Shown here: piece after piece, positions 1 through 64,000 of the stretch | Position numbering within the stretch: position 1 is the first letter of the stretch | How the letters are laid out: each line of letters starts with the position of its first letter | Assembly (NCBI GenBank): GCA_965207735.1 | Contig: OZ242296.1 | Location: forward strand, 160,001 to 224,000 | Direction: 5' to 3' | DNA from: Candidatus Versatilivorator sp. | GTDB lineage: Bacteria; Acidobacteriota; Terriglobia; Versatilivoradales; Versatilivoraceae | DNA: 64,000 nucleotides | The notes under the pieces: generated by a model | What the model saw: only the letters and a program-made list of their open reading frames with translations | What the model was told of the DNA's origin: nothing | The model's database searches: none | Translations under genes and position numbers: made by a program

Positions 1-2
1 GG

Positions 3-812
3 GACGGCTTGCCCTGCGCCAGCGTGGCCAATTTGCCCCAGGTCTACCTGGGGCCGGTGGCGGAAAGCACCGCCACCACCGAAGTCGTCATCGCCAACAG
101 CGATCCCAATCCCAGCTCCTGCGAGGTTGCCCTGCTGTTTCACCAGGGCACTTCAGAGGGTTCGGCAGTATCGTTCAACGGCCAGCCCATGGACCGGAAC
201 CTCTTCCAGGCCGCCATTCCCAGGGAAGGCGCCGAGATCGTGACCTTGACCGCTCCCGAGGCGCAGGACCTGGTGACCGGAGCTGTCTATGTGTACGCCA
301 GATCTCCCTGTACGGCTGCATCCCTGCAAGTCCAGGGACGTTCCCTGATCGAGAACCGAAATAATGGCGAGATCGAGGAACTGGTGTCGGTCGCCGGCCA
401 GGCCCCCCGGGACTGGCTGGGGGATGGGGATTGCCGGGTCCTGACCGGTGTTTTCGGCAACGGGCGCAACCTCCGCCTGGCCTCGGTCACCAGTCAGCCC
501 GGAAGCGCCGCTCCCGCCGGCGCCGCGCTTCGGTTCCGCGCCTTCGACCTGAACGGGAAGCTCACCGGCAACGCCACCAGCCTGGCTGTTTCCGGGTCCC
601 GGCATTCCTCCGAGCCCTGGGAATTCTCCGAACCCCGGATCATCGAAATGTGTCTGGAAATTCCGGGGACCAGCAACTTTCGGACCGCCCTCATGGCTTT
701 CGCCTCCAAGACGACCGGCCGAAAAACCCAGATGACCGAGGCGAGCTTCGCGGACGCCTACCGTGTGGGAGACCTCACCGCCTGGTCGGCCGCCGCTTCC
801 GGTGGGAATTGA
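3..812 (+). CDS. C-terminal part of an exported/surface hypothetical protein (5' truncated by window edge)
   Basis: Frame is open from position 3 (gac ggc ttg...) to TGA at 812. The beta-rich sequence LPQVYLG...TTEVVIAN resembles the repeated C-terminal domain of the LRR protein at 58044-59500. Confidence 0.65.
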   Translation, partial: DGLPCASVANLPQVYLGPVAESTATTEVVIANSDPNPSSCEVALLFHQGTSEGSAVSFNGQPMDRNLFQAAIPREGAEIVTLTAPEAQDLVTGAVYVYARSPCTAASLQVQGRSLIENRNNGEIEELVSVAGQAPRDWLGDGDCRVLTGVFGNGRNLRLASVTSQPGSAAPAGAALRFRAFDLNGKLTGNATSLAVSGSRHSSEPWEFSEPRIIEMCLEIPGTSNFRTALMAFASKTTGRKTQMTEASFADAYRVGDLTAWSAAASGGN

Positions 813-831
813 ATGGGAAGGGAATGCTCCC

Positions 832-3447
832 TCACTCCCCATCCGCCTCGCCGGCCAACCGTTCGTAGACGCGCCTGGCCTGATCGAACTGCCCCAGAAC
901 GTGGTTTTTCTCAGCCGATGATCTCCAATCCGGCCACTCCGCCGCCTGCTGCTTCAACCGGTCGATCCATCGCATGAAGTACTCGGCCGAACGCCGGCTG
1001 CGAATCTTGCCGTTGCCGACGTAGACCCGGATGGCATTGGTGGAAGCCATGGGGTAGCCGGTCTCCAGGGGACGGGAACGGCGGGGTCCGGTGGCCGTCA
1101 GGCTGAACCATCCGCTTTTCCTCACCTCGATCGCCTCCTCGATGGAAACCTCCGACTGCCCTTCGGTGAGAGAGAACTCCTTGAGCACCTCGCCGTTGCG
1201 ATAGAGGGTCACCCTTTCCAGGGGGGCGATGGACCGGACCCTGGCCCGCAGACGGATGGTTCCGCCTTCCTCCGGCAGTTCCATTTTTTCCCCGGGAATC
1301 CGGTCGCCGATGCGAAAGTCCAGCAGCGGACCGCTGCTGAAGAAGGTCCTTCCCTGCCGGACAGACTCGATCCAGGATTGAGCCGTCAGCTTGCCCTTCA
1401 GGTGGGCGTAGGTGCGGACGGCCCCCGGCAGGCTGGATCGGTGCAGGTCGGTAATGGCGTCCTCGCCCCCCACCGGCGTGATGCCCAGGTCGTTGTTCAA
1501 CGTGTGGTGCCAGACGCGCAGGGTGGCCGAGTTGGGCGAGGACCACTCCAGGGTGTCGACTGTGCCCAGGGCCGCATCCACCGGGAATGTCCTGGCGTGG
1601 GTCAGACCCTTTTCCAGGGGATCGGTCTCGCCGCCATAGGCGTGGACGTATCCGACCAGGGCCCCTTGAGCCCTGGCCTTGCGAAACATGTCGGTGTTGC
1701 TGGGATAGAGGCTCTCGATGCCGGTGCCTTCGTAGCCGGTGGTGAAGGGCGAGATGAGATGGTCTCGAAGTCCCAGCAGCGAGACGTGGCCGTGAAAGGG
1801 GGGGCGGTACTCCTCTCCCACGATCACCACCAGGTCGGGATCCGACATGGAGACCGGGTGTTCGATCCGGTTGGGAACGAAAGCGTCCCAGTCCAGGATG
1901 CGGTTGTCCTTGTTGGCGATCAGCTCGCAGACCACATCCTGATCCTCGGCTCTGGCCAGGAACATCAGGTTCTCCAGCGTATTCCGCAGGTTTCCGCCGT
2001 AGTTCATGTGTACGTGGGTGGATCCGCTGAACCATCCCCGCGCGGCCATATCGACCATCGGCGACAGCACCAGGCTGACCCGGGAGACCTCGCCGGCCCG
2101 GATCTCCACCTCCTGCCGGGCGGGCCGGTACTCCAGCCCCTTGACCGCCTCGAGAGTCATTTTCCCCGGCGGCAGGGTCATCTCGAATTCTCCGCCGGTA
2201 TGGAAGAGAGGCTCTCCCGAGATGCTGATGCGAGCGTAGCTGTCTCCGGGGGGGTAGAGCTTTCCGTCAGCCGCTTTCGCGTAGATCCGGGCAGCCGTCC
2301 GGCGGCCGGTGCTCCGGTCCCGCACCTCCCCCCGGAGGATGCCCATGGGGCGCTTCCAGTGGTATTCCCGAGGCTGCACCCTCTCCTTGCGGCCGCCGTA
2401 GGTCTCCATCAGCCACAACTGGGGTAAACCGGGGCCGGATGGAAACGGGGGCTGGTTTGAGATGTAGGCGATCCGCTCTCCGTCCGGGGACCAGCGGGGA
2501 TGGAAGTGGTCGTAAGCGCCGAAGGTCAGCTTGTAGGGCGCCCCGCCGGTGACGGGGAGCACGTAGAGGTGGTTGAACTGGTCGGCAGCCCCGCCGGTGG
2601 AGGAGTAGACAAAGCGCTTTCCGTCGGGAGAGAGGTGGGGGCGGGTGCGGTAGAGGCTCTGCTCGTTCAGGACGGGCTCGGCATTGTCCATGCCCGGCCG
2701 GTCGATCGGCATGCGCCACACGTGTCCCGATCCCAGGGGGACGCCCCGGTTGGAAAGCAGGAGCAGCTCTTTTCCGTCCGGGCTCCAGGCGGGTTGAATG
2801 TGCATGTCCCATTCCCCGAAGTAGAGGCGCGTTTTCCCGTAGGAATGGTCCCGGGTGAGCGCGGTGGCCGGCCCGGCCCAGCGCCCCTCCCGGATGGGAC
2901 GCACGTAGATGTTGAAGTACCCGCTGGGTTCGGTGGAGACGTAGGCCAGCCGGTCTCCCTCGGGGGAAAACACCGGATCGGCGTAGAGGTGGGCGTCGTC
3001 GGTCAGGGTGTGGGAAAGCCCCGTTTCCAGGTTCAGGATCTGAAGCTGGATGGTGCGGCCCCCGTGATCGGCGGTGTAGACGATCCACCTGCCGTCCGGG
3101 GACCAGTCGGGAGACGAGTGATAGTGCCTATCGTAGGTCAGTTCAAAGGCTTCCGAGCTCGCCAGGTCGATCCGCCAGATGGAGCCCTGAAGGCCGACCG
3201 CGATCTGCTGGCCGTCGGGAGACCAGGCGGGGGCCCAAGCCGTGGACGAAGGCGCCGGCGGGAGGTAGTAGTTGTGCATGTAGCCACCGCCTTGCCTGGC
3301 GGCGGAATAGGTCCCGCCGGGCCGGGGCGTAGCTTGCCGAGCTGCGTCCGGGGTTTGAGGGGAGCGGGAGCAGCCGGTAGAGGCCAGTCCTCCCAGGGCC
3401 AGCAACAAGACCCAGAAGAGATGAGACAACCGAGGTGCCGGGTTCAT
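832..3447 (-). CDS. TolB/PD40 beta-propeller fused to CehA/McbA-like (PHP-fold) metallohydrolase, probable lipoprotein
   Basis: Multiple PD40 motifs (PAWSPDG, PDWSPDG, PVFSPEG, PRWSPDG), then GSTHVHMN, GEEY, GHV and YVH metal-site motifs. Signal peptide ends in LASTGC. ATG 3447 preferred over TTG 3591, which lies inside a repeat. Confidence 0.85.
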   Translation of the reverse strand: MNPAPRLSHLFWVLLLALGGLASTGCSRSPQTPDAARQATPRPGGTYSAARQGGGYMHNYYLPPAPSSTAWAPAWSPDGQQIAVGLQGSIWRIDLASSEAFELTYDRHYHSSPDWSPDGRWIVYTADHGGRTIQLQILNLETGLSHTLTDDAHLYADPVFSPEGDRLAYVSTEPSGYFNIYVRPIREGRWAGPATALTRDHSYGKTRLYFGEWDMHIQPAWSPDGKELLLLSNRGVPLGSGHVWRMPIDRPGMDNAEPVLNEQSLYRTRPHLSPDGKRFVYSSTGGAADQFNHLYVLPVTGGAPYKLTFGAYDHFHPRWSPDGERIAYISNQPPFPSGPGLPQLWLMETYGGRKERVQPREYHWKRPMGILRGEVRDRSTGRRTAARIYAKAADGKLYPPGDSYARISISGEPLFHTGGEFEMTLPPGKMTLEAVKGLEYRPARQEVEIRAGEVSRVSLVLSPMVDMAARGWFSGSTHVHMNYGGNLRNTLENLMFLARAEDQDVVCELIANKDNRILDWDAFVPNRIEHPVSMSDPDLVVIVGEEYRPPFHGHVSLLGLRDHLISPFTTGYEGTGIESLYPSNTDMFRKARAQGALVGYVHAYGGETDPLEKGLTHARTFPVDAALGTVDTLEWSSPNSATLRVWHHTLNNDLGITPVGGEDAITDLHRSSLPGAVRTYAHLKGKLTAQSWIESVRQGRTFFSSGPLLDFRIGDRIPGEKMELPEEGGTIRLRARVRSIAPLERVTLYRNGEVLKEFSLTEGQSEVSIEEAIEVRKSGWFSLTATGPRRSRPLETGYPMASTNAIRVYVGNGKIRSRRSAEYFMRWIDRLKQQAAEWPDWRSSAEKNHVLGQFDQARRVYERLAGEADGE

Positions 3448-3552
3448 GATCGAGCCTTTCTTTTCGATCCTGATTGAATCCGGCCAGTCTATTACAACCG
3501 TTTCCGACTGCGGCCGCTTTTTACCGGGGTCGCGCCCGCCGAGGCCGCGGGC

Positions 3553-4670
3553 TTGTCTTGCCTGAAACAACCGAAAAAAGACAAAAGACAAAAGACAAAA
3601 GACTTATCCACGAAGGAGCACGAAGAACGACGAAGGGGCACTAAGGCGCTGAGGTTGGCCGCGACGGGGTACCAAGTTCGCGAAGGGATGGTCGATTTCC
3701 GATTGTTTCACTCTCGTATGATCCGCACGGCAGGGCGGGGGCCCGGCTTGTCTGAAACAACCGAAAAAGAGTGATCCACGAAGACACACGAAGGACAACG
3801 AAGGACACAAGGGACAAAGAGGATTTGTCCGCGAAGAAGCCACAAGGACCGCGACGGAGCCAGTGGGGGGGCTTCCGACCCCATCGTGATTTAAAGAGAT
3901 CATTAACATCGATGCACGGGATTCACAGGATTCTTCAGGAAATGGCTGGCTTCTAATGCCGGGAATCCGCAAGTCCGCACCGGATCTTCGCCCGAGTTGG
4001 CTTCTGGTGCAGGAAGCTCTCGTCCTGTCAATCTTGTGCATCCTGTGCATCCATGTTCAATTCTTAGTCCTTCTCGATTGATCTTCCCCGTGGCGGGTCT
4101 TGGCCGTGCCCAACGCCCCGATTCCCAGTCAGCGTCCCGTGCAGCGGCCTCTGGTCCTATTAATCCTGTCTCTTTCCAAAACGCAAACAGCTGGCTGTTT
4201 CTCCTCTGAATGATCCGCCTGGCACGGCGGGGGCCCGGCTTGTCTGAAACAACCGACAAAAGACAAAGAAAAAGACTTATCCACGAAGGGGCACGAAGAA
4301 CGACGAAGGGGCACTAAGGCGCTGAGGTTGGCCGCGACGGGGTACCAAGTTCGCGAAGGGTTGATCGATTTCTGATTGTTTCACTCTATGTATGATCCGC
4401 ACACCAGGGCGGGGGCCCGGCTTGCCTGAAACAACCCTGTTTCACCCTCGGATGATCTGCCCGACAGGGCAGGGGCCTCGCTTGTCTGAAACAAAGGAAA
4501 AAAGACAAAAGAAAAAGAGGAACCCACGAAGGGGCACGAAGGACCACGAAGGGACACGAAGGCGCTGAGGTTAACCGCGACGGGGTGCCAAGGTCACGAA
4601 GGGATGATCGTTTTCCGATTGTTTCACCCTTGTTTGATCCGCCCCGGGGTAGGGTGGCGGGGCCGGGCTC
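3553..4670 (+). repeat. Tandem array of modular inverted-repeat elements (family A, REPIN/BIME-like)
   Basis: Units TGAAACAA...TTGTTTCA at 3563-3710, 4245-4383 and 4487-4626, a long variant at 3753-4202 and an empty unit at 4427-4444. Units are joined by a conserved linker CTCTCGTATGATCCGC..CAGGGCGGGGGCCCGGCTTGTC. Confidence 0.85.
3906..4057. repeat. Inverted-repeat pair with 9-bp periodicity (family B) nested inside a family A unit
   Basis: AACATCGATGCACGGGATTCACAGGATT (~3906-3933) pairs with AATCTTGTGCATCCTGTGCATCCATGTT (~4030-4057), about 24/28 matches. A related arm lies at ~8397-8430. Confidence 0.75.
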
Positions 4671-4757
4671 GCGGACAAACGGGAGTTTTCCAAAGGGCGC
4701 CGGTCGGCTTTCAGAGAAGTCGCCCGCCGGATACGCTCCATCGCACCATCGGGACGA

Positions 4758-4800
4758 CCCACCCGGGAGTGCGGGCGGGACGCCCACGCTCCCGGGTGGG
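4758..4800. repeat. REP-like palindrome
   Basis: CCCACCCGGGAG...CTCCCGGGTGGG is a perfect 12-bp outer stem around GCGGGCGGGACGCCCACG. A half copy (GCCCGCGCTCCCGGGTGGG) lies at 17881-17899. Confidence 0.7.
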
Positions 4801-5040
4801 CATTCTCCCCTGACGCCGTGACACCAACGCCACAATAGTGCAGAAGCACCCGGGATCCGCTCCAAAATGACGTCAAAGCCGCGCCTCAGATTCTGCACCC
4901 TTGCCACGATCACACCCCCGGTAAGAGATGCGGGCTCGCCAAACGGCGCCCGGTTCCCGGCGTTTTCCGGTTGGCCTGATGGAAGGTCTGGGATATCTTC
5001 AAGGCAGCCGGGGACAGTGGCGGTGGGTTGGGGAGGCGAC

Positions 5041-6375
5041 ATGATCCTGAGAGCCTGGATGCGTTCGAGCCTGATGCGGGGTCTGGCGTGCGGGGCGCTG
5101 ACTGCCTTGGCAGCGCTTCCGCTTTGGATGGGGAGTGAAACCGGTCCAACCGAGGCTGCTCTGTCTTCCGCCATTGCGGGCATTCCGGGGACCGGACCGG
5201 CGGCTTCGTCAAGGGCCGAGGGATGGACCGACTTCAGGGGGCCGAGGCGCGACGGCCACTATCGGGAAACCGCTATCCGCACCCGTTGGCCCGAGCAGGG
5301 CTTGAACCCCCTCTGGCGTCGAACCGTCGGCGGCGGATATGCCTCCCTGGTTCTGGCCAAGGGTCGGGGCTTTACCATTGAGCAGCGCGGCGCGCAGGAA
5401 GTGGTAGCGGCTTATGATTTGCGGACGGGGGATGAGATCTGGACTCATTCCTGGGAGGCTGCTTTCGAGGAGTCCCTGGGCGGGGACGGGCCCCGGGCCA
5501 CGCCCACCTGGCACCAGGGCCGGATCTTTGCGCAGGGAGCCACCGGAGAGTTGCGCTGTCTGGACGCTTCCGAGGGGCGATTGATCTGGTCTCGAAACAT
5601 TCTGCAGGACAATAGGGCCAGGAACCTGACCTGGGGTGTGTCGGCCTCGCCCCTGATCGTGGAAGAAAAGGTCATTGTGCTGCCGGGAGGCTCCGGTGGC
5701 AGATCGGTGGCGGCCTACCACAAGGAGACGGGGAATGTCTTGTGGAAATCGCTGAGCGACAAGCAGGCCTACACCTCTCCCATGTGGGTTACCCTGGCCG
5801 GTCAACCCCAGCTTCTGATCGTGAGCGCCAAGCGGATGATGGGGCTCGCCGCCGAGGACGGATCGCTCCTGTGGGACTTCCCCTGGATCACCGACTATGA
5901 CGTCAACGTCGCCCAACCGATCCTGTTGGGAGAGGACCGGGTCTTCATCTCGGCGGGCTATGGCCATGGCGCGGCGGTGGTGCAGGTGAACCGGACGTCC
6001 GGGGGATTTGCGGCGAGCGCCCTTTGGCAGAATCGCCGCATGAAGAACAAGTTCACCAGCTCTGTGCTGAAAGACGGATTTATCTACGGGTTGGACGAAG
6101 GCATCCTTGCCTGCGTCCAGGCCGGGACCGGGGAGCTCAGGTGGAAAGGCGGGCGCTACGGGCACGGGCAGCTTCTTCTGGCCGGGGACCACCTGATTGT
6201 CCTGACCGAGTCGGGCGACCTGGCGCTGGTCAAGGCCGATCCCGAGAGGCAGCAGGAGTTGGCCCGGTTTCCCGCGATTCAGGGCAAGACCTGGAATCAC
6301 CCGGCCATGTCGGAAGGACTGCTTCTGGTCCGCAACTCGCGTGAGATGGCCTGCTTCGACCTGGCTTTGAGATAG
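5041..6375 (+). CDS. PQQ-binding-like (BamB-type) beta-propeller protein
   Basis: Motifs WTDFRGPRRDG, GGGYAS, GPRATP, SASPLI, YTSP and TWNHPA. N-terminal signal/anchor. GGGAGG precedes ATG 5041. Confidence 0.85.
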   Translation: MILRAWMRSSLMRGLACGALTALAALPLWMGSETGPTEAALSSAIAGIPGTGPAASSRAEGWTDFRGPRRDGHYRETAIRTRWPEQGLNPLWRRTVGGGYASLVLAKGRGFTIEQRGAQEVVAAYDLRTGDEIWTHSWEAAFEESLGGDGPRATPTWHQGRIFAQGATGELRCLDASEGRLIWSRNILQDNRARNLTWGVSASPLIVEEKVIVLPGGSGGRSVAAYHKETGNVLWKSLSDKQAYTSPMWVTLAGQPQLLIVSAKRMMGLAAEDGSLLWDFPWITDYDVNVAQPILLGEDRVFISAGYGHGAAVVQVNRTSGGFAASALWQNRRMKNKFTSSVLKDGFIYGLDEGILACVQAGTGELRWKGGRYGHGQLLLAGDHLIVLTESGDLALVKADPERQQELARFPAIQGKTWNHPAMSEGLLLVRNSREMACFDLALR

Positions 6376-6379
6376 CGTC

Positions 6380-6913
6380 ATGGCCAAGGCCCGGTCCATT
6401 GTCGAGGCGCTGTGCAGGGCGGGTATCACCGACGTCGTGGGGCTCCCCGACAACAGTTCGGCGGCCCTGTTCGCCCTGCTGAAGGATGGCGGGGAACCGG
6501 TCATCCGCCGGGTCACCCGCGAAGGGGAGGCTTTCGCCATGGCCGCCGGGCTCTGGATGGGAGGCCGAGCCCCGGCCGTCCTGATTCAGAACACCGGCCT
6601 GCTGGAGAGCGGGGACAGCTTTCGCGGCACGGTCCTGCGCATGAGGATTCCCCTTCTCTGTCTGATCACCTTTCGGGGCTATGCCACGCTGGAACGCTTC
6701 GGACCCCTCCCGGAGAAGCCGGACGGGCGTCTGCTGAGCCGTCCCGACCTGGACTCGGCGGCGGTGCTTACCGAGCCCACCTTGCAGGCCTGGGGATTGC
6801 CCTTCGACTACCTCCATGGCGACCAGGACGTCGCCAAGGTCAACGCCTCGGTTGAGAGGGCCCATCGCCTGTCGACTCCGGTCGCCCTTCTGGTGACGCG
6901 GGAGATGACTTGA
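6380..6913 (+). CDS. Sulfopyruvate/phosphonopyruvate decarboxylase alpha-like subunit (TPP Pyr domain, ComD-like)
   Basis: Motifs VVGLPD, VTREGEAFAMAAG (catalytic Glu), QNTGL, LITFRG and TEPTL. Confidence 0.8.
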   Translation: MAKARSIVEALCRAGITDVVGLPDNSSAALFALLKDGGEPVIRRVTREGEAFAMAAGLWMGGRAPAVLIQNTGLLESGDSFRGTVLRMRIPLLCLITFRGYATLERFGPLPEKPDGRLLSRPDLDSAAVLTEPTLQAWGLPFDYLHGDQDVAKVNASVERAHRLSTPVALLVTREMT

Positions 6914-6985
6914 GATTGAGCTCGCCGTGAGCCGTTCCGCCCCCTTCCGACGCCCTCCCTTGCATCCTGCCTCCCGGGAGGCACC

Positions 6986-8257
6986 ATGCCCGACAGCCTG
7001 AAAGTCACCCGCCAGAAGCGAAGCGGGTTTTTTACCGACTGCAGCCGGCAGGAGTTTGAGCGGCGCCTGGGACGGCTCCGGGAAGAGATGGAGCGGTTGG
7101 GAGTCGACGGACTGCTGCTGACCCAGCAGACCAACGTGCGTTATGCCACGGGATTTTATGAAGTGGGCTGGATCGTGCCCGCCTACTTCTACATGGCTTT
7201 CATTCCCAGAAGGGAGGACCTTCCTCCAGCCGTCTTCTGCCCCGAGGGATGCCAGATTCAGACAGAGGCCGCCTGGGTGGAGACAGTGATCCGATGGGAC
7301 TTCCCGGTGGGATTCTATACCGGCCGCGTCGGCGACAGCCTGGTCCAGGCGACGGCCTCCTGGTTGCGGAAGCTGGGCCTGAGCCGGGCCCATATCGCCA
7401 CAGAGCTGAGCGCCCACTTCCGCATGGGACTGTCGGTGGAATGCTTCGATCGCATTCGGGCGGCCTTGCCCGGGGTTCGCTGGGTCGATTGCGGGGACAT
7501 CATGTGGGCCGTGCGCCGTATCAAGTCTCCGGAAGAGGTGCGGCGGTTGCGGGAGGCGTGCCGCATCTCCTGCCTGGGGGTGAAGGCCGGTTTCGAGGCT
7601 ATAAGCGAGGGAGAGAGCGAACGGGACATTGCCAACATCATGTCGGCCCGGATGCACGCCGAGGGAGGCAGCCAGATCCACTTTCTGGCTCTCTACGCGG
7701 GGCCCGACAGGGCTCTGTGGGCCGATTCGACCCCTCGGCGGGAGATGGTCCTGGCTCGGGGAAGCCTGCTTCAGTTTGACGGTGGCTGCACCTACGACGG
7801 CTACTTCGCCGATTTCAAAAGGTTTGCCTGTCTGGGAGAGCCGACCGCCGATCAGCGCCACGGCTTTGAGATCGCCAAGGCCAGCGAACAGGCGGCCATC
7901 GAGGCAGTCAAGCCGGGCGCCATGTTGGGGGAAGTCTATGAGGCTTCCCAACAGGTTATTCGGGATGCGGGCTATCCCGACTTCGTGGACTGGTGCCAGT
8001 CCATGGGCTGGTCCGGCATCGGTCACAGTCTGGGACTCGACATCCATGAGATGCCGGGGATTTCCATCGGTAGCCGGACCCGGATCGAACCCAACATGGT
8101 GCTGTGCATTGAGCCCTTCTTCTATCACCAAGGCGGGTATCCCCTCTGGGAGGTGAGCAACAAGTACGGGCTGGAGGACGTGGTGCTGGTGACGGAAACC
8201 GGCCGTGAGGTCCTGACCCCGGAGTCGATCGTCAGCCGGGACATCTGGGTGGCCTGA
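6986..8257 (+). CDS. Xaa-Pro peptidase family (M24B) protein
   Basis: Creatinase-N region plus metal ligands FDGG..YFAD, GHSLGLDIHE, IEP and LED. GGAGG SD. Confidence 0.9.
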   Translation: MPDSLKVTRQKRSGFFTDCSRQEFERRLGRLREEMERLGVDGLLLTQQTNVRYATGFYEVGWIVPAYFYMAFIPRREDLPPAVFCPEGCQIQTEAAWVETVIRWDFPVGFYTGRVGDSLVQATASWLRKLGLSRAHIATELSAHFRMGLSVECFDRIRAALPGVRWVDCGDIMWAVRRIKSPEEVRRLREACRISCLGVKAGFEAISEGESERDIANIMSARMHAEGGSQIHFLALYAGPDRALWADSTPRREMVLARGSLLQFDGGCTYDGYFADFKRFACLGEPTADQRHGFEIAKASEQAAIEAVKPGAMLGEVYEASQQVIRDAGYPDFVDWCQSMGWSGIGHSLGLDIHEMPGISIGSRTRIEPNMVLCIEPFFYHQGGYPLWEVSNKYGLEDVVLVTETGREVLTPESIVSRDIWVA

Positions 8258-8294
8258 GAGCTGCGCGCGGGGCGACGCAAGTGATTAGTGACCG

Positions 8295-8520
8295 GCCAGC
8301 CCCCGCCCTGCCGTGCGGATCATACGAGGGTAAAACAAGGAATCTTCATATCCTGCCGGGAATAAGGGCCATATCGTGCTAAACCGGTTTTCGACCAATT
8401 GAACATGGATGCACAGGATAGACAGGATAAACAGCCAGCCGTTTTCGTTTTGGAAATGAAGACGAACCATAAAAAGCACAAAGGTCACAAAACGAATTTC
8501 TTGATTTCGAGTCTTTACGA
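8295..8520. repeat. Composite of repeat fragments (family A linker on minus strand, family B arm, family C arm)
   Basis: 8295-8338 is the reverse complement of the family A linker. 8397-8430 is a family B arm. 8466-8515 matches 44968-45045 (ACCATAAAAAGCACAA...CACAAAACGAATTTCTTGATTTCGAGTCTT). Confidence 0.7.
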
Positions 8521-8700
8521 TCCGAAGTTGATCCCCATGGCGCCGTGTTGACCGGATGTAGGCAGATAGCGTGGAACTCGTGCGACATGTTCGGGAGTCA
8601 ACACCTTGCAAGACAAGGGGTGTCTTGTACCAGCGCTGCTTAGGGCGTACAATCGGTGCCACTTGCAACCACGATCAGGCTGTCGGAGGGAGATTGAACC

Positions 8701-9672
8701 ATGCGAATCGTTCTCATAGCCATCACCGCGATCTGCCTTTGCGTGGCCTGGAACTGCGCCTCTGATCCGCCGCTGCCTTCCGAGACCGACACCCTCAAGC
8801 TGATTACGGAGGGGGTGTGGTTCCGGATGGGCGAGCGAGAGCATGGGCACTGCAACAACGTGGTCATTGATGTCGGGGAAGGCCTGCTTGTGGTGGATGC
8901 GAACTTCCCAAGCGGCGCCCAGGCGCTCATGGAGGACATCAAGCAGGTCACCACCAAGCCGGTCAGCTACGTGTTCGACACCCACCATCACGGGGACCAT
9001 GCCTATGCCAACGCGGTCTGGACCCGGGCCGGCGCCACCACGCTCGCACATGTCGGGGTGGCCGAGGAGATGAAGCGCTATGAGCCCGCCCGCTGGCAGC
9101 AAGCGGCGCAGAGCCGTGAGGATGTGGCCGCGGTGGGCGAGGATACGGTGCAACTTCCGCAAAAGACATTCAGCCAGGTTCCGCACGTTCTGGAAGGGGC
9201 GAGCCGGCGGGTGGAGTTCCATCACTTCGGGTGGGCCCACACGCGAGGGGACGGCATGGTCTATCTGCCGTCAGAGAAGATCCTATGCACGGGCGACGCG
9301 ATCGTGAACGGGCCCTTCAACTACACGGGCGACGGCAACACGGGCAACTGGCCCGATGTGGTCGGAAAGGCCCTGGAGCTGGGCTTCGAAACCATCCTTC
9401 CGGGTCACGGCTCCTCGGGAGGGCGAGAGGTTGCCGAAGGGCAGCGGCAGTTCATGCAGGAAATCAACGCTGCCGTCGAGAAGGCCTTCGAGGACAAGAC
9501 GCCGTTGGAAGACCTGGTGACGCTGGAGGACGGAGCCGGGGTTGCGACGACCGTGAAGTTGTCGGACGAGGTCGGTAACTGGGTCGGCAAGCGGTTTGCG
9601 GAACAGGTGCGAGTGCGGTACGCGGAGCTCGCCGAGGGCAAGCCGCACGGAGAAATCCTGGGCGGACCATGA
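8701..9672 (+). CDS. MBL-fold metallo-hydrolase (cyclase-like), exported/lipoprotein
   Basis: THHHGDH (HxHxDH), AHTRGD, TGD and PGHG motifs. Hydrophobic N-terminus ending in Cys. Confidence 0.9.
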   Translation: MRIVLIAITAICLCVAWNCASDPPLPSETDTLKLITEGVWFRMGEREHGHCNNVVIDVGEGLLVVDANFPSGAQALMEDIKQVTTKPVSYVFDTHHHGDHAYANAVWTRAGATTLAHVGVAEEMKRYEPARWQQAAQSREDVAAVGEDTVQLPQKTFSQVPHVLEGASRRVEFHHFGWAHTRGDGMVYLPSEKILCTGDAIVNGPFNYTGDGNTGNWPDVVGKALELGFETILPGHGSSGGREVAEGQRQFMQEINAAVEKAFEDKTPLEDLVTLEDGAGVATTVKLSDEVGNWVGKRFAEQVRVRYAELAEGKPHGEILGGP

Positions 9673-11009
9673 CCTCTTCCCGGTTTCCAATGATTTCCCG
9701 CAGAAAGGTGATGGCAGGGATACCCGCGGCGCTGCTGCTCACGGGCTGTCGTCCCGGTACGCCCGAACGCCCCAAGATCGCCGCCCTGGTCACCGAATAC
9801 CGCCGCCGGGCTCACGGCCAGCACATCGTGGACCGTTTCCTGGGCGGCTACGGCTGGGGGGGGCGATTTCACCGGCCCCCCATGGATGTGGTGTCGCTCT
9901 ACGTGGACCAGGTCCGAGAGAGCGACCTCAGCCGCGACCGGGCCCGGCAATACCCCTCCATGAAGATCTATCCCACCATCGCCGAAGCCTTGACGCGGGG
10001 TGGAGACAGGCTGGCGGTGGACGGGGTTCTGCTGATCGGCGAGCACGGAAGCTACCCCCGGAACGAGAAGGGGCAGACCCTGTATCCGCGCTACGAGTTC
10101 TTCCGGCAGATCGTGGACGTCTTCCGGGCCAGCGGCCGCGGCGTACCGGTATTCAACGACAAGCATCTTTCCTGGAAATGGAAATGGGCCGAGGAGATGG
10201 TGGAAACGGCCAGGGAGCTGGACTTTGCCTTGATGGCCGGCTCCAGCATTCCGGTGGCCTGGCGCCTTCCTCCGTTGGAGATTCCCTCGGACGCCGAGGT
10301 GGAGGAGGCCATGGTGATCGGCGCCGGCGGCGGGGCGGACAGCTACGGCTTTCACGGGTTTGAGTCGATGCAGTGCATGGTCGAGCGGCGGCGGGGCGGG
10401 GAGACCGGGGTGGCGGCGCTGCAGGCAGTGCGCGGCCCCAGGGTGTGGGAGTCGCTGAAGGCGGGATCCTGGGACGGGGGAGGCTGGGATCCGGAGCTGT
10501 TCGAGGCCTGCCTTTGCCGCAGCCTGGCCCTGACCTCGACCCGGGAGGGCTTCGACCACAGCTACCCGCTCTTGGAGGAAATACCCGGGCTGGTCAAGGA
10601 CCGGGTTACCGACTCCGGCCCTCAACTGGATCAGCCTCTGGCCTTTCGCTGCGAATATGCCGACGGGATGAAGGCCACGCTGCTCCTGTTGGAGGGACTC
10701 ACCATGGGTTGGACTTTTGCGGCCCGTCTGAAAAACCCGCAACGACTGGTTTCCACACACTTTTACCTTCCGGTGAGCGGGTTGGGCGGGGGTGCGGAAG
10801 CCAACTTCTTCAGCCCCCTGGTGAACGGCATCGAGAAGATGTTTCTGACCGGCAGGGCAACCTACCCGGTAGAGCGGACACTGCTGACCAGCGGAATGAC
10901 CGAAGCCGGAGTCGATTCCCTGTGGCGGGGCCAGCATCGAGTCGAAACGCCCCACCTGGCCCTTCGCTATCGACCCACTCCCGAACCCACCTATCGGAGA
11001 CGTTCGTGA
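9669..11009 (+). CDS. Conserved hypothetical Tat-lipoprotein, Gfo/Idh/MocA-like fold
   Basis: SRRKVM...LLLTGC signal. Motifs VDGVLLIGEHGSYP, FNDKHLS, MAGSS, SYGFHGFE, ERRRGGETGV and YPVERTLLTSG. ATGA overlap with the MBL gene. Confidence 0.8.
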   Translation: MTSSRFPMISRRKVMAGIPAALLLTGCRPGTPERPKIAALVTEYRRRAHGQHIVDRFLGGYGWGGRFHRPPMDVVSLYVDQVRESDLSRDRARQYPSMKIYPTIAEALTRGGDRLAVDGVLLIGEHGSYPRNEKGQTLYPRYEFFRQIVDVFRASGRGVPVFNDKHLSWKWKWAEEMVETARELDFALMAGSSIPVAWRLPPLEIPSDAEVEEAMVIGAGGGADSYGFHGFESMQCMVERRRGGETGVAALQAVRGPRVWESLKAGSWDGGGWDPELFEACLCRSLALTSTREGFDHSYPLLEEIPGLVKDRVTDSGPQLDQPLAFRCEYADGMKATLLLLEGLTMGWTFAARLKNPQRLVSTHFYLPVSGLGGGAEANFFSPLVNGIEKMFLTGRATYPVERTLLTSGMTEAGVDSLWRGQHRVETPHLALRYRPTPEPTYRRRS

Positions 11010-12238
11010 CTGGCAGGCGCACTTTCCTGAATACCGCTTCGGCTGTCCCGATGGCCGGCTTGCCCAACCGAACCCGGCCAGGAGCCAAGAGATTGGCCAT
11101 CCTGGCTTCCCGCTGGACTCCCGGCTCTCCGGCCCGTCAGGTCGCAGACCGCTTCCTGATCGGCTATCCACGGGAGGGCAGGTGGCGCCGGCCCGCCATG
11201 GATGTAGTGTCTCTCTACGTGGACCAGACTCCTGATGTGGACCAGAGCAGGGCGCGCGCCGCCGAGTTCGGCTTCAGGATCTATCCTTCGGTCGCGGAAA
11301 CGCTCCGTTGCGGCAGGGACCGGCTGGCCGTGGACGGAGTGCTGATGCTTGCCGGTCAGGGTGCAGATTCGAGCCCCCGACCCTCGGGCTCCGACTTGCT
11401 CGAGCCGATGGTCAGGGTCTTCGAGGAAGACCACCGGGCGGTCCCGGTCTATTGGGACGAACCGATGGGACTGGCTCAGGCCCGCAAGATGGTGGAAGCC
11501 TCCCGGCAACTGGGGTTCCCGGTGCTAGGCGGATCCTCCTTGCCAATGACCTGGAGGCTGCCCCCTCTGGAGTTGCCGACGGGCTGTCGGGTTGAGCAGG
11601 CCCTGATGGTGGGCATCGGCTCTAGGCGCTCCGATCGCTATCGGGCTATTGAAACCCTGCAGGCCATGGTGGAGCGTCGCAGAGGCGGCGAAACCGGTGT
11701 GCGGTCGGTGCAAGCGGTGGCGGGTGAAGCGGTGTGGCGCGCCGGCAGCAGCGGTCGTTGGTCCCGGGAACTGCTGGAAGCAGCCGTGGCCCGATCCGAC
11801 TCCCTGCAGGGAAAGACCTTGGAGGACGGACGCCCCCGGGATCTGGTCAAAAGCGGGGAATTGCCCCGGCTGGTCGAACATCCGGAAGCCTGCCTGGTGG
11901 ACTATTCCGACGGACTGAGGGCTACAGTGCTGATGCTCAACGGAGCCGTGGGGGACTTCACTTTTGCGGCCCGCCTCCTCGACGTCTCTGAGGTTGCATC
12001 GACCCATTTCCTTCTCCCCCCGGAACCTAACCGTGCCGGCTCGGTCTGCCTGGCCGCCCGGATCGAGGACCTGATTCAATCCGGGCGAAGTCCGATTCGT
12101 CCGGAACGGGCCTGGATCGCCGCCGGCATCCTGGATCGTTGGATGAAATCCCAAAAAAAGGGAGGCCTCACTCTGGAGACTCCGGAACTGACGCTGGAGT
12201 ACCGGCCCTTCGCCGAATCCTCTTTTTGTGGATCCTGA
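11006..12238 (+). CDS. Paralog of the preceding Tat protein (degenerate motifs)
   Basis: GTG 11006 overlaps the upstream TGA. Tat-like TGRRTFL. Shares DRFLxGY, MDVVSLYVDQ, DRLAVDGVL, WRLPPLE and MVERRRGGETGV with 9669-11009. Confidence 0.8.
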   Translation: MTGRRTFLNTASAVPMAGLPNRTRPGAKRLAILASRWTPGSPARQVADRFLIGYPREGRWRRPAMDVVSLYVDQTPDVDQSRARAAEFGFRIYPSVAETLRCGRDRLAVDGVLMLAGQGADSSPRPSGSDLLEPMVRVFEEDHRAVPVYWDEPMGLAQARKMVEASRQLGFPVLGGSSLPMTWRLPPLELPTGCRVEQALMVGIGSRRSDRYRAIETLQAMVERRRGGETGVRSVQAVAGEAVWRAGSSGRWSRELLEAAVARSDSLQGKTLEDGRPRDLVKSGELPRLVEHPEACLVDYSDGLRATVLMLNGAVGDFTFAARLLDVSEVASTHFLLPPEPNRAGSVCLAARIEDLIQSGRSPIRPERAWIAAGILDRWMKSQKKGGLTLETPELTLEYRPFAESSFCGS

Positions 12239-12240
12239 TC

Positions 12241-12837
12241 GTGTTGACCAAGCAGGAATTGTTACAACCCCTGGCGTCGCTGAGGACGGACGAGGTGGTG
12301 GTGACCACCATGGGCGTGGTGCGGCCCTGGTCCAAGGTCTCGGACAGCCCGTTGGACTTCGCCTCGGCAGACAGCGCCATGGGCCACGTTGCCGATCTGG
12401 CTCTGGGCATTGCCCTGGCCCAGCCCCAGCGCAGGGTCATCTGCCTGAACGGTGACGGCAGCCTCTTGATGACTCTGGGCTCCCTGGCCACGGTAGTGGA
12501 AGCCGGAGCCCGCAACCTGATTCTCTTCACGGTTGAGAACCGGACTTATGAAATCACCGGAAATCAAGCCATTGCGGGCGCCGGCCGGGTGGACTTTGCC
12601 GGATTGGCCCGGGCGGCGGGTTTTGACAGGGCCTACGCTTTCGACGATCCGGAGCTCTATGCCCGGACCCTTCCCACGATTCTGCGGGAACCCGGTCCGG
12701 TGTTTGTGGCCGCGCGGGTCGAACCCGGATCCGAGGGTCCGCTTATCCGAAGCCGAAAGGGAGAGCCGGTGGCATACCTGCAACCGTCTCTGGCCGAGTC
12801 GGCCCACCGATTGAGGAAAGCGCTGATTTATTGTTAG
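12241..12837 (+). CDS. TPP-binding decarboxylase beta-like subunit (ComE-like)
   Basis: SAMGH..LALGIALAQP, TPP motif NGDGSLLMTLG...ENRTYEITGNQ, and DFAGLARAAG. GTG start 2 nt after the upstream stop. Confidence 0.85.
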   Translation: MLTKQELLQPLASLRTDEVVVTTMGVVRPWSKVSDSPLDFASADSAMGHVADLALGIALAQPQRRVICLNGDGSLLMTLGSLATVVEAGARNLILFTVENRTYEITGNQAIAGAGRVDFAGLARAAGFDRAYAFDDPELYARTLPTILREPGPVFVAARVEPGSEGPLIRSRKGEPVAYLQPSLAESAHRLRKALIYC

Positions 12838-13151
12838 CGACTTGACGGGCATCTCTGTTATTCTGATCGCTGGCGAAGGTTGGTTCTTTAATGGCCCGGC
12901 AACCTGTTTCGCCGGGCAGTGCTCCGGCAGTCATCCGGGGACAGTATCGCTGCCGGTTTCGACGGCATTACCGGAATACACGATATTTAATTTAAATTCG
13001 CTGACAATTCGCAGTGGGAATTTCCGGCTCGTGGATCGCTCAGGGAGCCTTCCTTCGGGAAGCCACGGACACCTGGGAAGCCCTCCGGGGACAGGAGGGT
13101 CTGATGCCATGGTGAGGGGCACGGCCGGTTGCAGGCTTTGAAAGGAGAATC

Positions 13152-15146
13152 ATGAGAGAAGTGACCTTGGGAATAGGAGGGGCCGCCGGCGACGGGTTGG
13201 ACAAGACCGGCGACACTTTTGCCAAGACCGCCTCCCGTCTGGGGCTGTATCTGTATGCCTACAACAGTTACCAGTCCATCATCCGCGGGGGCCACATCTG
13301 GTTGCGCGTGAGGATGGGCGAAGAGAAGGTCTACTCTCACGGAGATCACCTGAATCTGCTGATCGCGCTCAATCAGGACACCCTGGAGAGGCATGCCCGC
13401 GAAGTGGAGCCCGGCGGGGCTGTCCTGTTCAATTCCGACAAGTTGACCCTCGATTCCTCGCTTTTCGAAAGCCAGGTTCTGCCGGTGCCGATGCCCGTGC
13501 GGGAGTTGCTGAAGCCGTTGGGAAAAACGCTTCCCGTCATGCAGAACACGGTATCTCTGGGCGCGGCCATCTTCCTGCTGGGACTGGATTTCGAGATGAT
13601 GGCCGAAGTCCTGGCCGACACCTTCCAGCACAAGGGCCAGGAGGTGGTCAACCAGAACATCCAGGTAGCCAAGGCGGGTTACAACTACGCCAAGGAAAAA
13701 TTCGTGCCCCTGGGGTATGAATGGAACTTCAGCCGCACGCGGAGACCCTTCATTACCGGAAACGAAGCCATGGCCCTGGGTGCGGTTGCTGCCGGCTGCA
13801 AATTCTATTCCGCCTACCCCATGACGCCCGCCTCCACCATTCTGCACTGGATGGTCGCTCATGCCGACCGTTGCGGGATCGTGGTCAAGCAGTGCGAGGA
13901 TGAAATTGCGGTCGCCAACATGGCTGTCGGCGCCGGCCTGGCAGGGGCTCGCTCCATGTGCGCCACCTCGGGCGGCGGGTTTGCCCTGATGACCGAAGCC
14001 ATCGGTCAGGCCGGCATGATCGAAGCGCCGGTCGTGTTCATTACGGTCCAGCGCGGCGGTCCTTCGACGGGGATCCCCACCAAGACCGAGCAGGCCGATC
14101 TGAACCAGGCCCTGGGAGCTTCCCAAGGCGATTTCCCCCGCATCATCATGGCTCCGGCCGACGTGACCGAAGCCTACTATACCGCCGCCGAAGCCCTGAA
14201 CCTGGCCGACAAGTACCAACTCCCGGTAATCATTCTCTCCGACCTGCTGCTTTCGGAACATCCCGAGACCATCGAGAGGGATGCGCTCAAGCCCGATCTG
14301 GTGATCGATCGGGGCCAGTTGGTGACCGAGTGGCCGGAAGACAACGGAACCTACAAGCGCTACGCTTTCACCGAGTCGGGAGTATCCCCCCGAGCCCTGC
14401 CCGGGACCAAGAACACCGTCTACGTCTCCCCCACGGATGACCACGACGAGGAAGGGATTCTGATCAGCGACGAGTACACCAGTCCGCCGGTGCGCCGCAA
14501 AGTGCAGGAAAAGCGCATGAAGAAGCTGGAAGGAGCCCTGAAGGAACTGCCGCCTCCTCAAATCGAGGGTCCGGAGGATGCGGACGTCACCCTGGTGGGC
14601 TGGGGGTCCTGCAGGGGCGTGATTCGGGAGGCCGCCGAGATCCTGAGATCTGATGGCGTTGCCGCCAATCAGCTCCATTTCAAGTATCTGCTGCCGTTTC
14701 ACGTCAAGGAGGCCCTGGAGATCCTGAATGGATGCAAGAGGACCATAGGCGTGGAGGTGAATTACACCGGACAGTTTGCCCGGCATTTGAGGTCCGAGAC
14801 CGGTTTCTCCCTGGATGACATGGTCCTGAAGTATGACGGGGAGCCTTTCGAGCCCGCCTTCATCGCGAATCGGGTCAAGGAGATCGTAGGAGGCGAGCCG
14901 CTGTCGCTGGAGGTCACTCGGGAGGAAGCACAGGAGATCGCCTACCACTACATTCGAACCCATTTGGGCAACTCGGTGCGGCCGGCCTCCATTGAGGTGG
15001 GGAATGGCGTGCCGGCGGAAGAGCCCACCTGGTGCATTGAGCTGGTGAGCCGGAAGGGCGGCGAAAAGACCGGAGACCTGTTCGTCGGGCAGCGAACCGG
15101 ATCCACCTATGCCTGGAAGCCGGTCTCGACCGTATCGCAGGATTGA
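13152..15146 (+). CDS. korA: 2-oxoacid:ferredoxin oxidoreductase alpha subunit (gamma-alpha fusion) with C-terminal extension
   Basis: GGAAGDG, YQSIIRGGH, TGNEA, YPMTP, EDEIA, ATSGGG, QRGGPSTGIPTKTEQAD, EVNYTGQF and KYDGEPF. AAGGAG SD. Confidence 0.92.
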   Translation: MREVTLGIGGAAGDGLDKTGDTFAKTASRLGLYLYAYNSYQSIIRGGHIWLRVRMGEEKVYSHGDHLNLLIALNQDTLERHAREVEPGGAVLFNSDKLTLDSSLFESQVLPVPMPVRELLKPLGKTLPVMQNTVSLGAAIFLLGLDFEMMAEVLADTFQHKGQEVVNQNIQVAKAGYNYAKEKFVPLGYEWNFSRTRRPFITGNEAMALGAVAAGCKFYSAYPMTPASTILHWMVAHADRCGIVVKQCEDEIAVANMAVGAGLAGARSMCATSGGGFALMTEAIGQAGMIEAPVVFITVQRGGPSTGIPTKTEQADLNQALGASQGDFPRIIMAPADVTEAYYTAAEALNLADKYQLPVIILSDLLLSEHPETIERDALKPDLVIDRGQLVTEWPEDNGTYKRYAFTESGVSPRALPGTKNTVYVSPTDDHDEEGILISDEYTSPPVRRKVQEKRMKKLEGALKELPPPQIEGPEDADVTLVGWGSCRGVIREAAEILRSDGVAANQLHFKYLLPFHVKEALEILNGCKRTIGVEVNYTGQFARHLRSETGFSLDDMVLKYDGEPFEPAFIANRVKEIVGGEPLSLEVTREEAQEIAYHYIRTHLGNSVRPASIEVGNGVPAEEPTWCIELVSRKGGEKTGDLFVGQRTGSTYAWKPVSTVSQD

Positions 15147-15268
15147 GAGGGACAACCGAGGGAAGTCGGCCCGACAGCCGACGGATCGATCAGGTTTGCT
15201 AACGCATTGGATTTGATTGGCCGCGCCGGCCGAAAGGGCGCGGGAGGAACGGAGAGGCTTAAAACCCT

Positions 15269-16150
15269 ATGGAAATGACGATTTCTTTACCCATCAGCAC
15301 CTATGAAAGCATCATCGATCCGGACTGGTGTCCGGGCTGCGGCGATTTCGGTGTTCTCAGGGGCGTCAAGATGGCGGCCGGAAAACTGGGCATCAAGCCC
15401 GAGGAACTGTTCACGGTCTCCGGGATCGGCTGCTCGTCCAACCTGCCGGGCTACATCCATGCCTATGGTGTCCACAGCCTGCATGGCCGGGCCGTGGCCG
15501 TGGCTTCCGGGATCAAGTTCGCCAACCAGGACATGAACGTGGTGATCACCGGCGGGGATGGCGACGGTTACGGCATCGGTCTGGGCCACTTCGTGCACGC
15601 CATGCGCCGCAACCTGGACCTCACCTACATCGTCATGAACAATCAGATCTACGGATTGACGACCGGCCAGGCCTCCCCCACCACCATGAAGGAGGTACGG
15701 ACCAAGTCCACTCCCCGGGGCAACGTTGAAATGCCGCTCAATCCCATCGCGCTGGCCATTGTCTCCGGCGCAACCTACGTTTCCCGGGCCTTTTCGGGCG
15801 AGCCCAGGCACATGGCCGATGTCATCGCCGGCGGCATCGCCCACAAGGGATTTGCCCTGGTGGATGTCTTCAGCCCCTGCGTGACCTACAACAAGATCAA
15901 CACCTACCCCTGGTTCAAGAAGCGGGTCTACAAGCTGGAGGATGACCCGGACTACGATGCCACCGACCATCGAGGCGCCTTGAATCGGGCCTTCGAGTGG
16001 GGGGATCGCATTCCCCTGGGCCTCTTCTACCGGGAAGAGCAGCCGACCTACGAGGAGAGCGAACCTGCCTTGAAGGAAGGCCCCCTGGTGCACCAGAAGC
16101 TGGGTCTGGAAAAGGATCTCTTTGACGACCTGATGGAGGAATTTGTCTAG
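15269..16150 (+). CDS. korB: 2-oxoacid:ferredoxin oxidoreductase beta subunit
   Basis: WCPGCGDF, SGIGCSS, HSLHGR, GGDGD...NNQIYGLTTGQASPT and SPCVTYN. Confidence 0.93.
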   Translation: MEMTISLPISTYESIIDPDWCPGCGDFGVLRGVKMAAGKLGIKPEELFTVSGIGCSSNLPGYIHAYGVHSLHGRAVAVASGIKFANQDMNVVITGGDGDGYGIGLGHFVHAMRRNLDLTYIVMNNQIYGLTTGQASPTTMKEVRTKSTPRGNVEMPLNPIALAIVSGATYVSRAFSGEPRHMADVIAGGIAHKGFALVDVFSPCVTYNKINTYPWFKKRVYKLEDDPDYDATDHRGALNRAFEWGDRIPLGLFYREEQPTYEESEPALKEGPLVHQKLGLEKDLFDDLMEEFV

Positions 16151-16350
16151 GTTTTGGCCAAGACTCGGCCCCGGCGAGTCTTCCGGGACGAGTCCTTGCA
16201 GCAGGACCGTAGGAACATGCCACTGTCCCCGGGCTCACGCCTGGGGGATACGCGGCCGACCTGAGTCAGCCGCATCCTTCCGGAACACACGACCTCTCCA
16301 GAAAAACGCCTAATAAGTCCCCGGGCTTGTGCCCGGGAGACGTCCATGTG

Positions 16351-17748
16351 TCAGGGGTGCAGCAACTCTAGCGCTATGGCCGTCAAGGCCTTGACGCCCG
16401 TCTTGAGGGTGGGCTCCGGATCGGGCGCGTAGCGGCTGGAGTGGAGCGAGGGCAGGGGAGAGGCTCCCGGTTTCCTGCTGGCTTCCATCTTCTCGGGGGC
16501 AACGGCGCCGAGCCAGAACAGGCAGAGCGGCACCTTCTGAGGGGTCCTTCCGTAGAGGCCGAAATCCTCTCCTCCCATCACCGGCCTCAGATCCAGTACA
16601 TTGTCCTTGCCCAGCACCCGGGCCATGGCTCGGCTGGCCCGCCGAGCCAGCGCCGGATTGTTGTAGGTGGGTGGAGTGCTGTCCAGCACCGACATCAACG
16701 GCATGCGGTCCGGGGGCACCCCGGCGGCGCGGGCGATCCCCTCCGAGATTCGCCCGATGCCGTCGCGGATTCTGTCGCGGGTTTCATCGGTGTAGTAGCG
16801 GACGGTGAGTTGGAGCCGGACCTCGTCGGGAATAATGCTGTGCTTGGTGCCCCCGTGGATGGATCCCACCGTGACCACCGCCGGGTCTATGGCGGGAATT
16901 TCCCGGCTGACAATGGTCTGGAGCGACAGCACCGTCTGAGCGGCCATGACCACGGGGTCCTTGGTGGTGGAGGGATAGCCGCCGTGTCCCGAAACGCCCC
17001 GAACTGTCAGATCGACGGAGTCGACCCCGGCAAGGGCATAGCCGCTGCAGACTCCCACCCGGCCTGCCTGCATGCCGGCATCGTTATGGAGCGCAATGGC
17101 GAAGTCGGGGACTGGAAACCTCTCGAACAATCCATCGGCCAGCATGGCCTTGGCCCCGGCTCCCCGTTCCTCGGCGGGCTGAGCCACCATCAGCAGGGTG
17201 CCCTTCCAGCGACTCTTCTCCCGGCTCAGAATGCGGGCAGCTCCCACGAAGCAGGTCATGTGGACATCGTGGCCGCAGGCGTGCATGAGGCCGATGGACT
17301 GCCCGTCCGGATCCTGAATGCGGACTTTGCTGGCATATTCCAGGCCGGTCTCCTCGGTGATGGGTAGTCCGTCCAGGTCGGTCCTGAGCATGAGGGTCGG
17401 CCCCTTCCCGTTTCTGAGAAGACCGACGACGCCATGCCCCCCGATCTCCCGGCTGACCTCGAAGCCCGACGCCTCCAGCTCTCGAGCCATGCGCCGAGCG
17501 GTCCGGACCTCTTGAAAGGCGATCTCGGGGTTGGCATGCAGGTGCCGATAGAGCTCGAACAGGGAAGGGAATTCTCGATCGACGCGCGGAGGGATCCAGG
17601 AGGGGGCGGCCCCGGATGACTGCGCCAGCCCCGACCAGATCAGCAGGATGAAGAACCCGCAGAGGCTGGCCACCGATAGAATTCGTCCGGCACACTGGCG
17701 GCCCCTGGTGTTTCTTCTACAGGATGGGAATTTGCACAGTTGCATCAA
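16351..17748 (-). CDS. M20D amidohydrolase (hippurate hydrolase-like), exported; start uncertain
   Basis: HLHANPE, RTDLDGLP, MHACGHDVH, QPAEE, GGEDF and LHS motifs. Hydrophobic N-terminal segment. Confidence 0.9.
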   Translation of the reverse strand: MMQLCKFPSCRRNTRGRQCAGRILSVASLCGFFILLIWSGLAQSSGAAPSWIPPRVDREFPSLFELYRHLHANPEIAFQEVRTARRMARELEASGFEVSREIGGHGVVGLLRNGKGPTLMLRTDLDGLPITEETGLEYASKVRIQDPDGQSIGLMHACGHDVHMTCFVGAARILSREKSRWKGTLLMVAQPAEERGAGAKAMLADGLFERFPVPDFAIALHNDAGMQAGRVGVCSGYALAGVDSVDLTVRGVSGHGGYPSTTKDPVVMAAQTVLSLQTIVSREIPAIDPAVVTVGSIHGGTKHSIIPDEVRLQLTVRYYTDETRDRIRDGIGRISEGIARAAGVPPDRMPLMSVLDSTPPTYNNPALARRASRAMARVLGKDNVLDLRPVMGGEDFGLYGRTPQKVPLCLFWLGAVAPEKMEASRKPGASPLPSLHSSRYAPDPEPTLKTGVKALTAIALELLHP

Positions 17749-18011
17749 CGCTTTCGGCGCCTCCAGAATAAAGACGAACCACGAATGAACACGAAAACGG
17801 ATGGACCCCCTTCAATGACCAACCGCGCCCCAATGCTTCTGCGATATCGTGACCTTGATATCCCGACGTCATGGGAGGAAGCCCGCGCTCCCGGGTGGGC
17901 CGCTTTCGTCACGATTGCCCTTCAAGGGAGAGTCGGCGCAAACGAACTGGCTGAATGGTCGCCTTGAATCCCGATTTGACAATCCCTTGGTGGATAGCTC
18001 TTTTTCCTTTC

Positions 18012-18204
18012 GTTTCAGGAAAGCCGGGCCCCCGCCCCCCACGACGGGGCGGATCATTCGAGGGTGAAACAATCAGAAATTGATAATCCTTTCGCGACCT
18101 TGGTACCCCGTCGCGGTCAACCTCAACGCCTTAGTGGCCCTTCGTCGTTCTTCGTGTCCCTTCGTGGATTACTCTTTTTCTTTTGTCTTTCTTCGTTTAT
18201 TTCA
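18012..18204 (-). repeat. Family A repeat copy
   Basis: Reverse complement of the 3563-3760 unit plus linker (GTGAAACAATC...TTCGCGACCTTGGTACCCCGTCGCGG...CTTCGTGG). Confidence 0.85.
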
Positions 18205-18225
18205 GTCACCCACGATGGCGCGAAT

Positions 18226-18915
18226 TCAGCGGCTCTCGGTCCGGTTGCCGTTGCCCTGGATCAGGTGCCGGGTGATGGTGGCGCCCACCGTGGAGAAATC
18301 GTCCAGGGGGAAGAACGGCAACTGTTTCTGCCGGCATAGGTTAGCCAGCCTGCTCCGGGCAAAGACCAGGTCGGCCTGGTCGGCGGCGCGCAGGTCGGAC
18401 AGTCCGTCTCCCAGGAAAGCCGTGGCATAGCCTGCCGACCGGGCCTGGACCAGGGCTGCTCCCTTGTCGTGCCCCCAAGGGGTGTCGTCCAGGAAACGCA
18501 AGGTCCAGCGGTGGTCGACGATTTCCAGGGGATTGGCCAGCAGCCGCACGTGATCGAGCCCGAAGGGCGCCAGCAGTCGCTCGATGACGTCCTTGATGCC
18601 GGCACTCAAGATGGTCAGGGGAATTTCCCGGCGCCGGCACCATTGGGCAAAGGGTGGAAAGGATTCATCGATTTCGACTCGCTGCCTGAGAAAATCCAGG
18701 ACCTGATCGAGGTTTCCCCGGATGGCGGCCACCTCGGTCGCGATTCCGTCCCGGAGGGAAATTTCTCCGCTGGCGATCTTGCCGCCGATGTCCCTGCGAA
18801 ACTTCACCCCACCGAAAGTCTCGGCCAGCAGGTTGATGGTGTCGGGATGGGCGATGGTCCCGTCGAAGTCGCTGAAGACGGCCACCCGACGGGATTGAGA
18901 AACGGAGGCGTTCAT
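18226..18915 (-). CDS. HAD-IB phosphatase, MtnX-like
   Basis: Motif I FSDFDGT, motif II ILSAG, K in GHDK, and motif IV GDGLSD followed by ADLVFAR. Confidence 0.85.
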   Translation of the reverse strand: MNASVSQSRRVAVFSDFDGTIAHPDTINLLAETFGGVKFRRDIGGKIASGEISLRDGIATEVAAIRGNLDQVLDFLRQRVEIDESFPPFAQWCRRREIPLTILSAGIKDVIERLLAPFGLDHVRLLANPLEIVDHRWTLRFLDDTPWGHDKGAALVQARSAGYATAFLGDGLSDLRAADQADLVFARSRLANLCRQKQLPFFPLDDFSTVGATITRHLIQGNGNRTESR

Positions 18916-19372
18916 GGGATCCAAGCAGACAAGCCCAAGGGAGCTTGCGGGGCCGACCAGGGCCGGCCCGGGTGAGAAACTGGGTCAGCCTCCCCGGTCC
19001 GGACTGCGGACCGCGGAGACGAACGAGATCATCCTTCAAGAGGGTCCCGGCGCACAACAAAAATCGTTTTCTCCCGCACAGAGACAAGAGATATTGGTTG
19101 CCGTCCCCGACCCACGATTTCTTTGGACAGAGACTTGAGGAACTGTGTGAGAAATTATGGGAGAGCAGGATCATGCTATGTCCAGAGGAAGTAATTCAGC
19201 CGCTGGTCGGACCGGCGAAGTATCGAAAACCCCAGGGGCTAAGGGTCGTCCAGCCGAAGAAACCGGCGATGCAGGGCCGGTCAGGGCTACTCTTTCTGAC
19301 TGTTTATTCGGTGTCTCCGTTTTTCTCGTAGAAGACACGCTGATTAGGATCAGCTCGTTTCGAGAACATCAC

Positions 19373-19401
19373 TTGTAAGCTGAGTCGCATCACTATACAA
19401 T
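19373..19401 (+). promoter_or_regulatory. Sigma70-type promoter of higBA
   Basis: TTGTAA (19373-19378), 17-bp spacer, TACAAT (19396-19401), 7 nt before ATG 19409. Confidence 0.6.
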
Positions 19402-19408
19402 TCAGAAT

Positions 19409-19687
19409 ATGCTCAGGACGTTACGGCACCGAGGCCTGAAGCGGCTCTTCGAGCGTGGCGACAAGAGCAAGCTGCGCGGTGATCAAGTTGAGCGGATCGA
19501 GGAAATCCTATCCCGGCTCGATGCTGCTAGCGGCGCAAGGGATCTGAACACTCCAGGTTACCGCCTTCATCCGCTCAAGGGTGACATGCAAGGCTTCTGG
19601 AGTATTCGGGTTACCGTCAACTGGCGCATCGTCTTCCGCTTCGAGGAGGGCGACGCCTGCGATGTGGACCTGACCGACTACCACTAG
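19409..19687 (+). CDS. higB: HigB toxin (RelE/ParE superfamily, plasmid maintenance killer type)
   Basis: RHRGLKRLFE, PGYRLHPLKG, WSIRVTVNWRIVFRF and terminal DYH. Confidence 0.92.
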   Translation: MLRTLRHRGLKRLFERGDKSKLRGDQVERIEEILSRLDAASGARDLNTPGYRLHPLKGDMQGFWSIRVTVNWRIVFRFEEGDACDVDLTDYH

Positions 19688-19700
19688 GAGGATGTGTGAA

Positions 19701-19967
19701 ATGCCGATGAAGAACCCACCCCACCCTGGACGTGGACTCAGGCGAGACTGTGCGGAAGCAGGACTCAGCGTCACAGCGGCGGCGAGGAAGCTGGGCGTGG
19801 CCCGTATCACCCTATCCCGCGTGCTGAATGGGCAGGCGGGCATTTCGCCCAAGATGGCCTTGAAGCTCGAAGCGGTGGGTTGGTCGAACGCCGATTTCTG
19901 GATGCGTCTCCAAGCGGCCTACGACTTGGCGCAAGCTCGGCTACGCCAGGAAAAACCAGCCGCCTGA
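19701..19967 (+). CDS. higA: HigA antitoxin (XRE HTH)
   Basis: MKNPPHPG, HTH AARKLGVARITLSRVLNG, ISPKMALKL, FWMRLQAAYDL. GGAGG at 19687-19691. Confidence 0.92.
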   Translation: MPMKNPPHPGRGLRRDCAEAGLSVTAAARKLGVARITLSRVLNGQAGISPKMALKLEAVGWSNADFWMRLQAAYDLAQARLRQEKPAA

Positions 19968-20250
19968 GCCGCAACGATGCCGGCGCCCGTCAGGAGGCGA
20001 TCATAGCCCAGCAAGCCCCGGGAAATCCCCTCCGGAAGTAGGTGGCCAGTCAGAGCCGTTCTCCTTCCCGAATCGACAGAGGAGGGCGCAAGGAGGCCGA
20101 TCTCCTTGTGGGACCGGCGGCTGCGCTGGCGACCTGCCTGACCCCCAAGTTGGCGCACTTCGCATGGGGGCCATTGACTCGCTACAGGCTACTAGGCAGC
20201 GGGGTCCTTGGGCAATCGCTGGGGACGTTGTTGAATTAGGGGCAATCGCT

Positions 20251-20455
20251 GGGGACGTTGTTGAATTAGTGGAGTTACCTGTCAACGCATCCTGCAACAA
20301 CGTCTCGATAATGGGAAAGCTCAAACCGCTGCAGCATGATGGGTGTAGCCTCCAGAGGCCGGTAGAGGGATTTGGCGGGGCACAGAATGTCGGCGCCTTG
20401 TCAGGCAAGGCTCAGAAGTTGGGCGAAGTTATTCCAGTAATTCAACAACGTCCCC
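20251..20455. mobile_element. 205-bp MITE, copy 1
   Basis: Perfect 17-bp terminal inverted repeats GGGGACGTTGTTGAATT / AATTCAACAACGTCCCC and no transposase. Preceded by a 30-bp tandem duplicate of its left end (20210-20239). Confidence 0.85.
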
Positions 20456-21000
20456 AACTTTCGCCCGGTCACTAGAACGATGGAAGCCGTTGGGACGGAG
20501 TTCAAGGACTTGGAGGAGCCGGAAATCACGCGGAGAGAAGTGCGGTATGTTCATGGAGACACGCCATGAAGATCGGCATCCTCAACCTCTGCAACCGCCT
20601 GTGATCCAGCCTTCAGATCCAGGCATTTCCGTTTAATAGGGTTTTGGCTGTCAGGTAGTCACGAGCAGAGCATCACGTTTGCCAGCAAAAAACTACCCTG
20701 CTGCGAATTTTACAAAAGGCTCTGGCCGAAAAAGTGGTTTGTCATCTTCCACTGGTCGAACGTCCCGACCCGTTCCGACTTCCGATAACGTCTCATTATG
20801 TAAACTTTCCGGAAAGACGTAACTCCCACCTTTTCCACCACTTCATGAAAATAGAGGCCTGAGCCGGGCCGACCAGGGGAGGCCGACCACAAGATGTTGT
20901 GGTTGGGAGCTCCTGTCCGGGAGGCGTTGTGCCGTTGTGAGGGAGCAGTTTGTGATTCAGGTATAATTTCGCCCAACAGAGTTAAAAACTTACAGCGTCA

Positions 21001-21258
21001 ATGCCGGGGCTGCCCAAGCTACCGTCCATAGGTTCGATGCCACATTATTGGTTTTTCATGGGAACTGGGATACTCATAGGCACCATGTTCGGGGCACGGA
21101 TGCGAAACAGCAGCATGACGAGAGGGCAGTTTCTGCGCTTGGTGCTCCGCAGTGCCACTATTATTTATCCGATCTTATATGTGTGGGACGCGTGCTTGAC
21201 GGCGTATTACAAGAGTGAGGGATGGGTTGCCGTCTTGTTTCCCTACCTTTTTTGCTGA
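21001..21258 (+). CDS. Small hypothetical membrane protein (low GC)
   Basis: 85 aa with 2-3 hydrophobic segments. TATAAT at 20962-20967 upstream. Start may be the second ATG (MPHYW). Confidence 0.45.
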   Translation: MPGLPKLPSIGSMPHYWFFMGTGILIGTMFGARMRNSSMTRGQFLRLVLRSATIIYPILYVWDACLTAYYKSEGWVAVLFPYLFC

Positions 21259-21494
21259 TGAATAGCTCCCTAAGTTCACAAACTCTGAAAACAGTTCAAG
21301 CCAACGCTCATTGACCGAGTCTTCGGGTGCAAACCAGGATACGGTCGGGGGACCGCTCGACGACCTCGGTAACGGTCGCGTCCCAGGATTTACCGCTTCT
21401 GGCCCGGACAGTGATGGTGAGGCCGACGAGGTCTGGGGCCAGGGGCGGCGATCGAGGCGAAGTTCCAGATGGGAGAGAGGGAGGTCCGATCCTC

Positions 21495-21805
21495 AGCCGT
21501 AGCGGAGGCCAGGGAGATCGAGGAGCGCAACGACCGATGGGCGAGTGGATGGGAGTCGGTGAACCAGGAATTGAGCCGGTGCAGGAGGAACTCGGCCTGC
21601 TGCTGGAGGAACTGCGGGGGGTGGAGCGGGCCATCCGGGAGATGGCCAAAAAGGTCGCAGATCGGGCGCGGCAGGTGTTCGATCGCCAGCCGGCTGGCGA
21701 GCTGGTCCGGGAGCCTTCCGGCCAAGCCAAGAGCCGCAGCCGGAGCGAGGTGGAGGCGGGAGGGATTTGCCCGAGAAGTCACGGGACCGGGACCTGTGCC
21801 GGTGA
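21495..21805 (+). pseudogene. Frameshifted remnant resembling the C-terminal coiled-coil tail of a MobA/MobL-type relaxase
   Basis: Three frames join into EAREIEERNDRW..VNQELSR / VQEELGLLLEELRGVERAIREMAKKVADRARQVFDRQ / PSQEPQPERGGGGRDLPEKSRDRDLCR*. No catalytic domain present. Confidence 0.35.
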
Positions 21806-21820
21806 GGTGGGGCAATCGCT

Positions 21821-22025
21821 GGGGACGTTGTTGAATTAGTGGAATTGCCTGTCAACGCATCCTGCAATAATGTCTCGATATTGGGAAAGCTCAAACCGCT
21901 GCAGCATGATGGGTGTAGCGTCCAGGAGCCGGTAGAGGGATTTGGCGGGGCATGGAGTGTCGGCGCCTTGTCAGGCAAGGCTCAGAAGTTGGGCAAAGTT
22001 ATTCCAGAAACTCAACAACGTCCCC
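21821..22025. mobile_element. 205-bp MITE, copy 2
   Basis: Same left TIR, one substitution within the right TIR (AACTCAACAACGTCCCC). About 14 differences from copy 1 by eye. Confidence 0.85.
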
Positions 22026-22128
22026 AACTTTCACTTGGAGGTGTGGGTCCGGGGCCGTTGCTAAGTCCTCTAGAATGAGTGGCGGCGACTTCCCCCAATA
22101 GGTCAAGTAGATAAAACTCAGGGTGCCC

Positions 22129-22851
22129 ATGAAGACAAACACAAGTTTATGGAAGTTTTTCAGACAGAGCACGGCTACGGGACTTGCGCTTCTCCTGACT
22201 GTGATTGGATTTGCGCCTGTGGCAGAAGCCGGAACGTGGATCAGGCGGGACTGGTCCAAGGTGCAGAGAATTGCATCCGGAGCCCGCACCAGGGTACGGC
22301 TCTACAAGGACCGGGCTCCTGGAGGCATTCAGAGGGTTGAAGGACAATTCCAGTCGGCCTCGGCCGAGGCCATCATGCTCCTGTCGCCGACCGGGCAATC
22401 GCTCACTCTCCGGAAGCAAGCCGTTGAAAAGGTTCTCATATATCGCCCTCTTTCAAAACGGTACCCTGGCTGGATCACTGCTGGGGCCTCCACGGGGATT
22501 TTTCTCGGGTTGGCACCCGGGTGGGATCTGAATGGCCGAGGATGGGCACTGTTTAGTGGTTTGTTCGTGGGAGTGCCCACAGGAATTGCTTTCCTGGTTT
22601 CCCCGAGATGGGGCGGTGTCTACAACGTGCCACGCAAGCTCCGAGATGATCCTACGCCGGAGACCCGGCCAACAGCGACCAAGCAAAGCTCAACCCCGAC
22701 GGCTTCGGGAGAAGCGTTGGCCGCCTCACTCATTGAGGAATCAAGTGAGGAACGGCTTCGCCGGCAATCCCGGCGAGTTGTGATGCGGCACGATCTCCCG
22801 CTTGATTTGTCAAACCTGCCCGTGCATGTGCACAGATCAGGTATTGACTGA
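22129..22851 (+). CDS. Hypothetical exported/membrane protein
   Basis: Signal-like N-terminus, small beta domain (DWSKVQRI..RVRL..GQFQSA), Gly-rich TM hairpin and low-complexity tail. Confidence 0.65.
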   Translation: MKTNTSLWKFFRQSTATGLALLLTVIGFAPVAEAGTWIRRDWSKVQRIASGARTRVRLYKDRAPGGIQRVEGQFQSASAEAIMLLSPTGQSLTLRKQAVEKVLIYRPLSKRYPGWITAGASTGIFLGLAPGWDLNGRGWALFSGLFVGVPTGIAFLVSPRWGGVYNVPRKLRDDPTPETRPTATKQSSTPTASGEALAASLIEESSEERLRRQSRRVVMRHDLPLDLSNLPVHVHRSGID

Positions 22852-22935
22852 TCTCCTCTGCTGGGCCTTCTAACGTCCGATAATCCCACTATGTCAACTT
22901 TTCAACGGGACGTATAGGTGTGTCTGATGGGAATC

Positions 22936-23062
22936 ATGAATGACCAAACCGCCCGATTTGAAAACCAAGACATCGAGCAACTGCGGAAGGCCGCCATGCA
23001 CGGAGATGCCGAGGCGCAACTCAAGCTTGGGGTTCATGTACTCCGAAGGCGAGGGAGTACTG
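22936..23062 (+). pseudogene. Sel1-like repeat protein fragment with frameshift
   Basis: MNDQTARFENQDIEQLRKAAMHGDAEAQLKLG, then an extra G in GGGG (23029-23032), then FMYSEGEGV. Together this is one canonical Sel1 repeat. Confidence 0.65.
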
Positions 23063-23095
23063 ACGGGCGAGAAAGTGCAGCCTGACCGGCAAAGC

Positions 23096-23413
23096 TCACG
23101 GATTTTGGGGGAATCTGGAAACCTCTGCAGCGAGATCCGCAAAGAACCAAGCGTTTGCAGCAATGAGGGACATGCTGGTTGTCCTGCCAGGTAAGCCGTC
23201 AAGCCAGCGAATAGCCAGCGCCGCCAGCAGGTAAGAACCAACCGGAAACAATCCCCAAACCTCGAATCTCGGCGTTGCCGCAAGGTAGGCCGACGCCGGT
23301 AGGACAAGGCCAGCCGCTACGAGTAACGGGATGGTCTTTCGCAGGATTACTCCCGCAATGGCAACTACAACACTAAGCGCCACGGCCGGCCAGAAGAACA
23401 GGGTGACTATCAT
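23096..23413 (-). CDS. Small hypothetical membrane protein
   Basis: 105 aa with 3-4 hydrophobic helices (FFWPAVALSVV..., YLAATPRF). Confidence 0.55.
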   Translation of the reverse strand: MIVTLFFWPAVALSVVVAIAGVILRKTIPLLVAAGLVLPASAYLAATPRFEVWGLFPVGSYLLAALAIRWLDGLPGRTTSMSLIAANAWFFADLAAEVSRFPQNP

Positions 23414-23649
23414 GATTCCGATCCGAGCCGTAGATCAGCCAAGTGAACTCTCCCCTCTGCGCTGATACATGGATTGTATTTCTAGGGACCAGTGGGCAGA
23501 TCCTACTACTCTGGTGTGTGAGAAGCTAACTAATTGCCTCATTCTTAGAAAACCAACCATATTGCGAGCTTCCAGCTAAAGTGGAACCCTACGAGTGTGC
23601 TCCCGTCAACGACAAGGCACGCGCACGTGCTTGTCCAATCTTGTGCCCT

Positions 23650-23760
23650 TGGTGTTCCTTCGCTTCCTTGGTGGATGACCCACGTAATTGGTTTCTGGCC
23701 AGACCGGTTCCTGCTGCAATTGGCGGACCATGCGAGAGTGAAGCAACAGGCCCCTTGGCC
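23650..23760 (-). repeat. Degenerate family A repeat
   Basis: Minus strand reads TTGCTTCACTCTCGCATGGTCCGC...GGTCTGGCCAGAAAC...ATCCACCAAGGAAGCGAAGGAACACCAAGGGCAC, colinear with the family A linker and CACGAAGG tract. Confidence 0.5.
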
Positions 23761-23957
23761 CTTCGGGAGCCTGGCGAGCGTCCGGTGGAAATTGGGGGTC
23801 CAGGTCGACACTGCTTCACTGCGAAGCAGCCCATTTTCTTTGGGCTGTTCTTGGTTTTACATCGTGGTTCTTCTTGGATGATTCTTTCGTCTACTACGTC
23901 CGAGACTGTTTCCCTCCCGGTAAGTGGGAAAAGCTGGACTTTGCGGATGGGTTCTAC

Positions 23958-23966
23958 TGTTAGAAT
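23958..23966 (+). promoter_or_regulatory. Extended -10 promoter candidate for gap
   Basis: TGT-TAGAAT about 60 nt upstream of the gap ATG. AAGGAG SD at 24011-24016. Confidence 0.4.
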
Positions 23967-24025
23967 GGTGAGGCTCTCGCGAACCTCTTGGAATACGTGG
24001 AATACTTATTAAGGAGACTGCAAAT

Positions 24026-25036
24026 ATGGCAACAAAGATCGGCATTAACGGATTTGGAAGGATTGGACGGCAGGTTCTTCGAGCGATATTGGAGCGACAT
24101 CCGGATACCATCGAGGTGGCGGCCGTCAACGATCTGTTTCCCGCCGAGACCAATGCTCATCTGCTGAAGTACGACTCGACCTACGGGCCTTTTCAGGGTG
24201 CGGTGGCGGCCGACGACGGGTCGCTGGTGGTGGACGGCCGCAGGATCAGGATCCTGGCCGAGAGGGATCCGGCAGCTATCAGCTGGGCCGATCTGGGGGT
24301 GGAGGTGGTGATCGAGTCCACCGGGGTCTTCACCGACGCCAACAAGGCCAAGGCCCACATCGAATCGGGCGGCGCCAGGAAGGTGATCATCTCCGCGCCG
24401 GCCAAGAACGAGGACCTCACCATCGTGCTCGGAGTCAACGGGGACCGGTACGACCCCGAGAAACATCGAGTGGTCTCCAACGCTTCCTGCACCACCAACG
24501 GGCTGGCTCCGGTAGCCAAGGTCCTCTTTGACCGCTTCGGCATCCAGAAGGGGCTCCTGACCACCGTGCACGCCTACACCAACAGTCAACGGCTGCAGGA
24601 TCTGGCGGCCAAGGATATGAGGGATGCCCGCTCGGCGGGTCAGAACATCGTGCCGGCGGCCACCGGCGCCGCCAAGGCGGTGGGGCTGGTCATCCCCGAG
24701 CTTCAGGGAAAGTTCGGGGGCATGGCCTTCCGGGTGCCGACGCCCACAGTTTCGGTCATCGACTTTACTGCCGTGCTGGAGCAGGCGGCCACCCGGGACC
24801 AACTGCGCCAGGCCATGCTCGACTACGCCCGGGGCTCCATGAAGGGCATCCTGGAGGTGACCGACGAGCCCCTGGTCTCGACCGACTTGAAGGGCAGCAC
24901 CTTCTCTTCCATCTTCAGCGCGGTGGATACCATTGTCGTCGACAACCTGGTCAAGGTGGTCGCCTGGTACGACAACGAGTGGGGCTATGCCTGTCGAACC
25001 GCCGACCTTGCCGCCATCATTGCCGGCAAGCTGTGA
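24026..25036 (+). CDS. gap: Type I glyceraldehyde-3-phosphate dehydrogenase
   Basis: [38 protein letters not shown] and WYDNEWGY. Confidence 0.98.
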
Positions 25037-25039
25037 CCG

Positions 25040-25519
25040 GTGGACCGATCCGTACCAGGCCGACCCATTCGCAAGAAGTCCCTGTCCGAGCTGGACCTGT
25101 CGACTCTCACCCACTTTGTCCTGACGGCTCGGGACCGGACCGACTTCCACAGGGGAGTGCGGCTGTTCAACCAGGCCAGGTTCTGGGAAGCCCATGAAGC
25201 CTGGGAGGCGGTGTGGCTGCGCCATCCCGAAGACGGGCGCTTCTTCATTCAGGGGCTCATTCAGCTGGCGGCCGCCTACCACCAGTTGCGGCGCAGGATC
25301 TATCGGGGCTTCCTGATCCACCTTGGCCGGGCCCAGGAACGCCTGGTGCTGTTTCCGGATCTTTTTCTGGGCATCGACGTGGCCGGTCTTCGCAAGGAGA
25401 TTCGCCGGGCGCTTCCACCGGGAGACTCGAAGGAATCTGAGGATAGCGCCGATTATTCCCGGATCGTTCCCCCGCGGATCCGGGTGGTGGACCCGTCAAC
25501 TCCCCGGGGACGTTGTTGA
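25040..25519 (+). CDS. DUF309 family protein
   Basis: GVRLFN..FWEAHEAWEAVW...QGLIQLAAAYHQ. The stop codon lies within MITE copy 3. Confidence 0.85.
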   Translation: MDRSVPGRPIRKKSLSELDLSTLTHFVLTARDRTDFHRGVRLFNQARFWEAHEAWEAVWLRHPEDGRFFIQGLIQLAAAYHQLRRRIYRGFLIHLGRAQERLVLFPDLFLGIDVAGLRKEIRRALPPGDSKESEDSADYSRIVPPRIRVVDPSTPRGRC

Positions 25520-25710
25520 ATTGGTGGAATTAACTGTCCCCGCGTCCCGCAAAAACGTGTCGATATTGGGATGGCTCAAACCCCCGCAGCATGATGCGTG
25601 CAGCGGCCTGGAGCCTGCAGAAGGATCTGGCGGGGCATAGCGTGTCCACGTCTTGTCGGGCAAAACTCAGAAGTTGAGCAAAGTTATTCCAGTAATTCAA
25701 CAACGTCCCC
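25506..25710. mobile_element. 205-bp MITE, copy 3 (more diverged interior)
   Basis: Perfect 17-bp TIRs, same length as copies 1 and 2, different flanks. Confidence 0.85.
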
Positions 25711-25783
25711 TGCATTCTTTGCATATAATTCCCACGAGGTGTTCCCAATATCCTTACGCTACCGAAGCTTCGGAGAATTGACC

Positions 25784-26746
25784 ATGATTCGATCGTTTTG
25801 TCTTTCCATTTTGATTTCGTTGGCCACCATCCTCGTCCCGCCAGCCCTGCTCTCGGCGGATACTTGTGCGGAGCGCTTCGTTGTGGCCAGCGCCGTGCGC
25901 ACCCAGGGTGATGTCCAGGCTTTTGTCCAATGCGCCTACGAGTACGTCCAGGAAATGGGCATCGAGGAGGCCCGGCGGGCCTTCAACGAGGACGAGCAAT
26001 GGAAGAGCGGCTCCACCTATATCTTCGTCGACGAAGTGACTCCCATGACCGACATGGCTCGAGCGTTCGTCTTCCCACCCGACCCCTCCAGGGAAGGGGA
26101 GCCCTGGGGGCTGCTGATCGACGCGTTCGGCAACGACTACTACAAGGAGCTGACTCGTGTCATGGGCCACTCCGACGAGGGTTGGATCTACTACTCCTTC
26201 ACCAATCCGGCCACCGGCAGAGATGAGCCGAAGGCTTCTTATGTCAAGGCACTCGACTGGGGCGGAACCCCGGGGGCGATCGGCGCAGGAGTTTATCGCC
26301 GTGACATTCCGGGCACCTGCTGGAGCGAAGAAGTCCACGCCACGGGGCTGGAGGAGGATCCTTCCCCCGAAAGGCTGCAGGAGTTTGTCCGCTGCGCCGC
26401 CATGGAGTTGGATTCGGGGGGGTATTTCGCCTCGGTCAGCCTGGCCAACGATCCCCGTTGGCGAAGCGGCTCCATCTACCTGTTCGGGCTGGACATGTAC
26501 GGCTACACCCTCTTTACCGGCTCCCCGGCAAATCCCTTGATCGGCTCCGAGTTGTCCTCCAATTTCATCGGCAGTTTCGGGGGACGGAACGTTTTGGGTG
26601 TTGCCAATGCTTTTGGTGAAACCTTCCTCTACTACTCGAACCGGAATCCGGGCACCAACCAGTGGCGGCGCAAGGTGACCTTCGTCCAGCGGGTCACGTC
26701 TTTTGGAGTTCCGGTGCTGATCGGCGCCGGCTATTACCTGGATTGA
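25784..26746 (+). CDS. Secreted protein with two tandem Cache-like domains
   Basis: Signal peptide. Two repeats of FVxCA..., WxSGSxYxF, D/N-x-FG, YYS-x-xNPxT...K.SY/TFV and IGAGxY. GGAG SD before ATG 25784. Confidence 0.75.
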   Translation: MIRSFCLSILISLATILVPPALLSADTCAERFVVASAVRTQGDVQAFVQCAYEYVQEMGIEEARRAFNEDEQWKSGSTYIFVDEVTPMTDMARAFVFPPDPSREGEPWGLLIDAFGNDYYKELTRVMGHSDEGWIYYSFTNPATGRDEPKASYVKALDWGGTPGAIGAGVYRRDIPGTCWSEEVHATGLEEDPSPERLQEFVRCAAMELDSGGYFASVSLANDPRWRSGSIYLFGLDMYGYTLFTGSPANPLIGSELSSNFIGSFGGRNVLGVANAFGETFLYYSNRNPGTNQWRRKVTFVQRVTSFGVPVLIGAGYYLD

Positions 26747-26758
26747 GGCGATGTACCT

Positions 26759-27559
26759 TCAGGGGCCGATCAACTGCAGCCAGTCTACGAAAATGAACTC
26801 CATGCGGCCGACCAGCAGGGCAATTCGGCCCATCACGGTATAGCCGAAGGCTGCCCCGAAGGTGATCATGAGGATCCAGATCCCACCGCGGGACACCTGG
26901 CCCAGGAAGCCCTTGTGCTCCACGGAGAAGAAGAAGTAGATCAGGGCCGCCAGCAACCCGAACACGGTCACCAGGGCTGTCAGGGTCCCGATCCAATCGA
27001 TTCCCAAAAAGGCCGTCTGGCTGGGTTCCACCAGGGGAATCAGGGCGGGTGAGACCTGCTTGGTGAAATCGCTGACCAGATATCTGGTCAGGTTGGTGCC
27101 GGCGGCCCAACCCACAATGACCGCCAGCGGCCAACGGGCGATCCAGGTTCCCTTGGGCGCCAGCCGCCACAACAGCAGGCAACCGAGAACCAGTTGCACC
27201 AGGGCCATGCTCCGGTCGACAGGATCCACTTCCAACGGGACCTGGGCCATGTGCTCGTTCACAAAATGGGGAGCCAGCCTCCCCAGCATGTTGGGAATGA
27301 GCTGTTGCCAGATGCCCTGGACCATCCAGTAAGCCGCCGAGACCCCGATAAAGAGTGATTCCGCGAAGCGATAGAAGGGGTTGTCGTCGTATAGAAAGCT
27401 GAGGATGGAGAGGGTCAGAAAGGCTGCGAACCAGGTGCCCAGGCCGGCCCCGCTGACCCAGAATCCTTCCATCTGCCCCAGAGCGCTCCAGACCAGGGCG
27501 AACACCACCATAAGCCCTACCGCACCCACCACCAAGAAACGCCTGGTCTGCTCGTTCAT
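26759..27559 (-). CDS. Polytopic membrane protein of the GlmL-like module
   Basis: About 7-8 TM helices. Motifs SFLYDDNPFYRFAESLFIGVSAAY, YFFFS and MITFGAAFGYTVMGR. Confidence 0.85.
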   Translation of the reverse strand: MNEQTRRFLVVGAVGLMVVFALVWSALGQMEGFWVSGAGLGTWFAAFLTLSILSFLYDDNPFYRFAESLFIGVSAAYWMVQGIWQQLIPNMLGRLAPHFVNEHMAQVPLEVDPVDRSMALVQLVLGCLLLWRLAPKGTWIARWPLAVIVGWAAGTNLTRYLVSDFTKQVSPALIPLVEPSQTAFLGIDWIGTLTALVTVFGLLAALIYFFFSVEHKGFLGQVSRGGIWILMITFGAAFGYTVMGRIALLVGRMEFIFVDWLQLIGP

Positions 27560-27563
27560 TGAC

Positions 27564-28466
27564 TTACTTTTCCAGAGACTTCAGCCGTTCACCCGACGAT
27601 CCGCGTGAGGCAAAGTAGGCGATGTTCCCGACCACCAGGAACAGGATGATCACCAGGTGGGCCAGGGTTTGGGGACCCATGCGTCGAATGGCGGCAAACC
27701 TCTCCGTATCCGCCCCGTAGGCTTCCGAGTACCCCTTGATCAGGAGGGACTCGTACTCGGCGGCCGCTTTCAGGCCGCCCATGATCCCGCTGAGCTGCCT
27801 CGGATAGTAGGGGTAGAGCAACGGCGCCATGACCGCGGTAACCCCTCCGGCGACCGGTACGCCGGTGCGATCGCCCCCGAACTGGATCCACTCCTTGAGT
27901 CCGGGATACCCCCCGCTGACGTTGAGGATGAGATCCATGTCCTTGAGCCCCTTGACGTTCTGCATTATGGGGATCTTGTCGATGGGCGTACCTTCGACAT
28001 CCGACTGATAGAGAGTGCGAAAGTCCGCCACCACCACCTGGATGACCCCTTGTCCGCCCGGCCTGAAGCCCAGCATGACATAATCCCGGCCATACCTGTA
28101 GTCGGAGAACTCCTGCTCCAGCACCTGATCGACCGTCTTTAGCGTTTGCGCTTGACCGGTAGGCCACAGGCACATGAAGAACAGCTTCTGCTTGCGGCGG
28201 CCGAGGTGGCGGACATAGCTGTCGGCCATGGGCTGGAGCTCGGGCTCGCTTTCGGGGCCGTAATCGAATGGGAGCAGAACATTGGAGCCGGGGGGAAGCG
28301 CCTCGATTCGATCATAGATGGCCTGAACCTCGGGAGTTGCGACTTCGTCGATGGTCAGGTCGAAGGCCAGAGGAATCACGACCGCCAGCATGATGAACAG
28401 GAAGATCCAGCGTCGGTCAATGACCTGCAGGCGTTCAAACATCGAGGGTCTTTCCTTTTGAGCCAT
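27564..28466 (-). CDS. Membrane-anchored alpha/beta protein of the GlmL-like module
   Basis: N-terminal TM (DRRWIFLF), soluble domain (FDYGP..PELQPM, YGRDYVMLGF, PYYP.QLSGIMGGLKAAAEYE) and C-terminal TM (QTLAHL..GNI). Confidence 0.85.
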   Translation of the reverse strand: MAQKERPSMFERLQVIDRRWIFLFIMLAVVIPLAFDLTIDEVATPEVQAIYDRIEALPPGSNVLLPFDYGPESEPELQPMADSYVRHLGRRKQKLFFMCLWPTGQAQTLKTVDQVLEQEFSDYRYGRDYVMLGFRPGGQGVIQVVVADFRTLYQSDVEGTPIDKIPIMQNVKGLKDMDLILNVSGGYPGLKEWIQFGGDRTGVPVAGGVTAVMAPLLYPYYPRQLSGIMGGLKAAAEYESLLIKGYSEAYGADTERFAAIRRMGPQTLAHLVIILFLVVGNIAYFASRGSSGERLKSLEK

Positions 28467-28478
28467 GCGGATTTCGTC

Positions 28479-29315
28479 CTAGTCGTTATCGCTTCCCAGA
28501 TAAGAGCGTTCCACTCCGAGGATGAGTCGGAGCGACATGGAAATGATGCCCAGGCAGATACCGATCATGATGGCCCGTTGACCCGCCAACTGGGGCACGA
28601 CCATGATCCAGTTGACCAGGTCGGGAACGGTCAGGAGGTAGAAGTCTCCTCCTCCGGCCAGGATCAGGTAACCATAGAGGGTGCGAGCCAGCACAAAGGC
28701 GGCTAGTGCGCCAATCAACGAAAGTGAGACCCAGCGCTTGGAGCGGTATTGCTCCCATGCAAGGTAGGCCAGCAGAGCACCGAACAGCAGCTCGAGGGAG
28801 CCAGGCAAGGTTTCGGTGAGCGCCGTGCCCACCAGCGTCCGGCCCAGCAGGATGATCAGGGCCGCGATCAGCAGGACGGTGGCTTCCCGGTTCTTGGCCC
28901 GGAAGGCCCGATAGGAAGCGGAAGCCACAAAGAAGGCCAGCAGGGAGAAGGTGGTCGCCGACAGGGGAAGGAAGCAGTAGTCGTAGGCGGCTTGAAACCA
29001 GCTCCCTTCAGCCTCCAGGGCGTGCTTGACTCCGGACGGTCCGCCCACCTTGAAGAGCCCGATGGCCAGCACGGCGAAAAAGCCCGTCATGGTGACCGCG
29101 CTGTACCCCCAACCGGGCTGAGAACGGGAGATCTTGGCCAGGTGGATCTTGGCCAGGTTGCCCCCGCCCAGCACGAAGGCGAAGGCGGCCAGCACGTCAA
29201 AGGTGATGGACAGGCTCTCGTTGAGCTGGTCGAAGGGCGGGTGGGGGATGAAGGCCTCGAACAGCATGATGACCCCCACCACAAACGTGATCAGCAACGG
29301 TATCTGTCGTCGCAT
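28479..29315 (-). CDS. Polytopic membrane protein of the GlmL-like module
   Basis: About 8-9 TM helices. Motifs PLSATTFSLLAFFVASASYRAFR, WIMVVP..AGQRAIMIG and LRLILGVER. Confidence 0.85.
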   Translation of the reverse strand: MRRQIPLLITFVVGVIMLFEAFIPHPPFDQLNESLSITFDVLAAFAFVLGGGNLAKIHLAKISRSQPGWGYSAVTMTGFFAVLAIGLFKVGGPSGVKHALEAEGSWFQAAYDYCFLPLSATTFSLLAFFVASASYRAFRAKNREATVLLIAALIILLGRTLVGTALTETLPGSLELLFGALLAYLAWEQYRSKRWVSLSLIGALAAFVLARTLYGYLILAGGGDFYLLTVPDLVNWIMVVPQLAGQRAIMIGICLGIISMSLRLILGVERSYLGSDND

Positions 29316-29324
29316 TCGGGTTTC

Positions 29325-30524
29325 CTAGACGAACATCTCCAGCTTGAGAAAATCCACCACCGACTGAAGGCCTCCACTTCCCGTCCACAGCGCCAGGGTG
29401 GCGGTGAGGCTCCCCAGAAGAATGGCCCCCATCACGATCAGCTTGCCCACATCCTGCCCCTTGAGACTGCCCAGTTGCTTGGGATCGCCGCTCAGATAGG
29501 CGCTGGCCGCGAAGAGTTCCTCGCCCATCAGCGTGTAGTCACAGGCCGCCACGAAGAATGGAAGCTGAGAAGGCATGGCGGTGCCGGCGATCTGGATGGC
29601 CCCGATCCGGTTGCCGGTCTCGGCCAGCAGCAGGGATTCGGCGAAAAAGGCTCCCATGTAGAGGCAGGTGGCCGGCTCGTCCCGAAGCAGCATGCCGTTG
29701 ACCCCGGCGACGTAGCCGAACTGCTCGTCGGTGAGGTAGTGGACCATGTCCTCGTTGTAGCTCTCGGGGCGGCCGGCTTCCAGGTAGGCCTGCCTCACCA
29801 CCTCCCTGCCGGTGGTCATGACCAGAGAGCGGCTGACCGGGACGTCCAACTTGGCGTCGTACTCGGCGATGGTGCGGGAGACGTATCCCAGCAGGGTGAG
29901 ACCGGCCAGGGTCTGAACGTTGTCCATGTCCATGATCCCCGGCACGAAGACTACCGGCCGCCCCATCTCGGTGGCGCGGCCCACGGCTTCGTCGACAGCT
30001 TCCAGGCCCGCGATCTTGCGCACGAACAGTTTGCGGCCTCGGCTCGCCAGCTGGATAAAGAGGATGACAAAGAAACAGATGGTGCCGCCGATGATGAGAA
30101 TCCACAGCTTGTCCCGGTCGAACCACTGGGCCCTGGATTCTCCGGTCACGACTTCGGAAGAGGCACTGGAGTCGGCCGTTGTGGCCACTACCTTGAAAGA
30201 ATAGCGGACACCCCGTTCGGCGCTGGAGAATGTCCACGCCTCCTCGCCGGGGCCCACCGATCCCAGCGACAGCCAGGAGGCCTCCTCGGTGCCCGGAGCC
30301 GTTTCCTCGGGCACGGGTGACCGGAAGACTTCATAGGAGAGGACCCCGGGATCGGGGGAATCCTTCCAGCGGATTTCGATGGCGTGCCCCGAATCGTTGG
30401 GCACGTCCGACGCTTGCACTCCGGTCGGCGGAGACGGTGCCTTCGAAGGAGCGTCCTGCGCCTCGAGCAGCGGAGCGAGTGCCAGGGTGGCGACCCATAG
30501 AGCCGGCGCACAACGGAATTTCAT
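29325..30524 (-). CDS. Fibronectin type III + DUF6754-like membrane protein
   Basis: Signal peptide, Fn3 domain (PSPPTGVQASD..IRW..YEVFRS..YSFKVVA), TM, then RKIAGLEAVDEAVGRATEMGRP, QFGY, FFAESLLLAE, QIAGT..QLPFF..CDY.LMGEELFAASAYLS, and a C-terminal TM. Confidence 0.85.
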   Translation of the reverse strand: MKFRCAPALWVATLALAPLLEAQDAPSKAPSPPTGVQASDVPNDSGHAIEIRWKDSPDPGVLSYEVFRSPVPEETAPGTEEASWLSLGSVGPGEEAWTFSSAERGVRYSFKVVATTADSSASSEVVTGESRAQWFDRDKLWILIIGGTICFFVILFIQLASRGRKLFVRKIAGLEAVDEAVGRATEMGRPVVFVPGIMDMDNVQTLAGLTLLGYVSRTIAEYDAKLDVPVSRSLVMTTGREVVRQAYLEAGRPESYNEDMVHYLTDEQFGYVAGVNGMLLRDEPATCLYMGAFFAESLLLAETGNRIGAIQIAGTAMPSQLPFFVAACDYTLMGEELFAASAYLSGDPKQLGSLKGQDVGKLIVMGAILLGSLTATLALWTGSGGLQSVVDFLKLEMFV

Positions 30525-31654
30525 CAGTCGCGACCCTCGATTATCTCGACGTTGGCCCGGGGCACGTAAACCGGCTCTTCCAGGCCCTCCACCCGCACCG
30601 AAACCACCCTGGCCCTGGACCCCGAATCCAGCCGGGTCGGCTCGGAGGGCAGGGCCGCCACCCGGCCCAGCTTTCCGAACCAGGGATTGCGGATGATGCG
30701 GACGGTGCTTCCGACGTCCATGCCCTGCTCCCGGGTCCGCTCCAGTGACTGCGGAGCCGCGCCCTTGAGGGGGATAATCACCTCGGGGCGAATGACTCCG
30801 GCTCGAATCTGGGTGGCTCCGTTGATGGAGGCCCGCTGTCCCTGGTGGCGTTTCAACAGCCTGAAGGTGCGGGGCGCCATGTCGATTCTTCCAAATCCTT
30901 CGGTGACGATCAAGGTCACACCGAGATTTTCATGTCCGGTAATGGCCACACCGAGGTCATGGCCCAGGAATCGCCGCAGGTCCTGGTCATCGAATCCTCC
31001 CGCCACCACGCCGCGGATGCCGAGATCAACCGCCTTCTGAAGGGCGGCTCCGGTGACCAGCGACCCTCCGACCACCACCCGGCCGCGCAGGTCCGACGAG
31101 AGCGACTCTTCGTCCAGGACCTCTCGGGGCGAGGAGGAAACCATGGCAATCTCACCGGCGGCCTCGCCTCCGATGCCAAAGATTCCCTGAATCAGGGTCC
31201 CGCAGCTTTCGACCACCACCCCCTGCTCGGGCACCACCTCCCGGACCCGGCCCTCGATGTAGGCCTCGACTTCAACCGGTTGTGGCGGGCCCCGCAGCAC
31301 CACCTGTCCGGTGACACCGGAAATGCTTTCGATGGTCCCATCCAGGGTGGCCGCCGCTCGGGAGGTGAGCAGGCCGAACAGCGACCTGGCTTCGGCAATG
31401 ACCTCGCCCTGGCGCACCTGCTCGCCCTCCTTCTTGAGCATGGCGCCCGGCACGTCGCTTTGATCGACACCCATCTTGTTGGCGACGTTGACGATTTCGA
31501 CCTTGCCCGGCAGGAAGGTGCGGGCCACCACCTGGTGGGGCTCGACCCTGGCTCCCTCCTCCACCACCACCTCCCCCGGAATGGGCAGAAGCCGCCGCCT
31601 GTGGAGCAACTCGTTCTCCGTCACCTTGAGACCGGGAGTGTAGGCGTGGGCCAT
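30524..31654 (-). CDS. Conserved hypothetical cytoplasmic protein with barrel-sandwich-hybrid-like N-terminus and KOW-like C-terminus
   Basis: GEVVVEEGARV, LKKEGEQVRQGEVIA and DGTIESIS (NqrA/RnfC-N-like pattern). Also QGIFGIGGE, TEGFG, GATQIRAGVIRPE and GSTVRIIRNPWFGKLGRV. Confidence 0.85.
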   Translation of the reverse strand: MAHAYTPGLKVTENELLHRRRLLPIPGEVVVEEGARVEPHQVVARTFLPGKVEIVNVANKMGVDQSDVPGAMLKKEGEQVRQGEVIAEARSLFGLLTSRAAATLDGTIESISGVTGQVVLRGPPQPVEVEAYIEGRVREVVPEQGVVVESCGTLIQGIFGIGGEAAGEIAMVSSSPREVLDEESLSSDLRGRVVVGGSLVTGAALQKAVDLGIRGVVAGGFDDQDLRRFLGHDLGVAITGHENLGVTLIVTEGFGRIDMAPRTFRLLKRHQGQRASINGATQIRAGVIRPEVIIPLKGAAPQSLERTREQGMDVGSTVRIIRNPWFGKLGRVAALPSEPTRLDSGSRARVVSVRVEGLEEPVYVPRANVEIIEGRD

Positions 31655-31658
31655 GGCT

Positions 31659-33476
31659 TCAGCGAGGGATCGCCCCCGGGGAATAGACGCCGATTTCCTC
31701 GATCCAGGTTTTCAGGGCGCCAATTCTCTCGGCCGGATCCGAGTGGAGCGACAGGGGCCGCCCCCGGCAATCGACAACCAGTCCGACGGTTCCTCCTTGA
31801 ACCGTGGCTTCCAGCGGCACACCCTTGCCGGATCCCAGGTCGAAATCCCGGGCGGGGTCCAGGTAAACCCGGGCCTCGGCGCCGGTCTCCAACGGGTGCC
31901 GGCGCATCTCGCCAACTCGGAGGGTCTCCCGTCTCTCTTTGCCTCCGGGAAGCTCCAGCCTGTAGGCCAGGGCCGGCCGGCCCGGCTTGGCCGTGCCCCG
32001 AGGGGCGATGCAGGTGCCCAGCACGACCAGGCAGTCCTTTTCGAAGACTTCGGTGGCTGCCCGGGCATGCACCTGCGACAGGACGCCAAGGTGGGGCATC
32101 ATGAAGATGCTGTCCTTGGCCAAGCGGGTGATCCCCTCCGGAAGGAAGGAGTCGATTAGCATCATGGCGGTCTGCTCCGCTCGGGGCGCGTGAGAGAGCA
32201 CGCCGCCGGAGGCCACCAGCAGGTCCAAGTCTATCATCTTCACCAGGGATTCGATCCCCGCGTCCTGCTCGAAAGAATCGGCGATGGTGCGTTGCTGCTG
32301 AACCCCCTTGAGCCGGGTGGCGAAGGAACGGTGCTGGAGGAAGGCCAGGCGCAGCGCCTCTCTGGCGACCGCCTGTTCGAAGACCAGTTCCTCGGCCGTC
32401 TGGGGGATAGTGGTCGGGCGGATCATCTTGTTCTTGATACGGTTGCGCAGATCCCCCTCCTCCATGGTAAAGGGCATCCATCGCATGACGTTGGCCAGTC
32501 CGGCTTCGGCCAGGACGTTGGAGATGGAGTAGCTCATCCCCAGGTTGGCCGACACGGTGCGGTTGAAGTCTTCCCCGAACACGCTGAAGACATCGGTGGT
32601 GGCCCCGCCGATATCCACTCCCACGGCGTTGATCCCGGCTTCAGTGGCCACCCGCTTGAGGATGGCTCCTACCGCCGCAGGAGTGGGCTGGATGTCGGCG
32701 TCGACCCATTCCATCAGCTTGGCGTAGCCGGGCGCCTGTTGCATGACGTGCTCCAGAAACAGGTCATGGATGCGCTCGCGGGCGGGCAGAAGGACTTCCT
32801 CTTCCAGGGTAGGCCGAAGGTTTTCGACGATGCTGAGACTGGTCTTTTCACCCAGCACCCGGGTGACTTCGTCGCGGCGGGAGCGGTTGCCGGCATAGAT
32901 GACCGGCAGGCGATAACCGGCCCCCAGTCGGGGCTTGGGATCGGCGGCCCCAATGGTCTCGGTGATCTTGATCACCTTGTCGGTCCGGGCGCCGTCGACC
33001 TCGCCGGCGATCAATATCATGTCCGGCCGTAGCTGGCGGATGCGTTCGATGCGCTGGTGGGGCAGGCGCCGGTCGTTGAGGGCGATGACGTCCATCACGA
33101 TCGAGCCGGCTCCCAGGGCGGCCCTCTCGGCGCTTTCGGCCGTCATCGACCGGACCACTCCCGCCACCATCATCTGCAGCCCTCCGCCGGCGCTGGAGGT
33201 GGAGATATAGAGATCGCATCCCTCCTCACCCCTGGTGGGGCGTATGATCCGGCCCTCGGCGTCCAGCAGCTTGCGGCCCGAAAGCTCACCCAACTCCGTC
33301 ACCGCGTTGAGCACGCCCAGAGTCACGTCTTCGAAGGGGGCTTCCACCGTGGTGGGGGCTTCGCCTCGATGGGTCTGGCGGTACTCGTCCCCTACCTTCT
33401 GGATCAGGATGGCCTTGGTGGTGGTGCTGCCGCAGTCGGTGGCGAGAATGACTCGAATGTCGTCCAACGGGGTCAC
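31659..33476 (-). CDS. GlmL/MutL (glutamate mutase L)-like ASKHA ATPase with C-terminal extension
   Basis: Phosphate-1 TDCGSTTTKA, TSSAGGGL, TAESAERAALGAG, PTP, phosphate-2 VDIGGATTDVFS, RTVSANLGMSYS and ASGGVLSH. GTG overlaps the upstream TGA. Confidence 0.88.
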   Translation of the reverse strand: MTPLDDIRVILATDCGSTTTKAILIQKVGDEYRQTHRGEAPTTVEAPFEDVTLGVLNAVTELGELSGRKLLDAEGRIIRPTRGEEGCDLYISTSSAGGGLQMMVAGVVRSMTAESAERAALGAGSIVMDVIALNDRRLPHQRIERIRQLRPDMILIAGEVDGARTDKVIKITETIGAADPKPRLGAGYRLPVIYAGNRSRRDEVTRVLGEKTSLSIVENLRPTLEEEVLLPARERIHDLFLEHVMQQAPGYAKLMEWVDADIQPTPAAVGAILKRVATEAGINAVGVDIGGATTDVFSVFGEDFNRTVSANLGMSYSISNVLAEAGLANVMRWMPFTMEEGDLRNRIKNKMIRPTTIPQTAEELVFEQAVAREALRLAFLQHRSFATRLKGVQQQRTIADSFEQDAGIESLVKMIDLDLLVASGGVLSHAPRAEQTAMMLIDSFLPEGITRLAKDSIFMMPHLGVLSQVHARAATEVFEKDCLVVLGTCIAPRGTAKPGRPALAYRLELPGGKERRETLRVGEMRRHPLETGAEARVYLDPARDFDLGSGKGVPLEATVQGGTVGLVVDCRGRPLSLHSDPAERIGALKTWIEEIGVYSPGAIPR

Positions 33477-33838
33477 TCGGCAGCTCCCTCGAGGTGGTCG
33501 GCGGAGGCCGGGTCCTTTCCCGCCCCCTGATTCTCGATCTCTTGCAGCAGGGTTTCGACGCTTTGACGGCGCTCCAGGATGCGCCGGACCCGTCCATAAT
33601 CGGTGGCCGCGAAGAGTCCGCGAACCACCGGTTCAAAAAAGGCCATGGCTTGGCTCCCCAGGTAGTTGAGCGGCTTGGCCGACTCCAGGATGAAGAGGGC
33701 CGGTGTCTCCATTCGCCGCCGCACGATGGCTGCCGCAATTCTCTCCAGCAGTCGGCGTTCCTGGTCGGTAAGCGGCTCCTCGTATCGCTCCAGGGAGAAC
33801 GCCTGCTTCAACCTGCGCCTCCAGGATGGCTGCATCAT
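33473..33838 (-). CDS. Small conserved hypothetical protein
   Basis: IVRRRMETPALFILES.KPLNYLGSQAMAFFEP. ATGA overlap at 33835-33838 and GTGA overlap at 33473-33476. Confidence 0.8.
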   Translation of the reverse strand: MMQPSWRRRLKQAFSLERYEEPLTDQERRLLERIAAAIVRRRMETPALFILESAKPLNYLGSQAMAFFEPVVRGLFAATDYGRVRRILERRQSVETLLQEIENQGAGKDPASADHLEGAAE

Positions 33839-34281
33839 GCCCTCGACCTGGCCGGAGTCGGCCGGATGATTTTGCGTTGCACGAAACGGACCACGGCCTG
33901 GCGGTCGGCCCCCGCGAACCGCAGGTAGAGGCCGCGGTGGGATTCCAGGCGGCTGCGCTCGGAAAAGGGACTCAGCAGCACCCCGTGGGCGTCGACCCAG
34001 TAGGACCGGCAAGAGGACCAGGGCTTGTGCTGACGGTACCACAGGATGCGGCTGGAGACACCCTCCTCGCTGAGCTGATAGGTGGTGGGCAGCAGGAAGT
34101 CATGGACACCGACCAGCAGCAGGATCACCGACAAGAGAGTCCAGCCCGGACTCTGCGTGCCCAGAAAGACGGCCGCCGCCGTGGCGGCAACCACCAGCAT
34201 CAGCACCAGACCCTTCCAGGGCGTGGCTTGTACCGGCAGACTCACCCAGCACACGGATGTCTCCTGTCCTGCATCTTTCAC
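33835..34281 (-). CDS. Small membrane protein (2 TM + PH-like beta domain)
   Basis: Two TMs, then FLLPTTYQLSEEGV...KPW...GVLLSPF..SRLESHRGLYLRF. GTG overlaps the TGA of the DUF4175-like gene. Confidence 0.75.
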   Translation of the reverse strand: MKDAGQETSVCWVSLPVQATPWKGLVLMLVVAATAAAVFLGTQSPGWTLLSVILLLVGVHDFLLPTTYQLSEEGVSSRILWYRQHKPWSSCRSYWVDAHGVLLSPFSERSRLESHRGLYLRFAGADRQAVVRFVQRKIIRPTPARSRA

Positions 34282-37200
34282 CGGGCCAGTGCCTTGTAGT
34301 AGTCCTCCACCTGCTTGCGGTACCGGGAAGGAGCGTCCTCGTCCTTGACCAGATGAATCGAGTCGCTCCCGTCCAGTTGCCGGACCTTGCGGCCAAGGTC
34401 GAATTCCAGTTGCCGCAGGCCCTCGATGACACTTCGGCGAAGTCGCTCCAGTTCCTGGGGGTCGGCAAGGAACTGGAGCGACTTCATCTGTTCCATGCGT
34501 TTCACCATGTTTCTGACCTGGGCCGCCAGATCGGCGTCGCCTGCGAGACTTCGTCTCAAATCCCGGGCTTCTCCCAGGCGATGCTGGAACTCCTTTTCAA
34601 ACTGGCGGGCCTGTCGAGGCGTCAGAGTGGTGGGCGGTGGCAGCTCCCGATCGCCGAAATTGACGGCCGCCTGACCCCGGCCCCGGCCTGACCGTCTCTG
34701 CTCCGGGTTCTCCGCGGCGGCGGACCTTCCCGTCTGCGACTGCCGCCGAAGTCCCTGCGGCCGTTTCGGCTCGGGAGACTTGCCGGAGCCGGCCCCGGAA
34801 GGTCCGGCCGGCTGCTCGGCCCCGGAGCGGGCCTGGAGGTCCGCGATCCGTCGCTTCAGCGACTCCAGGTTCGACAGCAGGTCTCCGGCCTGCATCAGCG
34901 CCCGGCTCAGCCGTTCTTCCGCCGACGGTTTTGCCGGGCCTTTGCGGGCGGCCTCTCCGGCTGCAGCCACTTGATCCCGCAGGTCCGACAGGGCGGTCTG
35001 GATGCGTTGCTCGTCCTGTGCGGCGAGGTCCAGCAGTCCCAGCTGCAGGAGCTGCCGGCTTTGATCCATCTGTTCGTGCAGTCCCCGGTTCCGGATGGAT
35101 TGGCCGGCGGCCCTCAGCCGTCGCGAAGCCTCGGGCTGCTGCAGGTCGGCTCCTTTGGCAGCGGAGAAGAGCCGGCCTTCCATCTCCCTGAGTGACTGCT
35201 GCAGGCCGGTCTTGTCCCTCAGCATGCGCCGTCTTTGCTCTAGCAGAGGCTCAATGGGATCCTCTCGATCGACGCCTGCTTTCAGACCTTCCAACTCAGA
35301 CCGGATGTGTCTCTGCCGCTGCACCAGATCTCGCGCCTGGCTCCGAAGTCGGCTCAATTCCGAATCCATGTCCGTCCGGCGTTGGCGATCCAGCACCGAG
35401 CCGGCCTCCCGGATCCGGCTCAATGCCTGCAGACCCCGGTTTTCCGCCTGGCTTCCCCCGGCGCCTCTGAGCTTCCGCATTTCCCTGGCCGCTTGCTGCA
35501 GGCGTTGGCTCACCTCTCGCAAGGAAGGACGTTCCATCTCCCTGGAAAGCCGCTCCAACCGTCTGGCCAACTTCTCCGCCTCCGCCTGAAGCATCCCTTG
35601 CTGGGACCCTTCAGCTCCGCCGAGCTGTCGGCTGGCGCCTTCCAGCATCCTGCGGCGTTGGTCCTGGTTGATCTGCTGCTGCCGTCGGGCCAGTTCCTGC
35701 AGCTTGCGGGTGGCTTCGTCCATCTGCCGGCGTGAATCGGGGGGGCCGGCCTGCTGCTGGACCTCGTATTGGTTCTTCAGCTTGTCCAGCTCCAGCTCGA
35801 ACAGGCTCTCCAGTTCCTGGGCCCAGGTCGTCCGTCCCTGAGCACCGCCGCGAGCCACCTGGACTTCCTTGTAGAAAGTCTCGGCCCGCATCAGGGACTG
35901 CAGTGCCCTCTGCTGGTGGGGAACGGCCTCATCCGGATCGCGTTGGGAGAGCGATCGATGGGCCGGAACCATGGCCTGGATCGCTTGAACCAGGTTCTCG
36001 GAGAACTTTTGAATGTCCGGGTCGAGGCCGGTCAGGGCCCTTCTCTCGACCCGGTCGGCCAGGGATTGGGTGCGCTGTTGCAGCTTGAGCTGGAGTTCTC
36101 CCAGCAGTCGCAGGGAATTCCGAAATTCATTTTTCTCCAGACGCTTGCGGTCTCGAATCAATCCCCAGGTGGCTACCAGGATCTGCTTCTGGCGCCGGGA
36201 GAGCAGCGAATCCAGGTTGGAGGAGCCTCCGCCCCGCCGGGCTCCCGACTGGCGTTGCTGGTATTGCTTGCCGAAAGGGCGCACTTCCAGAAAGTAGATG
36301 TCGCTGGTGGTGGTCGAAAGGGCATCGGAGGCCCGGGCGAAGTAGCTGACGAAGTCGCCCGGCTGCAACTCGAACTCCTCCAGGAAAAAGGTATGGGTTG
36401 CCGAGATGGAGCGGGGGAGAGGTCCGCCCCCGGGTTTGAAAAGGTCTATCTTGGCCGGCCGCGCGCCGTTGAGGGAGTAGTGTAGCTCCAGGTTTCTCAG
36501 GCCAAAGTCATCGTCGGCCTTGGCCTCGGTCAGGACCTCCTCCAGGGCAGTGGCCTGCCGGTCCCGTCCCGGCCGGTTCCAGGCCACCTGGGGAGGCTGG
36601 TCCCGGATGGCGGAAATGGCGTAGGCATGGGATTCCACCATCTCGCCGGTCCAGTCCTCGGTGAGCTGGATTCGATAGGTCGAGTCGCCGGAGACCTTGA
36701 TTTCCCCGATGACGGCCGGTCCCTCCTCCTTTTGCATCGGGATGGGAGTCCCGTCTCCCAGCAGAATGCGCGCGGAGACCGGTTCCAGGTTGAGGTGGGC
36801 CTTGACCTCGACCCGAGTGCCGCGAAGGGCTTCAATGTCTCCGCCGTTTCTCTCGGTGCGCCGGGGCAGGCCGGTGTAGGACGGAAAACGATAGGTCAGA
36901 TCGATCTGTCGAACTCGAGCCGTCTCCAGGACCGAGAGCTCATAGGCGTCGGAGCGGATGTTGGAGGCCTGGACGTAGTAGCGTATGGGTTCGCCGATGT
37001 CCACGAAGGAGAACTCGAATCGGTTGGCGCGGGCTTCAGCTGTCATCGGTCGGGATCTCCAGCTTCCACTCCGGGGGTCGCGGAAAAACAGCTGGACTGA
37101 TTCCGCCTCAAAGCCCTCTAGCCTGGCCGTGACGGTTTGATCCGACCCCTTGCGGACGCGGGCGTCGCCGGGAGACACCTGGATGTGATAGAGCCGGGCC

Positions 37201-37766
37201 GCCTGGGGCCACCATTGATCTGCATATAGCTTCAGAGTCGCGAACTGGAAATAGTGGGGACCATGGAGTTGCAGCAGGACAAACAGCAGCACCAGAGCGG
37301 AACCGATCAAGGCCGACTGCAAGGGTTCCTTGCGGTTGAAAATCTCCGGAGGCTTGACGAAACGGCTCTGATGGGCCGCATCACGCAGCAAGAGCGACAG
37401 GAAGGGGTGGCGTTGGGCAGTGCGGTCCTTCCGGGAGTCCAGCTCGACGGCTGTGACCAGGCGATCCTGCAGCTGGGGGTAGTGTTCCTCGATGGTGCGG
37501 GCGATCTGAAAGTCGCTGACTCGCCGAGCCAGGGGGCGCACCACCAGCCAGGCCAGAGAAAGCCCGATTACGAGCAGGGAGGTCCAGCGGGCCAGCAGGA
37601 GGGCCTTCCGGCTGTAGTTCCAATAGTCGACGCCGACCACGGCGACAGCCACCACCATCAGGGAGAGCCCCAGCCACCAGGCAAGGCCCCGGATCGAAGC
37701 GATGCTCTTGAAACGCCGGCGGGTCCGCCGGATGGTGGTCTGCAAGCGTTGCCGTTCCGCGGTCAT
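34278..37766 (-). CDS. Large DUF4175-like membrane-anchored protein (Ig-like domains + coiled coil)
   Basis: N-terminal TMs, LQDRLVTAVE, FPSYTGLP, ADDDFGL, LQPGDFVSYFARA, long Q/R/E coiled coil and terminal YRKQVEDYYKAL. Confidence 0.85.
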   Translation of the reverse strand: MTAERQRLQTTIRRTRRRFKSIASIRGLAWWLGLSLMVVAVAVVGVDYWNYSRKALLLARWTSLLVIGLSLAWLVVRPLARRVSDFQIARTIEEHYPQLQDRLVTAVELDSRKDRTAQRHPFLSLLLRDAAHQSRFVKPPEIFNRKEPLQSALIGSALVLLFVLLQLHGPHYFQFATLKLYADQWWPQAARLYHIQVSPGDARVRKGSDQTVTARLEGFEAESVQLFFRDPRSGSWRSRPMTAEARANRFEFSFVDIGEPIRYYVQASNIRSDAYELSVLETARVRQIDLTYRFPSYTGLPRRTERNGGDIEALRGTRVEVKAHLNLEPVSARILLGDGTPIPMQKEEGPAVIGEIKVSGDSTYRIQLTEDWTGEMVESHAYAISAIRDQPPQVAWNRPGRDRQATALEEVLTEAKADDDFGLRNLELHYSLNGARPAKIDLFKPGGGPLPRSISATHTFFLEEFELQPGDFVSYFARASDALSTTTSDIYFLEVRPFGKQYQQRQSGARRGGGSSNLDSLLSRRQKQILVATWGLIRDRKRLEKNEFRNSLRLLGELQLKLQQRTQSLADRVERRALTGLDPDIQKFSENLVQAIQAMVPAHRSLSQRDPDEAVPHQQRALQSLMRAETFYKEVQVARGGAQGRTTWAQELESLFELELDKLKNQYEVQQQAGPPDSRRQMDEATRKLQELARRQQQINQDQRRRMLEGASRQLGGAEGSQQGMLQAEAEKLARRLERLSREMERPSLREVSQRLQQAAREMRKLRGAGGSQAENRGLQALSRIREAGSVLDRQRRTDMDSELSRLRSQARDLVQRQRHIRSELEGLKAGVDREDPIEPLLEQRRRMLRDKTGLQQSLREMEGRLFSAAKGADLQQPEASRRLRAAGQSIRNRGLHEQMDQSRQLLQLGLLDLAAQDEQRIQTALSDLRDQVAAAGEAARKGPAKPSAEERLSRALMQAGDLLSNLESLKRRIADLQARSGAEQPAGPSGAGSGKSPEPKRPQGLRRQSQTGRSAAAENPEQRRSGRGRGQAAVNFGDRELPPPTTLTPRQARQFEKEFQHRLGEARDLRRSLAGDADLAAQVRNMVKRMEQMKSLQFLADPQELERLRRSVIEGLRQLEFDLGRKVRQLDGSDSIHLVKDEDAPSRYRKQVEDYYKALAR

Positions 37767-37784
37767 GGATTAAGGTAAGTGCGT

Positions 37785-37978
37785 CCCCCGCCCTGCCGGG
37801 CGGATTATACATAGAGTGAAACAATCAGAAATCGATCAACCCTTCGCGAACTTGGTACCCCGTCTCGGCCAACCTCAGCGCCTTCGTGCCCCTTCGTGGT
37901 CCTTCGTGCCCCTTCGTGGATAAGTCTTTGTCTTTTGTCTTTTGTCGTTTTTCGTTTGTTTCAGACAAGCCGGGCCCC
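37785..37978 (-). repeat. Family A repeat copy inside the operon spacer
   Basis: Reverse complement of ~4231-4415, near identical (GTGAAACAATCAGAAATCGATCAACCCTTCGCGAACTTGGTACCCCGTC...TTGTTTCAGACAAGCCGGGCCCC). Confidence 0.88.
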
Positions 37979-37986
37979 TCCGGCCA

Positions 37987-40083
37987 TCACTCCGGTACGC
38001 CGTTAGAATAGCGGTTCGCCAGCAAACTCTCAACCAACAACGCCAGACAGGCGGTCAGCACCAGATACCACCAGAGATGCTGCCGGTTTTCGAGGGCGTG
38101 GCGACCGTCGAGCGAGGTTGGCGCCCGCGGCGCGGCGCCCGCTTGGCGGGACTCCCGAGGCAATTGCGCCAGGCGTGGTTCCGGGTTTGGGCTGCGCAAA
38201 TCCGACTCCCGCGGATCCAGATTGGCGGCCAGCAGGTGTTCTGTCTCCTGTACACGGAAGCGATAAAAGCCCGGTTCGGTCAATTTCAGTGAAGACGGGT
38301 CTGCGCCGAGCAGATCGTCCAGGGGAATCTCCCGGCCGGAAGGCGCGACCACCGTCCAGGTGTGGGCATAGGAGCGGTTGGAGCTCGAGAGTTTGGCCAG
38401 GGCCTTGCTCCACTGAGGATTCAGGGAATCGAGCGCGACCCTTTCGCCGACCCGGTAGGCTTGCGGGGAGGGTTGGAAACGGGCGGCGTACTTGACCATC
38501 TCCTGGCAGAAGGGCAAGAAGACAGACTTCAGGGGGAGCTGGTTCCAGCTTCGATCCAGGGATGAGGTGAACAGCAGGATCCGGCCATTGCCGAGCCCTC
38601 TCTCCAGCAGCAGGGGACTCCCGTTCTGCAAGTCGGCCAGGACCTGGCTGCCCGCCAGGGGTTCCACCAGGTGGAAATCGGTGAAGGGGGTTGCCATCAG
38701 ATAGGAGAAGTGGACTTCTTCAAAATGGTTGAAGATCGGATGGCGCTTCCGCAGCCGGCCGATGAGCTGATCCCCGCCTTGGCCGGCGGCCCGGTACCGC
38801 TTCAGCAGCCTGGCCGGCAGGATCTCTTCCAGCTCGCCCAGGCTGTCCGCATGGGTTCGGCGTCCTGAAATCAGCAGCATTCCTCCCCCCGATTCGACAA
38901 ACCGGACCAGGGCTGAAGCCGTCTCCTCGGACAGGGGGCCGCTGTTGTTCAGAATTACTGCGGCATAAGAAGACAGCCTGGCCGGTGGAATCCGCCCCGG
39001 TTCAGCTATCTCCAGGTCGATAGGGGAATCGGGACTGGCCGTCAATGCCCGGCTCAGATAGTAGTGATCCCGGCGGTCGCCTCCCAGCAGCAGGGTCTTC
39101 AGGCGGGAAGGAGGAGAGAGCGAGCTGTAGGCGAAGTTGTCCTCGGGCAGGGCATCCTCGAATTGCAGGTGAAGCCTGGCATGGGACTCGCCCCGGGGGA
39201 CGGCTACCGACTCGAACCGGACCGCTCTCCTGTCGTCGACTCCCAGGCGAACTGTTCGACTCCCGGCGGGTTGTTCGTTGATCTCCAGGGCCAGAACCAG
39301 CTCCAGAGCCTGACGGAGGTTCTGGGATCGAGTTTCGGCGGTGATGGATACCCGTGAAGAGGAACGATCTTCGGGTTGGATCGTCACCTGGCCGATCGAG
39401 ACATTGGTTGCGGGAATCGACGCCACCGGGTAGGTATGAAGGTCAACCCTCTCATCGATGGAAATCCCTTGCGATCCCGGTTTCCAGCCCGACTCCTGAA
39501 AGTCGCTGACCCAGTGGATCTCCAGGGATCGGTCCGGAATGCCCGCCAGGAGCTGGTCGGCCAACCGAAGGGCGGGCCCGTAGTCGGTCCCCGCAAACCC
39601 CGGCTCAAGGGCGTCGATGAGGCTGAGGACCTCCCTGGGATTGGCCTCGGGCCGGTTGAGGATCTGCGTGGAATCGGAAAAGCGGACCACCTGGACCCGG
39701 TCGCCGGGACTCGCACCCTGCAGAATCGATCGGACCCGTGTCTTGGCTTGCTCGAAGCGGTCCCCGAAGCGCATGCTGAAGGAGTCATCCAGCAGAAGGA
39801 CCAGGGATCGGCCGCCCGGGCCGGAAATACCGATGGCGTCGGAGTCGGTGAGCAGCGGACGGGTAAATGCCAGCACCACCAGCAGCAAGGCGGCCAGGCG
39901 CAGCAGCAGCAGCAGGGGGTTCCGCAGCCGCTGCTTCCGAAGGGAGGCCCTCGGAGTGCGGCGGATGAACATCAAGGAGCTGAAGAGAACCTGGCGCGAG
40001 GTCTCCCTGCGCACCAGGTGGACCAGGATCGGGCCTATCAGGGCGAGACCGCCAATCAGGAATAGCGGGTTGAGGAATTGCAT
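37987..40083 (-). CDS. BatA N-terminal double-TM + vWA domain protein
   Basis: MQFLNPLFL..PILVHL, FTRP, MIDAS DDSFSM, SDFQ, GATase-like segment and NLDPRESDL..LWWYL C-terminal TM. Confidence 0.9.
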   Translation of the reverse strand: MQFLNPLFLIGGLALIGPILVHLVRRETSRQVLFSSLMFIRRTPRASLRKQRLRNPLLLLLRLAALLLVVLAFTRPLLTDSDAIGISGPGGRSLVLLLDDSFSMRFGDRFEQAKTRVRSILQGASPGDRVQVVRFSDSTQILNRPEANPREVLSLIDALEPGFAGTDYGPALRLADQLLAGIPDRSLEIHWVSDFQESGWKPGSQGISIDERVDLHTYPVASIPATNVSIGQVTIQPEDRSSSRVSITAETRSQNLRQALELVLALEINEQPAGSRTVRLGVDDRRAVRFESVAVPRGESHARLHLQFEDALPEDNFAYSSLSPPSRLKTLLLGGDRRDHYYLSRALTASPDSPIDLEIAEPGRIPPARLSSYAAVILNNSGPLSEETASALVRFVESGGGMLLISGRRTHADSLGELEEILPARLLKRYRAAGQGGDQLIGRLRKRHPIFNHFEEVHFSYLMATPFTDFHLVEPLAGSQVLADLQNGSPLLLERGLGNGRILLFTSSLDRSWNQLPLKSVFLPFCQEMVKYAARFQPSPQAYRVGERVALDSLNPQWSKALAKLSSSNRSYAHTWTVVAPSGREIPLDDLLGADPSSLKLTEPGFYRFRVQETEHLLAANLDPRESDLRSPNPEPRLAQLPRESRQAGAAPRAPTSLDGRHALENRQHLWWYLVLTACLALLVESLLANRYSNGVPE

Positions 40084-40114
40084 GGGGCGCCACGGGAACG
40101 ACCGGGTCTCGTCC

Positions 40115-41035
40115 CTACATCGATTTCCGCCTGGTGGAAAGGTAGCGGTAGAGAGCCAGGTCCAGGGGTTGGGAGGTATCCAGAACCATGAAGTCCACTC
40201 CCAAGGCGCCGCAAAGGTTCCTGATCTCCTGCTGATGGCTCTCCAGTCGCGCCAGATAGTCGGCTCGAACCAGTGCCGGATCCATGATCAGTCTGCGGCG
40301 GGTTTCCATGTCCACCATTTGAACGGAATCGGAAAAATCGAACCGCTGCTCCTGGGGATCCTGAATCTGGATGACGATGACGTCATTGCCCTGGAAGCGG
40401 AATTGCCGAATGCTCTCCAAGATCTCCCCGGTGGGAGCATACAGGTCGGAGACAAGAACCACGATGCCTCGCCTGCGGATGGTCTCGGCCAGTGCCCGCA
40501 GCGGTTTCCCGAAAGCGGTCGCGGACTCGGCTTTGGCTTTGTCGATCAGGTGCAGCAGGCTCAACAGGTGCTCCCGCCGGCAGCGCGGGGGCAGCTTGTC
40601 CACCAGTCCGGCGGCGAAGGTGGTCAACCCTGCTCTGTCCCGTTGCCGCTGGGCGAAATAGGCCAGGCTGGCCGTGAGATAGCGGGCGTAGTCCATCTTG
40701 GTGACGGAGCCCGAGCGGTAGGCCATGGAACCGGAGATGTCCAACAGCAGATAGACGTTGGTGCTGGTCTCGCCCTCGTACTGCTTGACGTAGTGGCGGT
40801 CGGATCGGGCATACACTTTCCAGTCGATCTGGCGAATGTCATCTCCTTCGATATATTGGCGGTACTGGGCGAAATCCACACTGAAGCCCAGGAAGGGCGA
40901 TCGATGCAGGCCGGAGATAAATCCTTCCACGACCGTTCGCGCCACCAGCTCCAGGTCGCCGATTCTGGACAGGACGGCGGGGTCCAGGAAACGCAACGGA
41001 GAGTGTTGAGAGGCCGTTCCCGCCTGGGGACTCAT
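40115..41035 (-). CDS. DUF58 (vWA-like) protein
   Basis: GLHRSP..GFSVDFAQYRQY..GDDIRQIDWK, LLDISGSM and VSDLY. Confidence 0.92.
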   Translation of the reverse strand: MSPQAGTASQHSPLRFLDPAVLSRIGDLELVARTVVEGFISGLHRSPFLGFSVDFAQYRQYIEGDDIRQIDWKVYARSDRHYVKQYEGETSTNVYLLLDISGSMAYRSGSVTKMDYARYLTASLAYFAQRQRDRAGLTTFAAGLVDKLPPRCRREHLLSLLHLIDKAKAESATAFGKPLRALAETIRRRGIVVLVSDLYAPTGEILESIRQFRFQGNDVIVIQIQDPQEQRFDFSDSVQMVDMETRRRLIMDPALVRADYLARLESHQQEIRNLCGALGVDFMVLDTSQPLDLALYRYLSTRRKSM

Positions 41036-41063
41036 GGGACTGGCTCCCTGTCAGGTGACCGGG

Positions 41064-42128
41064 CTACAAGCCCGAGGACGGCGCCGGTACGGCTTCGATC
41101 AGCTTGCCAATGATCAGGTCGGAGTTCACCTGTTCCGATTCGGCGTGAAAGTTGGTGAGGATGCGGTGGCGGAGGATCGGCGGCGCCAACTCGCGGATGT
41201 CATCCACCGACACGTTATAGCGGCCCTGCAGGACCGCCTTGGCTTTGCCGCCCAGGATCAGGAACTGCGAGGCCCGCAAGCTGGCGCCGTAGTTGACCCA
41301 GGACTTGATGAAGTCGGGAGCGCTGGGGTCGCTGGGACGGGAGGCACGGACCAGTCGAACAGCGTAGCGGGCAACCGAATCGGCAACGGGGATGCGGCGG
41401 ACCACGCGCTGGAACTCCACGATGTCCGCCCCCCCGATCAGGGGTTGGTAGCGAATGTCGCGCAGGGAAGTGGTGTCCTTCACCACCTGGATCTCATCCG
41501 ACTCCGAAAGATAGTCGATCAGAATGTTGAACATGAAGCGGTCGACTTGGGCCTCGGGCAGAGGATAGGTGCCTTCCAGCTCGATGGGGTTCTGGGTGGC
41601 CAGCACGTAGAAGGGAGGCTGGAGGTCGTAGGTGACGCCCTGAACGGTCACGCTGTACTCCTGCATGGCTTCCAGCAGGGCCGACTGAGTCTTGGGTGGG
41701 GTTCGATTGATCTCGTCGGCCAGAATGATGTTGGCGAAGATCGGACCCTTGACGAACACCATCGTCCGCCGCCCGGTGGCCTGGTCTTCCTCGATGATGT
41801 CGGTGCCGGTGATATCGGCCGGCATCAGGTCGGGTGTGAACTGGATCCGATTGAACTTCAGGTCCAGGACCTTGGCGATGGTCTTGATCAGCAGGGTCTT
41901 GGCCAGGCCCGGCACGCCGGTGATGATTGAATGCCCCCCCACGAATAGAGAAACCAGAGCCTGATCCACCACGCGGTCCTGTCCGACGATCTCCCTGCGA
42001 ATTTCGCGCAGGATCTCCCCGTGGGCCCGCCGCATCTTTTCCAGCAGCTCCACCTCGGAAGCGGCCGGTGCGCCGTCCCCCGGAGCGACGAGGGCCGTTT
42101 CCTGCGTCGATTGAGGGTTGATGGACAT
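41064..42128 (-). CDS. moxR: MoxR family AAA+ ATPase
   Basis: Walker A GVPGLAKT, RIQFTPDLMPADITG, LADEINRTPPKTQSALLEAMQE and ATQNPIELEGTYPLPEAQVDRF. Confidence 0.95.
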   Translation of the reverse strand: MSINPQSTQETALVAPGDGAPAASEVELLEKMRRAHGEILREIRREIVGQDRVVDQALVSLFVGGHSIITGVPGLAKTLLIKTIAKVLDLKFNRIQFTPDLMPADITGTDIIEEDQATGRRTMVFVKGPIFANIILADEINRTPPKTQSALLEAMQEYSVTVQGVTYDLQPPFYVLATQNPIELEGTYPLPEAQVDRFMFNILIDYLSESDEIQVVKDTTSLRDIRYQPLIGGADIVEFQRVVRRIPVADSVARYAVRLVRASRPSDPSAPDFIKSWVNYGASLRASQFLILGGKAKAVLQGRYNVSVDDIRELAPPILRHRILTNFHAESEQVNSDLIIGKLIEAVPAPSSGL

Positions 42129-42232
42129 GGGGCTGCACTTTTCGCCCAAGGGCTGCCGCCCTTGAGAGGTTGATACCGGCCCGGGGGGCTCCGGACCCCG
42201 CCCGAGGTCAAAGACCCGCGGGATTCAGGCGC

Positions 42233-44965
42233 CTATTCCACCAGGGTCAGCAGCAGTTCCTGAGCCGGCTCGAATCCGGGGGCAATTTCCAGGGAGGAGA
42301 GGACCTCGGTTTTGGCCTCGACCCGCCGGCCAAAGCGAAGCAGGGCCCGGGCGAGTTGGTAGTGAGCAGCCGCTCGGTCAGGGGGCTGAAGCGCCAGAAA
42401 GGCTCGATACTCTCGCACCGCCGTGGCTGCTTCTCCTTCCCGCATGAATAGATCGCCCAACTGTTGATGGGTGTCCCGATCAAAGGGGTAGACATGGATC
42501 GCCCGTTCCAGGACCGCTGCGGCTTCCTGCGACCTCCCCGCCTCCTGCAGCCAGGCGGCCAGGGTGGTCAGCGACTCCAGGTCGGCGCCATGGATGCCGG
42601 TGAGCTGCCGTAGCTCATCGATGGCTGCCGCGGTCAGGCCCTGCTGCCGGTAAATCCGGCTGAGTTGGCGGTAAGGGCTATCCGGACCCGCATAGGCGGG
42701 GAGCACTGCCTTGGCCCGACTCAGCAGGCGAATGGCTGCGTCCTCTTCTCCTCGCTGTCGATGATATCCCGCCATCTTCAGGTTGGCAAAAAAATTGTTG
42801 GGCTGCTCGGCCAGCAGCGCGTCCAACCGCTCGGGGGAATTCATCAGCTCCCTCTGCCCCAGCACCTGGAAGTCGACGTGCTCCAGTGCGCCCCCCAGGC
42901 TCGAATCCAGGTAGGCCTTGAACTGTCGATCGAAATCCTCGGGAGACAGATCCAGCACCTGCCGGAGAGCATCCTCCAGGGAGGCCTTCCGCTTGAAGCT
43001 TTCCAGCAGGGCCAGGATCCTGGGAAAGCCGAACCGGGACTCGATGAACTGGCAGGCCTTGCCGGCCTGAAAGTAGGAGAGGGAGACCTGCCCGGGGAAC
43101 TGGGGTCGGAGAAAGCCGCCATTCAACTCGCGGATGGGCAGCAGCTTCCCCTGCTGAATGAACTTCAGCGTCTGCAGGTCCAGGCGGTCACCCCAACCGG
43201 GCATGGCCCGGTATTCCTCCATGACGGAGATCCCCTCGCTGAACCAGCGGGGAACTCGATGGTCGGTCATACCCAGAGTGATCACATGGGCGAATTCGTG
43301 CCACAAGGTGCTGCCCCAGTTGAACTGCCCCCGCGGGCGCGCCCGCGGGGAGTCCATGACGATGCCGCGGCCGAAGCAGACGCCCAGGGCGCCCAGGCCG
43401 GGGACTCCCAGCGCACGGACGCCAAAATCCTCGTGGTTGGGGTACATCTCGAAGTAGATCGGTCCAGGGGGGATGAATCCATACCTGGCGGAGAGGGCCG
43501 CGTGAGCCTTCTCCAGCAACGGGGGAACGTAATGGCTCAGCAGGCCCATTTCCTCCCGGTGCAGCTTCACAGTGAAGTGGGTCGTGGCCACCGTCTCGAA
43601 GTTCACGAAGCTGTCCATGAGGCGCAGAGTGTTGACGGTCCAGAGGTTGAAGGGGTCGACCCCATAAGCCTTTTCCAGGACCTCCTTGGCCTCGGCCTCG
43701 CGTCCGATCCTCAGCAGATTGACTCCCAGGTCGGCGTAGGCGCTGAAGAGATTGGGATTCAGCCGGATGGCCTGGCGGAAGAAGTCCACCGCCTGCCGGT
43801 AGAGCCGCTGGGTCACGCAATATCGAGCCAGGTACCGGTAGAGGTCCCCGTATCGCGGATTGAGTTCCAGAAGGGCTTGCAGGGCATGGTCCAGAGCTTG
43901 CTCCTCACCCCGAGCGTAGTGCAGAACGGCCTGGAGGGAGCGGGCCTTCAGGGACAGGGGATTGATCTCCAGGCACTGGCGGATTCTTTCCACGGCCGCC
44001 GGAAAATCCTCCCGCTCGATGGCTATCTCGGCCAGGGCCGCGTGAGCCGCCTCCAGGTTGGGATTGACCTTCAAGGCTTTGCCCAGCATGGCTTCCGCCT
44101 GCTCGGAGGATCCGGAGGTGAGGGTCAGCGCCATGCCCAGCATGGCTTCCGGAAGATTGGCATTGATCTTGAGCGCGGCGCTGAAGCTGGCCGAGGCATT
44201 GGCCGGATCGTATTTCTCCAGGAAGAGGTTCCCCCAGGCAATCTGGGTCTCCAGGTCATTTGGGTCGGCCTGGGTGGCCCGCCGAAAGTAGCGGTTGGAC
44301 TCCCGGTACTGATGCAAGTGCTGCAGGGCGATTGCCGCCAGTCCCAGATCTCCCCCATCTTGAGCCTCGATGCGGGAGTACAGCTCGAGGAAGAGGCGGC
44401 GGCTTTGCGGAAGTTGGCCCTGATCCTCAAGAATGCGGGCCAGTCTCAAATCGGCCCGGTTGCGGCAGCTCTCCTTGCGCCTGGCCTTCTGCAAGGCTTG
44501 GAGGGCCGGCTGAAGTTTCCCGCGCCGCGAGTAAGCTCGCCCCAGCAGTAACTGCAACTCGCAGGAATTGGAGTGATCCTGCAGAAACCGGAGAGCTTTT
44601 TCTTCCACCGACCGGTAGCCACCGGTGGCCAGCAGTGTCTTCAAAAGGCCCAGGCGAGCCTGCAGGGAAGGAGGTGTGGCCGATTCCGCCAGCTCGCGGT
44701 AGAGGAGCAGTGCTCTCTGGTAGTCGCCTTTCAGCAGAGATCGGTCGGCTTCTTCCGGATTCGGAGTGGAGCCCGGCAGCGGCGCCGGCAGCCAAAGGAG
44801 GGTGGCAAGGGCGAGGGCGTGGAGCAGAGTGCCTCCGGGCGTCTTGGCCGATGGCCAAGTGCGGGATGAGGAGGGTGTTGCTTTCAATGTCTGAGAGTTT
44901 TTCAAATTATCGCAATCCGGGATGGGATTGAGGCGGCAAGGGTGATGGGCTGCAGGCTCCGGCAT
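42233..44965 (-). CDS. TPR protein with embedded gluzincin-type (peptidase MA-like) domain; true start probably downstream of 44965
   Basis: Many TPRs flank TLWHEFAHV...VPRWFSEGIS (HEXXH plus downstream E). Signal-like LLHALALATLLWLP. Confidence 0.85.
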   Translation of the reverse strand: MPEPAAHHPCRLNPIPDCDNLKNSQTLKATPSSSRTWPSAKTPGGTLLHALALATLLWLPAPLPGSTPNPEEADRSLLKGDYQRALLLYRELAESATPPSLQARLGLLKTLLATGGYRSVEEKALRFLQDHSNSCELQLLLGRAYSRRGKLQPALQALQKARRKESCRNRADLRLARILEDQGQLPQSRRLFLELYSRIEAQDGGDLGLAAIALQHLHQYRESNRYFRRATQADPNDLETQIAWGNLFLEKYDPANASASFSAALKINANLPEAMLGMALTLTSGSSEQAEAMLGKALKVNPNLEAAHAALAEIAIEREDFPAAVERIRQCLEINPLSLKARSLQAVLHYARGEEQALDHALQALLELNPRYGDLYRYLARYCVTQRLYRQAVDFFRQAIRLNPNLFSAYADLGVNLLRIGREAEAKEVLEKAYGVDPFNLWTVNTLRLMDSFVNFETVATTHFTVKLHREEMGLLSHYVPPLLEKAHAALSARYGFIPPGPIYFEMYPNHEDFGVRALGVPGLGALGVCFGRGIVMDSPRARPRGQFNWGSTLWHEFAHVITLGMTDHRVPRWFSEGISVMEEYRAMPGWGDRLDLQTLKFIQQGKLLPIRELNGGFLRPQFPGQVSLSYFQAGKACQFIESRFGFPRILALLESFKRKASLEDALRQVLDLSPEDFDRQFKAYLDSSLGGALEHVDFQVLGQRELMNSPERLDALLAEQPNNFFANLKMAGYHRQRGEEDAAIRLLSRAKAVLPAYAGPDSPYRQLSRIYRQQGLTAAAIDELRQLTGIHGADLESLTTLAAWLQEAGRSQEAAAVLERAIHVYPFDRDTHQQLGDLFMREGEAATAVREYRAFLALQPPDRAAAHYQLARALLRFGRRVEAKTEVLSSLEIAPGFEPAQELLLTLVE

Positions 44966-44967
44966 TC

Positions 44968-45088
44968 ACCATAAAAAGCACAAGAGACAACAGAAACCAC
45001 AAAAAGCACAAAAGGCACAAAACGAATTTCTTGATTTCGAGTCTTGCCGATCGGATGGTTCTTTTTGTGTTTTGTGCCTTTTGTGGCC
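44968..45088. repeat. Family C inverted-repeat element with 9-bp periodicity
   Basis: ACCACAAAAAGCACAAAAGGCACAAAA (~44996-45022) pairs with TTTTTGTGTTTTGTGCCTTTTGTGG (45062-45086). The left arm and interior also occur at 8466-8515. Confidence 0.8.
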
Positions 45089-45274
45089 ATTGAGTTTCAG
45101 ACGGCAAACGGGTTCAGTGTCACCTGATCCTTGACGGACTCGGGAGGAAAAACCCTCGATCTGAATAAGGACCGCGCGACTCCGAATTTTGCGATAGGCT
45201 CGGCTCGAAGTCTTTTTGCCCTTCCGCGGCAAGGGCCGGCGCCGGCCTGCGGGTCGAAGGGAGTAAGAGCCCGG

Positions 45275-46282
45275 TCAGCGATCGGTCTGCTCCCGGATGG
45301 CCCGAGTGGTGCGGGCCAGTTCGACCAGCAGGGCCTCCAGTTGTTCCCGGTACCGATCGGACGGGAGCGCGGCCTTGCGAGTCCTGAGTTCCCGCAAGGA
45401 GGACTCCAGGTCGAGTTTCTTTTTCCGAAGGGCTTCCAACTCGGCCAGGATTGGGCCGGATTCGTCTGGAGAAACGGCCGCGATCGGCTTGGCCAGAGTA
45501 ATCTGGCGGGCCAAAGATCCGTCACCGCTCCCGGCATCCGGCAGGTCGGTTCCGACACCGTCTCCGTTGTCGTCCAGGCGGGCGTGTTCGGTTGCCAGCC
45601 GGTTTTTCTCCCCGTACCACTCTTTCACCTTGCGATGGGTGAAGGAATAGGCTTCCAACAGAGAGACCTGCCGGCTCTTGTCGGTATCAGCCTCCGGGTC
45701 GTGGAGAGATTCGACGAAAAACCGGGCGAAGACGGTTTCGTTCCCCTCGTGCCCGTTCTTGGTGGCCGTGAGGATGACGCGGTTCCCGCGGCTCAGCCTG
45801 GGGATGAGGGCGCCGCTGGCCGGAGTAGTGCACACCAATACGATCCGCTGAGCCGGAAATCGATCCAGGATGGCGCTCAGTTCGGCACCCGTCAGGTCGG
45901 GCCCTCTCAGGTTGTAGCGATAGTCGCTGCCATCGAAGTTTCCGTGTCCCAGCAGGAGCAGGAACAGCAAGTCGTCGGGCCGAACCCTGGATTCCAGCTC
46001 GCCCACCACTTGCATCAACTCCGACTTGACCGCGCGAGCCGTGACCAGAGATGGGTCCCGCTCAGGGTCCTCGGCCAGATAAAAGAGGTTCTCCCGGGGC
46101 AATTGCAGGGGCCCCTTCAGAGCCTCAACCATTGTCGACGACCACTCCCAGAAGCGGTCGGCGTATTCGCCGCCACCCGAAGCGCCGCTGATCACGACCC
46201 CGTAGCGGGAGTACGGCTGTTCCGCCAGGGTCCACCCCTGGCAGGCGATGGCGAGAGCCAACAGCAGGATCGACAGCCTCAT
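45275..46282 (-). CDS. Exported clan CD (caspase/legumain-like fold) protein with C-terminal helical hairpin
   Basis: Signal peptide, VVISGASGG, LLLGHG, YNLRGPDL, TPASG, ILTATK and ADTDK..VSLLEAY. TAATG overlap with the upstream gene. Confidence 0.7.
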   Translation of the reverse strand: MRLSILLLALAIACQGWTLAEQPYSRYGVVISGASGGGEYADRFWEWSSTMVEALKGPLQLPRENLFYLAEDPERDPSLVTARAVKSELMQVVGELESRVRPDDLLFLLLLGHGNFDGSDYRYNLRGPDLTGAELSAILDRFPAQRIVLVCTTPASGALIPRLSRGNRVILTATKNGHEGNETVFARFFVESLHDPEADTDKSRQVSLLEAYSFTHRKVKEWYGEKNRLATEHARLDDNGDGVGTDLPDAGSGDGSLARQITLAKPIAAVSPDESGPILAELEALRKKKLDLESSLRELRTRKAALPSDRYREQLEALLVELARTTRAIREQTDR

Positions 46283-48552
46283 TAAATCCACCCCCATCGT
46301 TTGCGGAGGAACCACTCGGAGCAGAGGAGTCCCCCCAACAGCATGAAAAGAAAGGGCATGTCCCACAGAGGCAGCACCTGAAGCACCGCGTTGGGGCTGT
46401 CCGCGTAGCGGATTTCCTCCGGGAGATTCGCGGCATTCTCCAGGGTGTAGTGGCGCCCGCCGGTCTCCCGCGCGATCCGATGGAGGAAGCGGGGGTTGGC
46501 CTCGGCGTCGAAGAACTCGCGATGAGTCGGGGTGACCAGAAAATAGGCTTGGGCCGATTGCGGCTCCACCCCATCTCGGGAAGCCTTGACACCGACTCGG
46601 TGGATGCCTCTTTCCCCGGGTTGAAAGCGGCCGGCGTACTGACCGCCGCTTCGGTCGAGAACCAGGGAGGAAGTCGCGGCTCCGGGAGAGGCTATGGTGG
46701 CTTCTACCTCCCGATCGCCGGCCGGGTCGAAGAAAGCATCCCTGACTGCGACCTCGATCCCCACTGCATCTTCGTCCTGATAGATCTCCCGATCGAATGT
46801 CACCTGGACAGGATCGGAGGACGAGGCTACCAGCCATCGCAGCAGTTGACGCCAGAAAGTGACGTGGGTCCGGTCGGTGTGAGGAAGGCCCATCTGCCAG
46901 TACCAGGAAGTGGCCGACATGAAGGCGATGGCTCTGCCGCTACCGAAGCGATGGGCGGCCAGCAGGATGGCGCGGCGGCCTCCGCGGCCGCCGCGGGCCA
47001 GTACGGCCGCGCCCGACTTGGCGCGCGAGATCCGGTTGTAGGCTGAGATTGGCGGCAGGCTGCGCCACCGCCGCAGGTTGGCTGCGGGATCGGAAACCAG
47101 TTGAAGGGCCGGGTGTTGTCTGCCATAGGCCGTCAGGTCGAAGCTCAACCGATCGATAACGTAGGAGTTGTCCGGATCCCGATCTCCGAGATGCACCGGC
47201 AACATGTCGGCGATGTCCGTTCCCGCGTATCCGCCGGCGTCGAAGGAGCTACTCCCCCCCAACATCATGAATCCACCGCCGCGCTCTCCCACGAAGTCCA
47301 CGATCATCTTCCTTTGGGACGGGGTGAAGAATCCGGCTTCGATGCTACCCAGGATCAGTCCCTTGTAGCGGTAGAGCTGGTCCGGGGTCTGGGGAAAGCC
47401 TGAGGACAGTTTGTCCTCGCCTTCCAGGCCCTGATGGTAGAACTTGTTGTCGGAGGTCCGGAGGAGCGTCACCAGTTGGAGGTTGCGGTCTTCCTGGAGC
47501 GCTCGCCGGATGAACTTGAATTCCCAGCGCGGTGTTCCTTCCAGATAGAGGATCCTGGGCCGGGAGTCATCCACGTGAAGCAGCAGGTGCCGGCGGTTGT
47601 TGCGCTGGATGGCTTCCCCGGGCTGAGGCGCCACCGAGACCGTGTAGTGCTTGAGCCCTGATCCCTGAGGCTTCAGGCTCAACTCGACGATTTGGCTGGT
47701 ATCGGACCCGTTCAGGGTAACGGGTTGGGAGGCGATGAGCGTCCCGGACTCCCGGACCTCTACCGAGACTCTCCGGCCGGGAAACCCGACGCTGGTCAAG
47801 GATACCGTCCCTCGGGTGGAGGATCCCGGCAGGATGCGAGGGGTAAAGGTGACCTGAGATACCTGGATATCCTTGCCCAGGCTCTCCCGGCCCACCGCCA
47901 CCGTATGGACGGGAATCCGTTCCCGCCGGTAGGTGCCCAGAACCTGCGTCAGTTGCCCGGAAAGATTGTCGGCGCCGTCACTGAGAATGACCACGCCGGC
48001 CAGGGGCTGGCCCTCTCCCCGGTGCTTCCTCAGCGCGGAAAGAGCGGCCTCGAGGCTGGTGCCGGTCCCGGTGGGAGGAAGTTTGGAACCGTGTGGGGTC
48101 TCCCGAAGCTCCCGGTCGAAATGGAATACCTGGATCTGGAAGCGTTCTTCCAGATCGGCCAGGACGTTTCCCACCCGGGGATCCAGCCACCCGAGCGCCG
48201 CCTGCCAGCGGGTCTGCCGCGATCCGTGTGGGAGTGTCATGCTTTGGGAGCTGTCGATGAGCAGGGCAATTCTGCTCTTCCTGGGCAGGTGGGTGGAGAC
48301 CCGTAGGGAGGGACGAAACAGCAGCGCCGCCAGCAGAATCAGAGACAGCACCCGCAGGCCGATCAGCAGACCCCTCCTGCGTCGGGTCTGGCTGCCTGAC
48401 GCCCAGAGGCGGTAAACCCAGCAGGCCAGGCCGGTGGCCAGTACCGGCGCCAGCAGAAGCCACCAGGGAGAAACCGTGCTGTCGAAGGTGAGTTCGCCCT
48501 CGCGGAAGAGGAAATACCGGTACTTGAAGAGAGACTCGAACAGGCTGTCCAT
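46282..48552 (-). CDS. vWA + Ig-like + GATase1-like membrane protein
   Basis: N-terminal TMs, IDSSQSM, LSDGADN, YLEGTPRWEFKF, GGGFMMLGG, FWRQLLRW, IARETGGRHY and terminal EWFLRKRWG. Confidence 0.88.
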   Translation of the reverse strand: MDSLFESLFKYRYFLFREGELTFDSTVSPWWLLLAPVLATGLACWVYRLWASGSQTRRRRGLLIGLRVLSLILLAALLFRPSLRVSTHLPRKSRIALLIDSSQSMTLPHGSRQTRWQAALGWLDPRVGNVLADLEERFQIQVFHFDRELRETPHGSKLPPTGTGTSLEAALSALRKHRGEGQPLAGVVILSDGADNLSGQLTQVLGTYRRERIPVHTVAVGRESLGKDIQVSQVTFTPRILPGSSTRGTVSLTSVGFPGRRVSVEVRESGTLIASQPVTLNGSDTSQIVELSLKPQGSGLKHYTVSVAPQPGEAIQRNNRRHLLLHVDDSRPRILYLEGTPRWEFKFIRRALQEDRNLQLVTLLRTSDNKFYHQGLEGEDKLSSGFPQTPDQLYRYKGLILGSIEAGFFTPSQRKMIVDFVGERGGGFMMLGGSSSFDAGGYAGTDIADMLPVHLGDRDPDNSYVIDRLSFDLTAYGRQHPALQLVSDPAANLRRWRSLPPISAYNRISRAKSGAAVLARGGRGGRRAILLAAHRFGSGRAIAFMSATSWYWQMGLPHTDRTHVTFWRQLLRWLVASSSDPVQVTFDREIYQDEDAVGIEVAVRDAFFDPAGDREVEATIASPGAATSSLVLDRSGGQYAGRFQPGERGIHRVGVKASRDGVEPQSAQAYFLVTPTHREFFDAEANPRFLHRIARETGGRHYTLENAANLPEEIRYADSPNAVLQVLPLWDMPFLFMLLGGLLCSEWFLRKRWGWI

Positions 48553-48617
48553 CGAGGTGGCGCCAGTGACTTCGGGGCGGCATTGGGCTGCCCCGATCGC
48601 CTGGTGGAAGACCCGGG

Positions 48618-49424
48618 CTAGTGGGTCATCGAGTAAATGATGGTGTTGATGCCAAGCCGGTAGGCGGCCGAAGAGTACTTCTCCGGATAAAAGGGGACAT
48701 CGGCCCACTCCCAGGCATCCCCCAGGTCCGAATTGAAGTTGACCATGACCTTGAGCTGGCCGCTTTCGTCGAAAACACCCCGGAAATGGGGGTTGTAGCC
48801 GTCCTTCTCATAGGTGGTTCCACTGTAGAACATGATGACCCCGGGAATTTGAAAGAGTTCGTCGATGTCGAAGAAGCAGTGGAACAGCGGGTGGGAGGCC
48901 GGGAGATCCTCGATCCTGCCACCGGGGAAGACCTTGTGCATTTGACTCTGGAAGTTGGACCATTCCAGAGTGCCGTGGAAATCGTCCACCACCATGAAAC
49001 CGCCCCGCTTGAAGTACTCCCGAAGAATCTCCGCTTCCTGGTCGGCAAGCTCCAGGTAGCCGACTTCGACGGCGTACAGGAAGGGGTAGTGGAACAACTC
49101 CGGCGAGGTGATGGGAACGTAGAAGTGAGATTCCCGGACATCCAGGTTGGTCAGTCTCCGAATGCCGGCAATAAAGGTGACATCCGCCTTGGGCGCATCG
49201 GTTGCCCAGGCTCCAAAGCGCCATCCCGACCCGCCCCGGAATACCAGGCGGGCGAAGGTGAACTCCTTTTTCGGCAGCTTGGCTTGCTCGTCGAGCCGCT
49301 CGGCGGCCATCTCCCCGCTTGCCTCGGTCCTGTCTCCCTCGGGGCGTTGGGCGGCCTGAGCCAGCATGGCCGCCAGCAGGAGGCCTCCGGCCAGGCCTCG
49401 GGACCAATGGGATGCGTGAGTCAC
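48618..49424 (-). CDS. DUF4159 family exported protein
   Basis: FTFARL, WATDAPKAD, YPFLY, GGFMVVDDFHG, DLGDAWE and LGINTIIYSMTH. GTG 49424 has a GGAG SD. Confidence 0.88.
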   Translation of the reverse strand: MTHASHWSRGLAGGLLLAAMLAQAAQRPEGDRTEASGEMAAERLDEQAKLPKKEFTFARLVFRGGSGWRFGAWATDAPKADVTFIAGIRRLTNLDVRESHFYVPITSPELFHYPFLYAVEVGYLELADQEAEILREYFKRGGFMVVDDFHGTLEWSNFQSQMHKVFPGGRIEDLPASHPLFHCFFDIDELFQIPGVIMFYSGTTYEKDGYNPHFRGVFDESGQLKVMVNFNSDLGDAWEWADVPFYPEKYSSAAYRLGINTIIYSMTH

Positions 49425-49521
49425 GATATTGACTCCGGTTTTCTGGGGCTTGCCGCCATGGGGAGCATCCGTTGAGTATAGGTTGAAAGAGGGGCCAGGA
49501 CAACCGGGGGGATCACTGGAA

Positions 49522-52500
49522 TCACTCGGCCCGCGAGAGCTGCACCGGTCGAAGATCCGGATACGGTGTGGAAACACGGCGGGTATTGTACTGACGAAGG
49601 TAGCGGCGGTGGCTCGGCGTGTCGGGATAACGCTCCGCTTTGCCGTAGGGATATCGGGTCATCCCGTGAAAGGGAAGCGGTGTCACGAATTCGGGGGCAG
49701 CCGAATGGGGATCCATGTCCTTGCCGAACCCGTCGGCATAGAGCAGGAAGGTCCGTTGCCAACCAGAGGGCAGTGGAGGCAGGCTGGCCGCGTCGTAGTC
49801 CAGGTGAATTTCGTCTCCGTTCCTCATGATGACGTAGCGGTCGTCCCGGCTGTGGAGCAACTCGGTCACCGGTCCGAACCGGGTGTAGTTTCCGACATGG
49901 CTCTTCCAGGGGGCCGTGGGGTGGATCCATCCGTAGTCGTAGATCAGCGGCCGTCGGCCGTCGGGGCTGTGCTCCCGTGGGAATCCGCGGAAGCGCAGGT
50001 CGGCCGACTGTGGGGACAGCCGGTGCTGGCGAAGGGTTGGCCGTTCCGGGTGGGTGTTGACCAGGATCCGGTCCCAATAGATTCGCATGCTGGTGACGAT
50101 CCGAACCCGGTAGTCGTCGGTCAGGAACTTGCCGCTCAAATCCACCACCATGGTCTTGGGCAGACCGGCCGGGAAGCCCATTTGAGGGATGACGGTCCGC
50201 CAATCGCCTCGTTGGTCCTTGACCTGCAGGTAGGGAGGCACCAGCTTTGCCTGGGATTGGGAGGCCTGGTAGTTGGCGGTGGAATCGGCATAGTCGATCC
50301 AGGCCGTCATCAGCAGGGACACCCGGGTCTGATCGGAGAGGTCGCCCAGGTCCAGGACCAGGGCGTGCTCTTCCGCATATCCCTTGAAGGGCAGCAGTCG
50401 AAACCGGTCGGGGTATTTTCGGTCCACCCGACTGATCAGCGGCAGGACATCGCGGCCCCGGTGATCCCGGGCTGAGACAGGCGGCCGGGCTCCCCGGGAG
50501 GCATAGATCTTGAATTGGGGATAGGGCGGTCCGGGCATGAGACGTTCGTTGGGGTAGAGGTCCAGCTCCTCGGGGTGATCCAGTACCAGCAGTTCGGTCT
50601 GGTCGATGTAGAGCACCTCCTCCAGCTGGTTGTTGATCCGCAGCGAGTAGCGCCCGTCTCTGGCCTTGAGCTGGGAGGAAGCGATCCTGATGTACTCATC
50701 GGTGTCGGGGGTGTTGTAGTGGCCGGGGTTCAGCAGGTAGCCGATGGCGCAGCCCCCCAGAAAGTCGGTGACGAACTGGTAGCGGTTGCCGTTCCAGGTG
50801 TAGAGCAGCGGGCAGGAGGTGCCCTTGCGATCCAGTTCATGCACCAGGCGGACACGATTGACCGGCAGATCGGTCTCCGACTGCAGCACCCCCCCGGGCC
50901 AGAGCAGCCGCAGGGCATCCACCGAGTTGCGCCGGCCCAGGCCGAAGAGAACTTCCGGGGGACTCTGGGAAAGATAGCCGCTGCCGCCGTTGACCTCGAC
51001 CTTCTGCCAGAGGGTCCCGGACTTGACCTCCACTTTGGTGCCAATGCCCGACTTGTTGCTGTTTGTGCCCTTCAAGCGGATCTTCACCCAGCGATTCCGG
51101 TTCCCCCCCTCGTTGCGGAACAGCAGGGGGCGGCCGCCGTTGACCGTCAACAGGAAATCGGTGTCGCCGTCGTTGTCGTAATCGCCCAGGGTGGCGCCGC
51201 GGAAGGCCCGGTCCCGGAATCGGTCGAGACCGGATTCGGCCGTCACGGGTTGGAAGCTGCCGTCGCCCCGGTTCCGGTACAGCTCGGGACCGGATCCTCT
51301 CGGTGAGCCGCCCGGGGGCCCGCCCCGCACCTCCAGCACGTCCAGGTCTCCGTCGTTGTCATAGTCGAAAGCCTGGCTGGTCCAGCTGCGGGCCTCGGGG
51401 GAGATGTCCGGAAACTTCAGTTCGGCGGCTTGAAACTCCTGCCGTCCCAGGTTTCGGATCCAGGTGAGCGGGCCGCTCGCCGGACCCAGCAGGAAGTCCA
51501 TGCGCCCGTCCTTGTCCAGGTCGGCCGTGGAGATGCTGTGGGCCGGGAGCGAGGCCAGGCGATTCAAGCGCTTTCCCAGGTCCAGGAAGGTGCCCACCCT
51601 CTGGTTGCTGAAGAGCCGGTTGGGTCCTCCCAAGGCGACGGTCCAGAAATCGACGTCGCGCCGGTTGTCGAAGTCGGTGAAGACCACCGATATCAGATTG
51701 TCCCCCGGGGCAAGCACCTGGGCCGTCTCGGCCAGGTCGGTGAACACCCCCTTGCCGTCGTTGCGGAACAGGTGAGCTCCTCCTCCCATGACGGTGTCCG
51801 GGAGAGCCCGGGATGCTCCACTGGCCGGAGGGCCGGCATCCTGTAGTCGACCGACGTAGATATCCAGGTCTCCGTCATGATCGTAATCGGCCAGAGCCGC
51901 GGCCAGATGCCAGTAATCGCCCCCGGCCACGCCCGCGGCTGCCGTCACGTCGACGAAGGTCCCGTCCCCGAGATTGCGATAGAGCCGGTTGGCTCCGTAG
52001 TTGGTCAAGAACAGGTCGGGGTGGCCGTCGTTGTCCAGATCGCCCCAGTAGGCGCCCATGCCGCAGTCCCGATGGTCGATGCCGACCTGCCGGCTCACTT
52101 CCTCGAAACGACCCAACCCGTCGTTGCGGTAGAGCAAGCCGCCCGATCGAGCCGCGTCCGGGCCGCAGCGGGCCAGGTAGAGGTCCAGGTCTCCGTCCGA
52201 GTCGTAGTCGCCGAAGGCGGCTCCCGAACCCATCCGGGAGGCTCGCTGGCGGACCGGGTCGGCCGGACTGCCTTCCTTCGCGAGGATTGACCCGGATCCT
52301 CGGCCCTGTTCGCCGGAGTCCTGCGGAAGGGTCAGGCCGGCTTGCCGGCCCACCTCGGAGAATCGGACGGGCGTTGCCTCGGCGGCGGGGGGCGGATCCG
52401 GGAGCAGGTCCTTGATTTCGGGGTACTCGCCGGTGGCCAGCATGTACTTGCCCTGCTCTCCGTATTGAGTGCCGGTGGAACTCATGCCGCCGCTTTCCCG

Positions 52501-53160
52501 CAGCCTCAGGAACTGTTGCATCACCTGGCTCCCGTCGGCTCGATTTCCCCCCCGCAGCAGGCTCATGGCCAGGCTGTAATGGGCGGCGGTGTCGTAGGGG
52601 GAAAGTTGAACCACCTGCCTCAGCACCTTCTCCGCCTGGTCGTAATCCTCTCTCTTGAGGTGTATCTGGCCGACCTGGTAGAGGGTGGGAGGGTCCTGAG
52701 GGTCTAGCAGCAGTATTTTCCGAAAGGACTCCAGGGCAAGCTCCAACCGGTCCTGGTTCTTGAGGATGAGGCCCATGGCGAACCGGGCGGTGGGTTGCCG
52801 GTCGTTCAGGCTCAAGGCCTGCTTCAAGAGTTTTTCTGATTCGTCCAATTGCTGGAGGTAGAAGTGAGCCAGCCCGCTGTTGACGATGGCGGGCAGGAAG
52901 TCCGGGCGGATGGCCAGGCAGCGGGCAAATTCCTTCAGGGCCTCTTCGTGGTTGAACTGCTCCAGCAGGGCGATTCCGATGTTGTTGTGGTAGATCAGGC
53001 GAGCTTCAGCCGATCGGCTATCGGCGGCCGGCTCCTCGACCGCGGCCCGGAGGGAGCCGGGCTGCCCCAGGGGTTGGCAGGCAGTCGGCCCCAAGGCCAG
53101 CACCAGCAGCAGGATCAGGTCGATGCGCCGGTGCGGCGCAAATCGTTGCAGTTGGGTCAT
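49522..53160 (-). CDS. TPR + FG-GAP (CRTAC1-like) + ASPIC/UnbV protein with C-terminal extension, probable lipoprotein
   Basis: LGPTAC lipobox-like motif, about 5 TPRs, repeated DxDxDGxxD, GGSGYLSQ..FGLG..WPGG, then SCPLLYTWNG, GFPAG and DGFGKD. Confidence 0.9.
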   Translation of the reverse strand: MTQLQRFAPHRRIDLILLLVLALGPTACQPLGQPGSLRAAVEEPAADSRSAEARLIYHNNIGIALLEQFNHEEALKEFARCLAIRPDFLPAIVNSGLAHFYLQQLDESEKLLKQALSLNDRQPTARFAMGLILKNQDRLELALESFRKILLLDPQDPPTLYQVGQIHLKREDYDQAEKVLRQVVQLSPYDTAAHYSLAMSLLRGGNRADGSQVMQQFLRLRESGGMSSTGTQYGEQGKYMLATGEYPEIKDLLPDPPPAAEATPVRFSEVGRQAGLTLPQDSGEQGRGSGSILAKEGSPADPVRQRASRMGSGAAFGDYDSDGDLDLYLARCGPDAARSGGLLYRNDGLGRFEEVSRQVGIDHRDCGMGAYWGDLDNDGHPDLFLTNYGANRLYRNLGDGTFVDVTAAAGVAGGDYWHLAAALADYDHDGDLDIYVGRLQDAGPPASGASRALPDTVMGGGAHLFRNDGKGVFTDLAETAQVLAPGDNLISVVFTDFDNRRDVDFWTVALGGPNRLFSNQRVGTFLDLGKRLNRLASLPAHSISTADLDKDGRMDFLLGPASGPLTWIRNLGRQEFQAAELKFPDISPEARSWTSQAFDYDNDGDLDVLEVRGGPPGGSPRGSGPELYRNRGDGSFQPVTAESGLDRFRDRAFRGATLGDYDNDGDTDFLLTVNGGRPLLFRNEGGNRNRWVKIRLKGTNSNKSGIGTKVEVKSGTLWQKVEVNGGSGYLSQSPPEVLFGLGRRNSVDALRLLWPGGVLQSETDLPVNRVRLVHELDRKGTSCPLLYTWNGNRYQFVTDFLGGCAIGYLLNPGHYNTPDTDEYIRIASSQLKARDGRYSLRINNQLEEVLYIDQTELLVLDHPEELDLYPNERLMPGPPYPQFKIYASRGARPPVSARDHRGRDVLPLISRVDRKYPDRFRLLPFKGYAEEHALVLDLGDLSDQTRVSLLMTAWIDYADSTANYQASQSQAKLVPPYLQVKDQRGDWRTVIPQMGFPAGLPKTMVVDLSGKFLTDDYRVRIVTSMRIYWDRILVNTHPERPTLRQHRLSPQSADLRFRGFPREHSPDGRRPLIYDYGWIHPTAPWKSHVGNYTRFGPVTELLHSRDDRYVIMRNGDEIHLDYDAASLPPLPSGWQRTFLLYADGFGKDMDPHSAAPEFVTPLPFHGMTRYPYGKAERYPDTPSHRRYLRQYNTRRVSTPYPDLRPVQLSRAE

Positions 53161-53172
53161 ACCGAATGCTCC

Positions 53173-54927
53173 CTATTTTTTAACCAGCCCTTTCCCCTCC
53201 CGAATCACGATCCGCTGATCGGCGGCGAGATTGGACAGTTTGTCCACCGACCCGCTGGGCCATAGGACTTCGAGAGTCAGGACCCTGTCCGACTTGCCCA
53301 GCCCGAAGGTCACCGGCAGTTCGCTTTGGGAACAGTAACTGCTGCCGCTCTTGACCCGCCGCCACAATCGGCCCCCGGCATGCCGGACGGTCACCTTGGC
53401 CCCAATGCCGTCCCGGTTGCTGGTGGTTCCCACCGTCTTGACCCGCAAGTAGCGGTTGGGGTTGTTCTTGTCCCGCTCGTTTTCCCAGAGCACGGCCGGG
53501 CCGCCATTGGTGGTCATCAGCAGGTCCAGGTCCCCGTCGTTGTCATAATCCCCGTAGGCGCCGCCGCGCCCCACCCTGGGCTGCCGGAAGTCGGACCCCA
53601 CGCGATGGGCGACCTCGACGAATCCCTTGCCCTGGTTGTGGAACAGGTGGGGCGGCTGCCTGTAGGTCACCCGGCGCTGGACCTTGTTGATGTCGTTCTC
53701 CACGTGGCCGTTGGCGACGAAAATGTCCAGCTTGCCGTCCAGGTCGAAGTCGAAGAAGAAACAGGCAAAGGCCAGCGTCAGCAGGCTCGACTGGCCCACC
53801 TCCGAGGTGGGGGCTTCGTCCAGGAAAAGACCCTGGCCCTCGTTGTGGTAGAGGTTCAGCATCTCGTTGGAAAAGTTTCCGATCACCAGGCTGGCCAACC
53901 CCGACCCGTCGTAGTCTGCCGCGTCCACCCCCATGGCTCCCCGAACGGTTCCGTCCTCGCTGAAGGCCACCCCGGCCGGGATTCCCTCGTCGCTGAAGGT
54001 GCCGTCCTTCCGGTTGATGTAGAGCTTGTTGGGTTGGGTGTCGTTGGCCAGCAACAGGTCGGGCCAGCCGTCGTCCTGGGCGTCGAAGACGGCCACCCCC
54101 AAAGCCTTGCTGTTCGGATCCAGCAGTCCGGCCTTGCGGGTGACGTCGGCAAAGGTTCCGTTTCCCCGGTTCCGGTAGAGCCGGGAGGAGACACCGGGAT
54201 AGGACTCGGGGGTGCAGTAGGACTTGTTGACGCCGTCCAGGCTGCAGCGAATGTCGGTCTTTATCGACCACTTCACGTAGTTGGTGACGATCAGGTCCAG
54301 GTTGCCGTCCCGGTCGTAGTCCAACCAGGCTACGCTGGTGGCGAATTCGGGATTTCCCAGGCCGGCCTTGTCGGTGACATCCCGGAAGGTGCCGTCTCCC
54401 TGATTGCGAAAGAGCCGATCCGGCCCCAGGGCGCTCACGTAGAGGTCCACCCAGCCGTCGTTGTCGTAGTCGCCGGCGGCGCATCCCAGTCCGTAAATCT
54501 CGAGGGCCAGCCGGGCCTCCCGGGTCACGTCGCTAAAGGCCTCCCGAGTCACGTCGCTAAAGGTCCCGTCCCGGTTGTTGCGGTAGAGGGCCATGGTGGA
54601 ACGGCGGCCTTTGCGCCCGGGCCAGTTCTTGCCGTTTATCAGGAGAATGTCCTGCCAGTCGTCATTGTCGTAGTCCAGGAAGGCGGCTCCCGAGCCCATG
54701 GTCTCGGGGAGATACTTTTTCCCGAAAGCGCCGTTGTTGTGCTGAAAGGTCAGGCCGGCCTCGCGGGTGACGTTTCGGAACTGCACCGGGAAGGACTCGG
54801 AGTCATCGCCGGCCTGAAGCCCTCCTTGCCGGCATAGCAGGGTTAGCACCAGCAGGGACAGAACGAGAAGCGCGGGGCGTCTTGGCCCGCCGCCGTGAGC
54901 GTTACTATATGGCATTGAAGGGATCAT
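53173..54927 (-). CDS. CRTAC1 family FG-GAP + ASPIC/UnbV protein
   Basis: ETMGSGAAFLDYDND, repeated DYDNDG, YCTPESY and SGSSYCSQ..FGLG..WPSG. Confidence 0.92.
   Translation of the reverse strand: MIPSMPYSNAHGGGPRRPALLVLSLLVLTLLCRQGGLQAGDDSESFPVQFRNVTREAGLTFQHNNGAFGKKYLPETMGSGAAFLDYDNDDWQDILLINGKNWPGRKGRRSTMALYRNNRDGTFSDVTREAFSDVTREARLALEIYGLGCAAGDYDNDGWVDLYVSALGPDRLFRNQGDGTFRDVTDKAGLGNPEFATSVAWLDYDRDGNLDLIVTNYVKWSIKTDIRCSLDGVNKSYCTPESYPGVSSRLYRNRGNGTFADVTRKAGLLDPNSKALGVAVFDAQDDGWPDLLLANDTQPNKLYINRKDGTFSDEGIPAGVAFSEDGTVRGAMGVDAADYDGSGLASLVIGNFSNEMLNLYHNEGQGLFLDEAPTSEVGQSSLLTLAFACFFFDFDLDGKLDIFVANGHVENDINKVQRRVTYRQPPHLFHNQGKGFVEVAHRVGSDFRQPRVGRGGAYGDYDNDGDLDLLMTTNGGPAVLWENERDKNNPNRYLRVKTVGTTSNRDGIGAKVTVRHAGGRLWRRVKSGSSYCSQSELPVTFGLGKSDRVLTLEVLWPSGSVDKLSNLAADQRIVIREGKGLVKK
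54514..54561. repeat. In-frame 24-nt tandem duplication (FSDVTREA x2)
   Basis: GGCCTCCCGGGTCACGTCGCTAAA followed by GGCCTCCCGAGTCACGTCGCTAAA, one synonymous difference. Confidence 0.9.
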
Positions 54928-57791
54928 GAATCGGCGTCGGTCGCTCGGTCGGCAATCCGGCTGGCGGAGTAGTTCTTGCCGGAGGTCAGCCCCGGTTCCA
55001 GCGGAGCGGACCCGTGCTCATGGATGGGCTGACGTTCGTTGTTGGCCTCGGGATGGCGCCGCCTCACCGGTCCGGTGATGAACTGCGAGGAGTCATCGGC
55101 CTTGAATCTCAGGTAGAGCTGCTGCTCCCGTTCGGCCAGCTCCTTCTGGCCCAATCCCCGATAGCAGAGCATCAGATTGTAGTGGGCCTGAAGGTCTTCC
55201 GGATCCACGGCCAGGACCTTCTGAAATTCCTTGACCGCCTCGGCATACTGCCGCTTGAGGAAGAGAATGCGTCCGGCCTGGTTTCTGACCACTCGATCCC
55301 GGGGATACTGAGCCAGGGCGCGGCGAAAATGGAGCAGGGCCTGGTCGTATTTCCCCTGGGTCTTCAAGGTCAAGCCGTAGAAATAGTGACTCTTGGCCAA
55401 GTCCGGGTCTACCTCCAGCGCCTTTCGCAGCACCTCCTGAGCCCCTTCGGTGTTGCCTTCCCGCACCCGCGCCCGAGCCACATTCACCCAGCCGTCGGCA
55501 AAGTCCGGGTCGAGCCGGGTGACGGTCAGAAAGGCCTGCTCGGCGGCCTTGAGGTCTCCCTGCAGCAGAAGGCCGATCCCGTAGTCATTCCAGCGGATCA
55601 GGTCGGCCCTGTCCATGGTGGAATCCAGTTCCGGCGGGTCGGCTTCCCGGCCCAGGACCCTCAGCTCGGTGCGGTCCTCGGCCATGACAACGATGGGCAA
55701 CCTGGGGATCTCCTTGAGCTTGCCCGAGACCCGGGACAAGTCGCCCTGAAAGATCCAGCGTCCGTCGTCGTAGCCCTTGTCCAGCCCGAAATCCAGGTGG
55801 GTCGGGTCCCGGATTCCGGCGTAGGCCCACTGGGTATTCCACCAACTGAACTTGCGGTAGTTCACCTTGGCCGTGAGAGTGATCCTGTCGCCGCTGCTCT
55901 CGGGCACCTCGAGGCGGAACCGCACCGTGTCGGCGGCGCCGGGGGGGATCAGGCGGACATACAGGGTGGATCGGGCCGCCCAGGCGTTCCGCTTGTTGAT
56001 GAGGTTGCCGTGCTCATCCAGCAGATAGGCCCGGTACATGTGGGCGCTCTCCTCGACCGGACCCTCGCCGTTGTCCTCCACCCGGCCGCTCCAGAAGATT
56101 ACCTGCCCCCGGTCGTCAACGGCCTGAAGCTCCACCCAGACGTCGAAGGCATCCACGGTTCCGCCGGGGAAGAAATGGCCGACGTTGAGCGTCCTCACCA
56201 CCACGTCCACCCGCACCGAGTCCCCGCGCCGCACGGTGGCTCCAATCTTGTCCAGGGGGGCCACCACCTTGAGTGGAGGGGTGGTGACCATGCCCCGGGC
56301 GCCAAAGGATTCCGACTCCTCCCCCACCGCAAATGTGCTGGAGAGTTGCAGGCTGGCTCCGGTTCGCCCGGAAGTTTCGGCCGCCTTCACCGGATCCCCC
56401 AAGGCCATGGCAAAGATGTCGATGCCGACCTGTTTGTCCTGCAGAAAGTCGATGGTGGTGCGTAGCTGCTCCTGGTCCTGGTTGGCCAGGGGCACGGCCG
56501 TATTGGCTCCGGGGAATCGGTGGGAGTGGACCTTGCCGTCGATGTTCCCCAGGTCGTCGGAATCCACCAGGGGCATGTGGCAGTCCACGCACTTGCGGGG
56601 TTGGGGCGGGTAGTAGAAAGACCGGGCTCCCTGCCCGGAAACGCCGCTGGCCTGCCAGTTGTCGTAGTCGTTGAATCCTCGCAGCCAGCGGTAGTGGTTC
56701 ACCGGAAAATCCAGATGGACCTTGTGGCAGCTCGAGCAGAATTCCGCGGTGTCCTTTCGATGGAAGGGCTTCATGAAGACTTTCTTGTGAGGGCCGGGAT
56801 CGGCCATGGTCAGAAAGTCGTGGAACCACTGCAGCAAGGGGTTGTCGCTGGTGGCCATGTCATGCAGGGGGGGATACTCGATGACCAGATCCCCGTTTCC
56901 CATGCTGCTGTTGATCCGTACGATGGAGTGGCAGGAGGTGCAGGCCAATCCCGCCTGCGCTTCCGGGGTGTCGATCTGTTCCCGGATGGGGGTGTCGAAT
57001 CGCCCGTTGAAGAAAACGGCATGGTCGTGGCAGCCGGCGCACCACTTGGAAGGCTCGGTGCCGACCACGTCCTGCATGTATTCGATGGACTTGCGGTACC
57101 ACTGATTGTTGAAGGAGGAGAAGTGGTGCATGGAGGAGTACCACTGCTCGTAGATGTCGGGATGGCACCGCTGGCAGGTGTGGGAGGTCATGAAGAAATC
57201 GGAGGGAATCAGGTCGCCGCTGGTGGTGGTGGACGAGGAGGGAAAAAAGGGACTCTGGGGGCCGTCTCCTTCTTCCTCCATGGAGAGCGGCGTGCGGGTC
57301 GGGTTTCGGACCCGGTCGGCTTCCTCCGGAAAGTAGTGCTGATAGCCGCCCAGGCCTGCCGGAACCAACACCAGCAGCGCCGCGGCCAGGCGATAGCGCC
57401 TGCGCGCCGTTCCCAGAGGATCCAGCCGGTATTTGTCTCTCCAATAGGCCCGAACGGCAAGACCTGCCAGAACAAAGGACACCAGGGCCAGGCCGATGTG
57501 GGTGTGGAGGATCCAGCGATGGGGTTGGGTGTTGCCCACGACCAGGAGCGCCAGGGCCGGTATCGAGCTGGCCAGAAAGCAGAGCAGAGCCCAGCGGGCC
57601 ACCGGGATCATTCTTCTGAAGCGGGTCAGCAGGTACCCCAGAGCGATTGCGGTCAGGACCAGGCCCAGTCCCAGGTGCAAAGTCAGGTTGGAAATGTAGA
57701 AGAGGTTGGGCTCGGCGTGGGGCCACAGGTAAGCCCCGTTGACTGCCAGCAGAAGGAAGGCGTTGAAGCAGATCAGTGCAAACCTGTTCAC
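54924..57791 (-). CDS. Membrane-anchored pentaheme c-type cytochrome (c554/c552-like) with C-terminal TPRs
   Basis: About 5 N-terminal TMs. CxxCH motifs CQRCH, CAGCH, CTSCH, CSSCH and CVDCH. HSHRFPG, GHFFPGG and TPRs. ATGA overlap with the CRTAC1 gene. GTG 57791 chosen as start. Confidence 0.88.
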   Translation of the reverse strand: MNRFALICFNAFLLLAVNGAYLWPHAEPNLFYISNLTLHLGLGLVLTAIALGYLLTRFRRMIPVARWALLCFLASSIPALALLVVGNTQPHRWILHTHIGLALVSFVLAGLAVRAYWRDKYRLDPLGTARRRYRLAAALLVLVPAGLGGYQHYFPEEADRVRNPTRTPLSMEEEGDGPQSPFFPSSSTTTSGDLIPSDFFMTSHTCQRCHPDIYEQWYSSMHHFSSFNNQWYRKSIEYMQDVVGTEPSKWCAGCHDHAVFFNGRFDTPIREQIDTPEAQAGLACTSCHSIVRINSSMGNGDLVIEYPPLHDMATSDNPLLQWFHDFLTMADPGPHKKVFMKPFHRKDTAEFCSSCHKVHLDFPVNHYRWLRGFNDYDNWQASGVSGQGARSFYYPPQPRKCVDCHMPLVDSDDLGNIDGKVHSHRFPGANTAVPLANQDQEQLRTTIDFLQDKQVGIDIFAMALGDPVKAAETSGRTGASLQLSSTFAVGEESESFGARGMVTTPPLKVVAPLDKIGATVRRGDSVRVDVVVRTLNVGHFFPGGTVDAFDVWVELQAVDDRGQVIFWSGRVEDNGEGPVEESAHMYRAYLLDEHGNLINKRNAWAARSTLYVRLIPPGAADTVRFRLEVPESSGDRITLTAKVNYRKFSWWNTQWAYAGIRDPTHLDFGLDKGYDDGRWIFQGDLSRVSGKLKEIPRLPIVVMAEDRTELRVLGREADPPELDSTMDRADLIRWNDYGIGLLLQGDLKAAEQAFLTVTRLDPDFADGWVNVARARVREGNTEGAQEVLRKALEVDPDLAKSHYFYGLTLKTQGKYDQALLHFRRALAQYPRDRVVRNQAGRILFLKRQYAEAVKEFQKVLAVDPEDLQAHYNLMLCYRGLGQKELAEREQQLYLRFKADDSSQFITGPVRRRHPEANNERQPIHEHGSAPLEPGLTSGKNYSASRIADRATDADS

Positions 57792-58043
57792 CGGACCACC
57801 CGTTTCCTCATGAGGCCTCCAAGGCATCAGTGTAGCAGGGGAGTAGGGTTGCGGCAAATGACGCCCGGATTGCCGCACCGCGGGCAAGCACTATGATTTG
57901 GGATCGGCCGTGACCGCCGGTCTCCGTAGGAATCCGCCTTGTCCTTGCCGACTTTCAATCCTCGGATGCGGGGACGGCAACGGGGAAGAGATTTTCTTGC
58001 GATACCGAATGGTTCGCGAGGAGGATTTGGATAAGGGAAGACG

Positions 58044-61000
58044 CTATTCCCGAGCCGCCAGAAAGGCGCCGTCTCCGCTGCGCTCGCCGGGGTTGCCTCC
58101 GTCGTTGATGACCCCGTAGGCCAGGAAGGGGTTGTTGCCGGAAATCTTGCGGATGCGGACATATCCCTGAGTGGTTCCCTCCGCATAGTCCCGCAGAATG
58201 CTGTTGATCTGGAGCCATCCCCTGGCCGGTACTGTCCTGCCTGTAATCGTCCTGACCAGCAGGCCTGTATCCCCGTCGTAGATATCGATGCTGAAGACAC
58301 TCTCGCTGTCATCGACCTCTCCGGTGTTGACCAGGGCCAGGTTGCTGCGGCTCTCACGGTTCTGCTGCAGGCCCTCCACCCAGGCCACTCGGCTGAAGGC
58401 CGCACCGGAGGGCACGGCCTTGTAGAAGACGCCGTACTGGCCTCCCGCGACCAGGGCCGGCGAGACCGTCCGGGCTCCAATCACGATCCCGCTCATGTCG
58501 TCCCCTTCCACCCAGGCGAACAGGGCCCCGGCCAGACCGCCTGCCGGACCGATGCCGGAAACACCTTCCCCTCTCAGCTCGTTGACGAGGTCGGGGGTGA
58601 TGACCTGCCGCCCGGATTCCAGGGGCAGGCTGAATTCGGCTGCTCGGTCGGGTGTGTCCACCCCTTCGGAGACGAAGGCGAAGCTCACCCTCTTGTCCTG
58701 GTCCGAGAAATTGGTCACCGTCAGTTCGCTGGTGAAGGCGTCCCTCTCCAGGATCACCGGCAGGGTCTGCCCCGTGGTCGCCGCCAGCGAGCCGGCCGTC
58801 ACCGGAAGGACGAAGGATCCATCCGAATTGGCCTGATCGTTGATGACCGCGTAGGCGTAGAAGGGAGCCCCTCCGGCTGTCTTCTCTACCCGGACGAATC
58901 CGTTGGCCAGACTGCCCAACACGCCGTCGTACTGGTGGAACCCGCCCGGCTCCAGGGTCACTTCGTCCAGCAGGGTGGGGTCGGAGCCGGCACCATCTCC
59001 CGAAAAGATGGCCACCCTCAGCCTGATGGAGCCCTCCGCCGTGGTTCCCATGTTCTGGATGGCCAGGTTGGAGCGGTCGTGAGGGGTCTGACGCAAGCCT
59101 GCCAGATAGACCGGCTCCTGGAATCCGCCCGTGTCCGGAACACCGGCATAAGCCAGTCCGGCTCGTCCCTGGGGAACCGCGGTGGTGGTTCGCACCGACA
59201 CCCCCACCGTCGAATCGGCCGCGAACTCCACCGCCAGTGTTCCAATGCGATTTCCGCCGCCGGGAATGGGAACGCCCAGACCGCGCAGGTACTCGATGGC
59301 GTTGGGTACGATCTTCTGCTTCCCGACGGCCACCACGTCGGTGGCGGTCCCACTGCCGCCGCCTCGTTGGGCCGTATAGGTGTAGGTGAGGGCGGCTTCC
59401 GCGGCTCCCCGGTTGGTCAGAGTCATTTCGGAGGTGTAGAAGGAACGGTTCCTGCCGGCCGCACTCAAGATGACCGGCACAAAGGAGCGGTTCAGGCCGA
59501 CGCCGCCAGGGCCGGTCACGGTGATGGTGTGGGCGGCGGGGCCGGGAGGCTCCGACAGCAGGGTCTCGGCCTTAAGGAAGGGTGCGTCGGGGCCTATTCC
59601 GTCAGATGGGCTCAGCCGGATCTCGGAAAGTTCACCCAGCGTGAGCAGGATGGTCTTACCTGCTACGGCATTGTCGATGAGGTCAAGTGTGATTTCCTTG
59701 CGGGTCTCCCCGGCTGCAAACAGCAAGCCCTCATCGGGAGAAGGAGACAGGTCGGCATAGTCGGTCGAGGCGGCGGTTCCGCCAACGCCATAGGGCACTC
59801 GAAGGGACACCGGCAGCGCCTGGTGCAGGGTCACGGATGCCGTCACTCTTGTTCCCGGGGCCACGGTCTGCGCGGTCGGATCGAAGCCCAGACGAGCCTT
59901 CAGGGTGGCGTCTACATGGAGTCCCTGGTTCTCCGGGCCAATTCCGAGCGTGTAGAGCGCGTCGTCGAGAAGACCCGGGGGCAAGGCCTCCAGACGGTTG
60001 CCTTCCAGGCGCAGTTCTTCCAGACTGCTCAGCCCCCGGAAGATTTCCGGTGGCAGGGAGGTGATGGAGTTGTGACTGAGTCGCAGCCTCTGCAGGTGGC
60101 TCAAACCACCAAACACCCCTTTGGGCAGTGTAATAAGAGAATTCCGGTCCAGCAGCAGAGTCCTCAGGTTGCCCAGACCCAGGAAGACCTCCTGGGGTAA
60201 TTCTCTCAGCCGGTTTCCCTGAAGCCACAACAGGTCCAGCCTGGCCGGTTGCAGGGGCGTGTCCATCGGCGTAGACGGTTCCGTGTCGCTCAGCTTCAGA
60301 AAGAGCCCACCGGGTAGTTCCATCAGGGAGTTCTCGTGCAATTTGAGTACCTGCAATGCGCTCAGTCCGTCGAAGACCCCCTTGGGCAGAGCCGTCAGGG
60401 AGTTTGAGCCGAGGTTCAAGTCGGACAGACGGCTCAGATCGTGAAACACGGCCTCCGGAACCTCGATTAGGGAATTCCCGTTCAGCCGCAGGGTTTCCAG
60501 GTTGCCCAGTCCACTGAAGATCCCTTCCGGGAGGGCTGCGAGAGCGTTGTGGCCCAGGTCCAGCCATGTCAAGCTGCTCAATCCGTTGAAGTCCCGGGGG
60601 CGGACGGTATGGATTTCGGTTTGTTGCAGGTCGAGCCGGGTCACGGAAGCCAGGTGCCTTGGGGTGAACTGCCCGCAGGCCGATACACCGGTGGCCTCCA
60701 GCAGCTTGTCCCTCACCTGGGATGTGCGGTCGCAGATCCCACCGGTGGTAGAACCCGGGTCGAGGTTGGAGACTGTCAGGGTATGGGTGGTTCCATCGGG
60801 AGGAATCGACAGCAGGGTTTCAGCCTCAAGGAAGGGTGCCTTGGGTCCCGTCCCGTCGGATGGGAGCAGTTCGACTTCCGAGCCTTGGCCCAGGGACAGC
60901 ACAATCGTCTTCCCCGCGTCGCCGGCGCCCTCGAGCAGAGACAGAGTGATCTCCTTGCGGGTTTCCCCGGCCGCAAACAGCAGACCTTCCTCGGGCGAAG

Positions 61001-63998
61001 GAGACAGATCGGCATGGTCGGCCGAGGAAGCATCGGCGTCGACAGCGAAAGGCACGCGCACGGACACCGGCAGTGCCCGATGCAAGGTCACCGGCACCGT
61101 CACCCTGGTTCCCGGGCCTGCGGTCTGCGCGGCCGGAGCGAAGCCCAGCTTGGCCTTCAAGGTGGCGTCCACATGGAGTCCTTCGTTATCGGGGCCAATG
61201 CCCAACTCGGGGAGGGGATCGTCGAGAAGGCCCGGGGGCAAGGCTGCCAGTCGGTTGCCATCCAGACGTAGCTCCTCAAGTCGGCTCAGCCCCCGGAAGA
61301 TCTTTCGAGGCAAACCGGCCAGCGAGTTCAGGCTCAGGTTCAGTCTACCCAGGTGGCTCAGTCCCTCGAAAACGGCTTCGGGCAAGGAAATGAGGCGGTT
61401 GCGGTCCAGTGCCAACCGTTGCAGATTGTCGATCCCCAGGAAGATTCCCTCGGGCAGAGAAGCAATGGAGTTGTCGCTGAGATACAGCACCTGCAGATGG
61501 CTCAAACCACGGAAGATTCCCTCGGGCATGGCAATGAGCGAGTTGCCATCGAGCAGCAGGATCCGGAGGTTTCCCAGGCCCTGGAAGGCGTCCTCGGTCA
61601 ATGTGCTCAGGCGGTTTCCCTGGAGCCAGAGCGTTTCCAGTCTGGCCGCTCTGCTGGGACCGCCGATGGGGATAAATTCCTCCAGCTCGCTCAAATCCAG
61701 AAAGAGACCTCCGGGCAATTCCATCAGAGAGTTGTCGTGCAACTTGAGTAACTGCAGTGCGTTCAGTCCGTCGAAGACGCCCTCGGGCAATGCCGTCAGC
61801 GAGTTTGAGCCCAGGTTCAAATCGACCAGACGGCCCAGGTCCCGGAACACCTCATCCGGTAGTTCGGTCAGAGAGTTGCCGTTCAGCCACAGGGTTCCCA
61901 GGTTTCCAAGCCCGCTGAAGATCCCCTCGGGAAGCGCGGTGAGAGCGTTGCTACGCAAGCCCAGCCAAGTCAGGCTGCTCAGTCCGCTGAAGAGGTTCTG
62001 GGGGAGAGTGCTCAAGGCGTTCCCCGACATTTCCAGGCTTTCGAGGCTGTTCGATCCGGCGAAGATTCCCTCGGGAAGAGTCGCAAGCAGATTGTCCTGC
62101 AAGTTCAAGCTGGTGAGGGACGTCAATCCGTTGAAGTCCTGGACTTGCAGTGAATGAATTCCGGTCCGTCGCAAGTCAAGCAGGGTGACGGCTGCCAGTT
62201 GGCCCGCTGTGACCTGTCCGCAGGCCGATTCCCCGGTGGCCTCCATAAGCCTTTCCCTTACCTGCGGAGTGCGGTCGCAGATGCCCCCGGTGGTGGATCC
62301 GGGGTCAGAGTTGGCAACGGTCAGAGTATGGGATGCTGCTTCGGGAGAGCGGGACAGCAGGGTTTCGGCCGCCAGGAAGCGAGCATCCGGACCCTTCCCG
62401 TCGGACCGTCGCAGGCGGATCCGGGGGAGCTCGCCTAGCGTAAAAACCAGCGTTTTAGCCAGCCTGTCGGCGCCCGCCATAAGGGACAGGCCGATTTGCT
62501 GCTGGGTTTCTCCAGCGGGAAACAGCAACCCCTCATCCGGGGCAGGGGACAGGTCGGCATAGTCGGCCGAGGTTGCGGTGCCGCCCAGGCTGTAGGGGAG
62601 CCGCACGGCCACTGGCAGCGGGCGGTGCAAGGTCACCATGACCTGGGTGTCGGCTCCCGGGGCGGCGGTCCCGGCGGGGAAGGCAAAGGATGCTTCCGCC
62701 TTCAGGGCGGTGTCCACACGGAGTCCCGGGCCGTCCCTGACGCCGCCCAGGGTGGCCAGGTTCCGGTCGAAGACTCCCTCGGGCAGGGCGACCAGGGGGT
62801 TGTCCTCCAACGCCAGATCCCGAAGGAGCAGCAACTCGAGAAAGATCCCAGCGGGGAGTTCCCTCAGTGAGTTCCGATTCAGGGTCAGGCGTTTCAGGCC
62901 CCTGAGATGGCTGAAGACTCCCTCGGGCAGCGACCTGAGATCGTTTCCGTGGAGCAGCAATTGGACCAACCGGCTCAATCCGGTAAAGACCCCGTCCGGC
63001 AGCCCCCTGAGGGAGTTCTCGTCCAGAGTCAGAATCTGGAGAAGGTGCAGGTCCTTGAAAATCCCGGCGGGCAGGGTCCGCAATCGGTTGTGGCGGAGTT
63101 GCAGTTCCACCAGAGTGCTCAGCCCCGCGAAGACTTCCTTGGGGAGTTCCCTCAGCGAGTTCGAATCCAGAGTCAAGCGTTGCAGGAGGTTCAATCCGAG
63201 GAAGGTCCCGCTTGCCAGGGCCTCCAGCAGGTTGTGATCCAATGACAGGCTTGTCAGCGAGCCCAACCCGTGAAAGATCTCTTCGGGCAGCCCGGTCAGG
63301 AGGTTATGGTCCAGTTTCAGCGTTTGCAAGCTGACCGTACCGCGAAAGACGTCTTCCTGCAGAGTCGTCAAAGAGTTCTCCTGCATCCAGAGCCCATTCA
63401 GGCTGCTCAAGTCGCGGAAGGCTCCGTCGGGCAGGCTGCTCAGCGAGTTTCCCAGCAACGACAGACCCTCCAGCTTGCTCAACCCGGTGAAGGCGTCCAA
63501 CGGTAGTACCGTCAGCAAGTTTTCCGCGAGGGACAGATAGATGAGTTCAGACAACCCGCTGAAAATCCCATTCGGCAAGTTCTCGAGCCGGTTTCCGTAC
63601 AGCCAGAGTCGTTCCAGAGAGCCCAGGTCCCTGAAGAGTTCGGGGGGTAATTCGCTCAATTGATTGGAATTCAGAGCCAGCTGTTCCAGGCGGCCCAGAC
63701 CGTGGAAAAGGGATGACGGAAGAATGGTGAGAACGTTTCCGTAGAGGCGCAAGCGTTGGAGCCGGCTCAGGCCCCTCAGGTCGTGGGCCTGAAGGGCGCT
63801 GATGCCGGACTCGGATAGGTCCAGCAGGGTCACGGCGGCCAAGTGCTCGGGAGTGACGTCCTCACAGGAGGAGACGCCGGTGGTCTCCACCAGCTTGTCC
63901 CGCACCTGCGGCGTGCGGTCGCAGATCCCCTGGGTGTTTGCTGCGGCCGGCGTCGTCAGGAACCAGCCGATCGACCAGGCGGAGAGGAGCAGGATTCG
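58044..63998 (-). CDS. Giant secreted leucine-rich-repeat protein: 3 x [Cys cap + LRRs + Calx-beta-like] + C-terminal beta domains (start beyond window)
   Basis: Frame stays open past 63905 (RILLLSAWSIGWFLTTPAAANTQGICDRTPQVR, signal-peptide-like). 24-aa LRRs LxxLxLxxNxLxxLPxxxFxxLxx number 15+13+9 by manual count. GGTATSADY..LLFxAGET Calx-beta-like motif. Confidence 0.92.
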   Translation of the reverse strand, partial: RILLLSAWSIGWFLTTPAAANTQGICDRTPQVRDKLVETTGVSSCEDVTPEHLAAVTLLDLSESGISALQAHDLRGLSRLQRLRLYGNVLTILPSSLFHGLGRLEQLALNSNQLSELPPELFRDLGSLERLWLYGNRLENLPNGIFSGLSELIYLSLAENLLTVLPLDAFTGLSKLEGLSLLGNSLSSLPDGAFRDLSSLNGLWMQENSLTTLQEDVFRGTVSLQTLKLDHNLLTGLPEEIFHGLGSLTSLSLDHNLLEALASGTFLGLNLLQRLTLDSNSLRELPKEVFAGLSTLVELQLRHNRLRTLPAGIFKDLHLLQILTLDENSLRGLPDGVFTGLSRLVQLLLHGNDLRSLPEGVFSHLRGLKRLTLNRNSLRELPAGIFLELLLLRDLALEDNPLVALPEGVFDRNLATLGGVRDGPGLRVDTALKAEASFAFPAGTAAPGADTQVMVTLHRPLPVAVRLPYSLGGTATSADYADLSPAPDEGLLFPAGETQQQIGLSLMAGADRLAKTLVFTLGELPRIRLRRSDGKGPDARFLAAETLLSRSPEAASHTLTVANSDPGSTTGGICDRTPQVRERLMEATGESACGQVTAGQLAAVTLLDLRRTGIHSLQVQDFNGLTSLTSLNLQDNLLATLPEGIFAGSNSLESLEMSGNALSTLPQNLFSGLSSLTWLGLRSNALTALPEGIFSGLGNLGTLWLNGNSLTELPDEVFRDLGRLVDLNLGSNSLTALPEGVFDGLNALQLLKLHDNSLMELPGGLFLDLSELEEFIPIGGPSRAARLETLWLQGNRLSTLTEDAFQGLGNLRILLLDGNSLIAMPEGIFRGLSHLQVLYLSDNSIASLPEGIFLGIDNLQRLALDRNRLISLPEAVFEGLSHLGRLNLSLNSLAGLPRKIFRGLSRLEELRLDGNRLAALPPGLLDDPLPELGIGPDNEGLHVDATLKAKLGFAPAAQTAGPGTRVTVPVTLHRALPVSVRVPFAVDADASSADHADLSPSPEEGLLFAAGETRKEITLSLLEGAGDAGKTIVLSLGQGSEVELLPSDGTGPKAPFLEAETLLSIPPDGTTHTLTVSNLDPGSTTGGICDRTSQVRDKLLEATGVSACGQFTPRHLASVTRLDLQQTEIHTVRPRDFNGLSSLTWLDLGHNALAALPEGIFSGLGNLETLRLNGNSLIEVPEAVFHDLSRLSDLNLGSNSLTALPKGVFDGLSALQVLKLHENSLMELPGGLFLKLSDTEPSTPMDTPLQPARLDLLWLQGNRLRELPQEVFLGLGNLRTLLLDRNSLITLPKGVFGGLSHLQRLRLSHNSITSLPPEIFRGLSSLEELRLEGNRLEALPPGLLDDALYTLGIGPENQGLHVDATLKARLGFDPTAQTVAPGTRVTASVTLHQALPVSLRVPYGVGGTAASTDYADLSPSPDEGLLFAAGETRKEITLDLIDNAVAGKTILLTLGELSEIRLSPSDGIGPDAPFLKAETLLSEPPGPAAHTITVTGPGGVGLNRSFVPVILSAAGRNRSFYTSEMTLTNRGAAEAALTYTYTAQRGGGSGTATDVVAVGKQKIVPNAIEYLRGLGVPIPGGGNRIGTLAVEFAADSTVGVSVRTTTAVPQGRAGLAYAGVPDTGGFQEPVYLAGLRQTPHDRSNLAIQNMGTTAEGSIRLRVAIFSGDGAGSDPTLLDEVTLEPGGFHQYDGVLGSLANGFVRVEKTAGGAPFYAYAVINDQANSDGSFVLPVTAGSLAATTGQTLPVILERDAFTSELTVTNFSDQDKRVSFAFVSEGVDTPDRAAEFSLPLESGRQVITPDLVNELRGEGVSGIGPAGGLAGALFAWVEGDDMSGIVIGARTVSPALVAGGQYGVFYKAVPSGAAFSRVAWVEGLQQNRESRSNLALVNTGEVDDSESVFSIDIYDGDTGLLVRTITGRTVPARGWLQINSILRDYAEGTTQGYVRIRKISGNNPFLAYGVINDGGNPGERSGDGAFLAARE

Positions 63999-64000
63999 GA

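Follow-up and report, generated by a model that had tools for sequence, protein, structure and literature searches.

Introduction

ECF-type (group II) vitamin importers couple ABC ATPases to T and S components, and the Na+-NQR and Rnf complexes contain two six-helix subunits (NqrD/E, RnfA/E) that lie in opposite orientation in the membrane. A third point of comparison is the DdrA/B reactivase of diol/glycerol dehydratase, which combines an ASKHA (actin/Hsp70-fold) ATPase with a swivelling domain and is characterized by subunit swapping. We know of no membrane module associated with DdrAB and, to our knowledge, no membrane transporter has an ASKHA-fold ATPase as its direct motor; such a transporter, if demonstrated, would represent a new mode of coupling ATP to membrane work.

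Here we describe an eight-gene operon, located in a 64,000-nucleotide stretch of DNA from Candidatus Versatilivorator sp. (the window), in which a GlmL/MutL-family protein is encoded together with a four-protein membrane module. A literature search, mainly of open-access text, found no paper on DUF6754, PF13941 or such a system, and DUF6754 (PF20539) is catalogued in Pfam without a function.

Organization of the locus

The operon spans positions 26759..34281 on the minus strand. The eight tightly packed genes of the original prediction, here called g1 to g8 in order of transcription, were confirmed as open reading frames of 148, 121, 605, 376, 399, 278, 300 and 266 aa, with intervening gaps of -4, -4, +4, -1, +9, +12 and +4 nt. 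A further 4-nt overlap joins g1 to a DUF4175-like gene upstream, so that the transcript may begin within a MoxR/DUF58/BatA block; this block was found in only 3/80 related loci, all of them close kin. Promoter and terminator scans gave results at chance level. RNA contigs of a 92-96% identical relative cover g5-g8 in two runs of one marine study, and one of them stops at the g8 stop codon; these contigs are not counted as evidence, given their word share of 0.05-0.06 and possible DNA carry-over. A metagenome scan with P0345 as the sole query returned no matches.

A GlmL-family ATPase distinct from canonical GlmL

The g3 product (31659..33476) is a long-form member of the GlmL/MutL family of ASKHA proteins and matches the whole PF13941 model over positions 1-450, its score of 401.6 bits far exceeding the cut-off (27). 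The DCGSTTTK and DIGGATTD motifs read from the sequence at the outset are both there and, in a 39-row alignment, the phosphate-1 (D14-K21), phosphate-2 (D288-D295) and adenosine (S423-S428) motifs are invariant, with L426 nearly so. With its nucleotide-binding motifs intact, g3 is predicted to be an ATPase. The ASKHA family and these three motifs are shared with GlmL/MutL, which assists coenzyme-B12 glutamate (methylaspartate) mutase, and with Or-4 of the ornithine pathway (PF13941; NF040745, NF040744, TIGR01319), but g3 scores under all three NCBIfam cut-offs (204.3 vs 475 for NF040745, 201.5 vs 600 for NF040744 and 146.9 vs 204 for TIGR01319), and is 60-69% identical to 38 homologues versus 26-32% to four canonical copies of GlmL. 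It carries RTVSANLG where canonical GlmL has RTVEGDLG and, unlike GlmL, it ends in a C-terminal extension of ~110 aa, is paired with or fused to g4, is linked to membrane genes and never adjoins a mutase. The view of g3 as an orphan, apart from canonical GlmL, is borne out by a quick tree in which 22 long forms occupy one side of a branch (SH-aLRT 100%) and do not group with GlmL, the latter represented by 4 rows, all long-branched. The label 'glutamate mutase L' on such genes is a misleading hint of B12-dependent glutamate fermentation.

PF13941 membership is also what would be expected if the ATPase served to reactivate a coenzyme-B12 enzyme whose gene lies at another locus, with the membrane genes as passengers. 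As had been stated, the window holds no mutase, B12-binding or ABC gene; the genome's matches to the B12-binding (8), methylmalonyl-CoA mutase (3) and ABC ATPase (PF00005; 35) families all lie elsewhere. The three methylmalonyl-CoA mutase genes speak for a reactivase, as do the presence of this mutase in 48/70 system-positive entries and a diol-dehydratase large subunit for which no PF08841 reactivase match was found, in a search where no positive control passed the cut-off. However, 22/70 entries are without methylmalonyl-CoA mutase, and 12 of these 22 also lack the GlmE, lysine/ornithine aminomutase, ethanolamine lyase and diol dehydratase families, a count made with genome completeness unreported and class II ribonucleotide reductase outside the families checked. 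A cognate glutamate mutase elsewhere in the genome would have spoken for canonical GlmL function; GlmE (PF06368) was not found in the complete genome, and exceeded the cut-off in 0/49 system-positive genomes (positive controls G207, G212 and G314). These counts, and the near-perfect co-occurrence of the ATPase with DUF6754 described below, largely refute the reactivase reading, which we consider scarcely credible.

The ATPase partner and accessory proteins

The g4 protein (30524..31654) is the partner of the ATPase, to which it is fused in 59/60 long g4 homologues. Its AlphaFold model (pLDDT 88.5) and fold searches delineate three domains, namely a barrel-sandwich hybrid (residues 49-123), a swivelling beta/beta/alpha domain (152-297) and a KOW domain (308-376). 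The first and last of these had been named in the original prediction and are confirmed here; the swivelling domain was missed in the first reading. The barrel matches the N-terminal barrels of RnfC (Z 7.8, rmsd 2.5, 64 aligned) and NqrA (Z 7.5, rmsd 2.1, 64 aligned), and this fold is a common one. The pairing of an ASKHA protein with a swivelling domain recalls DdrAB, the domain being here on g4, which is often fused to the ATPase; DdrA itself did not come up in the leading rows of the g4 fold searches. In the ESM Atlas, g4 retrieved unnamed relatives only. One apparent g4-g5 fusion (P0333) was discounted as a likely frameshift artefact, since it is a single sequence that stops inside DUF6754.

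In fold searches, g4 is matched best by the PTS enzyme I phosphohistidine domain (Z 9.5, rmsd 2.8, 108 aligned). This would suit an ATP-dependent enzyme bound to the membrane, or a group translocator, in which the ASKHA protein is a kinase, g4 carries a phosphoryl group or substrate and DUF6754 is catalytic; the kinase role is modelled on hydantoinase/oxoprolinase relatives, g3 shows a weak Hydantoinase_A match (E 3.6e-4), and g5 contains many invariant polar residues. Nevertheless, g4 has no conserved phospho-accepting histidine (best column 20/42 rows), its barrel hairpin carries FG and not a biotin/lipoyl lysine, and its fold matches at similar Z include non-phosphorylated RraA-type proteins. 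We thus regard such an enzyme or translocator as distinctly unlikely.

The g2 product (33473..33838) is soluble, matches no known family and is found in 64/65 informative loci. It precedes the ATPase in most loci, stands immediately before g5 in 8/80 metagenome loci and accompanies a second membrane module without ATPase in one genome (G071); it may be an adaptor linking the ATPase pair to the membrane module. The g1 protein (33835..34281), in which a TM scan located two TM helices next to a bacterial-PH-like domain, is a frequent, optional member of the operon, found in 40 of the 65 loci that extend 1.5 kb or more upstream; among 16 homologues scanned, 6 gave a bPH_6 match, 1 above the cut-off.

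Architecture of the membrane module

The g5 protein (29325..30524) had been described as Fn3-DUF6754-like, and it is indeed a full member of DUF6754 (399.3 bits), with a sub-threshold Fn3 match. Pfam and charge bias predict, in this order, a signal peptide, an outside Fn3 domain, a TM helix, a cytoplasmic DUF6754 alpha/beta domain and a second TM helix. The external Fn3 domain proposed as a part of the machine thus falls in the predicted outside part of g5, but several g5 homologues are devoid of it, indicating that it is dispensable.

The membrane proteins g6 (28479..29315) and g8 (26759..27559) were initially assigned ~8 and ~7 TM helices, respectively. Both are multi-TM proteins; alignments show, however, that the conserved core has 6 helices in each case, glycine-rich in g8, and that further helices are lineage-specific. 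From charge bias, both termini of g6 are predicted to be inside and both termini of g8 outside. The g7 protein (27564..28466) consists of a Rossmann-like domain between two TM helices, as judged from its alignment, charge bias and a fusion model, and this domain is predicted to face the periplasm. The alternating K+R bias gives opposite orientations for g5/g7 and for g6/g8. Fn3, PKD, TIG and EF-hand insertions fall in segments predicted to be outside. Paralogy within the g5/g7 and g6/g8 pairs was undetected by hhalign (probability at most 1.4%): for g5/g7, the top local alignment keeps register across 79 columns, yet has E=0.036 and a probability of 1.4%, and g6/g8 scored no better than reversed controls. 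Longer g6 forms, considered as possible fusions, carry periplasmic insertions instead (120/120 among the matches listed).

Natural g7-g8 fusions were found in six proteins; the model of one such fusion has a pTM of 0.52, which leaves the packing of g7 against g8 uncertain. A fold search with this model met no known transporter, the soluble domain having filled the results so that the membrane part was barely probed, and the g7 domain gave generic Rossmann fold matches only (best Z 9.2, rmsd 3.7, 162 aligned). g8 has 2660 homologous representatives at E<=0.001, and Pfam found no family in common among 39 members; g6 has no family match, and the ESM Atlas yielded no usable match for the DUF6754 domain. 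PDB sequence searches with the operon proteins returned only Fn3 and weak KOW matches, with none significant for g3, g6, g7, g8 or the DUF6754 part of g5.

The predicted inverted six-helix pair and the g4 barrel are features in common with Na+-NQR/Rnf. In contrast to those complexes, no cysteine column of g6, g7 or g8 reaches 80% of rows, and Pfam revealed no FeS or flavin subunits. The conserved membrane residues are mainly glycines and small polar residues. Among the transporter, exporter and ion-coupled options first listed, a redox complex coupled to ions, like Nqr or Rnf, looks unlikely, since the membrane helices hold no conserved cofactor ligands.

Predicted docking of the ATPase

The search for an interface, suggested at the outset, predicted that the cytoplasmic DUF6754 domain of g5 docks only when the ATPase is present. 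The complex prediction score is 0.53, compared to 0.01 for the best of 3 controls and 0.00 when the ATPase was replaced; at least 81% of contacts are common to the runs, and the partner pLDDT is at least 72. The mark employed is reached by 116/157 solved complexes and 2/215 mismatches. Scores of 0.60 or less, such as this one, include only 18 of the 157 solved complexes and both mismatches, and we thus take the g5 DUF6754 domain as a weakly predicted docking site.

Conservation and modularity

Co-occurrence of the genes in other genomes, by which the original prediction was to be judged, is seen widely and across many bacterial phyla. Among the loci that extend 6 kb or more downstream, g4-g8 are complete in 46/50, and the order is identical in 46/46. 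Among 251 Planctomycetota genomes, 86 encode both ATPase and DUF6754, 3 the ATPase only, 2 DUF6754 only and 160 neither, so that the system is present in ~35%. In the phylum of the window (301 genomes), 9 carry ATPase and DUF6754 without GlmE, and 3 carry a short GlmL adjoining glmE. Loci of the system also bear the labels Acidobacteriota, Zixibacteria, Fibrobacterota, Ignavibacteria and Deltaproteobacteria. Even where they are unlinked, at least 250 kb apart in G452, G369 and G523, the ATPase and DUF6754 occur together.

The membrane quartet can be duplicated while the ATPase is kept single, and additional membrane modules without a neighbouring ATPase occur in L078, L086, L090, L105 and L111. 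The genes are thus inherited as a unit in which two parts can be told apart, the energiser g2-g3-g4 and the membrane part g5-g6-g7-g8; genomes can separate the two, or carry several copies of the membrane part and still retain one ATPase. A point against joint action of the two parts is a divergent ATPase-g4 fusion, which in 6 loci has no membrane genes within the 5-21 kb of sequence; in the metagenome loci of the divergent-fusion set, where many contigs are short, g5 is visible in 30/80.

A putative ASKHA-driven transporter

Recruitment of the ATPase to energise or regulate a multi-subunit membrane machine, as originally envisaged, is supported by these co-occurrences, by the weakly predicted interface and by the distance of g3 from GlmL. 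We tentatively propose, at slightly less than an even chance, that the actin-fold protein, its three-domain partner and the four-protein membrane module constitute an ATP-driven importer of small solutes. With the same reserve, they may represent a new class of ATP-driven transporter organized like the ECF importers, its cargo and direction putative and import suggested by analogy alone. The likeness to ECF systems is in organization only, a single energiser being apparently common to several separately encoded membrane modules; here the energiser is an ASKHA protein, and none of the eight proteins matches an ABC or ECF family. The case appears evenly balanced for a class of primary active transporters unlike ABC, ECF, P-type and rotary systems, in which an ASKHA ATPase and a swivelling-domain partner drive exchangeable, pseudo-symmetric four-subunit modules.

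In such a transporter, the alpha/beta domains of g5 and g7 would lie on opposite faces of the inner membrane, with g6 and g8 as six-helix bundles in opposite orientation and the ATPase docked onto the cytoplasmic DUF6754 domain of g5. The periplasmic g7 domain might capture the cargo, and the ATPase cycle, transmitted via g4 and g5, could make the core formed by g6 and g8 face outward and inward in turn. One motor would be common to exchangeable modules, as in ECF importers, with an unrelated ATPase fold.

A signalling or remodelling role would dispense with solute movement: a periplasmic cue would be sensed, and a chaperone-like ATPase would bind or release the cytoplasmic domain. The combination of ASKHA protein and swivelling domain, reminiscent of the diol-dehydratase reactivase, and the PH-like domain of g1 are compatible with this, as is the description of GlmL as a chaperone (PMC4682846). 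Yet the neighbourhood holds no conserved output domain, kinase or transcription factor, and ~16 membrane helices probably exceed the usual need for signal transfer, making this role highly unlikely.

The neighbourhoods bear on a further alternative, an ATP-driven machine of the envelope whose work would be to export or move lipids or envelope components, or to exert force on the far side of the membrane across the periplasm, and not to import nutrients. No recurring substrate, catabolic or regulator gene was found in 95 flanking proteins scanned, which are mixed and housekeeping-like, and this also weighs against the importer proposed here; system proteins carry periplasmic insertions that are very long and variable, among them coiled coils and Fn3/PKD domains, and g5 homologues reach 1272 aa; one operon (L107) contains a PD40 propeller and adjoins an OmpA-domain gene, and BamD-like TPR genes lie upstream in L088 and L090. 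These envelope neighbours are, however, no less sporadic than those related to peptide uptake, and the patchy distribution (9/301 and 88/251 genomes) and tandem divergent modules better fit substrate-specific units. An envelope machine is thus unlikely. For the importer favoured here, a cargo of peptides or amino-acid derivatives is a weak guess: an OPT transporter (L016) and an Opp-type ATPase (L080) occur sporadically as neighbours, and two SBP_bac_5 genes immediately follow the doubled module of L111, their products matching nothing at other system loci.

If the proposal is true, this transporter class would be present in about a third of the sampled Planctomycetota and in many little-cultured phyla. 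We note that g6 homologues are found under the source names Thalassoglobus neptunius and Thalassoroseus pseudoceratinae, which we take to be cultured planctomycetes.

Organization of the operon

The eight tightly packed genes of the original prediction were all found. They run from 34281 down to 26759 on the minus strand and, in order of transcription (g1 to g8), are separated by -4, -4, +4, -1, +9, +12 and +4 nt. In a Pfam profile search of the eight proteins only two could be assigned: g3, the ATPase, belongs to PF13941 (401.6 bits) and scores below the cut-offs of all three NCBIfam GlmL models, and g5 is a DUF6754 member (399.3 bits) with a weak Fn3 match besides; g1, g2, g4, g6, g7 and g8 matched no family. 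The host genome is a single contig, 100% complete, and carries each of the eight genes in single copy. No match to a mutase, B12-binding or ABC ATPase gene was obtained within the window, in agreement with the absence claimed beforehand.

The operon is one inherited unit of two separable parts (the soluble g2-g3-g4 and the membrane quartet g5-g8), without a mutase partner. A scan of genome collections gave 580 relatives, of which the best 80, with 59-93% identity, were analyzed as loci; their labels include Acidobacteriota, Planctomycetota, Zixibacteria, Fibrobacterota, Ignavibacteria and Deltaproteobacteria. Among these 80, 50 loci extend at least 6 kb downstream, and 46 of them have complete g4-g8 (the exceptions being L017, L077, L079 and L085), with the gene order identical in all 46, while g2 is present in 64 and g1 in 40 of the 65 loci with at least 1.5 kb upstream. 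PF13941 and PF20539 (DUF6754) occur jointly in 86 of 251 Planctomycetota genomes, PF13941 alone in 3, PF20539 alone in 2 and neither in 160, counts for which no statistic is given since kin are not independent. The gene set thus co-occurs in other genomes, as the original prediction required. Because g2-g3-g4 lie at least 250 kb away from g5-g8 in three genomes (G452, G369 and G523), the link between g3 and DUF6754 goes beyond mere adjacency. The membrane quartet is doubled as a block in loci L078, L086, L090 and L111, and a second copy stands alone in genome G071.

Relation to GlmL and B12-dependent enzymes

MutL/GlmL is presented as a chaperone for glutamate mutase reactivation in a paper (PMC4682846) that refers to a diol-dehydratase study on this point. 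In the gene-neighbourhood check, PF13941 exceeded its cut-off in 12 of 301 genomes of the window's phylum; nine, six of them members of one family, lack GlmE and carry a long form approximately 2 kb from DUF6754, whereas three carry a short form adjoining glmE, with no DUF6754. Three further genomes of the 301 hold GlmE with no PF13941 match over cut-off. The long-form ATPases share 26-32% identity with four canonical GlmL copies, read RTVSANLG where canonical GlmL reads RTVEGDLG, and carry an extra C-terminal domain. Instead of grouping with canonical GlmL, they form a separate branch in a quick tree whose outgroup branches are long, and GlmE was found in 0/49 genomes behind the related loci. 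The long-form ATPase is not a glutamate-mutase helper.

A reactivase for another B12 enzyme would find candidate clients in the host genome, which encodes three methylmalonyl-CoA mutases and a fused diol/glycerol dehydratase large subunit (760 aa) with its small subunit (G000:C1:4068899-4071630), and in which the reactivase family PF08841 gave no match. We consider this explanation very improbable: methylmalonyl-CoA mutase is absent from 22 of 70 system-positive genome entries (two pairs of which appear to be the same genome), and 12 of these 22, of unreported completeness, also lack the GlmE, aminomutase, ethanolamine lyase and diol dehydratase families. The host also carries two pairs of uroporphyrinogen-decarboxylase-like and corrinoid-protein genes (G000:C1:3576949-3583424 and 2642513-2644549), presumably methyltransferase systems, one being followed by what we take to be a RACo-like activator.

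The soluble part

The ASKHA motifs of g3 are invariant in a 39-row alignment. The model of g4 (pLDDT 88.5) comprises a barrel-sandwich hybrid, a swivelling beta/beta/alpha domain and a KOW domain. In fold searches the swivelling domain matched PTS enzyme I best (Z 9.5, rmsd 2.8, 108 aligned), and RraA with Z 8.7. No histidine is conserved in the g4 alignment, and at the tip of the barrel an invariant F93-G94 takes the place of the lysine of biotin and lipoyl carriers; g4 is therefore no covalent carrier of the phosphohistidine, biotin or lipoyl kind. That the system is a membrane-bound kinase or group translocator is improbable in our estimate.

An ATPase-g4 fusion accounts for 59/60 long g4 homologues. 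A divergent g3-g4 fusion that misses the KOW domain occurs in six loci (L127-L131 and L149; proteins P0337-P0347), with a Zn_ribbon_2 domain in P0340 and P0346. As no membrane module was found in the fetched flanks of these six loci, some family members may act remotely or rely on a different partner. Since g2 precedes g3 in most loci, directly precedes g5 in 8/80 metagenome loci and travels with the second, ATPase-less membrane module of G071, it is a candidate adaptor. g1 is a membrane protein of two helices with a weak bacterial PH match. Loci L145 and L150 carry tandem ATPase-g4 pairs with g2 in between, preceded in L145 by peptidase S58, asparaginase II and M20 peptidase genes.

The membrane part and its predicted coupling to the ATPase

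The density of K+R per loop, with loop limits placed by eye, alternates in all four membrane proteins: 0.23 after the first helix of g5 versus 0.09 before; 0.26 and 0.38 at the g7 termini versus 0.07 after its first helix; 0.24-0.34 in the N-terminus and even loops of g6 versus 0.03-0.07; and 0.15-0.18 in the odd loops of g8 versus 0.03-0.07. The prediction from this alternation puts the DUF6754 domain on the cytoplasmic side, the g7 domain in the periplasm, and g6 and g8 in opposite orientations. Insertions of Fn3, PKD, TIG and EF-hand domains are located in predicted outside segments. No homology was detected between the module halves: even the best alignment of g5 with g7, although in register, is insignificant. 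In the membrane segments, glycine makes up most of the conserved positions, joined near helix ends by E67, R245, R247, H270 and K361; no conserved cysteine was found in the alignments of g6-g8. Six proteins are natural g7-g8 fusions, one of which was modelled (pLDDT 83.1, pTM 0.52). The proposed fold search of transmembrane subunits, run on this model, yielded generic matches to the Rossmann-like g7 domain (best Z 9.2) and barely covered the helical part.

Complex prediction with g3 (6-492) plus g4 (8-298) and, as their partner, the cytoplasmic domain of g5 (160-366) scored 0.53, versus 0.01 for the best control and 0.00 with g3 replaced, with contact agreement between runs of at least 81% and a partner pLDDT of at least 72. 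In calibration on pairs of single chains the mark was reached by 116/157 solved complexes and 2/215 mismatches; both of the mismatches that passed did so with scores up to 0.60, as did only 18 of the 157 complexes. PDB sequence searches with g3 and the DUF6754 part of g5 gave no solved relative that the predictor could memorise, and the genomic evidence had already made the pairing likely; the prediction thus lends modest support to direct docking of the ATPase on DUF6754. Of the complex foreseen originally, it is this interface that received weak support.

We tentatively favour an importer, at somewhat under even odds. The inverted membrane layout and the docking of the ATPase on DUF6754 are predictions. 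In this reading ATP turnover would drive alternating access in g6/g8, the periplasmic g7 domain would capture cargo, and a single motor could serve several membrane modules. Three loci (L111, L016 and L080) are flanked by genes of peptide uptake, including two SBP_bac_5 peptide-binding-protein genes directly after the doubled membrane module of L111 (L111:14973-18781), which found no match when searched against the other loci; the remaining neighbours are unrelated housekeeping genes. A signalling system is the least probable of the non-B12 alternatives. An envelope exporter or motor is unlikely, if the foremost of them; the variant operon of L107 (L107:3509-13421) has a PD40 (TolB-like) propeller gene between ATPase and g4, an outside extension of approximately 1000 aa in g5 and a duplicated g8 followed by an OmpA-domain gene. 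No description of the system was found in the literature searched, which includes few subscription journals.

Genomic surroundings

Directly upstream (34278-42149, minus strand) lie genes for a MoxR AAA ATPase, DUF58, BatA/vWA and a 1162-aa DUF4175-like protein, with a 4-nt overlap between the last of these genes and g1. This block adjoins the operon in 3 of the best 80 of 580 relatives, close kin only; a DUF58/MoxR pair lies downstream of the operon in L107. Short repeats in the intergenic stretch 37770-37985, together with DNA contigs of relatives that skip approximately 37813-37979, suggest a small mobile or repeat element. A secreted double-Cache-domain protein gene (25598-26746, plus strand) is convergent with g8 at 12 nt, and a very long open frame of 1984 aa (58044-63998, minus strand), whose start is presumably leucine-rich-repeat-like, reaches the window end.
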